IMG/VR virus record: IMGVR_UViG_3300033994_001756
Location: 108,254 to 172,253 of that record
Reading direction: 5' to 3' (one strand)
From: a virus
Length of the DNA stretch: 64,000 bases
The notes below the pieces were generated by a model. It had not been told where the DNA came from and did not search any database. It worked only from the letters and a program-made list of their open reading frames with translations. This document shows, piece after piece, positions 1 to 64,000 of this stretch. How positions within the stretch are numbered: position 1 is the first letter of the stretch; every line of letters starts with the position of its first letter. The position numbers and the translations under genes were made by a program.

Positions 1-6
1 AAGTTA

Positions 7-13
7 CTAAATA
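7..13 (+). promoter_or_regulatory. T4-type late promoter variant (CTAAATA)
   Basis: CTAAATA resembles the gp55 consensus TATAAATA; it lies upstream of a small ORF at 28. Confidence 0.45.
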
Positions 14-27
14 AAAATGTAAGAGCA

Positions 28-150
28 ATGATAAGTGGGAGGAAAAAAGACTTGCAAAAGCCTGACTTCCACTTCGATAAATTAGTTTCCATATTCAAGA
101 GAAACTATAGAGTGGAAGTTAAGATCTTCGTAGAAGAAACACAAGACTAA
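28..150 (+). CDS. small hypothetical protein (40 aa)
   Basis: ATG at 28 to TAA at 150 (MISGRKKDLQKPDFHFDK...); below the ORF-track cutoff. Confidence 0.45.
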   Translation: MISGRKKDLQKPDFHFDKLVSIFKRNYRVEVKIFVEETQD

Positions 151-170
151 AACTCTAAAGGAAAAGAACC

Positions 171-404
171 ATGGGCAATCTATTACTTTTGCTTACTGTA
201 TTTGCAGTAGGATTCGTTTTAATAGGATTATCATTCTTAATTGGTATGGTTTTTGGATGGTTCGCAAACGAATATTTCAATCCAGTCTCAGCTCATGCAA
301 CTGGGCATCCAGAAATGTATGATGAGAATGGAAACTATATTACCGAGGAATTAATTGCTGTACGTTTTGAGGAAGAAGACGACGAGGACGACGAAGAGGA
401 TTAA
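171..404 (+). CDS. small membrane protein with acidic tail (conserved cyanophage hypothetical)
   Basis: N-terminal hydrophobic helix, HPEMYDENG motif, poly-D/E C-terminus, AAGGA RBS. Confidence 0.75.
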   Translation: MGNLLLLLTVFAVGFVLIGLSFLIGMVFGWFANEYFNPVSAHATGHPEMYDENGNYITEELIAVRFEEEDDEDDEED

Positions 405-407
405 TTT

Positions 408-1289
408 ATGATACTGGTTGATATGAATCAGTGCATGATTAGTAATTTGATGATGCAAACTAGACTGAGTGACGGACTAGATGAAAATATGGTCCGTCAC
501 ATGGTACTTACATCTCTCAAATCATACAAAAAAAAATTTCATGCCGAGTATGGCAACTTAGTTCTTTGTTACGATAGCAAGCACTATTGGAGGAAAGAAA
601 TTTTTCCATACTATAAACAAAACCGAAAAAAAGATAGAGAGAAATCTTTATTTGATTGGTCTCAGATCTTTGAAATCTTGAATAAAATTCGAGATGAAAT
701 TCGAGATAACTTTCCATATATTGTAATGGAAATTTATGGAGCTGAGGCAGATGATATTATTGCCACTCTATCAAAACATGTTACAGTCCACAACATCAAA
801 AAGCAAAAAGAAAATTTAAAGACTGAAAAGGTCTTAATTTTATCAGGCGATAAAGACTTCATTCAATTATCGAAGTATCCCTGTGTAACTCAATATAATC
901 CTGTTCAAAAGAAGTATGTAAATGATGGGATAGATCCCAAATTATACATCAAAGAACATGTGATCAAAGGTGATAGGTCAGATGGTATTCCAAATTTTCT
1001 ATCTGAATCAGATACCTTTGTTTCTGGTAAAAGGCAGAAACCCATTAGCAAGAAGAATATTGCAAAATGGATTACTGCAGAACCAGAAAGTTATTGCAAT
1101 GAACAACAGTTAATTAACTATCATCGCAATCAAAAACTTATAGACCTAGCCTGTATCCCATCTGAAATAGAGGATAAAATTATCACTGAGTACAACTTGT
1201 TAAATAGTAGTACACCAAATAAAATTTCAATGAACTACTTCATTGAAAACAGGTTAATAACATTATTAAATGAATTGGAGGATTTTTAA
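408..1289 (+). CDS. rnh: T4-like RNase H / 5'-3' exonuclease
   Basis: MILVD, EADDIIATL, SGDKDFIQL and GDRSDGIPN motifs of the FEN/5'-nuclease family. Confidence 0.95.
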   Translation: MILVDMNQCMISNLMMQTRLSDGLDENMVRHMVLTSLKSYKKKFHAEYGNLVLCYDSKHYWRKEIFPYYKQNRKKDREKSLFDWSQIFEILNKIRDEIRDNFPYIVMEIYGAEADDIIATLSKHVTVHNIKKQKENLKTEKVLILSGDKDFIQLSKYPCVTQYNPVQKKYVNDGIDPKLYIKEHVIKGDRSDGIPNFLSESDTFVSGKRQKPISKKNIAKWITAEPESYCNEQQLINYHRNQKLIDLACIPSEIEDKIITEYNLLNSSTPNKISMNYFIENRLITLLNELEDF

Positions 1290-1292
1290 CTC

Positions 1293-1745
1293 ATGGCTGA
1301 ACTACCAGTAGAAAGACTTCTGATTTCGGAAGTTCTACAAAAAGTATCTAATGCAAAAACAAAAAAAGAAAAGATTGAACTACTACGTAAGTATAAAAGC
1401 GCAGCACTTCAATCAATTTTAATTTGGAACTTTGATGACAGTGTAATTACTCTTTTACCAGAAGGTGAAGTTCCGTACACTCCAAACGAAGCTCCAGTAG
1501 ATACAGAGCACACTCGACTACTACATGAATATCGAATTCTGTATAACTTTGTAAAGGGCGGAAACGATGGTCTTGCAAACAACAAACGAGAGACCATGTT
1601 TATTCAATTACTAGAAAGTCTTCATCAAGATGAAGCTAAAGTTCTTTGTATGGTAAAGGACAAAACCCTAGGTAAAAAATATAAGATTACTAAAGCTTGT
1701 ATTGAAGAAGCCTATCCTGAAATTAAGTGGGGCAATAGGTCGTGA
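1293..1745 (+). CDS. conserved T4-like cyanophage hypothetical protein
   Basis: LPEGEVPY and KRETMFIQLLESLH motifs; position directly after rnh. Confidence 0.8.
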   Translation: MAELPVERLLISEVLQKVSNAKTKKEKIELLRKYKSAALQSILIWNFDDSVITLLPEGEVPYTPNEAPVDTEHTRLLHEYRILYNFVKGGNDGLANNKRETMFIQLLESLHQDEAKVLCMVKDKTLGKKYKITKACIEEAYPEIKWGNRS

Positions 1746-1746
1746 C

Positions 1747-2004
1747 ATGTGTAAAATCGTACATCAAGATTGCAGCAGAGATTTAGCAAAGGATAAAACA
1801 CTACCATTAAATTCATACCTAGTCACCTATGAGGTTGACAACCAGACAAGGTATGATATAATAGTGTGTAACAAGCGGGCTCAGATCTTTGATATGTACT
1901 GGGACAAGTACCGTGAAGGTCTGAAAGACATCCGCTGGACCGATGGCAAGGTCAACCCCAAACTATGGGGAGTTCAACCAAAGGAACCCAAAAAGAAAAA
2001 GTAA
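1747..2004 (+). CDS. conserved hypothetical protein
   Basis: ATG at 1747 just after the previous stop; IFDMYWDKY and VNPKLWG motifs. Confidence 0.75.
   Translation: MCKIVHQDCSRDLAKDKTLPLNSYLVTYEVDNQTRYDIIVCNKRAQIFDMYWDKYREGLKDIRWTDGKVNPKLWGVQPKEPKKKK
1835..1862 (+). promoter_or_regulatory. sigma70-type early promoter inside a CDS, upstream of thyX
   Basis: TTGACA(1835)-16 nt-TATAAT(1857) with extended -10 TG. Confidence 0.75.
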
Positions 2005-2006
2005 CT

Positions 2007-2669
2007 ATGAGCAATGTTTTTTTGATTTCGTTAAGTCAAGGTGCTGGAAAACTAGAAGGTAAGACAGCCCAAGAAGTGATTACTTATACTGCTCGTGTAA
2101 GTAATCCAGCAAACCAAGAAAAGTTTGATACTGCTGCTGGACTTCTTCGATACTGCATTCGTGAAAATCATTGGAGTATCTTTGAACAAGCTGATATGAC
2201 TCTGGAGATTAATACTACCAGAGGAATCGCGGCTCAAGTGCTTCGTCACCGTTCATTTACATATCAAGAATTTTCACAGCGATATGCTGATACGAAACTT
2301 CTCACTGATAGACCATCAGTTCCAGATCTTCGCCGTCAGGATACCAAGAATCGCCAGAACTCAATTGATGACTTTGGTGATTATGTGAAGCTAAAAATGC
2401 AAGGTGAAATTCAAGAACATTTTGAGAAGAGTCAACAACTATATGATTCTCTTCTCAAACAGGGTGTGGCAAAGGAATGTGCAAGGTTTGTGCTTCCTCT
2501 AGCCACCCCAACAAGGATTTACATGAAGGGCTCAGCCAGGTCATGGATTCATTATATCAATCTACGATCTTCAAATGGAACCCAAAAGGAACATATGGAT
2601 ATCGCAAATGAATGTAAAGATATCTTTAAGACCTGCTTCCCTGATATTGCAGAAGCACTAGACTGGTAA
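2007..2669 (+). CDS. thyX: FAD-dependent thymidylate synthase ThyX
   Basis: HWSIFE and RHRSFTYQEFSQRY (RHRx7S signature), ECARFVLP; start moved to ATG 2007. Confidence 0.97.
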   Translation: MSNVFLISLSQGAGKLEGKTAQEVITYTARVSNPANQEKFDTAAGLLRYCIRENHWSIFEQADMTLEINTTRGIAAQVLRHRSFTYQEFSQRYADTKLLTDRPSVPDLRRQDTKNRQNSIDDFGDYVKLKMQGEIQEHFEKSQQLYDSLLKQGVAKECARFVLPLATPTRIYMKGSARSWIHYINLRSSNGTQKEHMDIANECKDIFKTCFPDIAEALDW

Positions 2670-2686
2670 TGTGAAATTTCTTTGTT

Positions 2687-3235
2687 ATGAACATCTTTTA
2701 TTTGAATTACAATCCAGCTATATGTGCTCAAGAACATTGTGACAAGCATGTAGTCAAAATGATTGTCGAGTATGCACAACTTCTATCAACCGCTCATCGA
2801 GTTCTTGACGGTATTGGTTATTACGAACTTTCTAATAAGAATCGACAAGTCAAGAGATTCAAACTCGATGAGCCAAGAGAATCAAATCTCTATAAAGCTT
2901 GTCATATTAACCACCCTTCTGCTATCTGGGCTAGGAGTTCTAGATCACATTACAACTGGCTCTATGAACTCTTTGAACAATGTTGTATTGAATACACCAG
3001 AAGATACGGCAAGTTTCATGCTACTGAATCTTTGAGAGCATATTTAAAACATCCTCCTAATAATCTTCCTGATTTGGGGTGGTCTGATCCACCTCCAGCT
3101 ATGCCCGATAAATATAAGGAAACTGACACAATTCAGTCTTATCGTAATTATTACATTGGAGATAAAATTGCTTTTGCAAAATGGAAATCTCCTTCTACTA
3201 TCCCTGAATGGTTTAAGACAAATGCCAACCTATAG
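2687..3235 (+). CDS. pyrimidine-dimer DNA glycosylase / endonuclease V-like protein
   Basis: MNIFYL...HCDKHVVKMIVEYAQLLSTAH, HINHPSAIW, EYTRRYGKFH and YRNYY motifs. Confidence 0.75.
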   Translation: MNIFYLNYNPAICAQEHCDKHVVKMIVEYAQLLSTAHRVLDGIGYYELSNKNRQVKRFKLDEPRESNLYKACHINHPSAIWARSSRSHYNWLYELFEQCCIEYTRRYGKFHATESLRAYLKHPPNNLPDLGWSDPPPAMPDKYKETDTIQSYRNYYIGDKIAFAKWKSPSTIPEWFKTNANL

Positions 3236-3455
3236 ATTCAAAGATAATAACACTGGTGAAGAGTTTGAGAAGTGGATGTATATGGCTGACCGAGAGCCAT
3301 ATCTAAAAGAAAACCCACACATCACCCAAGTTCCAACAGGAATGTATTCTATCAGCGAAGTTGGGGACTGGAAAAACACGAAAGTCCCTGGCTCATTTAA
3401 AGATGTGTTAGGTCGCATCAAAAAATCATATCCCAACTCAACTTTTGACGTATGA
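3222..3455 (+). CDS. FmdB-like small protein (MPTY family)
   Basis: MPTYRFKDNNTGEEFE N-terminus; usual neighbour upstream of phoH. Confidence 0.7.
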   Translation: MPTYRFKDNNTGEEFEKWMYMADREPYLKENPHITQVPTGMYSISEVGDWKNTKVPGSFKDVLGRIKKSYPNSTFDV

Positions 3456-4207
3456 CAAGTTCCCGTAGAAGAAAGAATGAAAGTTCATTTGCAGATTTAT
3501 CATCTAAAAAAATGAGGAGAAAAAAGCCAATTGATGCTGAGCATATGGTTGATATTCAACCTCTGACTCCAGCTCAAGAAAAAGTATTTGAAGAATACGC
3601 AAACGACAAAAATCTATTTCTATATGGAGCTGCAGGTACAGGTAAAACATTTGTTAGTCTCTACCTAGCACTAAAGGATGTATTAAACGATAAAACTCCA
3701 TATGAAAAAGTATATATGGTTCGTTCTCTAGTTTCTACTAGGGAGATTGGTTTCCTTCCAGGAGATCATGAGGATAAGTCAAGCCTTTACCAGATTCCAT
3801 ATAAGAACATGGTAAAGTACATGTTTGAGATGCCAGATGATGCTTCATTTGAAGCTTTGTATGGTAATCTAAAAGGACAAGGAACTGTAAGTTTCTGGAG
3901 TACATCATTCATCCGTGGTACTACTCTTGATAACTGTATCATCATTGTTGATGAAAGTCAGAATCTTAATTTCCATGAACTAGATTCTATCATCACTCGT
4001 GTTGGGCAAGATGCTAAAATTATTTTCTGTGGTGATGTTCAACAAACTGACCTTGTAAAGACCAACGAAAGAAATGGTGTTCTGAATTTCATGAGCATTC
4101 TTCAAACTATGGATGAATTTTCCATGGTAGAATTTGGAATCGCCGACATCGTTCGTTCAGGTCTAATCAGAAGTTATCTAATCAGCAAACTTAATTTGGG
4201 ATTCTGA
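3452..4207 (+). CDS. phoH: PhoH family ATPase
   Basis: GAAGTGKT Walker A, IGFLPG, RGTTL, DESQN, GDVQQTDL, IVRSGL. Confidence 0.97.
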   Translation: MTSSRRRKNESSFADLSSKKMRRKKPIDAEHMVDIQPLTPAQEKVFEEYANDKNLFLYGAAGTGKTFVSLYLALKDVLNDKTPYEKVYMVRSLVSTREIGFLPGDHEDKSSLYQIPYKNMVKYMFEMPDDASFEALYGNLKGQGTVSFWSTSFIRGTTLDNCIIIVDESQNLNFHELDSIITRVGQDAKIIFCGDVQQTDLVKTNERNGVLNFMSILQTMDEFSMVEFGIADIVRSGLIRSYLISKLNLGF

Positions 4208-4209
4208 TA

Positions 4210-4875
4210 GTGTTTGTACATTTAAATAATGAACCTCTGATTGATTTACAAGCTATAACTACAGATAGCGGGAGGCTATACTTAACTCCAGATGGAAATA
4301 AGTATCCTTCCGTTACTACTGTTATTGGTACCACTTCAAAGAAGTCAATTCTACAATGGAGGAAAAGGGTAGGGGAAGCAGAGGCTAATCGTATTTCTTC
4401 CAGAGCAGCATCTAGAGGTACAAATCTTCACCTAATGAATGAAGACTACCTAAATAATATGTTCAATGAAGAGAAGTACAAAGATAAAGTACTGCCTCTA
4501 TTCATGTTTAAACATTTAAAACCTTTCCTAGATAGAATTAACAACATTCATGTCTTGGAAGGAGCACTATACAGTGATAAACTAAAACTTGCTGGACGAG
4601 TTGACTGCATTGCAGAATATGAAAACGAGCTAGCAATTATAGATTTCAAGTCTTCTACTGAACCAAAAAAGAGAGAGTGGATTGAAAACTATATTGCACA
4701 AGAGTGTGCATATGCAATGATGTATTATGAACGTACTGGTATCAAAGTAAAAAAACTTGTAACTTTAATCGCCTGTGAGGATGGAGAAATCCAAGTCTTC
4801 CAGGAGTACGATATCATGAAATACATGAAAGTACTAATGGAATACATCAGAGCCTATGAAGAACAACGAACTTAA
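4210..4875 (+). CDS. PD-(D/E)XK exonuclease
   Basis: YPSVTTV, RGTNLH, GRVDCI, IIDFKSS and QxxAY motifs; phoH-exonuclease-gp33 synteny. Confidence 0.88.
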   Translation: MFVHLNNEPLIDLQAITTDSGRLYLTPDGNKYPSVTTVIGTTSKKSILQWRKRVGEAEANRISSRAASRGTNLHLMNEDYLNNMFNEEKYKDKVLPLFMFKHLKPFLDRINNIHVLEGALYSDKLKLAGRVDCIAEYENELAIIDFKSSTEPKKREWIENYIAQECAYAMMYYERTGIKVKKLVTLIACEDGEIQVFQEYDIMKYMKVLMEYIRAYEEQRT

Positions 4876-5119
4876 TGAATTATTTGAAGACAAATTTATG
4901 ACAGCATCTAAATTTTCCATGGAAGTGGAAGAGATCGTCCGGTCAAATCAGGGCGGTCTCAATTATATTGATGCAGTATTAGTTTACTGCGAAGAGAATG
5001 ACATTGAACTAGGAAATGTTTCAAAATTAATTTCTAAACCACTTAAAGAAAAAATTAAAGTTGATGCTCAACGTATGAACTTTATGAAACGAACTTCTCG
5101 TGCCAGACTTCCTTTATGA
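4856..5119 (+). CDS. gp33: late-transcription co-activator gp33
   Basis: YIDAVLVYCEENDIE and ISKPLKEKI motifs; synteny with gp59 and gp32. Confidence 0.9.
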   Translation: MKNNELNELFEDKFMTASKFSMEVEEIVRSNQGGLNYIDAVLVYCEENDIELGNVSKLISKPLKEKIKVDAQRMNFMKRTSRARLPL

Positions 5120-5706
5120 ATGGGTTTGATGTTTATCGAACATATCTAGCAATAAAACTACACTTTAGTAAAGATAATTTTGATTTTTTTAAATGTGGTA
5201 CAGGTAAAGCCAAAGCTTCACTAGAGGCATTTGAAAAACGAAAAGACAAATACTTTTTTAAGAAGTTGGCTACAAAATTTAGTCAAGATGAATTGATTCA
5301 ATATTTTGTAGCTCACTTTGTACAAAACAGAGACACTTGGATTGGAGATATTTCTAGGATAGAAAACACTTCAGTCTATTTAAATTGGCTAAAGAAAATT
5401 CAGAGCATGAGCTTTGTCTTTTCAAATGATTTAGATATCTTATTGAAGGAACATTCATTTGAAGATATCTTTAAGGTAACTAATACACATCCTCCAGTTA
5501 TAAAACAATACCTTTCAAGTTCTATAAACTTGGAAACATTAGTTATTCTTAACCAATTATTAAACTTCATTAAAGACTTTGATACTTCAATTAATGATCC
5601 TGTAGTTTGGCCAGATATCAAGAAGAAGGTACTGAAATACGAACCTTTCCTTTCACTAGATAAACCTAAATATAAGCAGATAGTTTTGTCGAAGGTTTCT
5701 AGCTGA
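5116..5706 (+). CDS. gp59: helicase loader gp59
   Basis: YLAIKLHF, KRKDKYFFKKL and INLETLVIL motifs. Confidence 0.92.
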   Translation: MNGFDVYRTYLAIKLHFSKDNFDFFKCGTGKAKASLEAFEKRKDKYFFKKLATKFSQDELIQYFVAHFVQNRDTWIGDISRIENTSVYLNWLKKIQSMSFVFSNDLDILLKEHSFEDIFKVTNTHPPVIKQYLSSSINLETLVILNQLLNFIKDFDTSINDPVVWPDIKKKVLKYEPFLSLDKPKYKQIVLSKVSS

Positions 5707-6041
5707 TGTCTTTTTTTGAAAACGAATTAATTCGTGATGAATTAGAAGAAATGACTTTATTATATAAAGAAATTTCTTTTATAATGTATAGTCCTCATGA
5801 AAAATCTCAAGAGACTCGTAGAGAATGTCTGGATAAATTAAACAGACTTGTAGAACTTCAAGAGCTTCTTTATTTCAGAGCAAAGTATTCTAGCGATGAA
5901 GAAGCTGAAGAGTTCGTTGACATGTTAAGGACATCTGCTACATTCCTTGGGGTGCCCCCAGATGTGGATGTGTCACAAATCTTCACCCACATGAAGCAAG
6001 ACATCATCCGAGCCAAGGAGGCACTTGACAAATCTCTCTGA
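5706..6041 (+). CDS. conserved cyanophage hypothetical protein (DUF1825-like)
   Basis: MSFFENELIRDELEE N-terminus; lies between gp59 and gp32. Confidence 0.7.
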   Translation: MSFFENELIRDELEEMTLLYKEISFIMYSPHEKSQETRRECLDKLNRLVELQELLYFRAKYSSDEEAEEFVDMLRTSATFLGVPPDVDVSQIFTHMKQDIIRAKEALDKSL

Positions 6042-6053
6042 CTCTGCTACCAT
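6025..6053 (+). promoter_or_regulatory. sigma70-type promoter for gp32
   Basis: TTGACA(6025)-17 nt-TACCAT(6048) with extended TG. Confidence 0.75.
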
Positions 6054-6115
6054 ACTCTCATGGGTTGGGGCACACGAGCCAAATCCATTTAATCCAACTA
6101 ATACGGAGAATCCAC

Positions 6116-7021
6116 ATGTCTTTTGCAACACTCAAGCGTAACTCATCCAACTCATTTGATAAGCTAACCCAAGAAATCGAAAAAATGTCTAGCACAGAAG
6201 GTGGTGCAGACGAAAGGTTCTGGAAGCCTGAGATGGACAAGTCAGGCAATGGCTACGCTGTCATTCGTTTCCTCCCAGCTCCAGAAGGTGAAGACGTACC
6301 CTGGGCGAAGGTATGGAGCCATGCTTTCCAAGGTCCTGGTGGCTGGTACATTGAAAACTCTCTAACTACTCTCAACAAAAAAGATCCTGTAGGTGATCTC
6401 AATCGTCAGCTCTGGAACACTGGTAGTGATAAAGATAAAGAAGTTGCTCGCAAACAAAAGCGTAAGCTAACCTATTACACTAATATCTATGTCGTAAAGG
6501 ATCCTGCTCACCCAGAAAACGAAGGTAAAGTATTCCTTTACAAGTTTGGCAAGAAGATCTTTGATAAGATCACCGAAGCTATGCAACCTGCATTTGCAGA
6601 TGAGCAAGCTATCAATCCATTTGACTTCTGGACTGGTGCAGACTTCAAAATCAAGCTTCGCAAAGTAGAAGGTTACTGGAACTATGACAAGTCTGAGTTT
6701 TCTACTCCTGGTACTCTAGGTGATTTTGATGATGCTAAGCTAGAGCAAATTTATTCAAAGGCTCATAGTCTAACTCAATTCTCTGCAGATGATAACTTCA
6801 AAACTTATGAAGAACTAGCTAAGCGTTTAAACGATGTTCTAAACTCAAAGCCAGTTCAACGAATTGATCGTGAAACTTACGAAGACGAAGAGCAGAACGT
6901 AATTGAAACCGTTGCTTCTTTTGCTTCTACTTCTACTCCATCCTTTGCTTCACGTTCTACTAGCAATGATGATGAAGATGATACCCTCAGTTACTTCGCT
7001 CGACTAGCTGAAGAAGATTGA
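6116..7021 (+). CDS. gp32: single-stranded DNA-binding protein gp32
   Basis: DERFWKP, GNGYAVIRFLP, WYIENSLTTL, NYDKSEF motifs and acidic tail; GGAG RBS before ATG 6116. Confidence 0.97.
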   Translation: MSFATLKRNSSNSFDKLTQEIEKMSSTEGGADERFWKPEMDKSGNGYAVIRFLPAPEGEDVPWAKVWSHAFQGPGGWYIENSLTTLNKKDPVGDLNRQLWNTGSDKDKEVARKQKRKLTYYTNIYVVKDPAHPENEGKVFLYKFGKKIFDKITEAMQPAFADEQAINPFDFWTGADFKIKLRKVEGYWNYDKSEFSTPGTLGDFDDAKLEQIYSKAHSLTQFSADDNFKTYEELAKRLNDVLNSKPVQRIDRETYEDEEQNVIETVASFASTSTPSFASRSTSNDDEDDTLSYFARLAEED

Positions 7022-7028
7022 TAATATT

Positions 7029-7055
7029 AAAGGAGGCTTAAAGCCTCCTTTTTTT
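7029..7055. terminator. bidirectional intrinsic terminator between convergent gp32 and gp53
   Basis: AAAGGAGGCT-TAA-AGCCTCCTTT hairpin followed by a T-run. Confidence 0.9.
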
Positions 7056-7707
7056 ATATAGAAGTTTCGGGAAATCTAATACCAGCAGAATCAATCTTGT
7101 ATTCAGTATCATATGCAAACAGAGATGCAATCTCTTCTTCCATCGTGGTTAAGAATTGTGGTCTAATTAAAAATATTTCCTTTTTATTTTCATTCTCTCT
7201 ATATTCAAACTCTCTATTGGTAATTGGAGTCATTACTTGAGATCCGGATTTCAATGAGCCAGTTGAAGTAGTGAATGTATATGATGGATAATAGCCAACT
7301 ACTTCTTGTGTGGATCTTCCTTCATTATATTCAATAATGATTCCACCTTGTAAAACAAGATTATTTCCTTCATATAATTCTTTAGTTTCCCAAAATTTAA
7401 TTTTGTCTTGATTATTACCGTACTTCTTTTCTATAGCTAAATCTAATTCGTAATCTGACACTGGCCAATCATTATTCACATCAATAATGTTATTAAGGAT
7501 TAGAATGGTCCAGTACCAATCAGGAGATCCATATTGTTTATTTGATACTTGCTCTGGAGTCTCACCTTGTTGGATTGTGTATCGAGTAGATGCCACATAT
7601 AAAGCGTTTAGGTTATCTCTAAATCTAACTCTACGAAACAGATTTTTAGATAACTTTAACCCACCTTTGTATGGATAATAAAAATTTGGTTGTGAGTTAA
7701 AAAACAT
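7054..7707 (-). CDS. gp53: baseplate wedge protein gp53
   Basis: YTIQQGETPEQVS...YGSPDWYWTILILNNIID...WP LysM-like motif; EYRENENKKEI. Confidence 0.9.
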   Translation of the reverse strand: MFFNSQPNFYYPYKGGLKLSKNLFRRVRFRDNLNALYVASTRYTIQQGETPEQVSNKQYGSPDWYWTILILNNIIDVNNDWPVSDYELDLAIEKKYGNNQDKIKFWETKELYEGNNLVLQGGIIIEYNEGRSTQEVVGYYPSYTFTTSTGSLKSGSQVMTPITNREFEYRENENKKEIFLIRPQFLTTMEEEIASLFAYDTEYKIDSAGIRFPETSI

Positions 7708-7719
7708 TGGTACTCTCCA

Positions 7720-8706
7720 TTAATTTCCTTGAAGAACATTATCTGCTGTAACGATTTCTGTTTCTGCAAATGACATTGTAACTTCATACGCAACTGGAGC
7801 TGGTCCACTCAATGCGTTGCCGGCAGTATTGATATGAGTAGCCCATACATTGTCTGGAGTATAATTAACCTGAATGTTCTTTAGAACACATGGTTTAATT
7901 TTTGGGAGTGATTGAATTGCTGTTTCAGTTCCAGCTTGCTTCCAGGTTAAATCAAATATGTTTGGGACAGTTAGCCATCTATCTTCTAATTTACTTATTA
8001 CTTGAATTGGAGAATTTAGTGCATCTTGAACTGGTCCAGTTCCACTATAATTTGGCAATGAATAATATCTGAGAGTTTTAATAATGTTATGAATTCTATT
8101 TTGTTCAGATGCATTTCTAGGAACTAACTTCCAGGAAAAGCTGAATTCTCTCATTGCAATTCCTTTGAATATTTGCTCAACATAAGGATTTAATACCTTT
8201 CCTCCAATACCACTTGTTAATGCTTCTGCAGGTGGGGCTCCTGGAATATTTGAAATTGCTTTCAAAATAAATTCTGGAGTTCCTGCACCCGCCATTTTAC
8301 TAATCAATGTTCCAATGTTTCCTGGGTCATTTATTGCGGCGCCAGCTAATATAGGTAGCATTTTACCTAGCATTCCAATATTTTCTGCCGACCAAGATAA
8401 CTGATCATTGTAATTAATATCATTGGGAACTGGTAGTAAAATTTTTGCTAATTTTTTATTTCTTGGTCTAGATCCTAGTGTACTATTTACTGCTTGCCAC
8501 CTACCAGTTTGTACTGTATCGCCACTTTGAATATCAGTAATAAATTGTAATGTAGCACTTCCACTAGCATCTTTTGCACTTGCAATAGGTACGTATTCCA
8601 TTACATTAATTTGAAGCATATCAAACATTTCATTTTTATCAGGCCAATATAAATCATCTCTATTGAGTATGTTTTGGGTATATCCTTTATTTACTGTAAC
8701 GGCCAT
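7720..8706 (-). CDS. gp48: baseplate tail-tube cap gp48
   Basis: NPYVEQIFKGIAMREFSFSWKLVPRN and PCVLKNIQVNYTP motifs; synteny. Confidence 0.88.
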   Translation of the reverse strand: MAVTVNKGYTQNILNRDDLYWPDKNEMFDMLQINVMEYVPIASAKDASGSATLQFITDIQSGDTVQTGRWQAVNSTLGSRPRNKKLAKILLPVPNDINYNDQLSWSAENIGMLGKMLPILAGAAINDPGNIGTLISKMAGAGTPEFILKAISNIPGAPPAEALTSGIGGKVLNPYVEQIFKGIAMREFSFSWKLVPRNASEQNRIHNIIKTLRYYSLPNYSGTGPVQDALNSPIQVISKLEDRWLTVPNIFDLTWKQAGTETAIQSLPKIKPCVLKNIQVNYTPDNVWATHINTAGNALSGPAPVAYEVTMSFAETEIVTADNVLQGN

Positions 8707-8745
8707 AAATATTTTATGATAAGCCTTTTATAATAAGTATTTATG
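8704..8745. promoter_or_regulatory. pair of overlapping, oppositely oriented late promoters
   Basis: CATAAATA on + (8704-8711) and on - (8745-8738); each overlaps the start codon of the opposite gene. Confidence 0.8.
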
Positions 8746-9180
8746 AATACTCTAAAGGGAAAATTTACCCCAACGAATATTCGCAAATATAAAGGAGACT
8801 ATAGGAATATAATTTATAGGTCTTCCTGGGAATTAAAGTTTATGAAGTACTGTGATACTAGATCTAATGTATTAGAATGGGCATCAGAAGAATGTGTTAT
8901 TCCATATAGATCTCCATTAGATAATAAAATTCATAGATACTTTGTTGATTTTTATGCTAAAATTCAAGAAGCTGATGGCACTATCACTAAGTATTTGATT
9001 GAAATAAAACCCAGTAAACAAACAGTTCCACCAAAGAAACCTCAAAGACAAACTAAAAGTTATATCTATGAAGTGACTGAATACGTTAAGAATCAAGCTA
9101 AGTGGAAAGCTGCCAAAGAATTCTGTGATGATAGAATGTGGAAATTTAAAATTCTCACGGAATCGGAGCTAAAGGTATGA
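8743..9180 (+). CDS. gp4: head completion nuclease gp4
   Basis: YRSSWELKFM, WASEE, HRYFVDF, EIKP and NQAKW motifs. Confidence 0.95.
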   Translation: MNTLKGKFTPTNIRKYKGDYRNIIYRSSWELKFMKYCDTRSNVLEWASEECVIPYRSPLDNKIHRYFVDFYAKIQEADGTITKYLIEIKPSKQTVPPKKPQRQTKSYIYEVTEYVKNQAKWKAAKEFCDDRMWKFKILTESELKV

Positions 9181-9740
9181 GAAGAGAAGTATCAGCTAGA
9201 ACAAAAAATACGTCACCACTTAATATATTTGAACAGGTAGATGAAATAGCAAATAAAAAACGAAAAGGATTTCATGTCCTATCATATAGTTGGTATAAAG
9301 ATACTGTTGCTGAAGTTGCTAGAAAGAATGATATTTACAAAACATTAGTTACGCTTGATGAAACTCTCATTCCTTCTGGGGGAAATCTGTATTTGTTTGA
9401 GTATAAAGCAACTTGGGCTAGAAAACTTCCATATTATGATGAGTTTCCTTTAGTGTACATGTTACAGGGTGGGAGGAAATTTTTTGGAGCTAATCTTCAC
9501 TATTTAAATTATCCAACACGTTATAAAGTTCTACAGAGTATTATAGATGGACGACCAACAATTCCTAAGCAGTGCTTTCATAATTATGTTTATGAAGGTC
9601 TTGATACACCACTATTTAAAATAAATAGTGACGACTGGATGAAATCTATTTTTCTACCACTTGAAAGTTTTGTAAGTAGACAAGCAGGTTCATATAAGCA
9701 AGTTAGTAAATCCTTTGTCTGGGGAGACAGCCGTAAATGA
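9177..9740 (+). CDS. gp2: DNA end-protector protein gp2
   Basis: LPYYDEFPLV and GANLHYL motifs; follows gp4. Confidence 0.85.
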   Translation: MRREVSARTKNTSPLNIFEQVDEIANKKRKGFHVLSYSWYKDTVAEVARKNDIYKTLVTLDETLIPSGGNLYLFEYKATWARKLPYYDEFPLVYMLQGGRKFFGANLHYLNYPTRYKVLQSIIDGRPTIPKQCFHNYVYEGLDTPLFKINSDDWMKSIFLPLESFVSRQAGSYKQVSKSFVWGDSRK

Positions 9741-10570
9741 GCATCAATACTACTCCTACAAATTTTAAAGAGTTCAAAGGTTTTGTACAAAAGCATGGCT
9801 TTTCATTAAGTAACTTTTATGATGTGCAATTTTATCTTAGTAATGATTCTAGTAACTCTCAACTATTAAAAAATATATTTAATCTTGGGATGTCTGGTAA
9901 TCCAAATAATACCAGTGCGTCTTTTATGGAAGGACTTTTAAGATTGTATGCGGATGAATGTTCTATTCCTGGATACTCAATTTCAACTGGAGATTATAGA
10001 ATAACCAATACTCCATCAATGAAATATGCATACGGTATAGTAAACAATGAAATCACAATATCATTTATTTTAGATGCAGATGCTGAGATCAGAAGAATAT
10101 TTGATGCCTGGGGTAATTATATTTACGGTAGTGTTTCATTGGCAGGAGGAGTTGTATCAAATACTAATTTGAATTTTACTACTAAAATAGATCTTGGAAG
10201 AACTAGATATCGTGATGATTATGTAACAGATATTGTTGTGGCTAAATTGGAAAGACATAGAAGCAGTAAGAAAAATACTAGACCACGAGTTACTAATATT
10301 GATTCACAACGTAACTTCTATGATAACAAACAAATTATACCAGATTATAATGGACCACTTCTTCCTGGATTTGGAAAACCATTTTACACATATTCAGTTA
10401 GGCTGAGGAATTGTTTTCCTACCACTATCTCTTCAATTCCATTGTCCAGTGGATCTTCTCAGTTAGTTAGAGTGCAGGTAACATTTGAATATGAACTTGC
10501 AGTGCCATCATCTCAAACTGCAGGTGGAAGTGTTCTGGAAGCATCAAACTGGTTACAGATAACTAACTAA
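9737..10570 (+). CDS. tail-tube-fold protein (gp54-like tail tube initiator)
   Basis: ECSIPG, IFDAW and NCFPTTISSIPLS...VTFEYE tube-protein motifs; lies between gp2 and gp26. Confidence 0.65.
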   Translation: MSINTTPTNFKEFKGFVQKHGFSLSNFYDVQFYLSNDSSNSQLLKNIFNLGMSGNPNNTSASFMEGLLRLYADECSIPGYSISTGDYRITNTPSMKYAYGIVNNEITISFILDADAEIRRIFDAWGNYIYGSVSLAGGVVSNTNLNFTTKIDLGRTRYRDDYVTDIVVAKLERHRSSKKNTRPRVTNIDSQRNFYDNKQIIPDYNGPLLPGFGKPFYTYSVRLRNCFPTTISSIPLSSGSSQLVRVQVTFEYELAVPSSQTAGGSVLEASNWLQITN

Positions 10571-10571
10571 C

Positions 10572-10578
10572 CTAAATA
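10572..10578 (+). promoter_or_regulatory. late promoter variant (CTAAATA) for gp26
   Basis: intergenic, 28 nt before the ATG. Confidence 0.65.
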
Positions 10579-10605
10579 AATTGAGATTATGTTATAGTAT
10601 ACACT

Positions 10606-11316
10606 ATGCCTTTACCTAAAATTGTAACTCCGACGTATGAATTGCGTTTACCATCAACTGATCAATTAATTAAATATAGACCATTTCTAGTAAAAGAAGA
10701 AAAAGTTCTTCTGATGGCGATGGAATCTGAAGATGAATCTCAGATGATTAATGCAGTGAAAACCATCCTAAGAAATTGCATTAACTCTAAAATTAAAGTT
10801 GATGACCTAGCAGTATTTGATATCGAATATTTGTTCCTCAATATTCGTGCTAAGTCTGTGGGAGAACAAATCGAACTCAACATCACTTGCCCAGATGATG
10901 GGGAAACTACAGTTCCACTAGAGATTAATGTTGAGGATATTCAGATTCAAAAGTCTGAAGATCATTCTAGAATTATTTCATTGAATGATACTATTTCTGT
11001 TGTAATGAAATACCCTAGTATGGAAATGTTTGTTAAGTCAAACTTTACAGCTAGTGTAAAAACTGAAGACGTATTTGAGATTGCTGCATCTTGCATTGAA
11101 CAAGTTGTAGAAGGGGAAGATGTTTATGAAACCAAGAGTTTCTCTAAAAAAGAAATTAACGATTTCCTTGATAGCTTAGATACTGCACAGTTTTTACTGA
11201 TTCAAAAATTCTTTGAGACTATGCCAAAGCTATCTCATACAGTTAAGGTTACTAACCCAGTAACAAATGTAGAAAGTGATGTGGTACTAGAAGGTCTTGC
11301 AGCTTTTTTCGCATAG
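10606..11316 (+). CDS. gp26: baseplate hub subunit/assembly protein gp26
   Basis: MPLPKI, YRPFLVKEEK, IRAKSVGE, FFETMPKL motifs; ends EGLAAFFA. Confidence 0.93.
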   Translation: MPLPKIVTPTYELRLPSTDQLIKYRPFLVKEEKVLLMAMESEDESQMINAVKTILRNCINSKIKVDDLAVFDIEYLFLNIRAKSVGEQIELNITCPDDGETTVPLEINVEDIQIQKSEDHSRIISLNDTISVVMKYPSMEMFVKSNFTASVKTEDVFEIAASCIEQVVEGEDVYETKSFSKKEINDFLDSLDTAQFLLIQKFFETMPKLSHTVKVTNPVTNVESDVVLEGLAAFFA

Positions 11317-11337
11317 CCCTAGCGCACGAATCGCTAG
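11304..11337 (+). promoter_or_regulatory. putative -1 ribosomal frameshift signal (slippery heptamer plus hairpin)
   Basis: T TTT TTC (11304-11310) in the gp26 frame, 8-nt spacer, then CTAGCG-7 nt-CGCTAG stem-loop (11319-11337). Confidence 0.7.
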
Positions 11338-11498
11338 AAAATTACTTTAGAATTAATTTTATATTACTTCAACATCATAAGTGGTCTCTTTCCGAAATTG
11401 AATGTATGTTACCATGGGAAAGAGAAATTTATGTTCAGATGTTAGTTGACTATATTGAAGAGGAAAATAATAGAAACAGAACAACAACATCGTTGTAG
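11304..11498 (+). CDS. gp51: baseplate hub assembly catalyst gp51 frame (no canonical start; probably reached by frameshift from gp26)
   Basis: -1 frame reads FFRIALAHESLENYFRINFILLQHHKWSLSEIECMLPWEREIYVQML...; open 11280-11498; missing from the ORF track. Confidence 0.85.
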   Translation, partial: FFRIALAHESLENYFRINFILLQHHKWSLSEIECMLPWEREIYVQMLVDYIEEENNRNRTTTSL

Positions 11499-11502
11499 TT
11501 AA

Positions 11503-14163
11503 ATGCCAGCCAGACAAACTCAGACATCATTTAGATCATTTTCTGAGTCACTCAGATCTAGAAGACTATCTCCAGTAAATCCATCTGCGATTACTGGAGG
11601 GAGAGTGTCTGGCGCAAATATTACAAAGAAAGAAGTAGAAGAATTCGGCCAGGTCAGAAAAATCCTTGGTGGATTATTAGCATTAGAGAAAAGATATTAT
11701 CAATTTTTAGGGGATAGGATTCTACATTTTGCTAAAGAAGACGAAAGAAATAAATTAAAGCAAGAAGAGTCTGAGCAAGAAAAGAAAAAGAAACTAGGAA
11801 AGGATAAAGAAAAGAACCCTGTTTTAGAAAAAGCAAAGTCTGATCTATCAATGATCGGAGGATTCTTCAAAAATCTTCTGAAGTTTTTCGTTGGGTATAA
11901 AGTTCTTGAGTGGGCATCCAAAAAAGAAAACATAAGCAAAATTCAAGACTTTGCCAATCTATTCATAACGTTATTTAAATTCATTAGTGCAGTCACCAAC
12001 TTTGGTGTTGATGTATTAATGAAAACTCTTACGGTTACTTCTAAAGTAATCAATGGAGTCTTTGATTTCATAGGAAAGGTAGCAGAATTTTTCAGCTTTA
12101 GTTGGCTGGGCGGTGGAGTAGAATGGCTATTATCCACCATTGAAAATGCTACTTCTGTTATTGCAAGTATTCCAAATGCAATTACATTAGCAGTAAAATT
12201 CATGACTGATTTGATTCCAAATTTCCTGGAATCAGTTTTAACCCAAGGACTATTTGGTAGCCAGAAAGAACTAGAAGGTCAGGCTGATCAAGCAGTAGAA
12301 GCAAAGAAACCAGCAGAACCACAGACTCCATCAACAGAATCTGATACTGGTAAAAAAGATCTAGGAGAAAAGGCAAAAGAATCACTTTCTAATATTGGAA
12401 AGAACATCCTGAAGACTCTGTTCCCAGGGATGGATGTTGCTGCGAATATTGGAGCCAAGATTGGTGGTTCTATTAAATCATTATTCAGTGGACCTAAAAC
12501 TCAAGAGTCTCTTCCTAAGTTAGCTAAGGGTGGTATCGTAACTAAACCAACTGAAGCGATTGTTGGTGAGGCAGGACCAGAAGCAATTCTTCCACTGGAT
12601 AAATTGGGATCATTTGGTATTGATGGCTTCAAGGCATCTACCAATAAGATGATTCCTAAATTCATGAAGCTATTGACTTTACCATTTAATATTGTTGGTG
12701 CAGGAATCGTAGCATTAATTTCATCTGCAGTATCTAAAATTCCTGGTGTAGGACAATTTATACTTCCACTGATTTCTAATATTGCATCTAGCTTTGGTTT
12801 GCCTGCAGGATTGGTTGCGGGAATGAGTAATTTTGTAGGTGGTGTTACATCTGCAATTTCTGGAGGACTTGGCAATGTAGCTGAATTATTTGGGAAGAAT
12901 GAAGTCAATATACGTCAGCAGAAAGGAGAAGAGTTTTCTCCAACCAATGATACTTCAGTTAAAGGATTACTTGGAAACATTCTTGGTGCTCTGATCAGCA
13001 AGCAAAAGAAAGCTGCCACCACACCTGGAACCACGCCTCCTCCACCCCCTTCCACCCCACCAGCCCCATCTGGAACCCCTTCTAGTGGCACTTCAGGGAG
13101 CACTCCTCCAGCTACTAAGCCGAGTTCCATATTCACGTATCCAACTCAAGGAGAGGGTGGTGTTCCTGGGCAAGGCGGTGGAGATAAAATTCCTGCATTG
13201 TTAGAACCTCAAGAGTATGTCCTGAATCGAAATGCTGTCAAGGGAATGGGTGGTCCAAAAGTATTAGATGCTATTAACTATGGAATGTATCCAAGATTTG
13301 GTAGTGGTGGTCCAAATGTTTCAACTAAAAAGTTTTTAAAGCTTGGTGGTGGATGGGCTCCTGTACCAGAAGATTCTTCTGGTGTATCGTTAGGCAGAGG
13401 AATGAGTTCACGACATGGCGGAACAGATATTCCAATGCCAGTAGGAACTCCGCTACTTGCACCTTTCGATGGAATGGTGAAAGAAACCGGAAAGAATCCT
13501 GATGGGTGGGGAAATTTCATGGTATTAAAAAGTTCCAATGGAGTTTATTCTCTGTTTGGACATGTAAGTGATTATTCTAAAAAGCAAGGTGAACAAATTA
13601 AAGCGGGTGAACAAGTTGCATTAAGTGGGCATCGACATGGAGGAGGAAGAAGTAGTGGACCACATTTACATTGGGAAATTGGTAGTTCTTGGAATGGAAC
13701 TATTGGTGGAAAGATAGATCCAATTAGTTGGTCCTCTGGCAAAGCTATTCCATCTGTAAGTGGAAAAACATCATCCAGAACTAATACAGACTCTCCTGAT
13801 GATTCCACAGAATCTACACCAACATTTACTGCTGAGATGGGAGCCAAAGCTGCTGAGCAGTTGGGCAAACTATTCCAGATGTTAAATGGTCCTGCACCCA
13901 CTACAGTCCCAGAAGTTACCACTCCGCAGACTCCTAAAATAACAACTGCAGTTTCTGGAAACTCCCAAAATCTACAGAGAGTTCAGAGAGAAAATCTAAA
14001 AGTTCAGGCTCAAGCTAAACAGCAAACTAAAGCTGGTGGTAATGTAATAACTCTAGGCGAGCCAAATAAAACTATTACAGAATCAAGATCTCAACCAATG
14101 ACATCTACATTAGGAGGCACAACTCCACCGAATTCATTAATCAATTATCCATTAGCACCATAA
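11503..14163 (+). CDS. tape-measure-like tail protein with M23 peptidase domain
   Basis: LAKGGIVTKPT...GEAGPEAILPL and GGGDKIPALLEPQEYVL tape-measure-type motifs; M23 motifs HGGTD and GPHLHWE. Confidence 0.75.
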   Translation: MPARQTQTSFRSFSESLRSRRLSPVNPSAITGGRVSGANITKKEVEEFGQVRKILGGLLALEKRYYQFLGDRILHFAKEDERNKLKQEESEQEKKKKLGKDKEKNPVLEKAKSDLSMIGGFFKNLLKFFVGYKVLEWASKKENISKIQDFANLFITLFKFISAVTNFGVDVLMKTLTVTSKVINGVFDFIGKVAEFFSFSWLGGGVEWLLSTIENATSVIASIPNAITLAVKFMTDLIPNFLESVLTQGLFGSQKELEGQADQAVEAKKPAEPQTPSTESDTGKKDLGEKAKESLSNIGKNILKTLFPGMDVAANIGAKIGGSIKSLFSGPKTQESLPKLAKGGIVTKPTEAIVGEAGPEAILPLDKLGSFGIDGFKASTNKMIPKFMKLLTLPFNIVGAGIVALISSAVSKIPGVGQFILPLISNIASSFGLPAGLVAGMSNFVGGVTSAISGGLGNVAELFGKNEVNIRQQKGEEFSPTNDTSVKGLLGNILGALISKQKKAATTPGTTPPPPPSTPPAPSGTPSSGTSGSTPPATKPSSIFTYPTQGEGGVPGQGGGDKIPALLEPQEYVLNRNAVKGMGGPKVLDAINYGMYPRFGSGGPNVSTKKFLKLGGGWAPVPEDSSGVSLGRGMSSRHGGTDIPMPVGTPLLAPFDGMVKETGKNPDGWGNFMVLKSSNGVYSLFGHVSDYSKKQGEQIKAGEQVALSGHRHGGGRSSGPHLHWEIGSSWNGTIGGKIDPISWSSGKAIPSVSGKTSSRTNTDSPDDSTESTPTFTAEMGAKAAEQLGKLFQMLNGPAPTTVPEVTTPQTPKITTAVSGNSQNLQRVQRENLKVQAQAKQQTKAGGNVITLGEPNKTITESRSQPMTSTLGGTTPPNSLINYPLAP

Positions 14164-14164
14164 A

Positions 14165-17143
14165 ATGGAAAACTTAACACCAGTTAGACCAGCTTCCATT
14201 ATAGGTAATAGTCGTCTAAGAGAAATCAAGACGATAAAGGGTATTGCACAAGATTTAGTAAAGCAGAAAAAACAGAATTTTGAATTGGAAAAAAAATTCT
14301 TCAAAATTCAAAAGGATACTATTGATAGAAATAAATTAAGAGACAAAGAAAGACTTCAGGAAGCAAAGAAACCAAAAAGAAAAGCTGGATTTGTTCGTGA
14401 AGAACTTAAAGATAAGTCTATAAAACTATTTGATTTGTTCAAGTTCTTTGTAGGATATAAAGTATTACAGTGGATGTCTCGCAAAGAGAATATTGAATCT
14501 ATTGGCGAAATCGCCAAAGCCATGAAAAATATTTTTAAGATTATAGATCATCTTGCTGGTATTGGAGTTGAAGGAGTTCTTGGTGGACTTCATAGTGTTC
14601 TATTTGGAAGCAACTTTTTAGAAAGATTTTTCGGAATATTTAAACTCATAGGTGGCTTTTTCATTATCAGGAGACTATTGTTTCCAGGTAAAATACTTAA
14701 AGACATTACTTGGATATTAAAGAATAGAAAGTCTATTGGTAAAGTATTCCAAGCATTAGGATCTGGAAAACTTAAAGAAGCTCTTGGAAGACTATTTAAA
14801 CTATTAACTCCAAATTTATATGTTGTATATACCAGAGGATTGACTGCAGGAGTTAAGCGAGTAATTCTTAAAGTATTTGGAAAGAATACTTTAAAACTCC
14901 TGACTAAGGTAGCTTCTAAAATTGGATTCAGAAGTGCAAAAGAGTTTGTAAAAAATACTGCAAAAAATATTGCCAAGCCTTTAACTAGAATACCTTTCAT
15001 TGGACCTATACTTGGCTTTGGATTAAATCTAATTTTTGGTGATCCACTAGACAAGGCTGCAGTCAAAGCAATTGGTGCTGGGATTGGAGCATGGCTAGGT
15101 GGTATTGTAATGGGCGCATTGGGAAGCATCGTTCCTGTTGCAGGAACTGCAGCTGGTGCTGGACTTGGTGCATTTGTTGGTGGATTTATTGGAGACTGGG
15201 TTGGTGATAAATTATACGGATTCTTTAAAGGATTCACCGCACCTAAAGAACCTGCACTTGCTGTTGGTGGTATTGTAACCAAGCCAACCAGGGCTTTGAT
15301 TGGTGAGGCTGGGCCAGAAGCAGTTATTCCGCTACCAAAAATTTATGATAGAACTATATTAAATGCTCCTATGGGTATAGTTGCATCTTCTATGATTGGG
15401 GGGATAGATGCAGTTATATCTTCATTGGGTCCTGTTGGCTTAACGATTAGACCATATGCATCTAGTTTACTAGCTCCATACAGAAGAGAGTTTGGATCTA
15501 CCAACTATGTGTTCACTTCTAATATTGGAGGTAAGACTACACCTTTAACTACTAAACTTCCAGAGCAAAATGACAACGAGGAAGTTGCTAAAATACTTGG
15601 TCTGAATAAAACCATTAATTTAATCAAGAAAAAGGAAACTGCAGAAGAGGCTAAAAAAGCCAGATACAATTCTGGGAATAGTGTTCGTGAAATTCTTGGA
15701 GATATTCTAAACAATATTATCAATCTAGACTTTACTAAAAAGTCTAAAAAGAAAACACGCCCAGGTGATACAACTAGAAATGGGGATATTGGTGAAGTTG
15801 GTGGGGAAGTAGATTTATCTGACGCTGACGATAGAACTTTATTAAAGCAACTAGCACTTGCAGAAGCTGCAGGTGAAGGTGTTGTTGGAATGGCATTGGT
15901 TGTCAATTCTGTGTTGAATAGAAAGCGAATTTTAGATGGTGGTGCTTCTCCTGGATTATTCCATGCAACTGATAAAACTATTCGTGGAATAATATACGCC
16001 AAAGACAGTGTTCAATATACTCCAGTTCAAAGTGGCACTATTAACAAGCAGTGGGGTGAAGGATCACTGAACCTTGCAGAGAAAGCTTTGCAAATGGGAA
16101 TGGATAAGTCTAAGTTGAGACAAGCATTGGAAGCTGAAGGAGTTAGTGAAAATAGTATAAAATTTCTAATCAATTCAACTGGATTTAGAAACTATGATGC
16201 AGGTGCAAGCAATGATAGATCTCAGAAGGTTAATGAGACTGTATATAAACGGCACACCTTTAATACTGCGGGTGTCCCTAAGATGCAACAAGGTGGTTTA
16301 GTTTCAAGAGGAGATATTACGAGTAAGTTTGGAAATAAAGAATCATTTAGAAAAAATTCTCATGAAGGAATTGATATTGCATTTCCATCTGGAACTCCTT
16401 TATCATTTACTTTAGGTGGAAAATTTCTTAAAGTTGCTAGAAGTTCCAGTAAAGAAAGAGAAGCAAATGGTGGCTATGGTCAATACATGGATCTTAAGTT
16501 ATCCGATGGAAAGATTGCCAGACTTGCACACCTAAGCTCTATCCCCAATTGGGTAAAGCAGGGTGGCGATTTCACACCAAATGCAATTGTTGCATTAAGT
16601 GGTGGCGCACCAGGAGCACCTGGCTCTGGTAGATCTGGTGGGCCACATTTACATTTAGAGCAACACACAACTCAAAAAGATTTAGCAGAGACTTTAAATG
16701 GTAAGGTTGATCCATTATCACAAGGTCTATTTGGATTATTGAGGAAAGGTGGTGCCCCTGGAAGTGCAACTAGTGGACCTGCTCAACCTTCACAATCTCC
16801 AGCTGCATCCCCGAATACAGTAAAAGAGTCGGAAGAATCTCAGCAAGAATCGCAACCGCCACCAATTAATTATGATGACATTGCTAAAAATCTAGGAGAA
16901 TTGTTCCAGATGTTAACTGGAACTCCAAAGACAAATGGTGCTCAGTTACAAAAAAATAGTATGGATTATGTCCAAGCATTCAAAGACTTCAAGCCAAATC
17001 CAGATACATATATTATGATGGGTGGAACTAATATAATTTCAAGTACTACATTGTTGACTCCAATTGAGCAACTAGATTATTCTTCTGGATCATTCTCAAG
17101 TATAGATAGCGCAACTGCGTTTAAACTCAACACAAGACTCTAA
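14165..17143 (+). CDS. tape-measure-like tail protein with SleB-like cell-wall hydrolase and M23 peptidase domains
   Basis: paralog of the preceding gene; AEAAGEGVVGMALVVNSVLNR (Hydrolase_2-like); HEGID and GPHLHLE (M23). Confidence 0.75.
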   Translation: MENLTPVRPASIIGNSRLREIKTIKGIAQDLVKQKKQNFELEKKFFKIQKDTIDRNKLRDKERLQEAKKPKRKAGFVREELKDKSIKLFDLFKFFVGYKVLQWMSRKENIESIGEIAKAMKNIFKIIDHLAGIGVEGVLGGLHSVLFGSNFLERFFGIFKLIGGFFIIRRLLFPGKILKDITWILKNRKSIGKVFQALGSGKLKEALGRLFKLLTPNLYVVYTRGLTAGVKRVILKVFGKNTLKLLTKVASKIGFRSAKEFVKNTAKNIAKPLTRIPFIGPILGFGLNLIFGDPLDKAAVKAIGAGIGAWLGGIVMGALGSIVPVAGTAAGAGLGAFVGGFIGDWVGDKLYGFFKGFTAPKEPALAVGGIVTKPTRALIGEAGPEAVIPLPKIYDRTILNAPMGIVASSMIGGIDAVISSLGPVGLTIRPYASSLLAPYRREFGSTNYVFTSNIGGKTTPLTTKLPEQNDNEEVAKILGLNKTINLIKKKETAEEAKKARYNSGNSVREILGDILNNIINLDFTKKSKKKTRPGDTTRNGDIGEVGGEVDLSDADDRTLLKQLALAEAAGEGVVGMALVVNSVLNRKRILDGGASPGLFHATDKTIRGIIYAKDSVQYTPVQSGTINKQWGEGSLNLAEKALQMGMDKSKLRQALEAEGVSENSIKFLINSTGFRNYDAGASNDRSQKVNETVYKRHTFNTAGVPKMQQGGLVSRGDITSKFGNKESFRKNSHEGIDIAFPSGTPLSFTLGGKFLKVARSSSKEREANGGYGQYMDLKLSDGKIARLAHLSSIPNWVKQGGDFTPNAIVALSGGAPGAPGSGRSGGPHLHLEQHTTQKDLAETLNGKVDPLSQGLFGLLRKGGAPGSATSGPAQPSQSPAASPNTVKESEESQQESQPPPINYDDIAKNLGELFQMLTGTPKTNGAQLQKNSMDYVQAFKDFKPNPDTYIMMGGTNIISSTTLLTPIEQLDYSSGSFSSIDSATAFKLNTRL

Positions 17144-18465
17144 TGAATCAACAATTTGCTGGAGATTTTTCTCTAAAAACAATAAAGTTATATCCACTTA
17201 CTGCAGTTAATGGAGATAAACGTCCGTTTATTGACATCAAAGAACTTGTTAAAGAAGTTACTTTTTACCAGAGTATTATATCCACTAGTTTATATTGTGA
17301 ACTTGTAGTTAATGATATTGGAGAAAACTTAATCGAAACTCTTCCCCTGATTGGACGAGAAAGAATTGAATTAAATATCTCAACTCCATATGCAAATTAT
17401 GATTTGAATTTTTACATTCATAAGATTGATGGTCGAGTAATGCAAGAGAAGAACCAAGTATATGTGGTTCATGCAATAAGTAAAGAAGCTTTAGACAACG
17501 AGTACACTAGAATTCGTGAACGAGTAAATGGAAAAAAAGCAGAAGTATTTCTAGAAGAAAAATTAAAAACCATAAGCCAAAAAGAGTTTAAAAAGAATGT
17601 AGATGATACATTATATCCTTTTGACATGTATGTTCCCAACTGGAGATTGTTTGATACTGCAATCTGGATGTCTCGCAGAAGTGTTCCAGTAAAAAATAAA
17701 TCTTCCGTGGGATATGTATTTTATGAAACCTTTGAGGGATATAATTTTAAATCTCTAGACGTATTATTTGATGCGGGTACATATCCAAATAACAAAACAA
17801 AATATGCGTTTGTTCAGGGAAATACATCTGCATCCAAGACTGAGTTGAATAACTATAGAATTATGAATTATTCATCTACAAAGGCATTTGATATTTTAGA
17901 TGACCTTCGTAATGGTGCATTTGCACATAATGCACTGTACGTAGATATCAACAATCGTAACTTTCAAAATTGGAGTACTAATGCCTCAACATACTGGAAA
18001 GATATGAGTCATCTTAATAAAATGACTCCATATCAAGATGAAGATTTGTTGAAGCGACCATCTAGATTAATCTATAGACCTACCACAAATTCTACATTTG
18101 GTTGGAAAGATTTATCCAATGAAGAAATTGAAAATTTAAACAACATAGATGAAGTAAATAAAAATTATGAGAAGTCAATTTACAGATATTACTTCTTGGA
18201 ATATAATAAATTAGAAATCGCTGTTCCTGGAGACTTAAAACTTCAACCAGGGTACGTAATCAATGTTTCTATTCCTTCTCCGAAGAGAACTAGCGATAAT
18301 AAAATAAAAGAAGATACTAGATTAAGTGGCAGATATATTGTTCATTCTGTTAAGCATACCATCCTAAATAGAACTGAACTTAGAACTATTGCTACATTAA
18401 CAAGAGATTCATTTGGTGGTAATGAAATCAAAAAAACTAATGTACCCAGCGGAGCAACATTCTAA
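17143..18465 (+). CDS. baseplate hub protein (gp27/GPD-like)
   Basis: LPLIGRERI, YVFYETFEGYNFKSLD, VPGD and SGRYIVHSVKH motifs; lies between the tape-measure-like genes and gp5. Confidence 0.7.
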   Translation: MNQQFAGDFSLKTIKLYPLTAVNGDKRPFIDIKELVKEVTFYQSIISTSLYCELVVNDIGENLIETLPLIGRERIELNISTPYANYDLNFYIHKIDGRVMQEKNQVYVVHAISKEALDNEYTRIRERVNGKKAEVFLEEKLKTISQKEFKKNVDDTLYPFDMYVPNWRLFDTAIWMSRRSVPVKNKSSVGYVFYETFEGYNFKSLDVLFDAGTYPNNKTKYAFVQGNTSASKTELNNYRIMNYSSTKAFDILDDLRNGAFAHNALYVDINNRNFQNWSTNASTYWKDMSHLNKMTPYQDEDLLKRPSRLIYRPTTNSTFGWKDLSNEEIENLNNIDEVNKNYEKSIYRYYFLEYNKLEIAVPGDLKLQPGYVINVSIPSPKRTSDNKIKEDTRLSGRYIVHSVKHTILNRTELRTIATLTRDSFGGNEIKKTNVPSGATF

Positions 18466-18681
18466 ATGGAACAAGATATAAATCAACACATCGATCGAAA
18501 TAAAGATCAACTAGAAGATTCAAATACTAGTTCTCAAAGACGTAGATTTTTAGAAAGCGAACTAGAGTCTCTAATTAAATATAAAGAAAATCACCCAACC
18601 AAAACAAAAGATCCTAGCCCACTAGATCTATTCTGCAACGAAAACCCAGAAGCTCCTGAATGTCGTATATACGAAGTGTAA
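18466..18681 (+). CDS. cp12: CP12 Calvin-cycle inhibitor
   Basis: C-terminal DPSPLDLFCNENPEAPECRIYE motif (C-x8-C); about 70 aa. Confidence 0.9.
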   Translation: MEQDINQHIDRNKDQLEDSNTSSQRRRFLESELESLIKYKENHPTKTKDPSPLDLFCNENPEAPECRIYEV

Positions 18682-18684
18682 TAC

Positions 18685-21135
18685 ATGTCAATTAATCCTA
18701 CATTACAAAATTCTGCATTCCTTGGTAATAATGATTTCACTTGGTGGTTAGGCACTGTAGAAAATCCAGATGATCGAGATGCGAAACTAGGTAGAGTTCG
18801 TGTAAAAATTCTTGGCTTTCATGATCCATTTGAGAAGCCAGAGAATTTACCTTGGGCACTCGTTCTTCAACCAACTACTAATGCTGCAGTAAGTGGTATT
18901 GGAAATGCAGCTAATGCAGGATTAAAAGCAGGTAGTTTTGTGATGGGATTTTTCCTAGACTATCCTGACTGCCAACAGCCCGTAGTAATGGGCTCATTCT
19001 ATAGTCAAATCAGACCAATTTTTGGAGACCCAAATACTCCTGCTACTGCTAATACTCCTGGAATTGCAAATACAGTAACTTCAAAAGAATCCAAAACAGG
19101 TCAGCCACAAGATGCCGAGAGAACTAATGATGCAGGTGGACTAGCATCTGATTCCGTTGCAGCTGCTTCTCTTCCTGCATCTCCATCTAATCCATCTGGA
19201 AATGTTGGAGCCACATCTATTGCAGATGGAAAAGATGGCCCTGCAAATACACTTGTAGAAGATATTAAAAGATGTATTGAAGGACTTGGTAATATATTTA
19301 AAACTGGAGTTATATATAATCCAAATGCAACTAATCCAAAATTAACTAGAGATTTATCTATCGAAGAAAATTATATTACAATTAGTAGTGTAGATGCGTT
19401 TCCTCCAATTGGAGTAATTCAAATAGGAAATGAAAAGATTGGATATAATGGAAAGAATGAAAAGTCTTTAGTCAATGTAAAAAGAGGACTACAAGGAACA
19501 ACACCAATTGCACATTCTTCAGGTGCATCTATTAGATATATTAAGAAGACTGATACTCCAATTGAAATCTATGGTAAGTTTACAAATAAAGTTGTAGATT
19601 TAAAAAGTGCCGTAGATAGATGTATTCAAGTAATTAGAAATTTAGTTTGGTATATTGTCAACAAAGTTAAGTCTTGGTTGATGGCGGAAGTTACCAGAAT
19701 TTTAAATGATATTGGGCTAGGAGCAAGTAGCCCCATTCCATATTTTGTAAAAACTCTTACTGAAGTTGTTGTTCAAGTTCTGAAAACTATTTCATGTACA
19801 ATTGATGAAGCATTAGTTGATGCATTGATGAGTGGAATTGAAGGGTTTATTAAAGATTTTGTTGAGAATATGGCTAATGATTTGTTGGAAATGGCAGATA
19901 ATTATATTCAATTTGCAGAGAATTGTATTAATGATATATTTGGATCTATCTTTGAACTCATAGCAGTCGGAACTGAAATTGCAAGTGCTATTCAAGGAAT
20001 TATATCTTTGATTCAAAGTGTTGGGAAAATAGGTGAGATGGGTGCATTGTTTGATGACAAGGGATTCGTAAATGCAAATATGTTAAGTAACATAGGAAAT
20101 ATAGTTGGATTTATTTTAAATTTACTTGGCATTGGATGTAACAGAACTACTGATTCCCCACTGCAAATTGATTGGAATGAATGTGCATTAACTGGAAACA
20201 ACTGCAATCCATTTAATTTTAGAGTTACTAATAATATTGCAGGTAAATGGAATCCAGAATATTCAAAAGTTTCTGTTCAAGCTTCTGAGGCAGGTCATAT
20301 GATTATGATGGATGACACTCCATATCATAATAGACTTGTCATTGAAGCTGCTGGTAGCAGAACTGGTTTTCAAGTAGATGATGATGGGAATATTCGTGTC
20401 ACCAATAGTAATAACAAAGTTGAAATTACTTTTGGCAAACAAGAAGTTACTATTATGGGAGATGTACACATCAAGACTAAAGGTAATTATCACTTAAAGG
20501 TTGGTGGGAACTATCATCTAGAAGTAGATGGTCAGTATAATGTATTTGCAAACCGAGAAAGTAAAGTAACTTATAATGGAGAACATGAAACAATTTATAG
20601 TAATGATGCTAAGTTAAGTGCTGCGAATGGATTGGCTATTGCAGGGTCTAAAATAGGTCTTAGTGCAGGTGGACAGTTAGATATATATGCGCCAACATTT
20701 AGTACTATTTGCACAGAACAAAATCATCTATTATCTGGATCTTGGAATCTGTTTGCAATGTATGAGAATAAGTATATTGGATTAAATAAATTTTGTTTGG
20801 TTGGAGGAAATAAAATCAATCTTCGTGCAGGAACTAATACCGATATTGGAACTGGGTTATCTAATAAATTCCAGGCAACTGCAGAAAATGTATGGAAGGG
20901 CGGATTATACAATACTACTATTATGGGAGTCAATAGTCTTACTAGGTTGGGTATTAATAATGATACTACAGTTGGAGCAACATCTAAGAATAGATTGGCG
21001 GTTCAGCTGGAGGCTGTTGGTGGGCCTAATTTCTGTACAGTTGCAGCTCCAGAATCAAGAATAACAGAGGGACCAATACTAGATTTAAGTAGTTCCTTAT
21101 GCATGAGAGAAGCTCCAGTCATCTTCGATACATAA
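18685..21135 (+). CDS. gp5: baseplate hub/spike gp5 (N-terminal OB fold)
   Basis: WWLGTVE...LGRVRVKILGFH...LPWA...VMGFFLD...QQPVVMG; SEAGH...DDTP; C-terminal beta-helix repeats. Confidence 0.9.
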   Translation: MSINPTLQNSAFLGNNDFTWWLGTVENPDDRDAKLGRVRVKILGFHDPFEKPENLPWALVLQPTTNAAVSGIGNAANAGLKAGSFVMGFFLDYPDCQQPVVMGSFYSQIRPIFGDPNTPATANTPGIANTVTSKESKTGQPQDAERTNDAGGLASDSVAAASLPASPSNPSGNVGATSIADGKDGPANTLVEDIKRCIEGLGNIFKTGVIYNPNATNPKLTRDLSIEENYITISSVDAFPPIGVIQIGNEKIGYNGKNEKSLVNVKRGLQGTTPIAHSSGASIRYIKKTDTPIEIYGKFTNKVVDLKSAVDRCIQVIRNLVWYIVNKVKSWLMAEVTRILNDIGLGASSPIPYFVKTLTEVVVQVLKTISCTIDEALVDALMSGIEGFIKDFVENMANDLLEMADNYIQFAENCINDIFGSIFELIAVGTEIASAIQGIISLIQSVGKIGEMGALFDDKGFVNANMLSNIGNIVGFILNLLGIGCNRTTDSPLQIDWNECALTGNNCNPFNFRVTNNIAGKWNPEYSKVSVQASEAGHMIMMDDTPYHNRLVIEAAGSRTGFQVDDDGNIRVTNSNNKVEITFGKQEVTIMGDVHIKTKGNYHLKVGGNYHLEVDGQYNVFANRESKVTYNGEHETIYSNDAKLSAANGLAIAGSKIGLSAGGQLDIYAPTFSTICTEQNHLLSGSWNLFAMYENKYIGLNKFCLVGGNKINLRAGTNTDIGTGLSNKFQATAENVWKGGLYNTTIMGVNSLTRLGINNDTTVGATSKNRLAVQLEAVGGPNFCTVAAPESRITEGPILDLSSSLCMREAPVIFDT

Positions 21136-21147
21136 TAGGGAGGGGGG

Positions 21148-21176
21148 TTGACAAGCCCCTGGTAGCGTGCTATACT
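21148..21176 (+). promoter_or_regulatory. sigma70-type early promoter
   Basis: TTGACA-17 nt-TATACT with extended TG. Confidence 0.88.
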
Positions 21177-21192
21177 ATGTGGGTACTGAGAG

Positions 21193-21384
21193 ATGCCTAT
21201 GAACATTCGGGATAATTCAACTCTGAATCGGGTCGAGGTTGATATGCTGTCTAGGACTATCCATTTACATGGAGACGACGGAGAGTATATGAAAGTAGAT
21301 GATTCCGATTCGGATCAATTCACAAACATGTGTACATTCATCAATGAAACTCTACCAGTGGATATGATCACATATACGTACTAA
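21193..21384 (+). CDS. hypothetical protein (63 aa)
   Basis: ORF directly behind the promoter. Confidence 0.7.
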   Translation: MPMNIRDNSTLNRVEVDMLSRTIHLHGDDGEYMKVDDSDSDQFTNMCTFINETLPVDMITYTY

Positions 21385-21451
21385 AATCAACTTTTAGTTA
21401 CTAAATACCCGAAAAAAAATCTCCCAAGATTTTTGACTTGTAGGGTTTTTT

Positions 21452-21524
21452 GCTGGTTTAGCTATCTGGTGAAAGCACCCGACTCATAATCGGATATAGG
21501 TGGGTTCGATCCCCTCAATCAGCA
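21452..21524 (+). tRNA. tRNA with CAT anticodon (elongator Met, or Ile2)
   Basis: acceptor GCTGGTT/AATCAGC, anticodon arm CCGA-CTCATAA-TCGG, T-loop TTCGATC; CCA not encoded. Confidence 0.88.
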
Positions 21525-21525
21525 C

Positions 21526-21554
21526 TTGACAATCTCCTAGCCATATGCTATGAT
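21526..21554 (+). promoter_or_regulatory. sigma70-type promoter for tRNA-Leu
   Basis: TTGACA-17 nt-TATGAT with extended TG. Confidence 0.82.
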
Positions 21555-21569
21555 TGTCTCATACATCAC

Positions 21570-21653
21570 GGGGCGGTGGTGGAAGTGGTAGACACACCAG
21601 ACTTAAAATCTGTTGGCAGTAATGCCGTGGGGGTTCAAGTCCCCCTCGCCCTA
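21570..21653 (+). tRNA. tRNA-Leu(TAA)
   Basis: acceptor GGGGCGG/TCGCCCT, anticodon loop CTTAAAA, long variable arm GGCA-GTAA-TGCC, T arm GGGGG-TTCAAGT-CCCCC. Confidence 0.93.
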
Positions 21654-21690
21654 TACTAATAAATAAGTTATCGTTAATACAAGTACAGAC

Positions 21691-22026
21691 TTGAAAAATT
21701 TAGGAAAGCATTGTGTCGCAGAACTCTATGGATGCGATCACACCATTCTCGATAATGAGAAAATTTTAAAAGAACTCATACGAGAGTCTATTGATATTGC
21801 TGGCGCAACGTTATTGAATATTTGCTCTCATAAATTTGACCCACAAGGAGTTACTATAGTAGCTTTATTATCAGAAAGCCATATTTCAATTCATACTTGG
21901 CCAGAATCTGGTAGCTCCGCATTAGATGTATTTACATGCGGAGATTCTAAACCAGATTTAGCACTTTTGCACATCATAAATTTTCTAAAGCCTACAGAAT
22001 ATAACATGAACTGTTTTGACAGGTAA
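21691..22026 (+). CDS. speD: S-adenosylmethionine decarboxylase proenzyme
   Basis: HKFDPQGVT...LSESHISIHTWPE...DVFTCG; TTG start; AATAAATA late promoter upstream. Confidence 0.93.
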   Translation: MKNLGKHCVAELYGCDHTILDNEKILKELIRESIDIAGATLLNICSHKFDPQGVTIVALLSESHISIHTWPESGSSALDVFTCGDSKPDLALLHIINFLKPTEYNMNCFDR

Positions 22027-22031
22027 ACGTG

Positions 22032-22039
22032 TATAAATA
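22032..22039 (+). promoter_or_regulatory. T4 late promoter TATAAATA
   Basis: exact consensus, 33 nt before the giant structural gene. Confidence 0.85.
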
Positions 22040-22071
22040 AATCTAGTTTTAAAGCCCCTCTAGGTAATCAT

Positions 22072-25000
22072 ATGGCTCTAACTAGAATTACATCTGGTGG
22101 TATTGCGGAAGGCGTTGTAATAAAGTTTGATCAAAATAATAGCCCAACAGCTCCAGCTATTGGATTTGAAGGTGTAGGTAATACTGGAACTGGTATTTAC
22201 AGCCCAGCAAATAATGAATTAGCTATTTCTACAGATGGTCAAACACGATTGACCTTTAAACCTGATGGTAAAATCATTGCAGGGAATGGAACTATTCTAG
22301 GTGGAACAAACCCAGACTTTGAGAATGCAGAGAATATCACTCTTTATGTAAACCAGTCTGACAAAAATGCTACCGACCTAGAAGATAATGATGGTGGTAA
22401 TTTAAATAGACCATTCAAAACTATTGAAAGAGCATTACTAGAGGCAGCAAAGAGAAGTTATAAACCAAACCCAACTGCGATTTCCGTAAGTACATTAGAA
22501 GTTGGTAAAGCATATACTATTGTAAACGCAGGCAATACTGATTTTGTTTCTATTGGTGCATCGTCTAATACTGCTGGTGTATCTTTCATTGCTACCGCAC
22601 AAGGAAATGGAACTGGTACAGTAGTTCTAAGCAATGATAAGTTTGAGGCATTTACCATTATGGTTCTGCCTGGTCAATATGAAATTGACAACAGACCTGG
22701 ATATGATATTACTACCAACCCGCTATCTGCAGGAACTGCTGTTGCAATTGATGCAGAGCCATTTAGATTTAACCCAAGAAATGGTGGCGTTATTGTACCT
22801 AGAGGTACTTCAATTGTTGGTTATGATCTCAGAAAAACTGTTATCAGACCTAAGTATGTTCCTTCACCATTTTCAATTGATGGAAGCATAACCAGTGATG
22901 GATATATTCTGTACCATACCATGTATGATGGTGCAAATATGGTTGAAAAGAATCGTGGTTATATTCAAGAGCAAACTAAATTATATCTTCAAGGAAATCA
23001 AGCTGGATATAATGGTTTAAATGATGCTCAAAAGAATCTATGTATTCGTGATATTGGCTATTTTATTGATGCTATTGTTAAAGATTTAAGGCAAGGTGGC
23101 AACGAGAATACCTTCAATAATGCAGAATATTATATTGATGGTAATGGCTACAGAACACAATTCTTGAAGTCTGGTGATAGTGATTTATCTCAAGAAGTTG
23201 CAGCTACAGTAGCCGCATTTAATCATGCGATTAGCATTATGAGATTTATTACAAAATCTTATAATGATAGTAGCATTACATATTCAGAAATTACTTCTGG
23301 CAAAACTATCAACAGAACTACATTCTCTGCAGGAAATGGATATGTTTCCGATGGAGATTGTTCTGCTGTAGTTAATGCTGTAGCAACTTTAGGTGCTATT
23401 GCTACTGGAATTCTCAACAATCCAGATGATTACACTAGAGAAGCAGTTACAGTAACTCTTGTTGGTGGCGGAACTGCAACTGTAAAGCTCAGAAAAACTC
23501 AAGGAGTATTTAATCAAACCTCAATCTTTAAGGTAACTGGTGGTTGCTACTTCTGGCAGATGACCTTCAAGGATGCTGTTGCAACATCATCAAAGCCAAT
23601 TTATAATGGAGCTTCATTTGATTCAAATGGAATTCCAACATTCAGCACTACCACTGATTCAAAATATTCTCACCATAGAGTTGTTGCATTTACATATGCG
23701 GATCAAAGAACAACTGATGGTGAACTAGATCAGTACTATAAAAAAATTGATGCATGGCAGGGAAGACCAGATACATCTCAAGTAAGACCAGAAGAATATA
23801 CTATCGTTGGTGATGGAAGTAAGAATAGCACTATTGATACTGTTAATTCTTGCTCACCATACATTTTTAACTGTTCACTACGTTCTGTCTTTGGTATGTG
23901 CGGTATGCATACTGATGGCAGTAAGGTTGCAGAAAACAGCTTCAAGTCCATGGTTGTTGCACAGTTCACTGGTATTTCTCTACAAAAAGATAGAAGTGTA
24001 TTCATTCAACCTAAAGATTTACAAGGAGATACTAACGTAACTCCATCTCCAAACACAACCACATTATATAATGATGATGATGAATCTACTACTGCAAAAC
24101 CTCCAGTATTTGCAGATCCAGACGCAGAATATAAGCCAGAATGCAGACACTTCCACATCAAAGCATCCAATGGTGGATTCATTCAGGTAGTTTCTGTGTT
24201 CGCAGTTGGATATGCTGATCAATTCCTTGCAGAAACTGGTGGTGATATGTCTATCACCAACTCCAACTCTAACTTTGGTCAGATTTCACTTCGTGCAAAA
24301 GGTTCCCAGTTTAATTCCTTTGCTCCAGCATCACAAGGTAGAATCACTGCAGTAGTTCCACCTAAAGGAATCTCACCAACTCTCAATGATGTAAGTTTCT
24401 ATAATATTAATGCTGGTCCAACTTGGGGTCCAAGTACATTCGCAACAAGTGAAGAATTAACTCCAGCAGTATTAAGTGCTCTTGCAGGTTTCACTAACTC
24501 AAAATATTTTAGTCTATATCTTGAAACTGGTGCAACTAATGAAGATAGTATTCCAGAATTAATTGTTACTAGTACAGATAAAGTTACCGGCAATAAAGTA
24601 ACAAAACGATTCCTAAGTTATGGAACTTCAAATCAATACTCACTTTTCCGTGATTATTATCAAGTTACTGGAATTTCTCCAGAATCATCTAGGTATATTA
24701 ACTTAGAATTAGAAAGTTCTACTGGTGGTGAACCTAGTAAATTTAGAGCAAAGGTAAAGATATTCGATCCAACTGATATTCCAGATGAAGATAATCCAAA
24801 AGTTAATAATGTTCCAACAACAAAGAATGCAGAAAGAGTTGGATATTTCTGGGATAATAATGGAGTATATTTAAAACTAGATTATACTGATGCAGATACT
24901 AGAAAATTCCTAACTGATTTTATCTTTTCATTCAATGAAGAAAAATCATTTGATTTTGTAACTAAATTTAATCCTGGTGATGGTTCAGCTACAACTGCAC

Positions 25001-28000
25001 TTGAAGAAGTAACTAGAAAACTTTTAAGATATAAGACTGGATTCCCATCAACTTTAACAATTAAAAAATACTTAGATACTAGAACATCTGCACCTTCAGA
25101 ACTATTATGGAAGCTTGAATATACTATTCCAAAATACTTAAGTAGTAATGCAATTCCAAAGGCACCAGAGAAAAGATTTATTATCAAAGGAACTAGAGCA
25201 GGTAATGGTGAAGATGGAATTCCATACTCAGACTATAGATTTATGGTATGGGATGTTCAAGAAGTTACTTCTTGGGAAAAAGATGTTAGAGATGGTGTAT
25301 ATTATCTAACTGTTATTAGATGTGACGTAAATAAGTTTGCTGATTCTTCCGCAAATTCACCGTCTACCATCGAAAGGAGACCTACTGGAATTGATGCTCC
25401 TGGAACTGGAACTACTACAACATCATTTAGTTCTACATTTATTGAAGAAGTTAATAACTTTGATAAAGATACTAAACTATTCACAAATATAAATTATCTA
25501 TATCCTTCTGTAAATGAAGAAGGTCCAGATTATGATACTAGAAGAGTTTGGAATTTCCCACAAGCAGATTCTCGTGTATTACTTGAAAATATTGGCCAGG
25601 GAAATAGAATTAAAGATATCTCTGTTCCAAACTTTAAGAGTTTTAGAACAACTGATTCTACTACTCCATTTAAAGATATTCCATCTTTATATTCAGTTAC
25701 TGCAGAATCTGTTCATAGATTAGTTCAAGCACTAGATCTAAGATATATCACATCTTCTAATACTATGGCCACTACAGGTGGTGGCCCAGATAACTCTGGT
25801 AGAGTATTCATTGCCCCAGTTGCACCATGGGATTCTAGAACTTCTCAGTCTGCATTGGGGTATACTTCAAGTTCAACTTCTTTTAATGTATATTCTAGTT
25901 CAATTAGATTTGGTAGAGGTCCTGCAGGATCAATAGTTACCGAAGCATCAAAAATTACAGAGTATAATAATTTTGGTGTTAACTTGGATGCTGCGGATAG
26001 AAGAATTATCGTTACTTCTCCTGGCTATGTTGTAAATTCCAATACTATACAAGCTAGTAGTGATGCCAATCAAACTGGACTGACTTATGCTCCATTATTA
26101 CCACTTTATAGACCTTCTATTCTCCGTGCATCTTCACACACTTGGGAATATATTGGTCTTGGTTCTGGTAACTATTCAACTGGCTTCCCAAATCTACAAA
26201 CAAGAGTTCTTAAAATCTATGAGCAGTTTATTGCTCAGGGCTATGAAAATTCTGGTGGATTTATTGCATCATCTGGTACAAACTCTGCTGGTGATTTCTA
26301 TATTGGAAACCAAATCATTCAAGCTGGTGGTACTTCTACAGTAACACTAAACGTACCAAAGCTTCGCAAATCATCAGAATCTAATTATCTAGATATTGAC
26401 AATATTGAAAACCGTATCTCAAATGCAGTTGTCAATGTTACCGATACTGCTGATGGCTCTGGGGCAAATGCAAATCAGAGTGCATTGAAAGAACTATCCA
26501 ACTTCTTCAACATTGCAAAGCTAACCGTTAGCGACAAAGCAAATATCAATAACTTGATCATTGGAGAAAGACTATTCATTGACAGAGCTGAAATTAATAA
26601 TTCTGCATTCTTCCCAGAAGGTAATACTAATGCATATGGTTTCGTAAAAGCTGCTAAACCTGAAAAAACTGGTTTTATTTCAACTGATACTAACGATAAA
26701 CTATATGTTTCTCCTAAGTACCTTGATGCATGGAGAGTAAAGAGGCAACTCATTTCTGCTCAAGCAGTTACACTTGATAACAACAGAGTTTATGTTCAAC
26801 CATATCTACAAAACTCTGTCGATTCATATAAATCAGTAAATGGAAAGAAAGTAGCTGATGCAATTACATTTACAAATACTGTAGTAAATGATGTTACTTG
26901 GTCAACTAGTTCAGTAATTAAACTAGCATTCACTGAAAGTTCTGGTATTCCTTCTTATGGTAAAATTGATATCGAAATGAATTTAATCGGTCTAACTGTT
27001 ACCGATTTTTATGTTGATGGATCGGGAAATAAAATTTACTTCAATCCTGTTATTAATATCCCACTTCAATATCAAGAAATTGATTATACTGATAATACAG
27101 CTGTAATTTCAAATTATCAAAATGGAATTGCATTACCTACATATCTAAGAAGTTATTGTGGCAATGGAACTTATACTTCCATAATTAAAAACTATCCATC
27201 TATCATTGCTACTGGTGGAAATTTTGGAACAGATGCATCTGAGGGAGATATTAAATATCTAACCGCAAAACTTGCAAGTAACTTCACCAACAATAATGAT
27301 ATTAACGTATTAAATACTTCAACATATAAAGATCTGCAGGTTACTATGACTGCAGATGAATATCAACAATGGCCAAATAGAGGTTGCATTTCATTAAGAG
27401 AAGCTCCTAAAGGAGGAACATATAAAATTGCTACATTTGCATATTACAAAACTGGACACAATAGTGGAACTAATGTTGCAACATTTAAACTAACTAAAAA
27501 CGTTGGAGAAGGAACTAATACTGCTGGAACTAGCGCCCAATTTACAACTGACTACGAAAATAATTATCCAGGAATTGCATCTAAAAATGTATTCTTCTTT
27601 GGATGTAGTACTCAGGTCTATTCTTCTGATAGATGGGCAGCCGAATCTCCATTCATTCCACCTCTAGATCCAACAAAGGGTGTAGTAGAGGAAGTTAATA
27701 TTGAAGATGCAATTCTGTACACTAGCCCACAAAAATCTCTTCCAGTTGCAGTAACTCTTGATCAAGATTGGTTTGATAAGAATTTACCTAATCCATATAG
27801 CTCTAAAGCTCTTGGTGTTAATATTCAAGAAAGAAGAGCAGTTAAGAAATTTAGCCCTCTATTCTCATTCTCCCAGGCAAAGCAGTGGGCAGAAAACTCT
27901 GGATTTACTTCTGCTGATGAACTAGAACTTCTTATGAAGCCTGGTTATTACAAACTAGATGGAACTCAGTTCCCATGCTCTGTTAAAATTAATGGTACTG

Positions 28001-31000
28001 GAGTTGCAAATAGCAGTGTATTTGCTGGTAAAGAGCGTACTCGTACATCTGCAGGTAGAATGGGTGGATACCTAGAAGATACTGTCCGAAGAGGAGATAG
28101 CATTTATCTTTATCGCTCTCCCGAGTTTTACACACAATGGGGATTTGGAAATGATGCAATGTATGTAAATGTGAGTGGAGGACTTGGTGCAAATGGCTCA
28201 TTTAATGTTAATAATGTACATTTCCTTGGATTAAATGAAGCGATTACCAAGAGTGAAATTCCTGACTCCATTTATACCTCCAATCCGGTTCTTCAAAATG
28301 CCAGAAGAGTAGTAAGAAGAGCATATTATATTAAAGGAAAAATTAAATCAACTCCATCATTGAATACCATCAACAGCACTGGAGTTGACGGTGCAATTGA
28401 AGTGATTGCAAATGTTTCTACTGGAACTGGAGTAAACGCTTTACTAGTACCAAGTGTCAATAGTATAGATATTGTAAATGATATTGCAGATAATGCAAAT
28501 TATTATGAATTAAACTCTGCTACTATTTCAAATAGTCGTTATTTAGTAGTAGTACTGAAGCAAAGTGACTTTACTGCGGAACAATTTGACCGCATGAGAA
28601 AATATATCATTCCAGGTACAACCATGTATTGGTTGGCAGAGAATGGTAAAGTAATTAAACTATCAGATGAAGCTACTGTTGAAAATCTATCCAAGTCTAC
28701 TAAAGTTCTAAGTGTCAGAAGAAAGAACGCTGGTCTCAATACAGAAGAAATTCAGGTATTAATTTCAGTATATCGCACTGCAGGTGGCAATAATGGCAAT
28801 AATGCAAGTTATACTAATCCCGTAGAAGATTTAGATCTAGAAGGATATACATCTGGAAAGAGAAAACTAGTCTTCCTCAATGAAGATGGAGCAGAATTTA
28901 CCACACTTGCATACAACTGGGCACTTGAAACTAGAAGGCAGTTCCTTCCAAAAGGATTCATGCATGAAGGTGGTTATCAGTCAGCAATTATTAAAACAGT
29001 AGTTTCTGGTGGAGCTAGTGGAACTAAAACAATTACATTAGACAATGTTGAATCAATTTTAACAGGGGACAAAATTGTAGCTTTAGATTCTGCTGGCAAC
29101 AATTTAATTCCAGTTGGAACAAGAGTAGAGACTATTGTAGGAAATGTAATTACATTAACTGATAACATTACCACAAGCATCCCTGCTCAATCATTTGTAT
29201 CATTTACACAGTTTAATATTTTTGGTGATGAGATTACTAAGTATGATATTCCTGAAATTTATGGTATCATACGTGGTTCTGAAGAAGGATACATTTCACT
29301 TATAATTGATAGAAATCCAAACTATGAAGTTGATAATTCCATTCAACCTTATCCATATGGTGCTGGTTCATTCTCAGAATATCCAACTCAATTAATTCAA
29401 TTAAAAACAACACCAACTTCAACTACAACTAATTATGGTGCAGCTGAAGATGTTGCTATTGCTACAAACAGAAAGAAAGCTCTTCCATTGAGACGAAATG
29501 GTTTCACTGAAACTAGATATCTTGTTCTTGATATTGCTCCTAGAGAATTTGGCGCTATCCCTGCAGGAAATGCATCAAATCCAAACGCAGCTACATCTAT
29601 TGATTCATTTATTGAGAATGCTGGAATTTCTAAGACTATTCTAACTCAGTTTGCAAACTATGATAACACCACTCTGCAATTTGGTGGTGGTATTGGTAAA
29701 GGATTTGTACAGCCAACTATAAACTTTAATAATATTACTATTGCTGCTAATGCTGAGTTTACAATTGGAAGTAATGATATTCAAAGTGCAATTAATACTG
29801 CATTGAATTCTGCAGGAAGCCTCACAAATACTAGAAGTTACAATGATAGGCTATTTGCATCTTTAGTATCTAATGGAGGAACTTCATCTAATGTTGCGTT
29901 GTATGCAACTATTAATGTTAGCACTGGAGCTATTACTTCAGTTATGGCGTATAGACTTAACAGTACTCAACAAACTACCATTAATGGTTCATTTAGAATT
30001 CAGATTAATGATGGTAGAGGATTTATTCTTTCTCCTACAGGAAGAACTGTATCATTATCAGATAACCAACTATCTGCTGACGACTTTAAAGTTGTTGCAA
30101 AGCAAAATCTTCTATCTGCAATTGCTACTACTCCAGATACTACAGGTGGTGGATCATCTCCATATCTAGATTATGTTAGAAAGAGAACAACTGGTCCTGG
30201 AGCAAATGTAGATGATGATGCACTAACTGCTAGAGGTAAAAAGATATTTCTATCTTGGCCATATGCATATAGAGCACTCAGAAGAAGATTCCCATCTGCA
30301 GGATTCCCTGTCAATGGTAACTATCAGAGCAGCCTAATTACCGTAAATGCAATTCCAGGATCTGGGTTCACATTAAACCTAACTGGGGTTACAATTGGTG
30401 CTCAATCTCCTGCTTCTGAAGCTGCAAATACATTTGGTGGAGGATATCGTGGAGGACTGATCAAGTGTAGAGGTTCTAAACTAACCCTAAATGGAACTAG
30501 ATTTAGAGGAAATCTATCTCTTGATTGGACTGGATTGTTTAGTGGCAATTCATCTAGAGTTGGAGGTAGCTTCATTGCTGGGCACTCTATTGAGATGTTC
30601 CAGATGGAAGATCAGAATGAATTTACTCAAATGGGTGGAGATTTACCTGCATATGCAATTGCTACTTCTCCACAAGATGAAGAATTTAGAACTCTATCAG
30701 AATATAATCCACAATCAAATATTTACCTAGAGCCATCTAAGGATCCATATGGTAGATTATCCGATGGTGATGCTAGAACATTCCCAATTAATACACTACA
30801 AGCTATTAGAAGATTTAATAAGTCTTCTCAGGGTGTAGTTCCTTGGACTGGAGAAAGTGAAATTCCTAAAGGAGGATTACTGACAAAAGTTGCATTGAAT
30901 GAAAGATATCAAACTCCTAATAAAATTTATTATGATGCTCCAAACGGAACTCCAACTGGAAATCATATTCCTACTGCATCTGGAAATAGTTCTGCTGTAT

Positions 31001-34000
31001 TATTAAGATGGAATGATGGCACTACAACCATCACTTCTAGTTCTCAATTGTCAATGCCTACATCTGTAGTTTCATATGCACAATTAGAACCTAAGACATT
31101 ATCATTCTTCTATGCAAACAATGAAGCAGGTGAAGATATTATTAGAAATATCTTCGTTGGTAGGAATGCAAGTAAATTTGTTAAATTTGATAACATTGAA
31201 ACTACTTACGCAACAGCAACTAAAGTTATTACCACTGGGGATACATTCTTTATCAATTCTAGTACTGGAGCTGTAACTAGAGCTGGAGCTGGACAATCAG
31301 GAGATTATAAGTTTGTAAAAATTACATATTCCGGATCTTTCTCTGCACTATCTAAAGTTAATTCAACAAAGATTGATATTAATGTTAACTATCTAAGTTC
31401 AATTAGATATAACTATGTTGCAACTGCAACTTCACGTTATCAAAAGACTATTGTAGGAACTAACTCAAGATTAATTCTTTCCCAAGATGATAACGTTATT
31501 AGATACTCTGAGCCAGCTAACTTAGCAATCTCTAATATTGATTCTACATTTACAGTAGCAAATGCTAGCAGATCCACAATTTATGAATTGAGAAATGTCA
31601 CAAGACCTTCTGCAACATCTGGTAAAGTTGTATTGTCTACAAATAGCAGTGGAAAATTAACCAGCCTAGATATCATTTCTATTGGTAGTGGACATCTCAA
31701 GAATGATGTATTTGAAATTTATAGTGGAGCTACAAAAATCTCTAATACATTTACAATGACAGTTAGAGATAATTACAATGAAGAATTACTTGAACTATTT
31801 GAAAATGGTGAATTTAAAGTCATTCTTCCTAACAATTGCTTTATTGTAAATAGTGTAGAAAATCCAACTATTGCTTCAAATCTAAAATCTCAGATACTAA
31901 AATCTAAGTCTATATTTAAGCCTGGTGGATATATTTTATATAATAACATTTATTACAAGATCGCTGTTAATAATCCTACAACTAACAGTCCATACATAGG
32001 TGTATACAAATATATCAATGAAACTAACACCTCTGATATTAGAGCAGATATTGTAGTGATGTTAGAAGATTCTGAGTATTCTCCAACATATCCAAGCAAT
32101 ACAAGATTTGATGTCTTTGATTATGACAATATCCTAGATTATTGGCCTGCAACAGGAAGAATTGTAATTGGTAATCGTGAAACATGTGACTTCACAAAGG
32201 CCGGAAATTCATCAGATCCTAAGGGATATGAGCTTCGTCTAACAAGAAGCATGACCAAGTACTGGCCACATTACATTCGTGACTGGGAAGGTCTAGATCC
32301 AAACAATTCTTCTGATGCTACTGTTACCGTTGATAGTGTTATTCCTACTACACTTACATTAGCAGATCCAGTAGATGTAACTTGTTATGGAATTAAGAGA
32401 TTCAATGCTACAGGATCTGGAAATAACATTGAAGGTATTACTTATGGTGGATCATCTACATATGTAACTCCTACTGGAATTGTAGCTAATAAACTTGCTA
32501 AAATATCAATTAGTTCTACTACTGATGCACAAGGATTACTCGCTGACTTTGAAAAACTTTCAATTGGTCAGACTGTTACTATTCCATATAGAGATATTTC
32601 AAAGCCTGCTGTAAGTGGACAAGCTGCAACTAACTGGAATGCAGTCGAAATTGTTGTTGGCGATCCTCAAAATACAGCCGCATCTAACATCTCAAGTAAT
32701 AGAGAAGGTGATAGACGTATTAGTGGAAGTATTGCATATAGAACTTCAGGATTTAAAGCTGTATTTTATAAGCATACTTATAATATTCATGCAACTAATA
32801 CTCAAGATACCTCAATTTATCAGTATATCAATCCTCTTGTTTCTGCAAACTTAAGTTCCGCAAGAGATTCTTCTGTTGAGCAACTTCACCCAGGTGGATT
32901 TAGGAGATGGGGATATCTCGGTGCTATAAGTGGATTAAATGCAAATGCTGGCCAAAAAGCTCTCACAATTTCTTCTGCATTCGTAAGAAGTATGCAAAGA
33001 ATTTCTAGTGCTGCAACATTTGTAGCTACATTTGATGCAATTGATACCCCAAATGATCCATATGAAAGATTAATGACTGTTTCTGCCCAGCCATCATTTG
33101 GAGCAATCACAAAAGGTCAACCTTTATACTTAAATTCAAATTATACTAACTTGATTGGTTATGTGGTTGGTATGGATGGAGATGTCCGCTCATTAGATGA
33201 TGGAACATATGAAGATTCTATTAATCTATCTGGAAATGGAGGAATTGGAACCTACAGAGTTCTACTTGTAGAAAATCCACCAGCACTAACTGGAAATGTG
33301 ACAGTATATGGACAAAAAAATTCAACAGATTGGTTATATTATGCTCCAAACAATTGCTGTTGGATAAATAATGTCGATTATAAAGTTGTAAATTCTGATA
33401 ATACAACAACTGTATATCTAAACAATAATCTAGTTGATCCTGATGGAGGAAGAAATCCTGGAGATAATCCTCCTGGCGATGGTAGCGCAAGCACACTTTC
33501 AATCGCTGCAGGTTCTAATATTGTATTCTACTATAGTGGTTATTATGATAATAGTATAATTTTAACTCTAGATAAACCATTGACTAAAGCTATTCCAGAG
33601 GGAACGAAATTTAATATTGCACCTACACCAGACTATGGTTATAATAATGACTATGGACATCCTGGAAAGGGACAAAATAATTCATTCCTATTCAAGTCAA
33701 GAATTCTTGATCTGGAAAAGGATGGCACAAATGGCAAGATTAATGTTTACCTTGCAGATCCATTCCCAACTGCAAATTGGAACCGAGATTCATCCGGAGC
33801 ATTACTAGCGGATGGTTCAACCACATCAAGTCCAGTTAAAACTTACGGTATGATGTACATTAATCATGGTGGATGGACTTATCCTAAGACTGGTGGTAGT
33901 GCATTCCGTGCAAATAATATTAAACTTGCTAATGCAAATGCTAGTGATTCAGTATTCTGCACTGAAATTTATCTTCCAAATAGAAGTGGTAGAGTTAGAG

Positions 34001-35778
34001 CTGGAGATTTACTGTCATACACTTGGGAAGATATCTACAGAATTCAAGCTACTACTGATCTAACTTGTACAATTACAACAAGCACTGCAAGTAAAGAAAT
34101 TACTTTAAGTTCTACATCTGATGCAAAATTTGCACAGCAGATCATTCTACCTGGATATATCATTTATAGTTCTAGTGGAGTTGAGTTGGGAACTGTTTCT
34201 AGTGTAGATGCTACCAAGATTTACTTGGTGGAAAATTCCAAGGCTGCTGTTACAACTAATGCTTCATGGAGATACACTTCTACTGGAAGAACATATACAT
34301 ATTCTTCTCAGATCTTTACAGTGGATCCTCCATCAACCACAAGTAGCAATGAATATTTTGGATATTCAAGATGTACCATCATTGCAAATAATGCCCACAT
34401 TCTACATAATGGATATAGAGATAGCCACAAGCCAAATTGGTATACAATCCAAGATGTGTTTGTAAGCCATAGATTAGGAAACTTTACATTTGATGGTCCT
34501 ATTGCAAGAAAGTTTGTTTACTCTGATACTGGAGTTAAATTAACCTTCGGAGAATATAAAATCTGGTATGAAAGATATCAAAATTATATTAACGCAAATG
34601 AAAACTCTACTGGACAGGCAATGTCTGGAAGACAAGGTTGGGTTGGAAACTTCGGATTATCTGCATCAGGTCAAAGAACCATTGGTATTCAATTAAATGG
34701 TGCATCATCACTACAAAGAGGTAGACAATATAATAGTTCTATCTGGCTAACTGCAGTTCCAGTTCATGCCAAGTGGGAAAATGCTTCATATTCACCATAC
34801 ATGCTACAATGTAATGTTGGTTCAACTATTGAAAGTAATTATGCTCCAACCACATTAACTAACTATGATGGTGTTGGATCATTCACATTCTCAGCATTGA
34901 ATCATACTACATTATCGACAGGTTCTATCTATGCTTCTCATAATACTGGTGATTATGCTTCATATGGTGGGGAATCTTACGATACTAAGCAGTATCAGTT
35001 TATCTCAACCAATACTAGATTGAGATATTCTCTACAAAATGGTACAGTATCTGATACTGGTAGTGTTGCAGGTGGTAGTTCTTCAAGACTTGCAGAACAA
35101 TTGGCTATCAATAATGTTATTAACTACAAACCATCACTAAGCACTACTTTTGCACGCCAGAATCAATCACTGTCTATCTCTATAACATCTGGATCATCAA
35201 CTATTACGGGAACAAACGTAGCACTCACACTACTTCCAGGTGACGTAGTTTATGCAGATCAATCACCATCTCCATCTAGTTTTGTTGGCGTTGTAAGATC
35301 AAAAGGTGCGAATGACAATGAAGTGATTATTTCTCAAGCTTATACAGGAACTACAATTACAAATGATACAGCTTGGTCATACATTTCTCCACGAGTAATG
35401 CACTCAACAACTGCTGGTGCTGGTGCTGTGGCTGGACAATCACTAGTATTCTCTGGTGACTCTGAAACTGGTGTAACTCCAACTAATGTTGGAACTCTCG
35501 GATACAACGTGATTGGAAACAACAAGCCAGGATTTAATAGATATAATATAAGATTCAATGTTGATAGAAGAGTATACAACCAGTCAACACTGATAAATAC
35601 TTTCAACAACTTGAAACCTGTAGAATCTTTTGATGTAGCAAACAGAGTTATTGATATTAAATTTGGAGATTTATCCACCTACGTATCACCACTATTCAAT
35701 GTGGAAGTTACAAGATTTAATCCAAAAACTCACGTCGAAACATCTATTTCTGTGGTTGGAGATCCCCTACACATTTAA
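22072..35778 (+). CDS. giant virion structural / tail-fibre-like protein (4568 aa)
   Basis: uninterrupted 13.7-kb ORF rich in S/T/G/N; LYVN...RPFKTIERAL, CIRDIGYFIDA, beta-helix-like SMVVAQFT/SITNSNSNFG and HTWEYIG motifs; late promoter. Confidence 0.85.
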   Translation: MALTRITSGGIAEGVVIKFDQNNSPTAPAIGFEGVGNTGTGIYSPANNELAISTDGQTRLTFKPDGKIIAGNGTILGGTNPDFENAENITLYVNQSDKNATDLEDNDGGNLNRPFKTIERALLEAAKRSYKPNPTAISVSTLEVGKAYTIVNAGNTDFVSIGASSNTAGVSFIATAQGNGTGTVVLSNDKFEAFTIMVLPGQYEIDNRPGYDITTNPLSAGTAVAIDAEPFRFNPRNGGVIVPRGTSIVGYDLRKTVIRPKYVPSPFSIDGSITSDGYILYHTMYDGANMVEKNRGYIQEQTKLYLQGNQAGYNGLNDAQKNLCIRDIGYFIDAIVKDLRQGGNENTFNNAEYYIDGNGYRTQFLKSGDSDLSQEVAATVAAFNHAISIMRFITKSYNDSSITYSEITSGKTINRTTFSAGNGYVSDGDCSAVVNAVATLGAIATGILNNPDDYTREAVTVTLVGGGTATVKLRKTQGVFNQTSIFKVTGGCYFWQMTFKDAVATSSKPIYNGASFDSNGIPTFSTTTDSKYSHHRVVAFTYADQRTTDGELDQYYKKIDAWQGRPDTSQVRPEEYTIVGDGSKNSTIDTVNSCSPYIFNCSLRSVFGMCGMHTDGSKVAENSFKSMVVAQFTGISLQKDRSVFIQPKDLQGDTNVTPSPNTTTLYNDDDESTTAKPPVFADPDAEYKPECRHFHIKASNGGFIQVVSVFAVGYADQFLAETGGDMSITNSNSNFGQISLRAKGSQFNSFAPASQGRITAVVPPKGISPTLNDVSFYNINAGPTWGPSTFATSEELTPAVLSALAGFTNSKYFSLYLETGATNEDSIPELIVTSTDKVTGNKVTKRFLSYGTSNQYSLFRDYYQVTGISPESSRYINLELESSTGGEPSKFRAKVKIFDPTDIPDEDNPKVNNVPTTKNAERVGYFWDNNGVYLKLDYTDADTRKFLTDFIFSFNEEKSFDFVTKFNPGDGSATTALEEVTRKLLRYKTGFPSTLTIKKYLDTRTSAPSELLWKLEYTIPKYLSSNAIPKAPEKRFIIKGTRAGNGEDGIPYSDYRFMVWDVQEVTSWEKDVRDGVYYLTVIRCDVNKFADSSANSPSTIERRPTGIDAPGTGTTTTSFSSTFIEEVNNFDKDTKLFTNINYLYPSVNEEGPDYDTRRVWNFPQADSRVLLENIGQGNRIKDISVPNFKSFRTTDSTTPFKDIPSLYSVTAESVHRLVQALDLRYITSSNTMATTGGGPDNSGRVFIAPVAPWDSRTSQSALGYTSSSTSFNVYSSSIRFGRGPAGSIVTEASKITEYNNFGVNLDAADRRIIVTSPGYVVNSNTIQASSDANQTGLTYAPLLPLYRPSILRASSHTWEYIGLGSGNYSTGFPNLQTRVLKIYEQFIAQGYENSGGFIASSGTNSAGDFYIGNQIIQAGGTSTVTLNVPKLRKSSESNYLDIDNIENRISNAVVNVTDTADGSGANANQSALKELSNFFNIAKLTVSDKANINNLIIGERLFIDRAEINNSAFFPEGNTNAYGFVKAAKPEKTGFISTDTNDKLYVSPKYLDAWRVKRQLISAQAVTLDNNRVYVQPYLQNSVDSYKSVNGKKVADAITFTNTVVNDVTWSTSSVIKLAFTESSGIPSYGKIDIEMNLIGLTVTDFYVDGSGNKIYFNPVINIPLQYQEIDYTDNTAVISNYQNGIALPTYLRSYCGNGTYTSIIKNYPSIIATGGNFGTDASEGDIKYLTAKLASNFTNNNDINVLNTSTYKDLQVTMTADEYQQWPNRGCISLREAPKGGTYKIATFAYYKTGHNSGTNVATFKLTKNVGEGTNTAGTSAQFTTDYENNYPGIASKNVFFFGCSTQVYSSDRWAAESPFIPPLDPTKGVVEEVNIEDAILYTSPQKSLPVAVTLDQDWFDKNLPNPYSSKALGVNIQERRAVKKFSPLFSFSQAKQWAENSGFTSADELELLMKPGYYKLDGTQFPCSVKINGTGVANSSVFAGKERTRTSAGRMGGYLEDTVRRGDSIYLYRSPEFYTQWGFGNDAMYVNVSGGLGANGSFNVNNVHFLGLNEAITKSEIPDSIYTSNPVLQNARRVVRRAYYIKGKIKSTPSLNTINSTGVDGAIEVIANVSTGTGVNALLVPSVNSIDIVNDIADNANYYELNSATISNSRYLVVVLKQSDFTAEQFDRMRKYIIPGTTMYWLAENGKVIKLSDEATVENLSKSTKVLSVRRKNAGLNTEEIQVLISVYRTAGGNNGNNASYTNPVEDLDLEGYTSGKRKLVFLNEDGAEFTTLAYNWALETRRQFLPKGFMHEGGYQSAIIKTVVSGGASGTKTITLDNVESILTGDKIVALDSAGNNLIPVGTRVETIVGNVITLTDNITTSIPAQSFVSFTQFNIFGDEITKYDIPEIYGIIRGSEEGYISLIIDRNPNYEVDNSIQPYPYGAGSFSEYPTQLIQLKTTPTSTTTNYGAAEDVAIATNRKKALPLRRNGFTETRYLVLDIAPREFGAIPAGNASNPNAATSIDSFIENAGISKTILTQFANYDNTTLQFGGGIGKGFVQPTINFNNITIAANAEFTIGSNDIQSAINTALNSAGSLTNTRSYNDRLFASLVSNGGTSSNVALYATINVSTGAITSVMAYRLNSTQQTTINGSFRIQINDGRGFILSPTGRTVSLSDNQLSADDFKVVAKQNLLSAIATTPDTTGGGSSPYLDYVRKRTTGPGANVDDDALTARGKKIFLSWPYAYRALRRRFPSAGFPVNGNYQSSLITVNAIPGSGFTLNLTGVTIGAQSPASEAANTFGGGYRGGLIKCRGSKLTLNGTRFRGNLSLDWTGLFSGNSSRVGGSFIAGHSIEMFQMEDQNEFTQMGGDLPAYAIATSPQDEEFRTLSEYNPQSNIYLEPSKDPYGRLSDGDARTFPINTLQAIRRFNKSSQGVVPWTGESEIPKGGLLTKVALNERYQTPNKIYYDAPNGTPTGNHIPTASGNSSAVLLRWNDGTTTITSSSQLSMPTSVVSYAQLEPKTLSFFYANNEAGEDIIRNIFVGRNASKFVKFDNIETTYATATKVITTGDTFFINSSTGAVTRAGAGQSGDYKFVKITYSGSFSALSKVNSTKIDINVNYLSSIRYNYVATATSRYQKTIVGTNSRLILSQDDNVIRYSEPANLAISNIDSTFTVANASRSTIYELRNVTRPSATSGKVVLSTNSSGKLTSLDIISIGSGHLKNDVFEIYSGATKISNTFTMTVRDNYNEELLELFENGEFKVILPNNCFIVNSVENPTIASNLKSQILKSKSIFKPGGYILYNNIYYKIAVNNPTTNSPYIGVYKYINETNTSDIRADIVVMLEDSEYSPTYPSNTRFDVFDYDNILDYWPATGRIVIGNRETCDFTKAGNSSDPKGYELRLTRSMTKYWPHYIRDWEGLDPNNSSDATVTVDSVIPTTLTLADPVDVTCYGIKRFNATGSGNNIEGITYGGSSTYVTPTGIVANKLAKISISSTTDAQGLLADFEKLSIGQTVTIPYRDISKPAVSGQAATNWNAVEIVVGDPQNTAASNISSNREGDRRISGSIAYRTSGFKAVFYKHTYNIHATNTQDTSIYQYINPLVSANLSSARDSSVEQLHPGGFRRWGYLGAISGLNANAGQKALTISSAFVRSMQRISSAATFVATFDAIDTPNDPYERLMTVSAQPSFGAITKGQPLYLNSNYTNLIGYVVGMDGDVRSLDDGTYEDSINLSGNGGIGTYRVLLVENPPALTGNVTVYGQKNSTDWLYYAPNNCCWINNVDYKVVNSDNTTTVYLNNNLVDPDGGRNPGDNPPGDGSASTLSIAAGSNIVFYYSGYYDNSIILTLDKPLTKAIPEGTKFNIAPTPDYGYNNDYGHPGKGQNNSFLFKSRILDLEKDGTNGKINVYLADPFPTANWNRDSSGALLADGSTTSSPVKTYGMMYINHGGWTYPKTGGSAFRANNIKLANANASDSVFCTEIYLPNRSGRVRAGDLLSYTWEDIYRIQATTDLTCTITTSTASKEITLSSTSDAKFAQQIILPGYIIYSSSGVELGTVSSVDATKIYLVENSKAAVTTNASWRYTSTGRTYTYSSQIFTVDPPSTTSSNEYFGYSRCTIIANNAHILHNGYRDSHKPNWYTIQDVFVSHRLGNFTFDGPIARKFVYSDTGVKLTFGEYKIWYERYQNYINANENSTGQAMSGRQGWVGNFGLSASGQRTIGIQLNGASSLQRGRQYNSSIWLTAVPVHAKWENASYSPYMLQCNVGSTIESNYAPTTLTNYDGVGSFTFSALNHTTLSTGSIYASHNTGDYASYGGESYDTKQYQFISTNTRLRYSLQNGTVSDTGSVAGGSSSRLAEQLAINNVINYKPSLSTTFARQNQSLSISITSGSSTITGTNVALTLLPGDVVYADQSPSPSSFVGVVRSKGANDNEVIISQAYTGTTITNDTAWSYISPRVMHSTTAGAGAVAGQSLVFSGDSETGVTPTNVGTLGYNVIGNNKPGFNRYNIRFNVDRRVYNQSTLINTFNNLKPVESFDVANRVIDIKFGDLSTYVSPLFNVEVTRFNPKTHVETSISVVGDPLHI

Positions 35779-35795
35779 TTACCGAAAATTTAACT

Positions 35796-36317
35796 ATGGC
35801 TTATTTTTTAACAGATCAACAAGAATATGAATTGAATTTATTCTTAGATGAGCAAAACCGAATAGCATATCATAAACAAATGGAATCGGATGAACTTTCA
35901 GACGAACTGAAAGAAATCATTAAAAAGACTGAAGAAACTGGTAGTCCGATTCCAGCCTTTGATCCAAAGTATGGGTACTATACTGTTTCCTTCACTCCTT
36001 GCAATGAAGGAAACCGAATCTATGCTCATCATCATATCACTAATCAATCTAAGGCAATCTATGATCCTGCAAATAATGTAGAAATTATAGATGATCAAGT
36101 TAGTGTTAAGGAACCAGATGTGCCAGTGAATGAATTGGAAAGTACTCCAGAAGAACCTACTGTATTGGATGATGATTTTGAAGACATTGATAAGATTATA
36201 GATTCTATCATTCCAGAAGAAGATTCTGACATTGATGCAACATCTCAAAAGTTAACTTCTTTGTTTGGACCTCCACCAGATCATATTTTACAAGAGATGC
36301 AACTACAATCAGAATAA
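35796..36317 (+). CDS. acidic hypothetical protein (173 aa)
   Basis: ORF between structural genes; D/E-rich C-terminal half. Confidence 0.75.
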   Translation: MAYFLTDQQEYELNLFLDEQNRIAYHKQMESDELSDELKEIIKKTEETGSPIPAFDPKYGYYTVSFTPCNEGNRIYAHHHITNQSKAIYDPANNVEIIDDQVSVKEPDVPVNELESTPEEPTVLDDDFEDIDKIIDSIIPEEDSDIDATSQKLTSLFGPPPDHILQEMQLQSE

Positions 36318-36321
36318 ATAG

Positions 36322-36345
36322 AAGAGGGATATATATCCCTCTTTT
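36322..36345 (+). terminator. stem-loop / intrinsic terminator
   Basis: AAGAGGGAT-ATAT-ATCCCTCTT followed by TT; AATAAATA (36313-36320) immediately upstream. Confidence 0.65.
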
Positions 36346-36376
36346 CTAATAGGTAAATACCGACAGGACTTGCCAT

Positions 36377-39300
36377 ATGGCTACAAATATTAGGCTTAAA
36401 TCTAGCTCTCAATCTGGAAAAGAACCTACACTTTCAGAATTGTCTCTAAGAGAATTGGCAGTTAATACTGCTGATGGCAAATTATTCCTTAGAAAGGGCG
36501 ATGGAACTGGCACAGATAAAATTATAGAGGTAACTGCCCCATTAAAGGCTAGTGAGCCTATGGGACACGAAGATAAGTCTCAAAGTACCATTTCTTTTGA
36601 CAGTGGAACTAGGGTTTTCACGATTCAACCAAGTTCTACCTCATTCAATGTTTGGTGTAAAGGAGTAAAGTATAATATAACTAGTGCTCGCACAGTAACT
36701 ATTCCAAATACGACTGGACTATATTTTATTTACTTTGATGCAGATGGAGTTCTACAATATAGAACTTCATATTTTGATTGGGAGAATGATACTCCAACTG
36801 CGTATGTTTATTGGAATTCAACTACTGCAACTGCGCCATTTGTGGCAGACGAAAGGCATGGTATTGTTTTAGATTGGCAAACCCACGAATACCTACACAG
36901 AACTCGTGGTGCAGTAATTGCTAATGGATTTTCAATCAGTAATTATATTACCACCGGAACTGGTGCAAACAATTCAGATGCTCAGTTTGATCTCAGCGGT
37001 GGTACATTTTTTGATGAAGATTTAGAAGTTATAGTTACTCATAGTAATAGTCCGACTGCAAATACATGGCAACAAGATTTGCAAGGTCCAGCTCGAATTC
37101 CGGTTTTTTATCAGAGTGGAAATTCGTGGGTGGTGGATGCTCCTACAGATTATGCTGTAAAGCAAGGAACATCAAGAATTAAGTATAATTTATTGAGTGG
37201 GGGAACGTGGTCAACTCCAGATGTAGCTACCAATACTCATTATACTACATCTTGGATAATTGCGACAAACAATATCAATTACCCTGTAATTACAATTATG
37301 GGGCAGAGTCAATCAAGTTTAATCAGTGATCAAGAAGAATTAACATTTGCTGATTTAACTTTAAGTGATTTTCCAATTGTAGAATTTAGACCTATTTGGA
37401 AAATTATTTGGCAGACAGATTCTGGATATGCTAATACTCCAAAAGCAAGAATTGCTGCCGTATTTGATATTAGACAACTTACTTCCACTGGTGGGATTTC
37501 TGGAACTACTCCAGTATCTGACCATGGATTGCTCAGTGGACTTGGTGATGATGATCATTTACAATATGTGCATGTTAGTGAAAACAGAACTATTACTGCA
37601 AATCATACTATTACTGGCAATTTAACTTTATCTAGTGGATTAAGAGATAGATTAGGTAATTTAGGTAGTGCTGGACAATTTTTATCATCTACTGGTACAA
37701 ATATAGAGTGGAAATATCCAACTGTTACAAATGTTTTATATGTATCTAAAGATGGTAATGATTCAAATTCTGGAACTAGTTTACAGAATGCTAAAGCTAC
37801 AATAAAATCTGCATTGTCAGTTGCATCTGCAGGAACTGTAGTAAAAGTTTCGGCTGGAAATTATATAGAAAATAATCCAGTTATCATTCCAGCACAAGTT
37901 AGTGTAGTTGGAGATTCTTTAAGAGAAGTCAGTGTTAGTCCTCAAAATTCTGGAAATTTATTTTATGTAAACAATGGATCATATGCATCCAATATGTCAT
38001 TTACATCATCAACATCAAACAGCGGAGCAATATTTTCATTTAATCCGTCAGATCCTCCATATATTAATCAGTCTCCATATATTCAAAATTGTACTAATTT
38101 TATTTCTGGGTCCACTGGATTACTTATTGATGGAGATAATTGCATCGGACAACTTAAGAGTATGGTCGTAGATTCATATACACAATTTAATCAAAATGGA
38201 ATTGGTGCTAAAATACAAAATGATGGATATGCTCAATTGGTATCTATGTTTACAATATGCACAGATAAAGCTATTGAATGTAGAAATGGTGGCGGTTGTG
38301 ATTTAACTAATTCCAATTCATCATTTGGAAATTATGGGTTAATTGCTGATGGAGTTAGTGATTTAAAATATACTGGAAGTGTAACCTCTGCTATTTCTGC
38401 GAATACAACAGATAGTATAAATGTAGATATTTCTACTCCTACATATAATGTTACCGGGGCATCTTATAATAATTCTACTGGAGAAGTTACAGTTACAATT
38501 GGATCTCATTCAATTCAAGTTGGAATGGATGTAAAAATTGAAAATTTAACTTTTAGTTGTACTTCTGGTGGATCATCCAGTAATCAAGTATTTCCTTCCG
38601 GAAATTATGGATATGTATTTACGGTAAAATCTGTAACATCTACTTCAATAACTGCAAATGTTGGAAGTTCTACATTGAGTCATACTTATGTATCTGGCGG
38701 AACTGTTAAAATTAACAATGTAAAGCCATATGATGGTCAAGTAGTTACTTTTAATAATACTTTATATTATCAAGTTAACAAAATTACTATTACGAATGGT
38801 GGAAATAATTATACAACAGCACCAAATATTACAATATCTAGTCCAGCAACTTCTTGGGGAATTGGTGCTCAAGCTATAGCTGAAATTCAAAACGGCCAAA
38901 TTAAATCTATCGAAGTTATCTCATCTGGTAGAGGATACACATCCAGTCCCCCAACATTAACATTGTCTGGGGGTGGAGGTTCTGGAGTTACATATTCAGT
39001 TGAAATGGCCCCACAATATTATGTGATAGATACTACAGAACAACTAAGTTCAAATAATTATAAAATTACTCTTACTGATACAATTCCATTTAGTGTTGCT
39101 CAAAATGATTCAATTGAATTTTATAAACAGACTAGATTATTAGCATCTGGGCATTCATTTGAATATATTGGATCTGGAACTGATATTCAAACTAGTTTAC
39201 CGTTTAAAGGTGGGGTAAGCATTCAAGAAAATGAAGTTGATATGAAAAATGGAGGATTAGTAGTATATACATCTACTGATCAATCCGGAAACTTTAGAAT

Positions 39301-39409
39301 AGGCGATGGAGTTGTAATAAATCAATTAACCGGAACAATAACTGGAAATTCTTACTCTAAGAGTTTATTTTCATCAATAACTCCATTCATTCTAGCTTTA
39401 GGAGCGTAA
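36377..39409 (+). CDS. tail-fibre-like virion protein with beta-helix region (1010 aa)
   Basis: ELAVNTADGKLF N-terminus, HGLLSGLGDDDHLQY, LYVSKDGNDSNSG, QSPYIQNCT, SGHSFEYIGSG. Confidence 0.8.
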   Translation: MATNIRLKSSSQSGKEPTLSELSLRELAVNTADGKLFLRKGDGTGTDKIIEVTAPLKASEPMGHEDKSQSTISFDSGTRVFTIQPSSTSFNVWCKGVKYNITSARTVTIPNTTGLYFIYFDADGVLQYRTSYFDWENDTPTAYVYWNSTTATAPFVADERHGIVLDWQTHEYLHRTRGAVIANGFSISNYITTGTGANNSDAQFDLSGGTFFDEDLEVIVTHSNSPTANTWQQDLQGPARIPVFYQSGNSWVVDAPTDYAVKQGTSRIKYNLLSGGTWSTPDVATNTHYTTSWIIATNNINYPVITIMGQSQSSLISDQEELTFADLTLSDFPIVEFRPIWKIIWQTDSGYANTPKARIAAVFDIRQLTSTGGISGTTPVSDHGLLSGLGDDDHLQYVHVSENRTITANHTITGNLTLSSGLRDRLGNLGSAGQFLSSTGTNIEWKYPTVTNVLYVSKDGNDSNSGTSLQNAKATIKSALSVASAGTVVKVSAGNYIENNPVIIPAQVSVVGDSLREVSVSPQNSGNLFYVNNGSYASNMSFTSSTSNSGAIFSFNPSDPPYINQSPYIQNCTNFISGSTGLLIDGDNCIGQLKSMVVDSYTQFNQNGIGAKIQNDGYAQLVSMFTICTDKAIECRNGGGCDLTNSNSSFGNYGLIADGVSDLKYTGSVTSAISANTTDSINVDISTPTYNVTGASYNNSTGEVTVTIGSHSIQVGMDVKIENLTFSCTSGGSSSNQVFPSGNYGYVFTVKSVTSTSITANVGSSTLSHTYVSGGTVKINNVKPYDGQVVTFNNTLYYQVNKITITNGGNNYTTAPNITISSPATSWGIGAQAIAEIQNGQIKSIEVISSGRGYTSSPPTLTLSGGGGSGVTYSVEMAPQYYVIDTTEQLSSNNYKITLTDTIPFSVAQNDSIEFYKQTRLLASGHSFEYIGSGTDIQTSLPFKGGVSIQENEVDMKNGGLVVYTSTDQSGNFRIGDGVVINQLTGTITGNSYSKSLFSSITPFILALGA

Positions 39410-39415
39410 TTAACA

Positions 39416-39748
39416 ATGGCATTAAAAAATAATGTATTTAAAACTATAGCAGAAGTAGTTCCTACTAGCTCTACTTTAATATATACTGCACCTACCGGAT
39501 ATTCGGCTGTTCTTCTATTGGCACAAGTTGCAAATATTAGCACAACAACATCATATGATGTTACTTTAATTTATACTAGAGGTAGTACAAATACTGAATT
39601 ATTTAAATCATTTCCAGTTCCATTTAAAGATACCGTTAATTTATTGCAAGGAAAATTAGTCTTAGAATCTGGAGATAAATTATATTTGTCTGGTAGTAAT
39701 GGAAGTAATTTGAAATTTGTAGCATCTGTTTTAGAAACAATTAATTAG
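39416..39748 (+). CDS. small virion structural protein (110 aa)
   Basis: IYTAPTG and GKLVLESGD beta-sandwich motifs typical of fibre-associated proteins. Confidence 0.7.
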   Translation: MALKNNVFKTIAEVVPTSSTLIYTAPTGYSAVLLLAQVANISTTTSYDVTLIYTRGSTNTELFKSFPVPFKDTVNLLQGKLVLESGDKLYLSGSNGSNLKFVASVLETIN

Positions 39749-39759
39749 TAGTACTTAAA

Positions 39760-42700
39760 ATGGCAAATTATCTTTCAGATAGACTTAAAAAGTTACAGGT
39801 TGGTATTTCTGGGTATACCGATTCCATTGATGTTGCCAATATTATTGGAAACTCTACTTTTGATGGTTCTGTAGAACTAAAAAAATCTTTAAAAGATAAA
39901 GATGGCCAGGTAGGAACTTCTGGTCAAATTTTAGCATCTAGTGGCACTGGAATACAATGGATATCTGCACCACCAGGAGGAGTTTCAGTATATGAAGAAA
40001 ATACATTATTAGGAAATTTGTATGGCACTACAGAAATTAAATTTGTTGGAAATTATATAACTGCAACTTCATCTGGATCAACTGCAACTGTAACTCTTTC
40101 AGATTTATCATTAGATAATTTAACAGATGTTGTTATTTCATCTCCATCCAATAATCAATTATTGAGATATAATAACTCAAATACTAGATGGGAAAACTGG
40201 ATTCCAAATTTTACTCTAGGTACTGATACAACTGGAAATTACGTAGCAAATTTAGTTGCTGGCACTGGAGTTACTCTTACTAATGGTACGGCAACTGAGG
40301 GAGGAACTCCTACAATATCAATCGGACAAAGTGTAGGTACAACTGATAATGTATCATTTAATAATTTAACGGTTGCTGGAACATTAACAGTCAATGGAAC
40401 TTCAACAGTTATTAATTCAACTGTAACTACAATTGATGATCCAATTATTACATTAGGAGGAGATACTGCTCCAACAACTGATGATTCAAAAGATCGTGGA
40501 ATAGAGTTTAGATGGCATGACGGATCAAATGCAAAAATTGGTTTTTTTGGATTTGATGATAGTACAGGATATCTGACATATATTCCAGATGCAACCAATT
40601 CAAGTGAAGTTTTTAGTGGTACTCTTGGAGACATTCAAGCAACTAATTTTCGTGGTGCATTAGTAGGAAACGCAGATACTGCCACTAAATGGAGTACAAA
40701 ACGCACATTAACATTAAGTGGAGATGTATCTGGAACTGCTACTGATATTGATGGATCTGGTAATATAAGTGTTACTTCAACTTTAGCAAGTTCTGGAGTA
40801 ACTGCTGGAACATATACATCAGTTACAGTAGACACTAAAGGTAGAGTAACCGCCGGGACTAATCCAACAACTTTAGGTGGCTATGGTATAATAGATGCAT
40901 TAACTACTTCTTCCACATCTACCCAATCTGGTTATTTTGGTGATATTTTCTTGTATGATGATTCAACGCCAAGTCATTATCTACAAATAACAAATAGTGC
41001 TAATTTAACGGCAGAAAGGACATTAAGTGTTAATGTTAATGATGCAGATAGAACTATATCATTAAGTGGTAATTTAACCATTAGTTCTAATGCTACTGTT
41101 TCAGGAAGTAACACAGGAGATCAAACTATAGAACTAACTGGTGATGTAACTGGTACTGGTACTGGATCATTTGCTACTACATTATCCAACTCTGGAGTAA
41201 GTGCCGGAACATATACATCAGTTACAGTAGATGCTAAAGGTAGAGTAACAGCAGGGTCAAATCCATCGATAGCACTTACTGATTCACCATCATTTACCAC
41301 TCTAGTAAATTTAAATAATCAAGCTGAACTTAGATTTTTAGAAGATACCACTAATGGAACCAATTATGTAGGACTTAAGGCACCGGCAAATATAACTACA
41401 AATAGAATTTGGGTTCTTCCAAATGTAGATGGTACTAATGGCCAAGCTTTAATTACTGATGGAGCTGGAAATTTATCTTGGAATACTTTTGGTGGAGTAG
41501 ATTTTCTAACTAGTAGCAATACATCAACTCAATCTGGTTATTTTGGTGATATTTTCTTGTATGATGATTCAACGCCAAGTCATTATCTACAAATAACAAA
41601 TAGTGCTAATTTAACGGCTACTAGATCATTGAGTGTCAATGTTAATGATGCAAATAGAACTATCTCCCTTTCTGGAAACTTAACTGTTTCTGCAGATGCT
41701 ACTGTTTCAGGAAGTAATACAGGAGATCAAACTATAACATTAACTGGCGATGTAACTGGGACTGGTACTGGATCATTTGCTACTACATTATCCAACTCTG
41801 GAGTCACATCTGGGACATACACATCAGTTACAGTAGATGCTAAAGGTAGAGTAACAGCAGGGACCAATCCTACAAGTACTGGAACAGGAAATGAAGTAAG
41901 AGCAGATTCACCATCATTTACTACCCTAGTAAATTTAAATAATCAAGCTGAACTTAGATTTTTAGAAGCTTCTGGAAATGGAACCAATTATGTTGGATTT
42001 GAAGCTCCAGCAAACATAACTACAAACACAATTTGGTTTCTTCCGAATGCAGATGGCACTGCTGGGCAGGCATTAGTTACCAATGGATCTGGAACTTTAT
42101 CTTGGGCTACCGCTGGTGGTGGTGGTGCAAGTGGATTTGGAGGTTATAACAATTCAATTACATCATCAGTTTTTGTTTCTGTTACTTCTGGAATTGGCAC
42201 AACTGTAGCATCTTTGAATGATATTACTACTGGTCCAGGTATTGCATATACATTTCCATCGACTGCCGGTAAAAAATATGTAATCGAATCTATACATGTT
42301 ACCAATACATTTACTAATGAATTATATTTTGTAGCAAGACATGACTTTAATGGTGGATCAAATGTTCCATTGGCCCAACGAGTGATTGTTCCATATCAAG
42401 GTGCGATGGAATTTTTAGATCAACCAATTATCGCAAGTCCATCAGATACTATAAGATTTCAAGCACTTTCTAATGCTTCGCCAACTGCAGTAGGTATTGA
42501 TGGGGGTTTGGATGCATTTATTATCATTTCAGAAAAAAGTGACACTACTTATATTGGAACTGGAGGTATAGTATCAACTGCAACGGGAACTCAAATTTTC
42601 CAGGCAACAACAGGGAATGCAATGTTGCAATCAATTAAACTTTGCAACTATAGTTTAAATACTGATATTGATGCATCTGTTTCTATCTATCGTGGCACTT

Positions 42701-42873
42701 TGGCATCTGGAGTAAGATTAGGATACTTAGCTTTTAATATTACAATTCCAAAAAATAGTGTAATTGAACTATTAGTAAAACCAAAATATCTTGCAACAAA
42801 TGATTCTATAGTCGCATCAGCATCTTTAGCAAGCGCATTGGCAGTCACATTATCAGGCAAATATATAGTATGA
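39760..42873 (+). CDS. tail fibre protein with internal repeats (1037 aa)
   Basis: three SGVxAGTYTSVTVDxKGRVTAG motifs, DDPIITLG...DRGIEF, LPNxDGTxGQALxTxGxGxLSW motifs. Confidence 0.85.
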   Translation: MANYLSDRLKKLQVGISGYTDSIDVANIIGNSTFDGSVELKKSLKDKDGQVGTSGQILASSGTGIQWISAPPGGVSVYEENTLLGNLYGTTEIKFVGNYITATSSGSTATVTLSDLSLDNLTDVVISSPSNNQLLRYNNSNTRWENWIPNFTLGTDTTGNYVANLVAGTGVTLTNGTATEGGTPTISIGQSVGTTDNVSFNNLTVAGTLTVNGTSTVINSTVTTIDDPIITLGGDTAPTTDDSKDRGIEFRWHDGSNAKIGFFGFDDSTGYLTYIPDATNSSEVFSGTLGDIQATNFRGALVGNADTATKWSTKRTLTLSGDVSGTATDIDGSGNISVTSTLASSGVTAGTYTSVTVDTKGRVTAGTNPTTLGGYGIIDALTTSSTSTQSGYFGDIFLYDDSTPSHYLQITNSANLTAERTLSVNVNDADRTISLSGNLTISSNATVSGSNTGDQTIELTGDVTGTGTGSFATTLSNSGVSAGTYTSVTVDAKGRVTAGSNPSIALTDSPSFTTLVNLNNQAELRFLEDTTNGTNYVGLKAPANITTNRIWVLPNVDGTNGQALITDGAGNLSWNTFGGVDFLTSSNTSTQSGYFGDIFLYDDSTPSHYLQITNSANLTATRSLSVNVNDANRTISLSGNLTVSADATVSGSNTGDQTITLTGDVTGTGTGSFATTLSNSGVTSGTYTSVTVDAKGRVTAGTNPTSTGTGNEVRADSPSFTTLVNLNNQAELRFLEASGNGTNYVGFEAPANITTNTIWFLPNADGTAGQALVTNGSGTLSWATAGGGGASGFGGYNNSITSSVFVSVTSGIGTTVASLNDITTGPGIAYTFPSTAGKKYVIESIHVTNTFTNELYFVARHDFNGGSNVPLAQRVIVPYQGAMEFLDQPIIASPSDTIRFQALSNASPTAVGIDGGLDAFIIISEKSDTTYIGTGGIVSTATGTQIFQATTGNAMLQSIKLCNYSLNTDIDASVSIYRGTLASGVRLGYLAFNITIPKNSVIELLVKPKYLATNDSIVASASLASALAVTLSGKYIV
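40924..42110 (+). repeat. intragenic tandem duplication, period about 606 nt
   Basis: 40924-41012 is identical to 41530-41618; similarity continues over about 200 codons. Confidence 0.9.
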
Positions 42874-42889
42874 GTTTTAAATTATTTGT

Positions 42890-43549
42890 ATGTCTCTTTT
42901 AATTGCTATGCCTTGTTATGGTGGACTTGTCAGTGATAAAACAGCAAAAGGATTATTTAATCTGGGGAAAGAACTGAGAACCGCAAACATTGACCATGGT
43001 TTACTTACAATGGCAAATGAAAGTCTTGTTACTCAAGCAAGATCTAAGATGGTTAATTTTTTTATGAATAATACAGAATATGAAAGAATTTTATTTATTG
43101 ATGCTGATGTTGGATTTACTGCGGAAGATGTATTTAATCTTTTAAAGTACGATAAAGATATTATATGTGGAGCTTATCCTATGAAAGGAATTCCACTTAG
43201 ATATAATTATAATATTACAAAACCAGAAATAATTGAAGGAGAATTAATACAAATTGAAAATATTGGGTTTGGTTTTGCTATGATTAAAAGAAAAATTTTT
43301 GAGGATATTTCTCAAAAATATGGTGAAGAATTAAAATACTATCCACCAACTAATAATTCTACTTTCCCACCAACTGAAAAAGAATATAATAATTCATATC
43401 ATTACTTTCTAGAACTTAAAAAAGATATGGCATATCTTCCTGAAGATTTTTCATTTTTTGAAAGAGCAAAAAGTGTTGGATACACTGTCTGGTTAAATAG
43501 TAATATTAGACTCGCCCACGTTGGGTCTCACGTTTATCAAGAAGGATAA
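42890..43549 (+). CDS. GT-A fold glycosyltransferase-like protein
   Basis: IAMPCYGG, LFIDADVGF (DxD), GFGFAMIKR, PEDFSFF and HVG motifs. Confidence 0.78.
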   Translation: MSLLIAMPCYGGLVSDKTAKGLFNLGKELRTANIDHGLLTMANESLVTQARSKMVNFFMNNTEYERILFIDADVGFTAEDVFNLLKYDKDIICGAYPMKGIPLRYNYNITKPEIIEGELIQIENIGFGFAMIKRKIFEDISQKYGEELKYYPPTNNSTFPPTEKEYNNSYHYFLELKKDMAYLPEDFSFFERAKSVGYTVWLNSNIRLAHVGSHVYQEG

Positions 43550-43553
43550 TTAA

Positions 43554-45380
43554 ATGGCAACTGGTGTTTTTGGACTTAACAGAGTTTATAAAAATCAATA
43601 CCAAAATGTAAAAAGTAATAATTTTGCAAGTTGGCCTGAGTCTGGCAATTATGGTTACTATGCTTCGGGATCCAATCTTAGCACTGTTTTTGCAAGACTT
43701 GATTTTTCCAATGAGACTGTAAGTGACCCAGGAAAATATTTACCTTCAGGATCTAGGCGTTTTGCAATGGGAGTTTTCAATAATTCATATGGGTATGTTG
43801 GTGGTGGAGATACACCACCAAATTTTATAAACACTAACACCATTACAAGACTTGATTTTTCGACTGAAAATGTAAGTCTTCCTGGAAATAATTTACCATC
43901 AGCAGGAACAAACGCAGCTGGAGTTTCTGGTAAATCATATGGTTATTTTGCTGGAGGCAATTATTCAGGATTTGTCTCTAGTAACATCAGAAGACTTGAT
44001 TTTTCTAATGAAACTTTTAGTATCCCGGGACAAAATATACCTTCAGAAAGACACTATATAAGGTCAGTTTTTACTGATTTATATGGTTATCTTGCGGGTG
44101 GATTTGATCCAGGATTTGTGCTAACTAACACTATACCAAGGCTTGATTTTTCTAACGAAACTGTAAGTAGTCCAGGAAAAAATTTACCTTCAGGAAGAAG
44201 TAATGTTGGACCAATTTTTAACAATTATTTTGGATATTTTGGTGGTGGATATCTCAATGGTCCATACATAAGTAATATTACAAGACTTGATTTCTCAAAT
44301 GAAACTGTAAGTGACCCAGGAAACAATTTGCCTGGTGTACGGGGACATATAGCAGGAACTTCAAGTAATACTTATGGATATTTTGGAGGTGGCGGAACTC
44401 CTGGATTTGACTCGAATGTAATCAATAGACTTGATTTTTCTAGTACAACATTAAATAATCCAGGGAAAAATTTACCTATGATAGTTGTTTCGGCGGTTGG
44501 ACTTACTGGAGGTAAATCTTATACTAAAATGACCAAAACTTATGGGTACTTTGGTGGTGGATACTTTCCAGTATTTGTTAATACAATTTCAAGACTTGAT
44601 TTTTCAACTGATGGTTTTAGCAATCCTGGAAAAAATTTACCAACTGTTAGGGGATGGACCGCAGCAGTTTCAAATAATTTTTACGGATACTTTGGTGGTG
44701 GAGCTAGTCCATCAATTATCAATACAATATCAAGACTTGATTTCTCCAATGAAACTGTAAGTGATCCTGGAAAAGATTTACCTTTAGCAAGATATAATTT
44801 CGCAGGAACATCAAGTAATTCTTATGGATATTTTGGTGGTGGGGCTGCCCCAGGAACAGAGATTTGCACAATAACAAGACTTGATTTCTCCAATGAAACT
44901 GTAAGTGATCCTGGGAAAAATTTATCATCAGCATTACAAAATTCAGTAACAGTCTCAAATAGTTCATATGGATATTTTAGTGGTGGACACTCCACAATAT
45001 CAAGACTTGATTTTTCCAATGAAAATGTAAGTAATCCTGGGAAAAATTTATCATCAGCATTACAAACTATGACAGCAGTTTCAAATAATTCTTATGGATA
45101 CTTTGGTGGTGGGTATTTACCACCATATATTAATACAATTTCTAGACTTGATTTTTCCAATGAGACAGTAAGTAATCCCGGAAAGAATTTACCAGTTGGT
45201 GTTAGTAGATTGGGTGGAACATCATCTATGTTTTTTGGATATTTTGCAGGAGGTCAGACTTCACCGACTGTAAGAACTGCCTCTGTCTCAAAGATTGATT
45301 TCTCAACCGAAAATATAAGTGCTTCTCCTAGTTTACCAAGTGCTAGAAATATTTTAACAGGTCTTTCAAACTCAAACTAA
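43554..45380 (+). CDS. Kelch-like double beta-propeller protein 1 (12 repeats)
   Basis: 12 repeats of YGYFGGG-x-TISRLDFSNETVSxPGKNLP, about 48-50 aa each. Confidence 0.85.
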   Translation: MATGVFGLNRVYKNQYQNVKSNNFASWPESGNYGYYASGSNLSTVFARLDFSNETVSDPGKYLPSGSRRFAMGVFNNSYGYVGGGDTPPNFINTNTITRLDFSTENVSLPGNNLPSAGTNAAGVSGKSYGYFAGGNYSGFVSSNIRRLDFSNETFSIPGQNIPSERHYIRSVFTDLYGYLAGGFDPGFVLTNTIPRLDFSNETVSSPGKNLPSGRSNVGPIFNNYFGYFGGGYLNGPYISNITRLDFSNETVSDPGNNLPGVRGHIAGTSSNTYGYFGGGGTPGFDSNVINRLDFSSTTLNNPGKNLPMIVVSAVGLTGGKSYTKMTKTYGYFGGGYFPVFVNTISRLDFSTDGFSNPGKNLPTVRGWTAAVSNNFYGYFGGGASPSIINTISRLDFSNETVSDPGKDLPLARYNFAGTSSNSYGYFGGGAAPGTEICTITRLDFSNETVSDPGKNLSSALQNSVTVSNSSYGYFSGGHSTISRLDFSNENVSNPGKNLSSALQTMTAVSNNSYGYFGGGYLPPYINTISRLDFSNETVSNPGKNLPVGVSRLGGTSSMFFGYFAGGQTSPTVRTASVSKIDFSTENISASPSLPSARNILTGLSNSN

Positions 45381-45384
45381 TATT

Positions 45385-46212
45385 ATGAAAACTTTTTATT
45401 TTATGTCTGGACTTCCACGTTCAGGTTCTACCTTACTGACAGCATTACTCAATCAAAATCCAGAAGTACATGCATCTACAAACTCTCCACTTTTAGATAC
45501 AATACACTACACAGAAGAGTATCTTTTATATCAATCAGAACAATACAAAGCAACACCAAATCCAGAAGGAGCACATAAGGTCTTATCATCAATACCTGAT
45601 AACTATTACTTCAATATCCCACAAGACATTATTATAGATAAATCCAGAGGTTGGGTTAATGAAATTCAACACATTCAAGATTATATTACAAAAGAACCAA
45701 AGATTATATGTCCAGTCAGAGATATTCAAGATATTATCTCCTCATTTCTAAATCTTGTTTATCATTCAAAAACAACTTCTTTTATTGACGAAGCACTTAT
45801 TTCTAATGGTATAGAGATTAATAATGATAATCGTGCAGACTACCTAATGTCTCCACAAGGGATTATCGGACAATCATATCATGCACTTTCAGAAGCATTT
45901 CGTAAAGGTAACAATAAATATTTGTTATTAGTTGAATACGATAATCTGGTAAATAAACCACAACAAGAACTTAATCGCATTTATGACTTCTTAGAACTTT
46001 CAAAATTTACTCATACTTTTGAAAATATAAAACCAAAATGTGATGAGAACGACGAAGTTTATGGTTTAGAGAATATGCACACTGTCAGAAATAAGGTTGA
46101 AAAAATACATCGTGATAATACAAAGTTCTTAAGTGAGTATGTGATTGATAAATATAATTATATGGAGTTCTGGAAATCAAGAACTCAAAGATATTCTATT
46201 TTTGGACTCTAA
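45385..46212 (+). CDS. sulfotransferase
   Basis: GLPRSGSTLL (5'-PSB loop), DKSR, VRDIQDIISS (3'-PB), YDNLV...IYDFLE. Confidence 0.9.
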   Translation: MKTFYFMSGLPRSGSTLLTALLNQNPEVHASTNSPLLDTIHYTEEYLLYQSEQYKATPNPEGAHKVLSSIPDNYYFNIPQDIIIDKSRGWVNEIQHIQDYITKEPKIICPVRDIQDIISSFLNLVYHSKTTSFIDEALISNGIEINNDNRADYLMSPQGIIGQSYHALSEAFRKGNNKYLLLVEYDNLVNKPQQELNRIYDFLELSKFTHTFENIKPKCDENDEVYGLENMHTVRNKVEKIHRDNTKFLSEYVIDKYNYMEFWKSRTQRYSIFGL

Positions 46213-48083
46213 TGGCAGTATTTTCACTCAACGAAGTTAAGGTAGAACAAGTAAAAAATATTGAAAATAATAACTTCATTAGTTGGCCCGAAAGTGCTAG
46301 TTATGGATATTTTGGAGGTGGATATATTGCTGGCACGCCTAGTGTATCATCCAATTTTAATAGACTTGATTTTTTCAATGAAACATTAAGTGCCCCTGGA
46401 AGAAATTTACCTTCAGCAATATCAAGAGGTGCAACAGCAACTTCAAATTTATATGGATATTTTGGTGGAGGTAGTTTTGGTTCAGGTGGAGTGTCTGTAG
46501 TCACAAGACTTGACTTTTCTAATGAAACTTTTAGTAGTCCAGGAAAAAATTTATTTCTTGGATCTAGATTACTTGGTGGTGTTTCTAGCATTTCATATGG
46601 ATATTTTATTGGTGGGTTTACTCCAGGTTTTGATAGTACAATACAAAGACTTGATTTCTCTAGTGAAAATGTAAGTAACCCTGGAAAACCTTTGCCTTTT
46701 GGAAGGGCAGGGATTGCAACTGTGTCAAATAATCTATATGGTTATGTGGGGGGTGGTGCGGTAACAAGTTTAATTGCAAGACTTGATTTTTCGACAGAAA
46801 ATATAACTACTCCAGTAAATAGGTTACCTAATACTAGAGATTCTTTTGGTGGAGTTTCTAGTAAATTATATGGATATTTTGGAGGTGGTTATACTTGGCC
46901 ACCAGCTTTAGTATATAATACTATTACAAGATTGCAGTTTGACACCGAAACCATAAGTAATAATCCTAGCACACTAGCAGGTATTTCTAGAGCATCTCCT
47001 TCAACAGTTAACACTGACTCATATGGATATTTTGCTGGTGGATTTTTCTCACCTCCATATTCATTTGTAAGTACTATAACTAGACTTGATTTTGGGACAG
47101 GAAGTACAACTAATTTAGCTAACAATCTTCCACAAAATAATCATGGACTATATTCAATGTCTGGTGGGACATCATTTTATCGTGGTTCTAAAACTTATGG
47201 ATATTTTGCTGGAGGTAATGATCCGGTTCCTTCAGCAATTTCTACAATCAATAGACTTGATTTTTCTAATGAAACATTAAGTGACCCCGGAAAAAATCTT
47301 CTAGTAAATTGTGGTAACTCAGCAACGGTAGCATCTAATAATTATGGTTATATATGTGGAGGAAATCGGCCAAGTTTGTTTACTTCTGTAGTGCAAAGAC
47401 TTGATTTTGTTAATGAAACTGTAACTATCACTGGAAAAAATTTACCTATGCAAACTGGTAATGTAACAGGGACTTCATCAAGTTCTTATGGATATATAAT
47501 TGGTGGATATACTGGGGTGACACCACCAGTATGGTTTACTTCTTTAATCAGAAGAATAGATTTTTCAACCGAAAATGTAAGTCTTCCGGGAAAAAATTTA
47601 CCTGGAGTAAGATATTCTGCGGCAACAGTTGCAAATACATCTTATAGTTATATTTGTGGCGGTGATATTCCTACTGGTAGAACATCTAATGTTTTTAGAC
47701 TTGACTTTTCTAACGAAACTGTAAGTAGTCCAGGAAAAAATTTACCACTGGCCGCAACAGGTCAAGGCTCAGTTTCTACTAATTTATATGGTTATATTGC
47801 GGGTGGATTTGCACCACCAATCAGTACCATTACAAGACTTGATTTTTCCACAGAAAATTTAAGTCTTCCTGGCAAAAATTTCACAATACCAAGATCTAAT
47901 ATAAGAGGAACACTAAGTAGTTATTATGGATATTTTGCTGGTGGAAGCAATCCACCAACCTCAGCGAACCTCAGCACTATCACAAGAATTGATTTTATCA
48001 CAGAAAATTTAAATGATCTAGCAAATAATTTTTCCATAACAAAATTTTCAGTAAATTCACTGGCAAACTCAAACACACACTAA
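46212..48083 (+). CDS. Kelch-like double beta-propeller protein 2 (12 repeats)
   Basis: same repeat; start overlaps the sulfotransferase stop (TAATG). Confidence 0.85.
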   Translation: MAVFSLNEVKVEQVKNIENNNFISWPESASYGYFGGGYIAGTPSVSSNFNRLDFFNETLSAPGRNLPSAISRGATATSNLYGYFGGGSFGSGGVSVVTRLDFSNETFSSPGKNLFLGSRLLGGVSSISYGYFIGGFTPGFDSTIQRLDFSSENVSNPGKPLPFGRAGIATVSNNLYGYVGGGAVTSLIARLDFSTENITTPVNRLPNTRDSFGGVSSKLYGYFGGGYTWPPALVYNTITRLQFDTETISNNPSTLAGISRASPSTVNTDSYGYFAGGFFSPPYSFVSTITRLDFGTGSTTNLANNLPQNNHGLYSMSGGTSFYRGSKTYGYFAGGNDPVPSAISTINRLDFSNETLSDPGKNLLVNCGNSATVASNNYGYICGGNRPSLFTSVVQRLDFVNETVTITGKNLPMQTGNVTGTSSSSYGYIIGGYTGVTPPVWFTSLIRRIDFSTENVSLPGKNLPGVRYSAATVANTSYSYICGGDIPTGRTSNVFRLDFSNETVSSPGKNLPLAATGQGSVSTNLYGYIAGGFAPPISTITRLDFSTENLSLPGKNFTIPRSNIRGTLSSYYGYFAGGSNPPTSANLSTITRIDFITENLNDLANNFSITKFSVNSLANSNTH

Positions 48084-48086
48084 ATA
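48080..48086 (+). promoter_or_regulatory. late promoter variant (CTAAATA) overlapping the propeller-2 stop
   Basis: CTAAATA upstream of the glycosyltransferase gene. Confidence 0.6.
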
Positions 48087-48107
48087 AAATACCTACATCA
48101 TTTTGAT

Positions 48108-49811
48108 ATGAAATCTGGAGCAACTGAAAGTTCTTTTTATTACCTAAATCAACATTATCAATTTCCAAATAATGTTGAAGTTTCAAGAAGTATAGAAGTC
48201 TTAGCACAATCAGATAAACAATATAAAATTCTCTGGGCGCATGATAACTGTGACCAACCACAACTCTTAAGACTTCCAGAACTTGTATCGCAGATTGATA
48301 AGATTGTCTGCGTATCAAACTGGGAAGCAGAGCAATATATCAAATATAAGCGAGCACCGGAAGACAAAATTGTAGTCATTCCAAATGGTGTTGCAGATAT
48401 TTTCAATCTTAAATCCCCAAAATCAAAGACAGCAATCTATTTCTCTGGGCCACACAAGGGTATTGTACCACTTCCAAAAATTTGGAGGCAGGTGATTCAA
48501 AATCACCCAGATGCAAAGTTAAAAGTATTTTCTTCTCATAATCTTTATGGAGAACAATACGAACAACACTTTAAGATTCCAGAACACTTAGAGGCAATTG
48601 AAGAATTAAAGTCTCTTCCTGGTGTTGAGTATTCTCCTTGTATTGACCGTGAAACACTACTACCTCATATCCAAGATGCTGCATTCTTCGTACATCCTAA
48701 TGTCTGGGAAGAGACCTTCTGCGTGTCTCTAGCAGAGGCAATGGTTTGTGGGTGTTATCCAATTACCAGTGATATAGGAGCATTAAGTGAAATTTCATTC
48801 AATCGTGGTAAGTACATTCCAATGGATGGAAAAAATACTTCGGTTGGTTGGGAGCCATCTCCCAAGTTTATCAATGAATTCGCGCAAGAACTTTCAAGAT
48901 GTTTTGAGTTTTTTGATAAAGAACCAGAAACTTTTTATAATGCAACGAAAGAACTTTCTTGTATCACCAAAGAAACTTATGATTGGAAGAAAATTGCAGT
49001 AGTATGGAAAAACCTCATTAATAATATTCAGTCTCAAACAGTAAGTCGCCCAAAGTATTACTGTATGGTGAATATAAAGTGTTCTGAAAAGTATACTCAC
49101 CTTGCTTTAGATACATTCTTCAGAAATAGTATTTTCAATTCAAATGATAAGTTCTTCTTGATTGATAATGATAAAACATTTACTCAAGACTATGAGAATG
49201 TAACAATCATTTCAAACTCATCACCAAAGTCATTTGCAGAGAATATGAACTTTATTCTCAAACAAGCACTTATCGATGGTGCTGATTTTGTTGGACTGAA
49301 TAATGATATTGCATTTACAAAAAATTGGAATCACAATCTTGGTGACTCTAGTAGTATTTCAATTCCATTATGCAATCAACATCTACAGGTTGGTGGACTA
49401 AAACCAGAAATGCAACTTGAAGAGTTTGTTGGAAAAGAAGATCAATTGAATGAGTTAGCACAACATATTACAACAAACAACCAAGATATTCCTACAAATT
49501 TAATCAAAGCATTCTATTGTTTCTATGTTCCTCATGAAGTGAGTTCAAAGGTTGGTCTGCTGGATGAAGAGTTTGGACTTGGTGGTGGAGAAGATATTGA
49601 TTATACCTTAAGAGCAGAACAACTTGGTATTGAAACTAAGTTTAATCGTGGTTCATATCTTCTACATTTTTCTCATAGAACATTAGATCATGAGACAGTA
49701 GAAGAAAAAGATAAAAGAACAGAACAATTATACCTGCATTTTTGTAAAAAGTGGGGTAAAGAAATTGCAAATTCAAGATTATCTCTTGCAGTAACTCAAA
49801 GATATTCTTGA
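48108..49811 (+). CDS. bifunctional glycosyltransferase (GT-B/GT4-like fused to GT-A/GT2-like)
   Basis: WAHD, VIPNG, EETFCVSLAEAMVCG (E-x7-E); C-terminal LNNDI and GGGEDIDY. Confidence 0.85.
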   Translation: MKSGATESSFYYLNQHYQFPNNVEVSRSIEVLAQSDKQYKILWAHDNCDQPQLLRLPELVSQIDKIVCVSNWEAEQYIKYKRAPEDKIVVIPNGVADIFNLKSPKSKTAIYFSGPHKGIVPLPKIWRQVIQNHPDAKLKVFSSHNLYGEQYEQHFKIPEHLEAIEELKSLPGVEYSPCIDRETLLPHIQDAAFFVHPNVWEETFCVSLAEAMVCGCYPITSDIGALSEISFNRGKYIPMDGKNTSVGWEPSPKFINEFAQELSRCFEFFDKEPETFYNATKELSCITKETYDWKKIAVVWKNLINNIQSQTVSRPKYYCMVNIKCSEKYTHLALDTFFRNSIFNSNDKFFLIDNDKTFTQDYENVTIISNSSPKSFAENMNFILKQALIDGADFVGLNNDIAFTKNWNHNLGDSSSISIPLCNQHLQVGGLKPEMQLEEFVGKEDQLNELAQHITTNNQDIPTNLIKAFYCFYVPHEVSSKVGLLDEEFGLGGGEDIDYTLRAEQLGIETKFNRGSYLLHFSHRTLDHETVEEKDKRTEQLYLHFCKKWGKEIANSRLSLAVTQRYS

Positions 49812-49817
49812 TAAATA
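49810..49817 (+). promoter_or_regulatory. late promoter (GATAAATA)
   Basis: about 30 nt upstream of the 279-aa gene. Confidence 0.6.
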
Positions 49818-49847
49818 ACAATAACACTATTAAAAGATTGAATAAGT

Positions 49848-50687
49848 ATGTCTAACAATTATGAAGCAATTGCACTTGCAACATCTAAAGAAGTTTTAGA
49901 TGATAGTAATGAGTTTATGTTAAAAGTTCTTCAAGAGGCAACTCGTTGGGAAGAAAGTGAAACTGAACTTGCACAAGGTCGTTCAGATTTTCAGATTGAG
50001 AAGTTTATTATTCACGACAATTTCACAATCCCATCAGCATTTAAAGCTGCACTGATTAATCGTAGAAGTGTAGCCGAAGGACTTCTACAACAAGTCATTG
50101 AAGCAAAAAGATCCGCAAGAGAATTTCACTACAAGTGGGATGGAAAAGATAAAACACAACCCATCTGGTGGAAGACACGTCAAGGTGGAGAAGAACTTTC
50201 CTGGTATGATGTTGATGAGTTTCATTTTCATCGTATGCTTGAAGGATTGAACCGTGGTTTTAAAGCAGCGGTTGAAGAACTCGAATGCTTCGACAAACTC
50301 ATTAATCGTTTGATTGAACTGAATGGTGGCAAATTGGTTTCAAGAGACCAATATAATGAAGACCAACCAAACTACTGGGAGCGCAGACTTGCAAATCAAT
50401 CTCTGGATGATTTACTCGCTGCAAGAACTGGTGTAAATGCTGGTAATATTCGTTCTATGAGAAGAGCAAGTGCTCCTACAGTATTACCTGATGATGTAAA
50501 TCGCACCAAGGGAAGTTTTGGAGATCCAAATAATCCTATGGATTTTCTGAATAGTCTTCAGCAAGCAGTTGCTTCTGGTATTGAAGAAATTACAGGTATG
50601 GATCAACAACTTCTTCGTGGTGTTGAAGAGCAAACACAGAAACAAATTCCCGAGTCATTATTTAACCCAGACCTTAGAGTAGAGTAA
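49848..50687 (+). CDS. hypothetical helical protein (279 aa) within the propeller cassette
   Basis: GRSDFQIEKF and YWERRLANQ motifs; no catalytic motif recognised. Confidence 0.8.
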   Translation: MSNNYEAIALATSKEVLDDSNEFMLKVLQEATRWEESETELAQGRSDFQIEKFIIHDNFTIPSAFKAALINRRSVAEGLLQQVIEAKRSAREFHYKWDGKDKTQPIWWKTRQGGEELSWYDVDEFHFHRMLEGLNRGFKAAVEELECFDKLINRLIELNGGKLVSRDQYNEDQPNYWERRLANQSLDDLLAARTGVNAGNIRSMRRASAPTVLPDDVNRTKGSFGDPNNPMDFLNSLQQAVASGIEEITGMDQQLLRGVEEQTQKQIPESLFNPDLRVE

Positions 50688-50692
50688 ATCCG

Positions 50693-52525
50693 ATGCCTGT
50701 TATAGGAGACACTTTTGGATTAAATTCTGTTTATGAAAAACAAGTACAAAATATAGAATCAAATAACCTTGTAAGTTGGCCTGAAAGTGCAACTTATGGA
50801 TATTTTTGCGGTGGCATTTCACCTATATCAACTATCAGCACAATTACAAGACTTGATTTTTTTAGTGAAATTGTAAGTCTTCCTGGAAAAAATTTACCTG
50901 TGGCATTTAATAGTACTGGAACAGTAAGAAGTATTTCTTTTGGGTATTTTGGTGGAGGCGGAATTGATGGCGGAAGCGTTTCCACCATCACAAGATTTGA
51001 TTTTTCTAATGAAACTATAAGTCTTCCAGGAAAGAATTTGCCAATGACATTAGCTAGTCCAGGGATTTCTAGTAAATCCTATGGATACTTTTTTGGCGGA
51101 AATGGCCAGCCAACCACAATTAGTACAGTCCATAGACTTGATTTTCTCAGTGAAACTATATCTGCTCCTGGAAAAAATCTTCCAGCAACTAGAACTGATG
51201 CGGCAACAGTTTCAACTGATTTATATGGTTATCTTGCTGGAGGATGGCTAAGCGAACCATCAATTTTTACAGCATATAGTACAATCACAAGATTTGATTT
51301 TTCAAATGAAAATATAAGTAATCCTGGAAGAAATTTACCTGCGAACATCTATGGTACTCAGGGAATATCTGGAAATTCTTTTGGATATTTTTGTGGTGGA
51401 TGGAATTTTCCGGCAAGTGGCAGAATTAGTACAGTCTCAAGACTTGACTTTTCAAATGAAACTTTAAGTGCTCCTGGAAGTAATCTTCCGGAAGCAAGAA
51501 ATGTTATGACCGCAGTTTCAAATAGTTCTTTTGGATATATTGGCGGTGGATTTACAACAGGACGTATTAGTACAATAACAAGATTTAATTTATCCAATGA
51601 AACTACAAGTAATCTTGCGGTTAGTTTACCCGAAAGTATAAGTCAATCAATGTCACTTTCCGGTGGAGCATCAGTTTATCGTGGTTCTAAGACTTTTGGA
51701 TACTTTGCTGGCAGATTTCCCTCTGTAAATACAATATCAAGACTTGATTTCTCCAATGAAACTGTAAGTAATCCAGGAAAAAATTTGGGAACGGGAACAT
51801 TTGATTTAGGAGCAGTATCAAATAATTATTATGGATATTTTGTAGGTGGAAATGGTTTAAGTCTAATACAGAGATTAGATTTCTCTAATGAAACTTTAGG
51901 CAATCCTGGAAAAAATTTACCAATAATAGCCTGGAGTATGGGTTCAACCTCAAGTAATTCTTATGGTTATTTTGGGGGAGGATACAATCCTTCAACAAGA
52001 ATTAATACAGTCACAAGACTTGATTTCTCCAATGAAACTGCAAGTAACTCTGGAAATAATTTATCAACGGTAAGAGGAAATTTAACAGCAACTTCAAACA
52101 ATTCTTATGGTTACTTTGTTGGTGGTAATGCTCCGGGATTTTTAAGTACCATCACAAGACTCGATTTCTCAAATGAAACTGTAAGCAATCCTGGAAAAAA
52201 TTTACCAACAGCAAGACAGAATATAGGATCATTTTCAAATAATTCTTATGGATATTTTGGTGGTGGTTATGCTCCCCCTGTGATTAATACAATCACAAGA
52301 CTTGATTTCTCAAATGAAACTGTAAGCAATCCTGGAAAAAATTTACCAACAGCAAGAAATAGCGTAGGAGCAACCTCAAGTAGTTTTTATGGATATTATG
52401 GTGGTGGAAATCCAAATATAAACACCATCACACGACTTGATTTTTCCACAGAAAATGTAAGTGATCCTGGAAATAATTTGCCCGCATCAGGTGGACAGCG
52501 TGGTGTAGTTTCAAACTCAAACTAA
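50693..52525 (+). CDS. Kelch-like double beta-propeller protein 3 (12 repeats)
   Basis: same repeat, same N-terminal FGL...WPES and C-terminal SNSN. Confidence 0.85.
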   Translation: MPVIGDTFGLNSVYEKQVQNIESNNLVSWPESATYGYFCGGISPISTISTITRLDFFSEIVSLPGKNLPVAFNSTGTVRSISFGYFGGGGIDGGSVSTITRFDFSNETISLPGKNLPMTLASPGISSKSYGYFFGGNGQPTTISTVHRLDFLSETISAPGKNLPATRTDAATVSTDLYGYLAGGWLSEPSIFTAYSTITRFDFSNENISNPGRNLPANIYGTQGISGNSFGYFCGGWNFPASGRISTVSRLDFSNETLSAPGSNLPEARNVMTAVSNSSFGYIGGGFTTGRISTITRFNLSNETTSNLAVSLPESISQSMSLSGGASVYRGSKTFGYFAGRFPSVNTISRLDFSNETVSNPGKNLGTGTFDLGAVSNNYYGYFVGGNGLSLIQRLDFSNETLGNPGKNLPIIAWSMGSTSSNSYGYFGGGYNPSTRINTVTRLDFSNETASNSGNNLSTVRGNLTATSNNSYGYFVGGNAPGFLSTITRLDFSNETVSNPGKNLPTARQNIGSFSNNSYGYFGGGYAPPVINTITRLDFSNETVSNPGKNLPTARNSVGATSSSFYGYYGGGNPNINTITRLDFSTENVSDPGNNLPASGGQRGVVSNSN

Positions 52526-52528
52526 ATA
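52522..52528 (+). promoter_or_regulatory. late promoter variant (CTAAATA) overlapping the propeller-3 stop
   Basis: CTAAATA upstream of the oxygenase gene. Confidence 0.6.
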
Positions 52529-52550
52529 AAATTACATATACAATTCTATT

Positions 52551-53210
52551 ATGAATGATATTCTTGCTAATGTTTTGATTCAACCTAAAGTAGTCACTCC
52601 AGAAGGGTTGAAATTTTTAACCGATCATATGAAAAAATCTCATAAAGAACAAATGTCTGTTTTTGATGCTGAAAGAAGTGATATAACAAGGCAAAGAGAA
52701 TCAAAAATAGATAAGTCAGTTAGAAATGTCGAGTGCGCTGATTTGCTTCCAGTCTATCCTCAAGTGAAAGATTTACTTGATAACATCGTAAAAAATGTAA
52801 TCAATCCATTTTATAAATTTGAAATACGGGATAGTGAAGAACCTCAGTTACTTTGTTATAGTCCAGGAGGACACTATAAACCTCACAACGATGCAGAAGG
52901 TTTGTGGACAAATCCCGATGGTACACAAATATGGAAAAAAACAATAGATAGAGATATATCCACTGTATTATTTTTGAATGATGATTTTGAAGGTGGATAT
53001 TTCTCTTTTCCTGATTTAAGAATTAAAGTAAAACCTGAACCAGGATTACTTTTATGTTTTCCATCTTCTAGATGGTATACTCATATGGTAGAACCAGTAA
53101 TTTCAGGTAATCGTTATAGTCTTGTTACCTGGATGAGAGTAAAAGGATTTAAGACAAAAGAAGAAATTGATAAAGAAATTGCTGACAAGTATGGTATAGA
53201 GGTTTATTAA
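52551..53210 (+). CDS. 2OG-Fe(II) oxygenase, prolyl-4-hydroxylase-like
   Basis: YSPGGHYKPHND (HxD), LFLNDDFEGG, FPS...H.V.PV.SG.RYSLVTW. Confidence 0.92.
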   Translation: MNDILANVLIQPKVVTPEGLKFLTDHMKKSHKEQMSVFDAERSDITRQRESKIDKSVRNVECADLLPVYPQVKDLLDNIVKNVINPFYKFEIRDSEEPQLLCYSPGGHYKPHNDAEGLWTNPDGTQIWKKTIDRDISTVLFLNDDFEGGYFSFPDLRIKVKPEPGLLLCFPSSRWYTHMVEPVISGNRYSLVTWMRVKGFKTKEEIDKEIADKYGIEVY

Positions 53211-53788
53211 ATCCTAGTCAATAAGTCATAACACTTTTGATTTTTATCATATGCATAGTCTGCATATTGACCATTCTTTCTCACAAAATGAAGAAATAAT
53301 TGCATAAATCTATCATGTTCATGCGTTCTCAATGGACTTCTCCAGTGAGGTACAATTGTCCCTAAGTATGCTACGCCATCTCCAGTAGGAGTTACAACTG
53401 ATTGTTTATTTCCTTCTAAATCTTTAAGTTTAATTGGCCAAGCAGTATCACCACAAATATTCATCGTAACTGATATTTCACATGATGGTCTATCGGTATG
53501 ACAATTCATCCATCCTCTATTGTGATAAGTTGTAGAGAACCAATAAGCAGGAATAAGTTCTTCTCCTAAAAGTTCTTCTAACACTGGTTGTATTCTTTTC
53601 ATTACAAATGCACATGCTGGAGGAGCGTAACAAGTTAATACGTGTCCTCTTTCTGGGTCAAAATAAGGTTTTAATCCACCAAGATCTCTAATTGCTCCAG
53701 ATAGATTTGCATATTTAATTTGTATAGCTTCTTCTTTGGTAATAATTGCTGGAAGGTAATACCAACCTTTCTTTGTAAAATCACTCAT
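53207..53788 (-). CDS. 2OG-Fe(II) oxygenase-like protein
   Basis: HTDRPSCEISVT (HxD), HWR and QLFLHFV motifs. Confidence 0.85.
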   Translation of the reverse strand: MSDFTKKGWYYLPAIITKEEAIQIKYANLSGAIRDLGGLKPYFDPERGHVLTCYAPPACAFVMKRIQPVLEELLGEELIPAYWFSTTYHNRGWMNCHTDRPSCEISVTMNICGDTAWPIKLKDLEGNKQSVVTPTGDGVAYLGTIVPHWRSPLRTHEHDRFMQLFLHFVRKNGQYADYAYDKNQKCYDLLTRI

Positions 53789-53844
53789 ATAACCGTAGTA
53801 ATACTATTTAATACTATATATTAGTTCTGAACCCTGACAGAGTT

Positions 53845-53873
53845 ATTATACAGGGTTTCATGGGTCTTGTCAA
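53845..53873 (-). promoter_or_regulatory. consensus sigma70 promoter (leftward)
   Basis: minus strand TTGACA (53873-53868)-17 nt-TATAAT (53850-53845). Confidence 0.88.
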
Positions 53874-53878
53874 CCCCC

Positions 53879-53907
53879 TTGACAAAACCAGCTAAATATG
53901 TTACGAT
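53879..53907 (+). promoter_or_regulatory. sigma70 promoter (rightward) with nested late-type CTAAATA
   Basis: TTGACA-17 nt-TACGAT with extended TG; CTAAATA at 53892-53898. Confidence 0.75.
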
Positions 53908-53934
53908 ACACCTTCACGATTCTAGGTAAATCAA

Positions 53935-54150
53935 ATGACCATGACACCTGAACAACTTCTTGAAAATTTCAAGACTCAACAAGCACAAACTATGGAAGAT
54001 ATCCGTAAGCTTGATACAGAACTGGCACAGAAAAAGGAACTCTATGTTAAACTTCAAGGAGCTATTGAAGGTTTAACTCTTCTTAATCCAGAAGAAGAGC
54101 TGGATGAGCCAACTGCAGATACAGAAGTAGTAGCTGAAGCTCTTGCATAA
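53935..54150 (+). CDS. small coiled-coil hypothetical protein
   Basis: heptad pattern, KLQGAIEGL. Confidence 0.75.
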   Translation: MTMTPEQLLENFKTQQAQTMEDIRKLDTELAQKKELYVKLQGAIEGLTLLNPEEELDEPTADTEVVAEALA

Positions 54151-54419
54151 TGTCAAATCCCAACGATATTAAAAACGAACTAATGGGTAGACTTAAGAAC
54201 CTATCTGAAACTGTTACAGATTCTTTCGGAGAGATTGCCAAGGGCAACAACATCTTTGTAGAATCAGCAGTGCAGGAGGCTCGAATGTCTACCTGTAGAT
54301 CTTGTGAAGACTTCAATACCAAAACTACACAATGTCGTCGCTGTGGTTGCTTTATGAGTGCAAAGACTAGACTAAAATCTGGCTCTTGTCCAATTGGCAA
54401 ATGGGGTAAAGTATCATGA
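54150..54419 (+). CDS. Cys-rich putative zinc-binding protein (DUF6171-like)
   Basis: RMSTCRSC...CRRCGCFMSAK...CPIGKW. Confidence 0.75.
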   Translation: MSNPNDIKNELMGRLKNLSETVTDSFGEIAKGNNIFVESAVQEARMSTCRSCEDFNTKTTQCRRCGCFMSAKTRLKSGSCPIGKWGKVS

Positions 54420-54568
54420 ACGAAAACAAAATGTTTGACAAAATTCTAAAAGAACGCTGTGATCGTTTTCAACAACTCATTGAAGAAGGTCGTTATGAGG
54501 ATGCAATTTCAATTGGTGAGGAGTTTGACGAATGGATAGGAGCATGTCAGAGTTGGCAGACCGAATAG
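54416..54568 (+). CDS. small hypothetical protein (50 aa)
   Basis: ATGA-coupled ORF MNENKMFDKILKERC... Confidence 0.55.
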   Translation: MNENKMFDKILKERCDRFQQLIEEGRYEDAISIGEEFDEWIGACQSWQTE

Positions 54569-54681
54569 AAACCCTAGAGGTTAGAGTCAACTCTCTACAA
54601 AAGATTGTAAATCAGTTAATTCTGATTATACATCTTTCAGACACTGATTTGAAAGAAAACTTACATTTATTGGAATCATAA
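54544..54681 (+). CDS. small hypothetical protein (45 aa)
   Basis: AGGAG RBS; MSELADRIETLEVRV... Confidence 0.5.
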   Translation: MSELADRIETLEVRVNSLQKIVNQLILIIHLSDTDLKENLHLLES

Positions 54682-54703
54682 GTTTTACTGATTTCCGAAC
54701 CTC

Positions 54704-54732
54704 TTGACAAATCCAGAAACCTCATATATATT
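54704..54732 (+). promoter_or_regulatory. sigma70-type promoter
   Basis: TTGACA-17 nt-TATATT. Confidence 0.55.
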
Positions 54733-54757
54733 ATTACAGTTAAACGAGGATTCGTCC

Positions 54758-54922
54758 ATGGCTTATTTAAGTTACCGAGGATCTATTCTGGATCAGATTC
54801 GTGATGACATCAGACTTGATGAAATTTATCGCAAGAGGGGACTTGACAAGTATGAAGAAGAGTCCTATGATGACTTCGCCAACGACTACGACTACGATTA
54901 CACTTTCGATTACGCAGACTGA
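54758..54922 (+). CDS. small acidic hypothetical protein
   Basis: GAGGA RBS before ATG 54758; D/Y-rich tail. Confidence 0.65.
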   Translation: MAYLSYRGSILDQIRDDIRLDEIYRKRGLDKYEEESYDDFANDYDYDYTFDYAD

Positions 54923-54931
54923 TTACTAACT

Positions 54932-55114
54932 ATGGGACGCACATTTCGTAAAGGAAACAAAAATCCTAACGGTAGCCTCTCTGAGCTACGCCAAAACGCA
55001 TCACTTCAAGATCTTGAATATGATGAAGGTTTCCGAGAGTACAAAATCTCTGGAACCAAGCGTTGGAATCGTAACGAGTCCACGTTCCGAGATTATGATG
55101 ATTACGAATACTAA
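54932..55114 (+). CDS. hypothetical protein (MGRTFRK)
   Basis: 60-aa ORF with basic N-terminus and acidic C-terminus. Confidence 0.65.
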   Translation: MGRTFRKGNKNPNGSLSELRQNASLQDLEYDEGFREYKISGTKRWNRNESTFRDYDDYEY

Positions 55115-55122
55115 TCTTCTAT

Positions 55123-55143
55123 AGGGGCTCATTAGTCCCTTTT
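55123..55143 (+). terminator. possible intrinsic terminator
   Basis: AGGGGCT-CATT-AGTCCCT followed by TTT. Confidence 0.45.
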
Positions 55144-55148
55144 CTATT

Positions 55149-55334
55149 ATGACACATTACGACAAGTTAATGGACACTATCAAAGATCATTTGTATGGCT
55201 ACTACGTTAGTGGTCAACATGATGATAAATGGGATGAGGAAGATGCAAAAGAATCTTCTGCCAGTATCCTTAAAGCAGTTGAAGAATTTCAAACTAAGCG
55301 AGCTAACTTAGGACAATGGAGGGCTAGTGACTGA
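55149..55334 (+). CDS. hypothetical protein
   Basis: 61-aa ORF in the coupled array. Confidence 0.65.
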   Translation: MTHYDKLMDTIKDHLYGYYVSGQHDDKWDEEDAKESSASILKAVEEFQTKRANLGQWRASD

Positions 55335-55476
55335 ATTTACTCTTGAACAAAAAAAGATTATCTTCAATGCAGTTCGATACTATCAAATGAATCGAGTCCC
55401 ATTAAACGGAAAAGAGTATGGTATTTGTGATGAAATCCTAGAAAGTTTATTCACCGAAACCAAATTAAAACAATGA
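55327..55476 (+). CDS. small hypothetical protein (49 aa)
   Basis: GGAGG RBS, GTG start; fills the gap and overlaps both neighbours. Confidence 0.6.
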   Translation: MTEFTLEQKKIIFNAVRYYQMNRVPLNGKEYGICDEILESLFTETKLKQ

Positions 55477-55679
55477 GAGCAGGAGACACAGTTAGATTCT
55501 TAGGTTGCTCCCGAGAACAAATCAGATGGGGGAGTAATGATGATCCAAATCCACATTTATTTGTTGGCGACAAGTATTATGTGGAACATGTGTACATTCA
55601 TTCCAATCATACTAAAGTAGAATTACGAGGAGTAGCTGGCAAATTTAATTCTGTCTGCTTTGAAGTAGTAAGTAAATGA
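55473..55679 (+). CDS. hypothetical protein
   Basis: EQIRWGSNDDP and FNSVCFE motifs. Confidence 0.7.
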   Translation: MRAGDTVRFLGCSREQIRWGSNDDPNPHLFVGDKYYVEHVYIHSNHTKVELRGVAGKFNSVCFEVVSK

Positions 55680-55769
55680 TATACGACAACGAAAAACTAA
55701 ACGAAATCTTTCGTGACACTTGGCCCAATCTTCATTGGGCTTCTAAACTACACAATACAGTGAGAACAA

Positions 55770-55976
55770 ATGACAGACAGAGCACAGAAGTTAATGACAG
55801 AGATCTGGGAGGAGAGACACTCCTGGGCTGATACTGAAGAGAAACTGGTATCAGCAGTCATTCGCAAGACTCTAGATCACTGCAAGACTTTTGTTGCTCA
55901 GAAGATGAACAATATGTCTGTAATTGATAAAAACGATTTAATTGCTTTATCAAACGAACTTGAACAACTGCCATGA
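55770..55976 (+). CDS. hypothetical protein
   Basis: 68-aa ORF, ATGA overlap with the next gene. Confidence 0.65.
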   Translation: MTDRAQKLMTEIWEERHSWADTEEKLVSAVIRKTLDHCKTFVAQKMNNMSVIDKNDLIALSNELEQLP

Positions 55977-56284
55977 GTAAATTTCAATCGACTATCTCAA
56001 CTGTTGCAGCTCTAGCGAGTATTTTTGGTGCTGGTGCAGCTGGATGGAAGCTTGCACAAGTAAATTCAGATGTACCGCCAACAGTATTAGATCAGAAGAT
56101 TAATCAACTAGACCAAAAACTAGAAGATTTAAGTAAACCAGAAGTGGTAGCTGAAACTCCTGCACCACACCCAGTCGAGGAACCTCCACAACCACCCTTG
56201 ACACCAGCACCACAACCTGCTATACTACCTCCAGTACCACAAACTCAACAAACTCCACCTCCACCACTGCCTCCTCTGCCATGA
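55973..56284 (+). CDS. protein with N-terminal hydrophobic segment, coiled coil and Pro-rich tail
   Basis: TVAALASIFGAGAAGW, LDQKINQLDQKLEDL, PPPPLPPLP. Confidence 0.7.
   Translation: MSKFQSTISTVAALASIFGAGAAGWKLAQVNSDVPPTVLDQKINQLDQKLEDLSKPEVVAETPAPHPVEEPPQPPLTPAPQPAILPPVPQTQQTPPPPLPPLP
56198..56226 (+). promoter_or_regulatory. sigma70 promoter inside a CDS, upstream of the RNA ligase
   Basis: TTGACA-17 nt-TATACT with extended TG. Confidence 0.85.
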
Positions 56285-57345
56285 ATACTGTGAGAAAGCT
56301 TGCCAGCGTTGCTGAAATCACTTACATCAAACCTATTGAAGGTGCTGATGCTATTGAATGTGCCATCGTAAATGGTGGTTGGCCTGTAGTTATTCGTAAA
56401 GGTGAATATCAAGTTGGTGATGTTGCCATCTATCTTGAGATTGATAGTTGGGTTCCTCACAAACTTGCTCCTTTTCTGAGTAAGGGTCAAGAACCTCGTG
56501 AATATAATGGTGTAAAGGGTGAGCGTCTTCGCACTGTGAAACTTCGTGGTCAACTCAGTCAGGGACTTCTAATCAAACCATCGGATATTCCTAATTCTAT
56601 TATCTATATGGATTTGGCGATTGGTGAAAATGTATCTCATATTCTTGAAGTGCAGAAGTGGGAACCACCTATTCCTGCTCAACTTCAGGGCACGATGAAG
56701 GGTAACTTCCCTCACTTCATTCCTAAAACTGATCAAGAACGCTGTCAGAATCTTCGCAGGGAAATCTTTGAGGAACATGAAGGTGAAACCTATGAAGTTA
56801 CTACCAAACTTGATGGTAGCAGCATGACTGTCTACGTCAAGAATGGTGAAGTTGGTGTGTGTTCCCGTAATATTGATCTGATTGAAACTGAAGGTAATAG
56901 TTTCTGGAAGGCAGCACGGGAACAGAATATCGTTGAGGCACTTGCCCGTATCAGTGAAGACAAAGGTGAAGAGTATGCCATTCAAGGTGAACTAATTGGT
57001 GAAGGTATCCAGGGCAATCCTGAGAAAATCGAAGGTCAACACTTCTATCTGTTTGACATCTACAGTATCACTGAGGGTCGTTATCTGAAACCTCAAGAAC
57101 GCTACAGTATTATGGATAAGATGAATCTTAACTATGATGCTTATATTAATCATGTTCCTTTTATTGATACTGTCTGTATTGTCACCAATGAATTCAGCAC
57201 GATTGATGATCTTCTGTCATTTGCTGAAGGTCCATCGCTGAATCCTCAAACTAAGCGTGAAGGTCTGGTATTCAAGTCGTATGATAGTGATTTCACTTTC
57301 AAGGCGATTGCTAACTCTTATCTTTTGAAGCACAAAGACCGATGA
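56281..57345 (+). CDS. RNA ligase, DRB0094/Rnl5-like
   Basis: N-terminal RKLAS...PIEGADAIE OB-like domain; KLDGSS (motif I), QGELIG, YLFDI, REGLVFK, FKAI. Confidence 0.92.
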   Translation: MNTVRKLASVAEITYIKPIEGADAIECAIVNGGWPVVIRKGEYQVGDVAIYLEIDSWVPHKLAPFLSKGQEPREYNGVKGERLRTVKLRGQLSQGLLIKPSDIPNSIIYMDLAIGENVSHILEVQKWEPPIPAQLQGTMKGNFPHFIPKTDQERCQNLRREIFEEHEGETYEVTTKLDGSSMTVYVKNGEVGVCSRNIDLIETEGNSFWKAAREQNIVEALARISEDKGEEYAIQGELIGEGIQGNPEKIEGQHFYLFDIYSITEGRYLKPQERYSIMDKMNLNYDAYINHVPFIDTVCIVTNEFSTIDDLLSFAEGPSLNPQTKREGLVFKSYDSDFTFKAIANSYLLKHKDR

Positions 57346-57611
57346 AACTATTTGATTATCAAACTTACGAGGACTATGGAAAAGAATGGTTCCTCCAAAT
57401 ACTTACACGTCGTAATTTTGCTCTGTTTGATTTTACTCTCCAATGGGATGATGATGGTTCTGATGAAATCTTCCCAGCAATATCATTGAGTATTGGTTCT
57501 AGTCATTTGCTTGGATTTTTCTTTCGTTGGCACAGATTTCAATTTGATTGTAGTATAGTTGATACAAAACCAAGAAATCTTGAATGGTACAGGAGAAACT
57601 TTGATGACTGA
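57342..57611 (+). CDS. hypothetical protein
   Basis: ATGA-coupled, aromatic-rich 89-aa ORF. Confidence 0.65.
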   Translation: MKLFDYQTYEDYGKEWFLQILTRRNFALFDFTLQWDDDGSDEIFPAISLSIGSSHLLGFFFRWHRFQFDCSIVDTKPRNLEWYRRNFDD

Positions 57612-57897
57612 CCTTGATGATCTTTTAAAACCAGAGAACAAGTTTATTGTTCCAGTAACAGTTGAACTTTCAAGTTATGACCAAGTAAAACTACGAAAAT
57701 TCATCAATCTTCACTATCTTGGTGATGAGGATGCTAATGAATTCGTAGATGGAACTTACAAAGCAAAGTATCCAGAGAAAGAAACTCCAGAGTTCCAGAA
57801 TGCAGTATGGAAAACTAATGTTGGTTATACAGTAAATCTTGCTGTAGAGTTTGATGAAAAAGGTGTTCCCACATTTGAGGTTGTGAAAAATGGTTGA
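57604..57897 (+). CDS. hypothetical protein
   Basis: AGGAG RBS; start moved to ATG 57604. Confidence 0.65.
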   Translation: MTDLDDLLKPENKFIVPVTVELSSYDQVKLRKFINLHYLGDEDANEFVDGTYKAKYPEKETPEFQNAVWKTNVGYTVNLAVEFDEKGVPTFEVVKNG

Positions 57898-58075
57898 GAA
57901 AGTAAAGTTTGTAACTGTCACTCGTGTGATTGATGACAGGGCAGGAATTCATTATCTAGATGCCGTTGATGTAAATGGATATCACTGGTCTGCTGAAATG
58001 GATAGTAAACAAGAGAAATGGTTAGTATATAATAAAGTATGGACTAGAGATCCACAGCAACCTTATGATTTATGA
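57890..58075 (+). CDS. hypothetical protein
   Basis: 61-aa coupled ORF, IHYLDAVD..G.HW. Confidence 0.65.
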   Translation: MVEKVKFVTVTRVIDDRAGIHYLDAVDVNGYHWSAEMDSKQEKWLVYNKVWTRDPQQPYDL

Positions 58076-58719
58076 CTGGTATTAAAATTATATCACCGAA
58101 TGGAGAGTATAAGTTACTTGATTCTGGATATTTGAGAGGACCAGGATCAGTATCGCCTAAAACACAACTACACATTCATAAAATGACTGAACTTGAAGAA
58201 CTGAAAGCACAACTTAAAATTCTTGAAAAGAAAGTAGCACTTCTTGAAGAGATTGAAAAGACACCAATTCCTAAAATGGAACTTCTCAAAGAAGGTAGCG
58301 TTTATTGTGTTGAGTACAATACCATCAAATACTACCGTATGAAGTATCTTCATAGTGATGATTGGATTAAGTGGTGGCGTGAGAATGATGAAGGAACACA
58401 ACTCACTCGTGTAGATGATCCTGAAACATTCCGATTGCTTGAGCAACTGTTTGCTGCTGACATCTCTGCTAATCCAGAAAGCTCATTCAAGTTTACCTTT
58501 GGTCCTACTTTGTATGATGTGATTGAAGATTGGTGGAGTGATATTTTTACCACTGGAGTTGATGGAGATTCTGACACATGCATCAAAGATCTTGTTGAAA
58601 GGATTTGGAAATGGATGCCTAGTTATCAATCTGCCGAAGGTTCTCAATGTGTTGGTGTTGAAGAACTGGTGGCAGGATGGAATGATTGTTTGGAAACAAT
58701 TAAGAGGAAACTGGGATGA
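58072..58719 (+). CDS. hypothetical protein (mosaic; alternative start 58183)
   Basis: 215-aa ORF with a coiled-coil segment and C-terminal GWNDCL. Confidence 0.7.
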   Translation: MTGIKIISPNGEYKLLDSGYLRGPGSVSPKTQLHIHKMTELEELKAQLKILEKKVALLEEIEKTPIPKMELLKEGSVYCVEYNTIKYYRMKYLHSDDWIKWWRENDEGTQLTRVDDPETFRLLEQLFAADISANPESSFKFTFGPTLYDVIEDWWSDIFTTGVDGDSDTCIKDLVERIWKWMPSYQSAEGSQCVGVEELVAGWNDCLETIKRKLG

Positions 58720-58898
58720 GTCAACGAAACTTCAAACAAGAACTTTTCTATTCTCAGTATATTGACATGGAGAATGGGCAAGACACAGAAACGATTGATA
58801 CTCTTGCTTTGATTGAACTTCTGCAAGAGATGAATGAACGAATTGAACAACTGGAAAAAGACAATCAACTATTAAAATCTTACGCTTGGGAACCATGA
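58716..58898 (+). CDS. hypothetical protein
   Basis: 60-aa coupled ORF. Confidence 0.6.
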   Translation: MSQRNFKQELFYSQYIDMENGQDTETIDTLALIELLQEMNERIEQLEKDNQLLKSYAWEP

Positions 58899-59560
58899 TT
58901 GAACCTACACATGAAGAAATGCTTGAAGAAGCAAAAAAACGAGAGGAAGTAAACAAAAAAGCATGGGAAGCAGTACAAAAACTGTATGCGGTGAATGGCG
59001 ATGCTCTAAAAGAACTTGCTGAGATTGAAACTGAAGAGCGTGAGCGTATGGATGCTGTGAGAACTGCTATTGCTGGTATTGACAAGTATTCTGATGCTCT
59101 TAAAGAACTTCGTAAGATTGAACACGAAGAACTGATTGAAGAACTGCAAGCAAAGAAGAAAGAAAACTTTCAACTGGTAGCTGATGCTTGTATGAAAGAA
59201 TATGAGAAGAAGTATCAACGTGATGTATTCCCAATGAGTGAATACTGGGTGTATATGGTTGCTGAATATGGGGCAACTGGCGAAGGTCAAACCGTGTGTA
59301 TTATGATGACACAGGCAACTCCATATGGTGATGACTTTGCTGAAGGTAAATTCTATGTACCTGTTAATTCTAAGCAATATCGTGCTGTGAGAGCATTCCA
59401 TGAGCAGTTTGGCACTTGGCATCTTCATGGTCTTAGATTTCTCAATAAAGAAGATTTCTTCAGTGAATATTCATACTACATTCCTCCAGCAATGATGAAA
59501 CTTCTCAATAAGAGTTGTTTTAAAGAGTTTCATACAAAAGTTCACTATAACTTCTCATGA
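58895..59560 (+). CDS. hypothetical protein
   Basis: ATGA-coupled; coiled-coil N-half with duplicated DALKEL..IE; EYGATGEG motif. Confidence 0.7.
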   Translation: MIEPTHEEMLEEAKKREEVNKKAWEAVQKLYAVNGDALKELAEIETEERERMDAVRTAIAGIDKYSDALKELRKIEHEELIEELQAKKKENFQLVADACMKEYEKKYQRDVFPMSEYWVYMVAEYGATGEGQTVCIMMTQATPYGDDFAEGKFYVPVNSKQYRAVRAFHEQFGTWHLHGLRFLNKEDFFSEYSYYIPPAMMKLLNKSCFKEFHTKVHYNFS

Positions 59561-59820
59561 CAAAAATCAAATTCAACGGGCACTTTCCTACTGAACGTGA
59601 GGTAGAATTCTCAAAAGATGATCAAGTGCGTCTGTTTGAGATTATGAAACAAGAGTTTATTGAACACATCACATATGCTAGGTTCAATAGCAGTTATCCT
59701 ACACACACTGAACGACAACTTGAGTCCTTCTGCAATGGTTACGGTGTAGACATTGAGTATTCAAAAGACCGCATCGCATTCTTTACTGCTCTGATTAAGG
59801 AGATGAAATATAATGGATAA
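59557..59820 (+). CDS. hypothetical protein
   Basis: 87-aa coupled ORF. Confidence 0.65.
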   Translation: MTKIKFNGHFPTEREVEFSKDDQVRLFEIMKQEFIEHITYARFNSSYPTHTERQLESFCNGYGVDIEYSKDRIAFFTALIKEMKYNG

Positions 59821-60016
59821 AGAACTCTATAACCCTGATGAGTTTCTGCTTGATAATATCAAGAGCTATCACTATGAGGTGATGGATGAAGGGCATCATG
59901 TGTGGATGGCATTCTATTTTGAGAATGGTAACACAGGACACTTGAATATTTTCCTAAATGATGGTAAGATTAACACACGCTATGAGGAATGGATGAATGA
60001 CTTACAAACTAAATGA
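59813..60016 (+). CDS. hypothetical protein
   Basis: AGGAG RBS; NPDE...HYEVMD...VWMAFY...GHLNI. Confidence 0.65.
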   Translation: MDKELYNPDEFLLDNIKSYHYEVMDEGHHVWMAFYFENGNTGHLNIFLNDGKINTRYEEWMNDLQTK

Positions 60017-60293
60017 AGAAGCAAATGCATTCTCATACACTCGTGAAGAGCTATTTGAGTGTATCACTAGAATCGTAGCACACCCACACAAAACTATCAC
60101 AGAACACGACCAATCTCGTGCTCTTGCCATTATGGTAGTTTTTGACGATTACTTCACCAATTATACTCAAAGTGATAATAATGGTGGGCATTGTGTTTAT
60201 GAATGTGATGCTATGGACTTTACTGATTTTGTAAGGTTTAAACTTTGTATTGATGATTATGATGCTGTTGATGTGAATGAGGTTTTGAAGTGA
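59997..60293 (+). CDS. hypothetical protein
   Basis: 98-aa ORF in the array. Confidence 0.65.
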   Translation: MTYKLNEEANAFSYTREELFECITRIVAHPHKTITEHDQSRALAIMVVFDDYFTNYTQSDNNGGHCVYECDAMDFTDFVRFKLCIDDYDAVDVNEVLK

Positions 60294-60550
60294 AGCTTTA
60301 TCAGCACGACAAAAAAACTTATCAGGATGGTGAAGTATCTCACACCTGGCAGTTTGGTATCATCAAAAACAAATCACTACTCTGGGTATCTTGTGAAACT
60401 CCTGGCAAAATAATTCATTCTTCTGGTGGTATCAACATCTTGTTTTCTTTCTTTGGCAGTTCTCTTTTTGGTGTAGATTTTCAACAACGAAGGTTTTGTT
60501 TAGCATTTGGATTTTTTACTGATCACTTTGATGGATGGAATGATGACTAA
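60290..60550 (+). CDS. hypothetical protein
   Basis: GTGA-coupled, aromatic-rich 86-aa ORF. Confidence 0.6.
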   Translation: MKLYQHDKKTYQDGEVSHTWQFGIIKNKSLLWVSCETPGKIIHSSGGINILFSFFGSSLFGVDFQQRRFCLAFGFFTDHFDGWNDD

Positions 60551-60833
60551 TCTTGAACAAAAACGAGCACAACTGGAAGGACTGATTGATACTCAAATTG
60601 ATTCTGCTTCTGGTCTTGCAATCAACTGTCATAACTGTATTCATTGTTGTAAAAGTTCTAATGGTATTGAATTTGATAAATGTTTGAAATCTGGTGGTGA
60701 TTATTGTAATATTGTTCATCAGTTTCCACGACTATACAATCACATTTGTATGAATTATAGTGCTTGGTCTCCAAGACAAAAAAGTATTCTTGAACTGATT
60801 GGTGATAAAATTCGTAAGATGTTGGACACTTGA
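60540..60833 (+). CDS. Cys-rich hypothetical protein
   Basis: CHNCIHC...C...C...C...W pattern. Confidence 0.65.
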   Translation: MMTNLEQKRAQLEGLIDTQIDSASGLAINCHNCIHCCKSSNGIEFDKCLKSGGDYCNIVHQFPRLYNHICMNYSAWSPRQKSILELIGDKIRKMLDT

Positions 60834-60852
60834 AGAACTGGCACACGGAGGG

Positions 60853-60881
60853 TTCCACCACCCTCTGTTTCGTTGTATAAT
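60853..60881 (+). promoter_or_regulatory. early/middle-type promoter with non-consensus -35
   Basis: TTCCAC-17 nt-TATAAT in a 70-nt intergenic gap. Confidence 0.65.
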
Positions 60882-60903
60882 AACCTTGTAAGCAACCAAA
60901 CCG

Positions 60904-61116
60904 ATGACTGAACTTTCACCAGATGCACAGGAAGTGCTAGATGGTTTTCAAGGAGTTATCTTAGATACTTCGTTTGCCGACTTGATGGCTCTTGCTGCTG
61001 CCCTTCGTGCTCTTGCAAAACAAAGCACCTTTGCCGACACAAGAGTTGGCGTAACGGAAGAGGTGGTTCTTGTTGATGACATTCTCAAAATCGCAACTGA
61101 ACTGGAGCAAATCTGA
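60904..61116 (+). CDS. hypothetical protein
   Basis: LSPDAQEVLD...AAALRAL...IATELE. Confidence 0.7.
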   Translation: MTELSPDAQEVLDGFQGVILDTSFADLMALAAALRALAKQSTFADTRVGVTEEVVLVDDILKIATELEQI

Positions 61117-61418
61117 TGCAACTTTCCTACGGCAACGACCTTCTTTTGGAGGCAGCAGAACTTCGTGCTATCATCAAAGGTGAATTGGGATTCCGTAAGT
61201 GTCCTGATTGCCAAGGTGATGGTGAGAGTTGGACACTTCACTATGTTCTGAAAGATGACCCAGACCAAAGTAATGAACAGTTCAAGGAAGTGAGTGCCCA
61301 GTATGCTGCTGACTTTGATGAGGACAATCTACCACCAGAATACTCTTGGGGTGAGTGTCATCTTTATGAATGTGATACCTGCCATAGTGTAGGTTATATC
61401 CCTGTGGAGCAATGGTAA
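61116..61418 (+). CDS. hypothetical protein with split DnaJ-like Zn motif
   Basis: CPDCQGDG ... CDTCHSVG. Confidence 0.65.
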   Translation: MQLSYGNDLLLEAAELRAIIKGELGFRKCPDCQGDGESWTLHYVLKDDPDQSNEQFKEVSAQYAADFDEDNLPPEYSWGECHLYECDTCHSVGYIPVEQW

Positions 61419-61693
61419 TGAACTACGAAACTGAAATCATAGATGGACGCAGAGTAGTTGTCCGTCATTTCTTCAAGGCACACGAAATCCAAGTTGGTTC
61501 TCGTTGGGCACGAGCAGATGGTTCCAAAGGTTTTGTGACTGTTGAAGGTTTCAATACTTATGGAGCCACCGACCCTTGGATTGAAGTTGTGTATTCTTGG
61601 GAACTAAATGGAGAGAAATTTATTCATGAAAAGGATGCTTTTGCTTTCCAATGTCGATATTGTTTGATTGTTGAGGAAACTAATGAAATTTAA
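61412..61693 (+). CDS. hypothetical protein
   Basis: IQVGSRWARADG and HEKDAFAFQCRY motifs. Confidence 0.65.
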   Translation: MVMNYETEIIDGRRVVVRHFFKAHEIQVGSRWARADGSKGFVTVEGFNTYGATDPWIEVVYSWELNGEKFIHEKDAFAFQCRYCLIVEETNEI

Positions 61694-61913
61694 TGATGAA
61701 GCACTAATTGCTATGTGTATTATGTTTGGTTTTACCGTCATCATTAGTTTGGTGTTTTGGTATTTCCATACTGAAACGGAAAAGCAAAGTCTGTATAAAC
61801 AAACTTATGTCAAATCTATGGAGTGTAGAATTGCATTCAAAGGTAGAAGTCCATCAGAAGTAAATGGGTATTGTGGTGAAATTCCTAAACTTGGAGATTT
61901 TTTGACAAAATGA
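61683..61913 (+). CDS. small membrane protein
   Basis: GAGGA RBS; N-terminal transmembrane helix. Confidence 0.65.
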   Translation: MKFNDEALIAMCIMFGFTVIISLVFWYFHTETEKQSLYKQTYVKSMECRIAFKGRSPSEVNGYCGEIPKLGDFLTK

Positions 61914-62110
61914 AACTAACAGCACACGAACTCGCAGTTATTACTGATACACTCACTCATTCTCTAGCAGTATCAAACTGGAATGGATATTATACTGCCC
62001 AATCAAGGGAGAATGTGAGGAATGCAATTGCTGGAATTATGGATAGTATGAGTGTAGAGATCATCACAGACAAACCAAACTTCACTATTGATGCTGACGC
62101 AGGTATTTGA
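61910..62110 (+). CDS. hypothetical protein
   Basis: GGAG RBS, ATGA overlap. Confidence 0.6.
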   Translation: MKLTAHELAVITDTLTHSLAVSNWNGYYTAQSRENVRNAIAGIMDSMSVEIITDKPNFTIDADAGI

Positions 62111-62111
62111 A

Positions 62112-62339
62112 ATGACTGAAACTAAACTTTGCAAAAATTGTAAGTGGTATCGCAAATCTTGGTTGGAACACATTATGATGAGAACTTCCATGTATGATAT
62201 GTGTGCCTCACCAAATACAACACAAAATCCTGTAACTGGTAATGAAAACAGGTTTTGTGATATGCTGAGAGCAGAACTATGGAAAGAACTTGATTACTCT
62301 TGTGGTCCAGAAGGTAGATTTTGGGAGGCACGGAAATGA
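62112..62339 (+). CDS. Cys-rich hypothetical protein
   Basis: CKNCKWY...C...C...CGPEGRFWE. Confidence 0.7.
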   Translation: MTETKLCKNCKWYRKSWLEHIMMRTSMYDMCASPNTTQNPVTGNENRFCDMLRAELWKELDYSCGPEGRFWEARK

Positions 62340-62518
62340 TTGAAATGAGAGTTATTGATAATGGACCGATGTGCCGTCCAGATTTTCAGTATCGGTATCA
62401 TATTTTTACTATTGATATTTCTGGTGGTTTATGTCCTCCCAGCATTTATGAAAGTGAATTATGGAGTGAATGGAAAACTGCTGAATGGGTAAACGCAAAG
62501 GAGATTGAAAATGATTGA
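62336..62518 (+). CDS. hypothetical protein
   Basis: GGAGG RBS; FQYRY...WSEWKT. Confidence 0.6.
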   Translation: MIEMRVIDNGPMCRPDFQYRYHIFTIDISGGLCPPSIYESELWSEWKTAEWVNAKEIEND

Positions 62519-62687
62519 AAAACAAATCAGTTATAAAATTGAATTCACAGAAGACCAAGCACGACAACTCTACAATCTTCTACAATCAGTAAAACAACAA
62601 GACCAATTCTCATATGGAGGTCTTTATGATGACTTGCGAAAACTTCATAATGAACTGAAAAAACTCTTTGACACTGGAATCCGATGA
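62511..62687 (+). CDS. hypothetical protein
   Basis: AGGAG RBS; coupled ORF. Confidence 0.6.
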   Translation: MIEKQISYKIEFTEDQARQLYNLLQSVKQQDQFSYGGLYDDLRKLHNELKKLFDTGIR

Positions 62688-62830
62688 CTGACCCTGATTA
62701 TAAACTTCAAGAACTTTTTGTAGAGTTTGATGATGTTTATGGAGGTAGCACCTCTTACTCTTTGGACTATTTCCCTGTGATTTATGATGATGTGTTAGAA
62801 TTGTGTGAGGAACTTGAAAACTATGATTGA
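62684..62830 (+). CDS. small acidic hypothetical protein (48 aa)
   Basis: fills the gap and overlaps both neighbours; MTDPDYKLQELF... Confidence 0.55.
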   Translation: MTDPDYKLQELFVEFDDVYGGSTSYSLDYFPVIYDDVLELCEELENYD

Positions 62831-63113
62831 ACCAACAGACGAACAACTACTTGAAGAATACAATAAAGAAATTCATAAAGAATATGCAAAACAGGGGGAA
62901 ATGACTGTTGCACGACTAATCAAAAGTCATAGAAATTTACGAAATCTAAACATAGAATGGAATGGAGCATTTGATGAGGCAAGAGCAAAGGGTTATAATG
63001 CTGGATATGATTGGGGAGTAAGAAATGTTGCGGCAAATTCTATTACTCTTGATGAACTTCGTAAAATGACCATTCAAGAACTCGCAAACCTTATTGGAAC
63101 TGATTATGACTGA
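62823..63113 (+). CDS. hypothetical protein
   Basis: GAGGA RBS; MIEPTDEQLLEE start. Confidence 0.65.
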   Translation: MIEPTDEQLLEEYNKEIHKEYAKQGEMTVARLIKSHRNLRNLNIEWNGAFDEARAKGYNAGYDWGVRNVAANSITLDELRKMTIQELANLIGTDYD

Positions 63114-63666
63114 ACCAACACTAAAAACTTGGGTAGGAACACCAGGATACAAACTCAATCCAGATAAACTCAAAAAAGCACCAAGACAAATTCTTCCTTA
63201 TTTGTTTAGTTGTTTTTATTTTACAGAAGAGTTTGAGTATTTTGATTTAGTTAAACCATACTTGGATTTACCTGAACCCAGAAAGAGTATTGAAGAAATC
63301 CAACAAGAGTTTGATGAGAAGATTGATGCCCAGATAGAGAAGTTCAGGATGTGCTCTAAGTGGTCAAGAGAGCAGGCTGAGGAAAGATACAATCGAAAGT
63401 TTGATAGGATTATTCGTGATTTTGAGTATGCGAAGGAGCACGGAGAGTTTCCACCTTACGCAAAACTTACTTATGGAACTGGATTGAGTACTAATCCTTA
63501 TGCTGAAACCTCTTTTGTAATCAAACAGGGAAACACACACGAAGGTTATTATACGATTGGAAATCGACGATATTTCAGGTATTATATGAATGAAAAACCT
63601 AATCGTTTGGTGAGGTTCTTTATGAAAACTTGTCTTGGATTCTTTTGGGTTGATGATGCATTATGA
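63106..63666 (+). CDS. hypothetical protein
   Basis: 186-aa ORF ending KPNRLVRFFMKTCLGFFWVD. Confidence 0.7.
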   Translation: MTEPTLKTWVGTPGYKLNPDKLKKAPRQILPYLFSCFYFTEEFEYFDLVKPYLDLPEPRKSIEEIQQEFDEKIDAQIEKFRMCSKWSREQAEERYNRKFDRIIRDFEYAKEHGEFPPYAKLTYGTGLSTNPYAETSFVIKQGNTHEGYYTIGNRRYFRYYMNEKPNRLVRFFMKTCLGFFWVDDAL

Positions 63667-63911
63667 ATAAAGAAGAATACTACAAATACATAGAAGAAAA
63701 CGACACTTACCCAGAACATTCTCATAAGTGGATTGTCAGAACTTATACTGATGCGGGTATTCATAATCCAAATGAAGTATTCTATCGCAACTTCGGTCCA
63801 TTTAATACTAAAGATGAAGCAGTGCTGTTCATTGGAGGGTATAAAATGAAATATACCACACAAGGATTTATTACTCGTTGGACAGTTCAAGCATTATGTG
63901 AGGTTTTATGA
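63663..63911 (+). CDS. hypothetical protein
   Basis: 82-aa coupled ORF, FGPFNTKDEA. Confidence 0.65.
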   Translation: MNKEEYYKYIEENDTYPEHSHKWIVRTYTDAGIHNPNEVFYRNFGPFNTKDEAVLFIGGYKMKYTTQGFITRWTVQALCEVL

Positions 63912-64000
63912 ATAAACTCAAAACCCTCTGGAATAACAGACGCACTTGGAGAAGTGCTTTTGATTGTTGGTATATTCTAATGTTCCCTGAAAGATATTAT
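63908..64000 (+). CDS. hypothetical protein (truncated by window end)
   Basis: GAGG RBS, ATGA overlap, open to the end of the window. Confidence 0.5.
   Translation, partial: MNKLKTLWNNRRTWRSAFDCWYILMFPERYY

Follow-up and report, generated by a model that had tools for sequence, protein, structure and literature searches.

The window analysed here is a 64-kb stretch of a complete 172,253-bp viral genome with terminal repeats, and its gene 26 (gp26) lies between a gene for a tail-tube-like protein and two consecutive genes for tape-measure-like paralogues (Table 1). Homologs of the tube-like gene in related phages carry the annotation 'baseplate tail tube initiator', and the two tape-measure-like proteins share the motifs FFVGYKVL.W, in their N-terminal part, and GGIVTKPT.A..GEAGPEA..PL. 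This gene order, from the tube-like gene through gp26/51 to the two tape-measure-like genes, corresponds to the placement of a tail assembly chaperone pair and fits the canonical synteny of tube, chaperone and tape-measure genes, bearing in mind that the upstream gene belongs to the tube-initiator type and that the tape-measure assignment rests on weak PHROG matches and on the shared motifs. On the same basis, the first-pass annotation was right in placing the locus upstream of tape-measure-like genes, which encode proteins of 886 and 992 aa. The gp26 product aligned to positions 2–219 of the 219 in the PF12322 profile with 248 bits (cutoff 24.5), and is therefore a full-length member of this family. 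The whole 172-kb genome contains one gp26 and one gp51 domain, neither of them duplicated, and a search for a separate long gp51 gene across the complete genome found none. Further upstream, a homolog of the head-completion protein gp4 (8743–9180) matches phrog_218 (5e-60) and, in addition, the N-terminal domain of TnsA-like endonucleases in Pfam (3.7e-22).

Table 1. Features of the gp26/gp51 locus, with positions in the window.
Feature	Coordinates	Strand	Description
Tail-tube-like gene	9737..10570	+	277 aa, directly upstream of gp26; Pfam Phage_TTP_2 1.1e-13, phrog_45 tail tube 1.5e-31
gp26, predicted short chaperone form (TAC-N)	10606..11316	+	236 aa; PF12322 T4_baseplate 1e-73, phrog_150 7e-82
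Shine-Dalgarno-like element, putative	11290..11295	+	GAAGGT here (weak), GAGGGN in most relatives; 10 nt before the heptamer
Slippery heptamer T_TTT_TTC	11304-11310	+	X_XXY_YYZ phase; one codon before the gp26 stop
-1 frame extension, gp51-like C-terminal domain	11310..11498	+	starts at the last base of the heptamer; stop TAG 11496-11498; phrog_634 2e-26
Hairpin, possible stimulator	11319..11337	+	CTAGCG 11319-11324 / CGCTAG 11332-11337, 6-bp stem, 7-nt loop
First tape-measure-like protein	11503..14163	+	886 aa; M23 peptidase domain PF01551 7e-21; weak tape-measure PHROG matches
Second tape-measure-like paralogue	14165..17143	+	992 aa; M23 and cell-wall-hydrolase-like domains

The 3′ end of gp26 reads GCT (11302) TTT TTC GCA TAG (11314–11316), and thus contains the in-phase heptamer T_TTT_TTC that the first-pass annotation had singled out as a slippery site. 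Its claims about the overlapping frame also hold: the -1 frame stays open between 11280 and 11498, reads ...FFRIALAHESLENYFRINFILLQHHKWSLSEIECMLPWEREIY..., and lacks any ATG, GTG or TTG until the ATG at 11406 (MLPW), which is 34 codons past the heptamer and midway through the conserved gp51 domain. The gp51-like nature of the C-terminal domain encoded by this extension, RIALAHESLENYFRINF...MLPWEREIY..., is confirmed by its match to phrog_634 ('baseplate hub assembly catalyst'; Table 1); a further match of the -1 peptide is to the C-terminal tail of phrog_150 ('baseplate hub'). A gp26-gp51 fusion produced at the heptamer would have 297 aa (about 34 kDa), the same length that had been anticipated, with the junction peptide ...GLAAFFRIALAHESLENYFR. 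The heptamer is separated by an 8-nt spacer, GCATAGCC, from the stem of a potential hairpin.

The comparative sample comprised 80 IMG/VR loci and GenBank records from more distant hosts, namely four cyanophages and phages of Pelagibacter, Vibrio, Aeromonas, Caulobacter, Sinorhizobium, Pseudomonas and Stenotrophomonas. The order gp26 then gp51 was found in 92 loci, corresponding to 75 distinct junction sequences and extending down to about 20–30% gp26 identity. All but one of these loci (91 of 92) have an in-phase TTTTTT[C/T] where the long ORF ends, followed by a -1 ORF exceeding 40 codons, and a nearby 0-frame stop, and the sole locus without the signal is cut by its own contig end. Among the distinct junctions, the heptamer is T_TTT_TTC in 73 and T_TTT_TTT in two, with a run of seven T in two lineages; gp51 lies always in the -1 frame, never in the +1 frame and never in frame; and the 0-frame stop follows one codon after the heptamer in 64 cases, two codons in nine, immediately in one and eight codons in one. 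Only six other TTTTTTY sequences, counting any phase, occur in the same gp26 ORFs, and at the level of these alignments the conservation of the in-phase heptamer exceeds chance. This alignment of gp26 3′ ends from T4-like phages was the check proposed with the first-pass annotation, and the pattern, in-phase T_TTT_TTY with gp51 in the -1 frame, was present in 75 of 75 distinct junctions; homologs lacking the heptamer or with gp51 in another frame, which it had named as counter-evidence, were not seen among them. Likewise, tblastn with the -1 peptide retrieved matches in 576 phage records, beginning at the FFR of the heptamer. The -1 ORF is intact in all 91 loci, and its conservation at the protein level reaches phages of Vibrio and Rhizobium. 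Pelagibacter phage Mosig (L085, 1201–1234) has the only junction whose 0-frame runs eight codons past the heptamer; within this overlap the -1 frame is conserved (FFRIALSHDSLENFF) and the 0-frame tail VLPSLTTA is not.

Codon choice indicates that the heptamer does not merely encode Phe-Phe. The codon preceding it ends in T in all 75 junctions, be it GCT, TCT, AGT, GAT or AAT (for Ala, Ser, Asp or Asn), against a background of 39–81% T-ending codons for these amino acids elsewhere in the same genes (P = 1e-17, a value that assumes independent junctions, which these are not). Additionally, a second conserved Phe-Phe of gp26, in the motif QKFFETM, is encoded in 70 cases by TTC TTT (46), TTT TTT (15) or TTC TTC (9), and never by TTT TTC. 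Finally, in T4 and in Enterobacter phage IME523 the homologous GLKEFF motif is encoded with the non-slippery GAG TTC TTT; in both phages gp25 follows gp26, and the opposite strand carries gene 51 as a gene of its own (249 aa). The slippery nucleotides are present wherever gp51 sits in the -1 frame behind gp26, and absent from the T4 and IME523 loci, so that the T4 arrangement may be regarded as a natural control that supports a role for the heptamer. In the record of T4 'wild' (KJ477684.1; L090, 668–1417, minus strand) there is no annotated feature over gene 51, despite an intact 249-aa ORF, so that a reference-type record has a gap in its annotation.

The -1 frame opens 0–57 nt ahead of the heptamer in the 75 junctions, and is start-less in that interval; in three lineages, a stop codon of this frame directly abuts the heptamer. 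The codon that follows the heptamer in the -1 frame, still upstream of the 0-frame stop, specifies Arg in 68 of the 75 junctions, and its position entropies (0.18, 0.55 and 1.66) reveal that variation occurs mostly at the third base, while over the following 18 codons the entropies are those usual for coding sequence (0.96/0.70/1.49). The conservation of this Arg, with variation of the third-position type, indicates selection on the -1 frame beginning at the heptamer. For 49 of the 75 junctions, the first ATG lies 14–35 codons into this frame, and a protein starting there would lose the conserved block RIALAHESLENYYKTNF; these lineages share with the phage in the window the start-less downstream ORF of a chaperone pair. 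Since the remaining 26 lineages contain an ATG 3–6 codons past the heptamer, a free gp51 could also arise in them. The annotation of 'gp51' in the databases is inconsistent, being a product of 57 aa in P-SSM2 and of 44 aa in S-T4 and Mosig, and missing in S-BM3 and ACG-2014d. In P-SSM2 (L002, 2215–2250), as well as in loci L039 and L043–L047, the ATG is five codons past the heptamer and forms part of the 5′ strand of a hairpin with an 11-bp stem (-15 kcal/mol, z about -5); such a location would hinder independent initiation, and the hairpin fits a frameshift stimulator.

The hairpin CTAGCG/CGCTAG described in the first-pass annotation as following 8 nt after the heptamer does exist in the window, but it is not significant on its own, with an MFE of -7.3 kcal/mol, a z of -1.29 and 20 of 200 shuffled sequences folding equally well. 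Across the 75 junctions, nevertheless, among 17 intervals compared, the 45 nt that directly follow the heptamer have the most structure, with a mean MFE of -8.1 kcal/mol vs. -2.0 to -6.7 kcal/mol, and values of -10 kcal/mol or lower are reached just 3′ of the heptamer in 40% of the junctions vs. 0–19% in the other intervals. The stems are lineage-specific: those of the P-SSM2 clade have 11 bp, those of a second marine clade 9–11 bp, that of Cr30 9 bp and that of the window 6 bp; their registers differ between clades, and about one-third of the lineages have no stem. A search for covariation across clades found no homologous base pair that covaries, and the clade of the window maintains its stem by sequence conservation, with one change from G-C to G-U and no double compensatory change. 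Rfam covariance models gave no match to positions 11,200–11,520 at E up to 1. Upstream, GAGG is found at offset -14, that is, 10 nt before the heptamer, in 53 of the 75 junctions, and this is by far the commonest position of a Shine-Dalgarno core within about 880 nt. The Glu codon at this position is GAG in 53 of 65 cases (82%), compared to a background of 32%. By analogy, the GAGG motif could be a Shine-Dalgarno stimulator like that of dnaX and, by their placement, it and the downstream hairpins are typical of ribosomal stimulators, with a putative function.

We built an HMM profile from 77 distinct conceptual gp26-gp51 fusions and searched it against T4-type proteins. T4 gp26 aligned to profile positions 11–237, ending at the junction, whereas T4 gp51 (residues 64–244) aligned across the junction, over positions 75–280, with 33.5 bits. 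Similarly, gp51 from IME523 (residues 103–247) gave 43.6 bits for the whole sequence, with a junction-spanning stretch of 37.7 bits over positions 134–283. The alignments of both gp51 proteins pair ...MIPAER with ...sFFrlalahesLenyyktnF...mlpwEr. From this colinear alignment through the junction, T4 gp51 can be viewed as a natural single-ORF counterpart of the predicted fusion, which also accounts for the double match of the -1 peptide to phrog_634 and phrog_150. An in-frame gp26-gp51 fusion of the cyanophage type was sought among longer proteins with the 64-aa peptide in a word-based search, which cannot reach T4 gp51, and none was found. The only match, P0001 (294 aa, from an ENA metagenome), was rejected: it is an ORF without relation to such a fusion, its start having been called at the internal MLPW ATG. 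This sequence begins with the MLPWEREVY... of a near-identical gp51 and continues with Cys-rich sequence unlike the tape-measure-like gene; it probably derives from a chimeric or mis-assembled contig, or from a variant locus.

An AlphaFold model of gp26 (23-sequence alignment, pLDDT 83) was compared exhaustively with 48,161 PDB representatives using VIA-align. The first three ranks were HK97 gp13 (2OB9, Z 6.9), YqbN (3KLU, Z 6.5) and Rbstp2171 (3FGX, Z 6.4), each aligning 84–85 residues onto residues 1–90 of gp26, and the fourth rank had a Z of 4.3. These three structures are the three solved tail assembly chaperones, so named in PMC9603447, and it is hard to ascribe to chance that one small family occupies the three top ranks of a comparison with this model. 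The modeled structure, with moderate Z values (<7), supports a tail assembly chaperone fold for the N-terminal part of gp26. A Foldseek search of the model against the PDB retrieved nothing at E 0.001 or better, and a Pfam search with gp26 and the -1 peptide found no match to a Phage_TAC family. The proposal of the first-pass annotation that gp26 and a gp26-gp51 fusion form the tail assembly chaperone pair of T4-like phages is thus supported by the comparative data, the T4 control and the fold match.

These analyses show the signal, its conservation and coding in the -1 frame from the heptamer onward; they also show that the fusion is homologous to the single-ORF gp51 of T4 and that gp26 has a chaperone fold. 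Recoding at the heptamer, giving gp26 and a gp26-gp51 fusion in a manner analogous to lambda G/GT, is very likely; its simplest reading, which we consider probable, is ribosomal -1 slippage on U_UUU_UUC. We infer that slippage takes place on the ribosome, as well as its efficiency and the binding partners of the products, and genes 26 and '51' would then form a single recoded gene whose product is an assembly chaperone of the tail or baseplate hub. The majority of ribosomes would stop at the TAG at 11314, producing the 236-aa short form (TAC-N). A minority would slip back by one base, the two tRNA-Phe on UUU UUC (11305–11310) re-pairing on UUU UUU (11304–11309), and would continue through CGC AUA GCC to the TAG at 11496, producing the 297-aa long form with the gp51 domain (TAC-NC). 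If the parallel with lambda G/GT holds, both forms would coat the downstream tape-measure-like proteins, the C-terminal domain of the long form would recruit tube or hub subunits, and neither form would remain in the virion.

The same proteins would result from transcriptional slippage, if RNA polymerase added one U on the T6 run so that some mRNAs encoded the fusion in frame, and the fusion alignment and the -1 coding data fit both mechanisms equally. The signal is indeed a homopolymer run, and two lineages have T7; however, T6 is short, since efficient bacterial transcriptional slippage takes runs of about 8–9 T or more. Additionally, the PRFect paper (PMC10885494) takes the title of Vladimirov et al. 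(2022) to mean the two separate genes of T4. The hairpins 5–9 nt downstream and the GAGG 10 nt upstream sit at the positions of ribosomal stimulators and also argue against slippage of the polymerase, which we regard as unlikely.

Another explanation is that gp51 is an independent small gene, translated from a non-canonical start, such as ATA 11313, or by reinitiation after termination at the gp26 stop. This would match the database annotation and the junction-near ATG of 26 lineages, and cyanophage genes often lack strong ribosome-binding sites. Nevertheless, the -1 frame of the window lacks ATG, GTG and TTG up to 11406, and none of the near-cognate codons is conserved from lineage to lineage; annotated starts vary between records, and S-BM3 and ACG-2014d carry no annotation of the ORF. 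An independent gene does not explain either why NNT TTT TTC is maintained, when Phe-Phe can be encoded otherwise, as in the TTC TTT of T4 and in the second Phe-Phe of gp26, or why the -1 frame retains Arg ahead of the 0-frame stop; T4 gp51 is itself a natural fusion, and the ATG of the P-SSM2 clade is buried in an 11-bp stem. We thus judge it quite improbable that gp51 is an independent gene; separate initiation is unlikely in this phage, and may add a free gp51 in the lineages with an ATG near the junction. Lastly, the absence of a start codon in this phage would also agree with the -1 ORF being what is left of a gp51 gene that has lost its start and is decaying without expression, but the ORF is intact in 91 loci, encodes a conserved protein with a codon-position pattern of variation and contains the only gp51 domain of the genome, all of which makes decay extremely improbable. 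In T4, genetics established that gp51 is essential for hub assembly.

Ribosomal frameshifting between gp26 and gp51, the reading that we favor, has most likely been published already by Vladimirov et al. (2022; Virology 566:9), judging from how two papers cite that work. The PRFect paper (PMC10885494) cites Vladimirov, Gautam and Davidson (2022) for some T4-like phages using a short gene plus a longer fusion gene in place of frameshifting, and the description of phage Adele (PMC12846349) cites it for 'polyT-containing sequences' as 'known -1 frameshift signals' in 'TAC-N genes of T4-like phages'. As worded by these citing papers, the two citations together describe the same two arrangements found here, recoding and separate genes. 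A search of open-access full text found no paper describing this gp26/gp51 site. There is a small but appreciable chance that Vladimirov et al. (2022), as reflected in its citations, covers only the two-gene solution of T4 or opposes ribosomal slippage, and that the frameshift described here is hence unreported. In such a case, the novelty would consist of a -1 ribosomal frameshift at a strictly conserved U_UUU_UUY in the gp26 of every T4-like phage outside the Tevenvirinae, with a dnaX-like build in which GAGG lies 10 nt upstream and the downstream hairpins are lineage-specific and evolve fast, and of T4 as a derived exception in which gene duplication replaced recoding. Conversely, if that article says what its citers report, our analysis adds little as a discovery and its main value is the correction of annotations. 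Because the recoded gp51 is start-less, it is given arbitrary starts, or no annotation at all, in hundreds of genomes from cyanophages, pelagiphages and vibriophages; we suggest that gp26 and gp51 be joined as one recoded gene and named tail assembly chaperone. The T4 superfamily would thereby follow the rule for long-tailed phages, by which a single locus yields tail assembly chaperones in a short and a long form, and would offer a clean natural comparison of recoding and gene duplication as two routes to the same protein pair.

In E. coli dnaX, the layout reportedly consists of a Shine-Dalgarno-like element, a slippery heptamer and a downstream hairpin, and the -1 frameshift yields the shorter product. 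Relatives of the phage in the window resemble this layout, most of them with GAGG 10 nt upstream and many with a stable hairpin 5–9 nt downstream, whereas the window itself carries only GAAGG and a 6-bp stem. With respect to T4, whose gp26 (208 aa) and gp51 (249 aa) are baseplate hub assembly proteins, gp26 is homologous to that of this phage (PF12322) and gp51 shares the C-terminal domain motif ..Y.IN..L....YSL..I..M.P.ER with the conceptual fusion; nevertheless, the two forms come from separate, divergently transcribed paralogous genes in T4 and from one locus with a slippery site in this phage. Another parallel is the -1 frameshift of lambda G/GT, which is said to be conserved in the chaperone genes of long-tailed phages. 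Both systems have an in-phase X_XXY_YYZ at the 3′ end of a short ORF followed by a start-less -1 extension, both pairs lie between tube-type and tape-measure genes, and the N-terminal part has the chaperone fold, predicted from a model in the case of gp26. However, gp26 is without sequence similarity to gpG and is about twice its size, with an extra domain of ~145 residues; its heptamer is U_UUU_UUC instead of the G_GGA_AAG of lambda, and the gene upstream is of the tube-initiator type, unlike the major tube gene of lambda.

Follow-up and report, generated by a model that had tools for sequence, protein, structure and literature searches.

Glycosyltransferases encoded beside the structural genes of mycobacteriophages reportedly modify the virion proteins of their own phage in the cytoplasm. 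Proteins of the capsid and the tail tube are the targets in these phages, and glycosylation is the only modification. The A197 protein of the archaeal virus STIV, a GT-A glycosyltransferase of known structure (PDB 2c0n), is thought to glycosylate the coat protein of its own virus in the cytosol (PMC4187194). On the cellular side, bacterial operons have been predicted to hydroxylate and then sulfate tail-collar or collagen-like substrates (Iyer, Aravind et al. 2010, PMC2938197).

Here we describe a gene cassette from a T4-like cyanomyovirus, whose hosts are marine cyanobacteria. As in the bacterial operons, in which 2OG/Fe(II) dioxygenases (some of them AlkB-like) and a P-loop sulfotransferase stand beside a non-enzymatic, phage-fibre-related putative substrate, the proposed logic is a hydroxylation followed by the decoration of the hydroxyl, and both systems are predictions. 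However, the operons are cellular, often contain a PAPS synthetase and are paired with tail-collar or glycine-rich proteins, whereas the present cassette is phage-borne, has no PAPS gene, and contains Kelch propellers, glycosyltransferases, a protein designated F and an oxygenase of the prolyl 4-hydroxylase (P4H) type (PF13640). Unlike in the mycobacteriophages, the candidate targets, predicted from genes, are Kelch propellers of the fibre module, and a hydroxylase, a sulfotransferase and methyltransferases are among the options.

Gene order and distribution of the cassette

The window, i.e. the whole stretch of 64,000 nucleotides that was analysed, contains two tail-fibre genes upstream of the cassette: T1 (36377..39409, + strand, 1010 aa; phrog_17885 tail fiber protein, E 6e-163) and T2, more broadly a tail-fibre or structural gene (39760..42873, + strand, 1037 aa; matching phrog_697, structural protein, as well as phrog_7389, tail fiber). 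A small gene of 110 aa between them (39416..39748, + strand; phrog_1276, function unassigned) is found at the same position in L036, L067 and AG-345-L05. The cassette starts 16 nt past the end of T2, a gene that lies directly 5' of it in 47 loci and whose sequence contains no collagen-like runs. All nine ORFs of the original prediction were confirmed at their coordinates, in their order and on their strands, and most of the family calls also hold, the corrections concerning the "12-blade" fold and the "second oxygenase" discussed below.

About 55 distinct IMG/VR architectures follow one gene-order grammar: T2 [O5] [A] P [C P] [E] F P [C P or P] H, and then I on the minus strand, where P stands for a propeller gene. 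Propellers, F and the prolyl-hydroxylase-like gene H are never missing, while glycosyltransferases and sulfotransferase are optional and mutually independent; the minimal cassettes of L036 and L037 consist of H, F and propellers, with neither a glycosyltransferase nor a sulfotransferase. S-SKS1 and the divergent Kyanoviridae virus AG-345-L05 have the same gene set. Most loci belong to one abundant phage lineage, so that the conserved synteny partly reflects shared ancestry. The enzyme genes are placed singly amid the propeller genes and not as a block. Median identities separate two groups: the propellers (47%) diverge like the tail fibre T2 (53%), whereas A (81%), C (80% over 50 loci), F (81% over 74 loci), the GT4 domain of E (69%) and H (68%) are conserved. 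The cassette is thus a real, conserved unit joined to the tail-fibre genes.

All nine proteins are predicted to be soluble, with no membrane segment in any of them. Contrary to what had been supposed, the pathway is not self-contained, since an APS kinase, which would supply PAPS, is missing from the genome, and a gene for sugar-nucleotide synthesis from the cassette.

Late-promoter-like motifs

Late-type promoters had been noted before several genes; three motifs of this kind are present, before E, F and H but not before every gene, and they are kept in diverged relatives. A CTAAATA motif (48080..48086, + strand) lies about 22 nt before E, where it overlaps the propeller 2 stop codon, and recurs at this position in L007, L015 and L020. 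The second motif, GATAAATA (49810..49817, + strand), lies 30 nt before F and fits the consensus NATAAATA; L012, L015, L018 and L020 have CATAAATA at the corresponding position. Another CTAAATA (52522..52528, + strand) overlaps the stop codon of propeller 3, 22 nt before H, and is kept in L007, L011, L015, L018 and L020. CTAAATA is the late promoter of Aeh1 (PMC1524935) and NATAAATA the late-promoter consensus of cyanomyoviruses (PMC2984593). The conserved motifs and the narrow gap to the tail-fibre gene indicate that the cassette is probably expressed late, in line with the late pathway first proposed.

The propeller proteins

Three paralogous proteins consist of 12 Kelch repeats of about 48 aa each: propeller 1 (43554..45380, + strand, 608 aa; PF24681 8e-21, phrog_19111), propeller 2 (46212..48083, + strand, 623 aa; Kelch_3 above cut-off, PF24681 7e-9) and propeller 3 (50693..52525, + strand, 610 aa; PF24681 4e-15). 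In each, the linker past repeat 6 is longer. The count of 12 given in the original prediction is correct, but each protein is better regarded as a tandem pair of propellers with six blades apiece: over one half (residues 335-596) the alignment spans complete six-bladed Kelch domains of the PDB (SAKe6FR, 8e-18; also KLHL12, KLHL20 and Keap1), and the blade number in relatives is 12, 18 or 24, i.e. it changes in steps of six. As AlphaFold2 reached a pLDDT of 38 on a propeller, this fold rests on the sequence and the position of the loops on it is taken from the Kelch consensus.

The repeats have the same length and the same GG, Y and R scaffold positions as the six-bladed domains of KLHL12, KLHL20, Keap1 and the designed SAKe6. 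They differ from these, and from the Kelch protein CBB_552 of phage CBB, in that two to four propellers stand in tandem and that they carry a signature of their own, R-L-D-F-S-x-E-T-V-S-x-P, together with a conserved stretch of some 30 aa at the N terminus. This Kelch family is virtually restricted to phages. N-glycosylation at the N-E-T motif was considered and is disfavoured. Since the propellers cluster by genome and not by the upstream enzyme, no enzyme-specific partnership is visible.

Position past the fibre genes, a fibre-like rate of divergence and variation by six-blade units suggest that the propellers are most likely virion-associated parts serving in host recognition or as adhesins. 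Kelch domains are also classic protein-binding modules, and with hypervariable loops and with KLHL12, KLHL20 and Keap1 as the nearest solved relatives, the propellers could instead be BTB-Kelch-like substrate adaptors that bring host proteins to the adjacent enzymes during host takeover. We consider this very unlikely in view of the late-promoter context, the fibre-like rate and the locus L110, in which a single propeller belongs to a tail module of siphovirus type, three genes past the tape measure and one unassigned ORF from a distal-tail-type gene. Moreover, CBB_552 was detected in the virions of phage CBB by mass spectrometry (PMC5259590), that is, a Kelch protein has been seen in particles, whereas the propellers described here are known from their genes.

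Protein F and its fusions

F (49848..50687, + strand, 279 aa) always lies immediately 5' of a propeller gene. No Pfam match and no significant fold match were obtained for this conserved helical protein, for which AlphaFold2 (AF2) predicted a long helical hairpin (pLDDT 67.5). In L122, L123, L129 and AG-345-L05, F and a GT4 domain form one ORF, the F part covering model positions 14-268 of 281 with E values of 1e-65 to 1e-84. L110 encodes, in this order, a tape measure (PF10145), a Prophage_tail-like protein, an unassigned ORF of 344 aa, the lone propeller and an F-like domain fused to Methyltransf_24. These fusions, situated near propeller genes, tie the enzymes to the propellers, and F is a candidate adaptor or chaperone that would couple the two.

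The glycosyltransferases and the sulfotransferase

A (42890..43549, + strand, 219 aa) has no Pfam match but is assigned to the GT-A glycosyltransferases, since the profile of its orthologues matches STIV A197 (PDB 2c0n, E 2.6e-6); it also falls into phrog_1574 (6e-31). The DxD motif of A197 is retained, D71 and D73 being invariant among the orthologues; A197 is an archaeal-virus protein, distantly related to A and itself uncharacterised. A is present in 39 loci, always immediately 5' of the first propeller.

E (48108..49811, + strand) combines a GT4-type GT-B domain (about residues 1-310; PF13692, PF00534 and PF13439 above cut-off, matches at 57-307) with a GT2-like domain (about 315-567). The evidence for the latter (TIGR01556, 2e-4; ESM Atlas GT2 clusters, 0.98) is weaker than that for GT4. 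Relatives have an FkbM methyltransferase or the F domain in place of this C-terminal part.

C (45385..46212, + strand, 275 aa) is a sulfotransferase of the PAPS type (PF13469, Sulfotransfer_3, 4e-17; PF00685, Sulfotransfer_1, 5e-13) with the PAPS-binding loop GLPRSGST, and within the cassette it is always followed by a propeller gene. The sulfation of glycans had been proposed; as cassettes exist with a sulfotransferase but no glycosyltransferase, and vice versa, this is unlikely as a rule and the sulfation of a phage-built glycan is disfavoured.

Propeller-less T4-like phages of alpha-proteobacteria likewise encode glycosyltransferases that fall into the families of A and E (about 25% identity). 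GT4 enzymes often act on sugars linked to lipids, on the cytoplasmic side of the membrane. The substrates could be envelope glycans of the infected host, lipopolysaccharide or exopolysaccharide, which the enzymes would remodel, or the enzymes could make a soluble glycoconjugate; the propellers would then be adhesins in their own right, located in the same hypervariable island. The enzyme set of the relatives (GT2, FkbM, GT17, sulfotransferase) does vary like an O-antigen tailoring set; in S-SRM01 a related sulfotransferase stands, without a propeller, beside a glycosyltransferase and a nucleotide-sugar epimerase, as in a glycan-type cluster, and cyanophage glycosyltransferase clusters are read as host-surface modification in the current literature (PMC12801897). 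However, within the cassette there is no gene for an initiating transferase, flippase, polymerase or exporter, nor for sugar-nucleotide synthesis, and the proteins have no membrane segments. The one-by-one placement of the enzymes among propeller genes, the fusions of F with GT4 and of an F-like domain with a methyltransferase at propeller genes of different tail modules, and the minimal cassettes of L036 and L037 also speak against a host-envelope function, and late-type promoters are ill-suited to remodelling a host that is soon to lyse. We therefore regard this explanation as unlikely.

The prolyl-hydroxylase-like protein H and the loop proline

H (52551..53210, + strand, 219 aa; PF13640, 2OG-FeII_Oxy_3, 9e-15) is a prolyl-hydroxylase-like 2OG/Fe(II) oxygenase and the sole PF13640 gene of the genome. 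Its orthologue profile matches P3H1 and the P4Hs of Bacillus anthracis and PBCV-1 (2e-9 to 2e-7), and hydroxylases of the PKHD/PiuC type score nearly as well. H112, D114, H178 and R188 are invariant; the P4Hs of PBCV-1 (5c5t) and B. anthracis (3itq, 5hv0) have three features in common with H, namely the PF13640 domain, the triad HxD...H and, ten positions past the distal histidine, a basic residue. They are remote from H (E 2e-7 to 3e-9, profile), which most resembles peptidyl-prolyl hydroxylases and is predicted to act on peptides.

GT-B enzymes of T4-type phages glucosylate hydroxymethylcytosine, and phage TET enzymes exist; the hydroxylation of a base followed by its glycosylation, and hence a hypermodification of the phage DNA, had thus to be envisaged. 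In its favour, H searched as a single sequence gave one weak match, to a Tet-like dioxygenase (E 0.002). In the H profile, by contrast, the matches are prolyl hydroxylases and Tet falls off the list; the genome contains no gene of the ThyA/dCMP-hydroxymethylase family, we know of no sulfotransferase that modifies DNA, and the genes are embedded in a fibre module. A Tet_JBP search of the genome gave no match, but neither did its control search in any genome, so that this result carries no information. DNA modification is disfavoured, and in our judgement most improbable.

Of 553 blades in the family of the 64-kb window, 79% carry a proline in the loop that joins strands C and D, as do 71% of 41 blades of AG-345-L05; in both, H is adjacent. 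In H-less lineages the proline was found in 0/7, 0/6, 0/4 and 3/18 blades, a comparison that covers about four H-less loci, one on a contig that is 7% complete; one H-less record is a complete 57.5-kb genome without a PF13640 gene. This proline is common only where an H gene is present, and this, too, connects the propellers with the enzymes.

Oxygenases of the H and I types are regarded as sporadic host-like genes, widespread in cyanophages (Sullivan et al., PMC3037559), and the two families at large occur in 283 and 156 propeller-less phage records, respectively. Other work proposes that cyanophage 2OG oxygenases serve in DNA repair or 2-oxoglutarate turnover. The co-location could then be historical, H and I being ordinary oxygenases of this kind and some or none of the transferases acting on the propellers. 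For H, three observations speak against this: it comes after the final propeller in each of the 81 loci in which that end is present, including those devoid of I (AG-345-L05, L122, L123 and L129), its orthologues (at least 42% identity) are restricted among cultured records to cassette-bearing phages, and the loop proline tracks it. As a whole, a merely historical association appears to us quite improbable.

The minus-strand gene I

For I (53207..53788, - strand, 193 aa; phrog_2954, labelled "ferrochelatase"), which is convergent with H, a historical association is probably correct. The call of a second oxygenase draws on the invariant residues H97, D99, H148 and R150 of the family and by weak matches of 6 of its 47 members to the AlkB-like PF13532; I by itself has neither a Pfam nor a PDB match. 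A divergent 2OG oxygenase, AlkB-like, is plausible. Upstream of I lies a perfect promoter of the sigma-70 type (53845..53873, - strand; TTGACA, 17 nt, TATAAT; 12/12 consensus positions), and similar sites, TTGACA-17-TAGAAT or TAGACT, are found in L024 and L015. Furthermore, two cassette lineages lack I, which is missing from L122, L123, L127 and L129 and from the AG-345-L05 cassette. Because of this promoter and these absences, I is probably a neighbour and not the pathway member that it had been taken for.

Discussion

We lean, with somewhat more confidence than doubt, towards a cassette that is modular, combines propellers with tailoring enzymes and belongs to the tail-fibre module, its enzymes decorating the phage's own host-binding proteins. 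The choice of the propellers as substrates agrees with one option of the original prediction, the tail fibres being the other: the fusions of F with GT4 and of an F-like domain with a methyltransferase, together with the co-variation of loop proline and H, make them the best candidates.

In this scheme, soluble enzymes would act late in infection, in the cytoplasm, on the propellers and possibly on the neighbouring fibres too, with 2-oxoglutarate, nucleotide sugars and PAPS, and in relatives also SAM, supplied by the host. H would hydroxylate the proline retained in the C-D loop of most blades. A variable decoration would then be added by A (GT-A), E (GT4 and GT2; FkbM methyltransferase in relatives) and C, the last probably placing sulfate directly on protein hydroxyls rather than on a phage-built glycan, while F would join the enzymes to the propellers as an adaptor or chaperone. 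That such decoration would mimic or bind sulfated host polysaccharide, as first proposed, is a conjecture. If carried on the virion, propellers decorated in this putative order may affect the host range of the phage or shield its particle.

Genomic setting of the cassette

The IMG/VR virus record from which the window was taken is 172,253 bp long and carries direct terminal repeats; the window is its final 64 kb. On its gene content, the source virus is a T4-like myovirus, encoding a tail sheath together with a gp23 capsid protein (PF07068, E 2e-143), and its capsid protein is ~72% identical to cyanomyovirus counterparts, e.g. those of S-CREM1, S-H38 and P-TIM40. Few viruses on Earth are as abundant as the marine cyanomyoviruses. 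The cassette is preceded by baseplate-hub, giant structural and tail-fibre genes. At 11503-17143 of the window, a region of the M23 peptidase type and segments resembling tape-measure proteins or lysins are found in each of two neighbouring large proteins (886 and 992 aa).

The nine ORFs of the cassette were recovered at exactly the coordinates of the original prediction. Their order is gene A (GT-A glycosyltransferase), propeller 1, C (sulfotransferase), propeller 2, E (GT4 and GT2-like glycosyltransferase), F (a 279-aa helical protein), propeller 3 and H (prolyl-hydroxylase-like 2OG oxygenase); gene I follows on the minus strand. A gap of 16 nt separates the tail-fibre gene T2 from gene A, and the gaps between cassette genes measure 0-36 nt. 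In all loci the cassette lies within the fibre module. Gene A of the window adjoins a structural gene, as glycosyltransferase genes do in the mycobacteriophage type of system. Mycobacteriophage virion glycosylation, reportedly described by Freeman et al. in 2023, is the nearest experimental precedent.

Propeller proteins

Kelch repeats, defined here by a length of 44-56 aa, a GG doublet, conserved aromatic and Arg positions and six-blade units, were recognized by Pfam in the 608-, 623- and 610-aa proteins. Kelch_3 scored over its cut-off in all three; for PF24681 (cut-off 50), propellers 1 and 3 reached 74.8 and 56 bits, and propeller 2 stayed under the cut-off with 35.7 bits. Each protein contains 12 repeats of ~48 aa with a longer linker past repeat 6, and the scaffold positions were visible in a logo over 388 blades. 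One half of the propeller profile (residues 335-596) aligned along entire six-bladed Kelch domains in PDB, and the blade number in relatives is 12, 18 or 24. Thus, the twelve repeats of the predicted "12-blade propellers" were found, but the proteins are best read, from these alignments and blade numbers, as tandem six-bladed propellers rather than single 12-blade rings. AlphaFold2 modelling of propeller 1 with 21 homologues gave a pLDDT of 38 and a pTM of 0.33.

The propellers group by genome and not by upstream gene, which points to concerted evolution, with no sign of enzyme-specific partners; the idea that each enzyme has its own propeller was therefore rejected. The family is essentially confined to phages. 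Among 185,579 prokaryote species genomes, the only cellular homologue lay on a 2.6-kb contig (CAZXGO010000276.1) assigned to a Chitinophagales MAG; this contig is probably a piece of phage DNA placed in the wrong bin. Among cultured phages, propellers of this family were found only in S-SKS1, to which the single-cell virus AG-345-L05 can be added; an IMG/VR search seeded with an AG-345-L05 propeller returned no match. In the Synechococcus phage S-SKS1 (HQ633071.1, 199817-207940), the annotation splits the hydroxylase into two ORFs (142 and 92 aa) and breaks the propellers into fragments of 168-465 aa; the locus has either decayed or suffers from errors of early sequencing.

At position +5 of the blade motif, clades differ, with all three paralogues changing together: the residue is either almost always Thr (S-T-E-T) or almost always Asn (S-N-E-T); the switch contrasts loci L018, L020, L073 and L080 with L036, L042 and L067. 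N-glycosylation of the N-E-T motif was considered and rejected, as Asn and Thr occupy its positions in 46% and 41% of the 388 blades. Nor does the motif follow the glycosyltransferases: it reaches frequencies of 0.67-0.91 in cassettes that lack these enzymes altogether, and 0.00 in several that have them.

Glycosyltransferases and sulfotransferase

The gene A product (219 aa) reached no Pfam family at the cut-off, Glyco_transf_8 being found at E 0.013. When an orthologue profile was used, it matched the GT-A enzyme A197 of STIV (PDB 2c0n) with an E-value of 2.6e-6, and the DxD aspartates D71 and D73 are invariant. A197, the nearest solved relative, is thought to glycosylate the viral coat protein (PMC4187194).

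Protein C (275 aa) scored 63.7 bits with Sulfotransfer_3 (PF13469, cut-off 27) and 49.6 bits with Sulfotransfer_1 (PF00685, cut-off 22). Its residues 9-16 form a GLPRSGST loop, the segment that matches TPST1/2 and NoeE, so that both the families and the 5'-phosphosulfate-binding loop of PAPS-dependent sulfotransferases are present.

The first half of E (567 aa; 48108-49811) was assigned GT4-type domains, with PF13692, PF00534 and PF13439 over cut-off and an invariant WEETFCVSLAEAM (E-x7-E) stretch. Just the last ~40 positions of the N-terminal domain model were matched, and this domain looks shortened. The C-terminal half, for which no match was found in Pfam or PDB, is GT2-like on weaker evidence: TIGR01556 was detected at E 2e-4, far under its cut-off, and an Atlas feature search pointed to GT2 clusters (0.98). 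Among phages, the constant N-terminal GT4 half is joined to three alternative C-terminal partners: the window and L007 have the GT2-like domain, many relatives have an FkbM methyltransferase, and still others have the F domain; further examples of E and its partner variants are L012:4224-5867, L018:8655-10331 and L122:399-2222. One relative has an additional GT17-FkbM protein.

F protein

F could be assigned to no known family. A metagenome protein search gave 522 homologues of it, all of them unnamed close relatives, and F was found only together with propellers. The F model (pLDDT 67.5) had no significant match among known folds, and an ESM Atlas search was also empty. A likeness to prefoldin beta (Foldseek 2zdi_B, TM 0.77; VIA Z 6.7) did not exceed the background of helical proteins and was discarded.

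In loci L122, L123 and L129 and in AG-345-L05, F is fused with the GT4 domain in a single ORF, the GT4 domain covering residues 1 to ~305 and F residues ~320-585 (E 1e-65 to 1e-84). Locus L110 (318-12426) is a siphovirus-type tail module with a tape measure (PF10145), a Prophage_tail-like protein and a 344-aa unassigned ORF, followed by a single six-bladed propeller and an F-like domain fused to a Methyltransf_24 methyltransferase. In L104, an F-like domain stands directly 3' of a propeller. From these fusions and gene orders, the F module goes with propeller genes in tails of unrelated type, and the two kinds of fusion indicate that tailoring enzymes of two classes can be attached to it.

Oxygenases

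H (219 aa, at 52551) matched 2OG-FeII_Oxy_3 (PF13640) with 55.9 bits against a cut-off of 27, and H112, D114, H178 and R188, i.e. the HxD...H triad and basic residue of the P4H type, are invariant in 12 orthologues. The best PDB matches of the orthologue profile were prolyl 3- and 4-hydroxylases (P3H1 and P4Hs, 2e-9 to 2e-7). A weak Tet match seen with the single sequence vanished when the profile was used. H is the only PF13640 gene in the genome; its orthologues (at least 42% identity) are confined to cassette carriers, and the wider family in other cyanophages is ~30% identical.

The gene I family comprises 2442 clusters in which the HxD...H triad is kept (H97, D99 and H148 invariant). Gene I itself had no Pfam or PDB match; the AlkB-like PF13532 was matched weakly in 6 of 47 relatives. 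The "second oxygenase" of the original prediction thus keeps its triad, but gene I is a putative rather than a verified 2OG/Fe(II) oxygenase. Homology between H and I was sought and could not be demonstrated (hhalign, 4.7% probability). The PHROG label "ferrochelatase", which appears to stem from an earlier annotation (PMC3037559), is not supported, since no Pfam ferrochelatase match was obtained for I or its 47 relatives. Gene I is missing in L122, L123, L127, L129 and the AG-345-L05 cassette, and is best treated as a cassette neighbour.

An additional oxygenase, O5 (PF13759, 2OG-FeII_Oxy_5), occurs between T2 and gene A in L012 (1022-1600) and 23 other loci; the window has no O5.

Transcription signals

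CTAAATA occurs ~22 nt before E and again ~22 nt before H, each time overlapping the stop codon of the preceding propeller gene (2 and 3, respectively), and GATAAATA lies 30 nt before F. The same motifs recur at corresponding positions in relatives with enzyme identities of only 56-85%. NATAAATA is the reported late promoter of cyanomyoviruses (PMC2984593), and CTAAATA is that of the T4-like phage Aeh1 (PMC1524935). Gene I, on the opposite strand, is preceded by a TTGACA-17-TATAAT promoter that fits the consensus perfectly, and two relatives have sites like it, which suggests that it is expressed early and separately from the cassette. The sole perfect T4 late promoter of the window, TATAAATA, is located 33 nt before a 4568-aa ORF (22072-35778; whole region 22032-35778).

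Comparative anatomy of the cassette

IMG/VR contained 301 stretches related to the cassette. Classification of the ORFs in ~90 loci gave ~55 distinct architectures that follow one grammar: T2, optional O5, optional A, a propeller, optional C with a propeller, optional E, F, a propeller, optionally either C with a propeller or a propeller alone, then H, and finally I on the minus strand. The constant members are the propellers, F (74 loci) and H (81 loci); the presence of A (39 loci), C (50), E (52) and O5 (24) varies. Both the glycosyltransferases and the sulfotransferase are missing from minimal cassettes, of which L036 and L037 are examples. A sulfotransferase without any glycosyltransferase is found in L011, L052 and L067, and glycosyltransferases without a sulfotransferase in L012, L024, L061, L085 and L088. 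As the two occur independently of each other, transfer of sulfate onto a phage-built glycan is disfavoured.

Relative to the window, median identity was 47% among the propellers and 53% in T2. A and F reached 81%, C 80%, the GT4 domain 69% and H 68%. Thus, the propellers change at the pace of tail fibres, whereas the enzymes are conserved. In L080 and L099, a gene like the tail-fibre gene T1 stands past gene I, so that fibre genes flank the cassette on both sides.

Possible substrates of the enzymes

The original prediction was that propellers or tail fibres are hydroxylated, glycosylated and sulfated by a self-contained pathway. The latter qualification had to be abandoned: no APS kinase for a phage-encoded PAPS supply was found in the genome, and the donors would come from the host. 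As regards the fibres, no G-X-Y runs indicative of a collagen-like substrate were present in T1 or T2 of the window. The T2 homologue of L012 (2-994) contains long collagen-like G-X-Y repeats (GNQGHQGDTGAQ...) without proline; such repeats are absent from the T2 of the window. DNA modification is disfavoured, as no gene of the ThyA or hydroxymethylase families was found in the genome; a Tet_JBP search of the genome gave no match, but the control search likewise matched no genome.

Three observations tie the enzymes to the propellers beyond adjacency: the F-GT4 fusions, the F-like domains of L110 and L104, and the co-variation of the loop proline with H. This proline, located in the loop between strands C and D of a blade, is present in 79% of 553 blades in the family of the window and in 71% of 41 blades in AG-345-L05, H being next door in both. 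In a small test on lineages without H, it was present in 0/7, 0/6, 0/4 and 3/18 blades; among these H-less records is one complete genome (57.5 kb) in which no PF13640 gene occurs.

The main competing explanation is that the enzymes remodel glycans of the host envelope. Cyanophage glycosyltransferase clusters are usually read in this way (PMC12801897), the context of the sulfotransferase in S-SRM01 fits it, and A- and E-like enzymes exist in propeller-less T4-like phages of alpha-proteobacteria. In the present cassette, no membrane segments were detected in the nine proteins, and Pfam revealed no polysaccharide export, polymerase or sugar-nucleotide genes. We consider this explanation improbable.

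The mechanism towards which we lean, with some reserve, is that the hydroxylase, the transferases and F act on virion-borne propellers. The families, the grammar, the rates, the fusions and the co-variation are observed; the particle location, the substrates and the order of the steps are inferred. The propellers would be host-binding parts of the fibre module and are probably carried by the virion; a Kelch protein has been detected in virions of phage CBB (PMC5259590). H would hydroxylate their loop prolines, the optional transferases may attach sugars, sulfate or methyl groups, and F would couple the enzymes to the propellers.

A bolder and rather doubtful extension is that the cassette writes a swappable chemical code on receptor-binding propellers of cyanophages. 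A universal prolyl hydroxylase would create hydroxyproline handles at dozens of loop positions per protein, on which an exchangeable set of glycosyl-, sulfo- and methyl-transferases recruited by F would write lineage-specific decorations that help to set host range or shield the particle. The specificity of the adhesin would in this way be tuned post-translationally.

Relation to known systems and significance

No description of a cyanophage cassette of this kind was found in literature searches. We class it, as a variant, with the systems by which viruses tailor virion proteins. The closest published proposal comes from Iyer and colleagues, who predicted that bacteria have operons of a "hydroxylate then sulfate" type whose substrates are tail-collar or collagen-like proteins (PMC2938197). 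A dioxygenase and a sulfotransferase are also co-encoded here, but their partner is a Kelch propeller, and T1 and T2 have neither a tail-collar Pfam match nor G-X-Y runs. The cassette works alike, yet it is not the same system.

Relatives of the cassette are common in ocean metagenomes, as indicated by the 301 IMG/VR stretches and the 522 F homologues. To our knowledge, proline hydroxylation and sulfation of virion proteins have no earlier case in a bacteriophage, and this would be the first. If the phage does hydroxylate, glycosylate and sulfate its own host-binding propellers, F would add a new kind of enzyme-targeting module, and the cassette would offer a tractable model of how hydroxylase/transferase systems predating eukaryotic extracellular matrices were assembled. 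The host range of these phages would then hinge on post-translational chemistry and would not be readable from the adhesin sequence alone.
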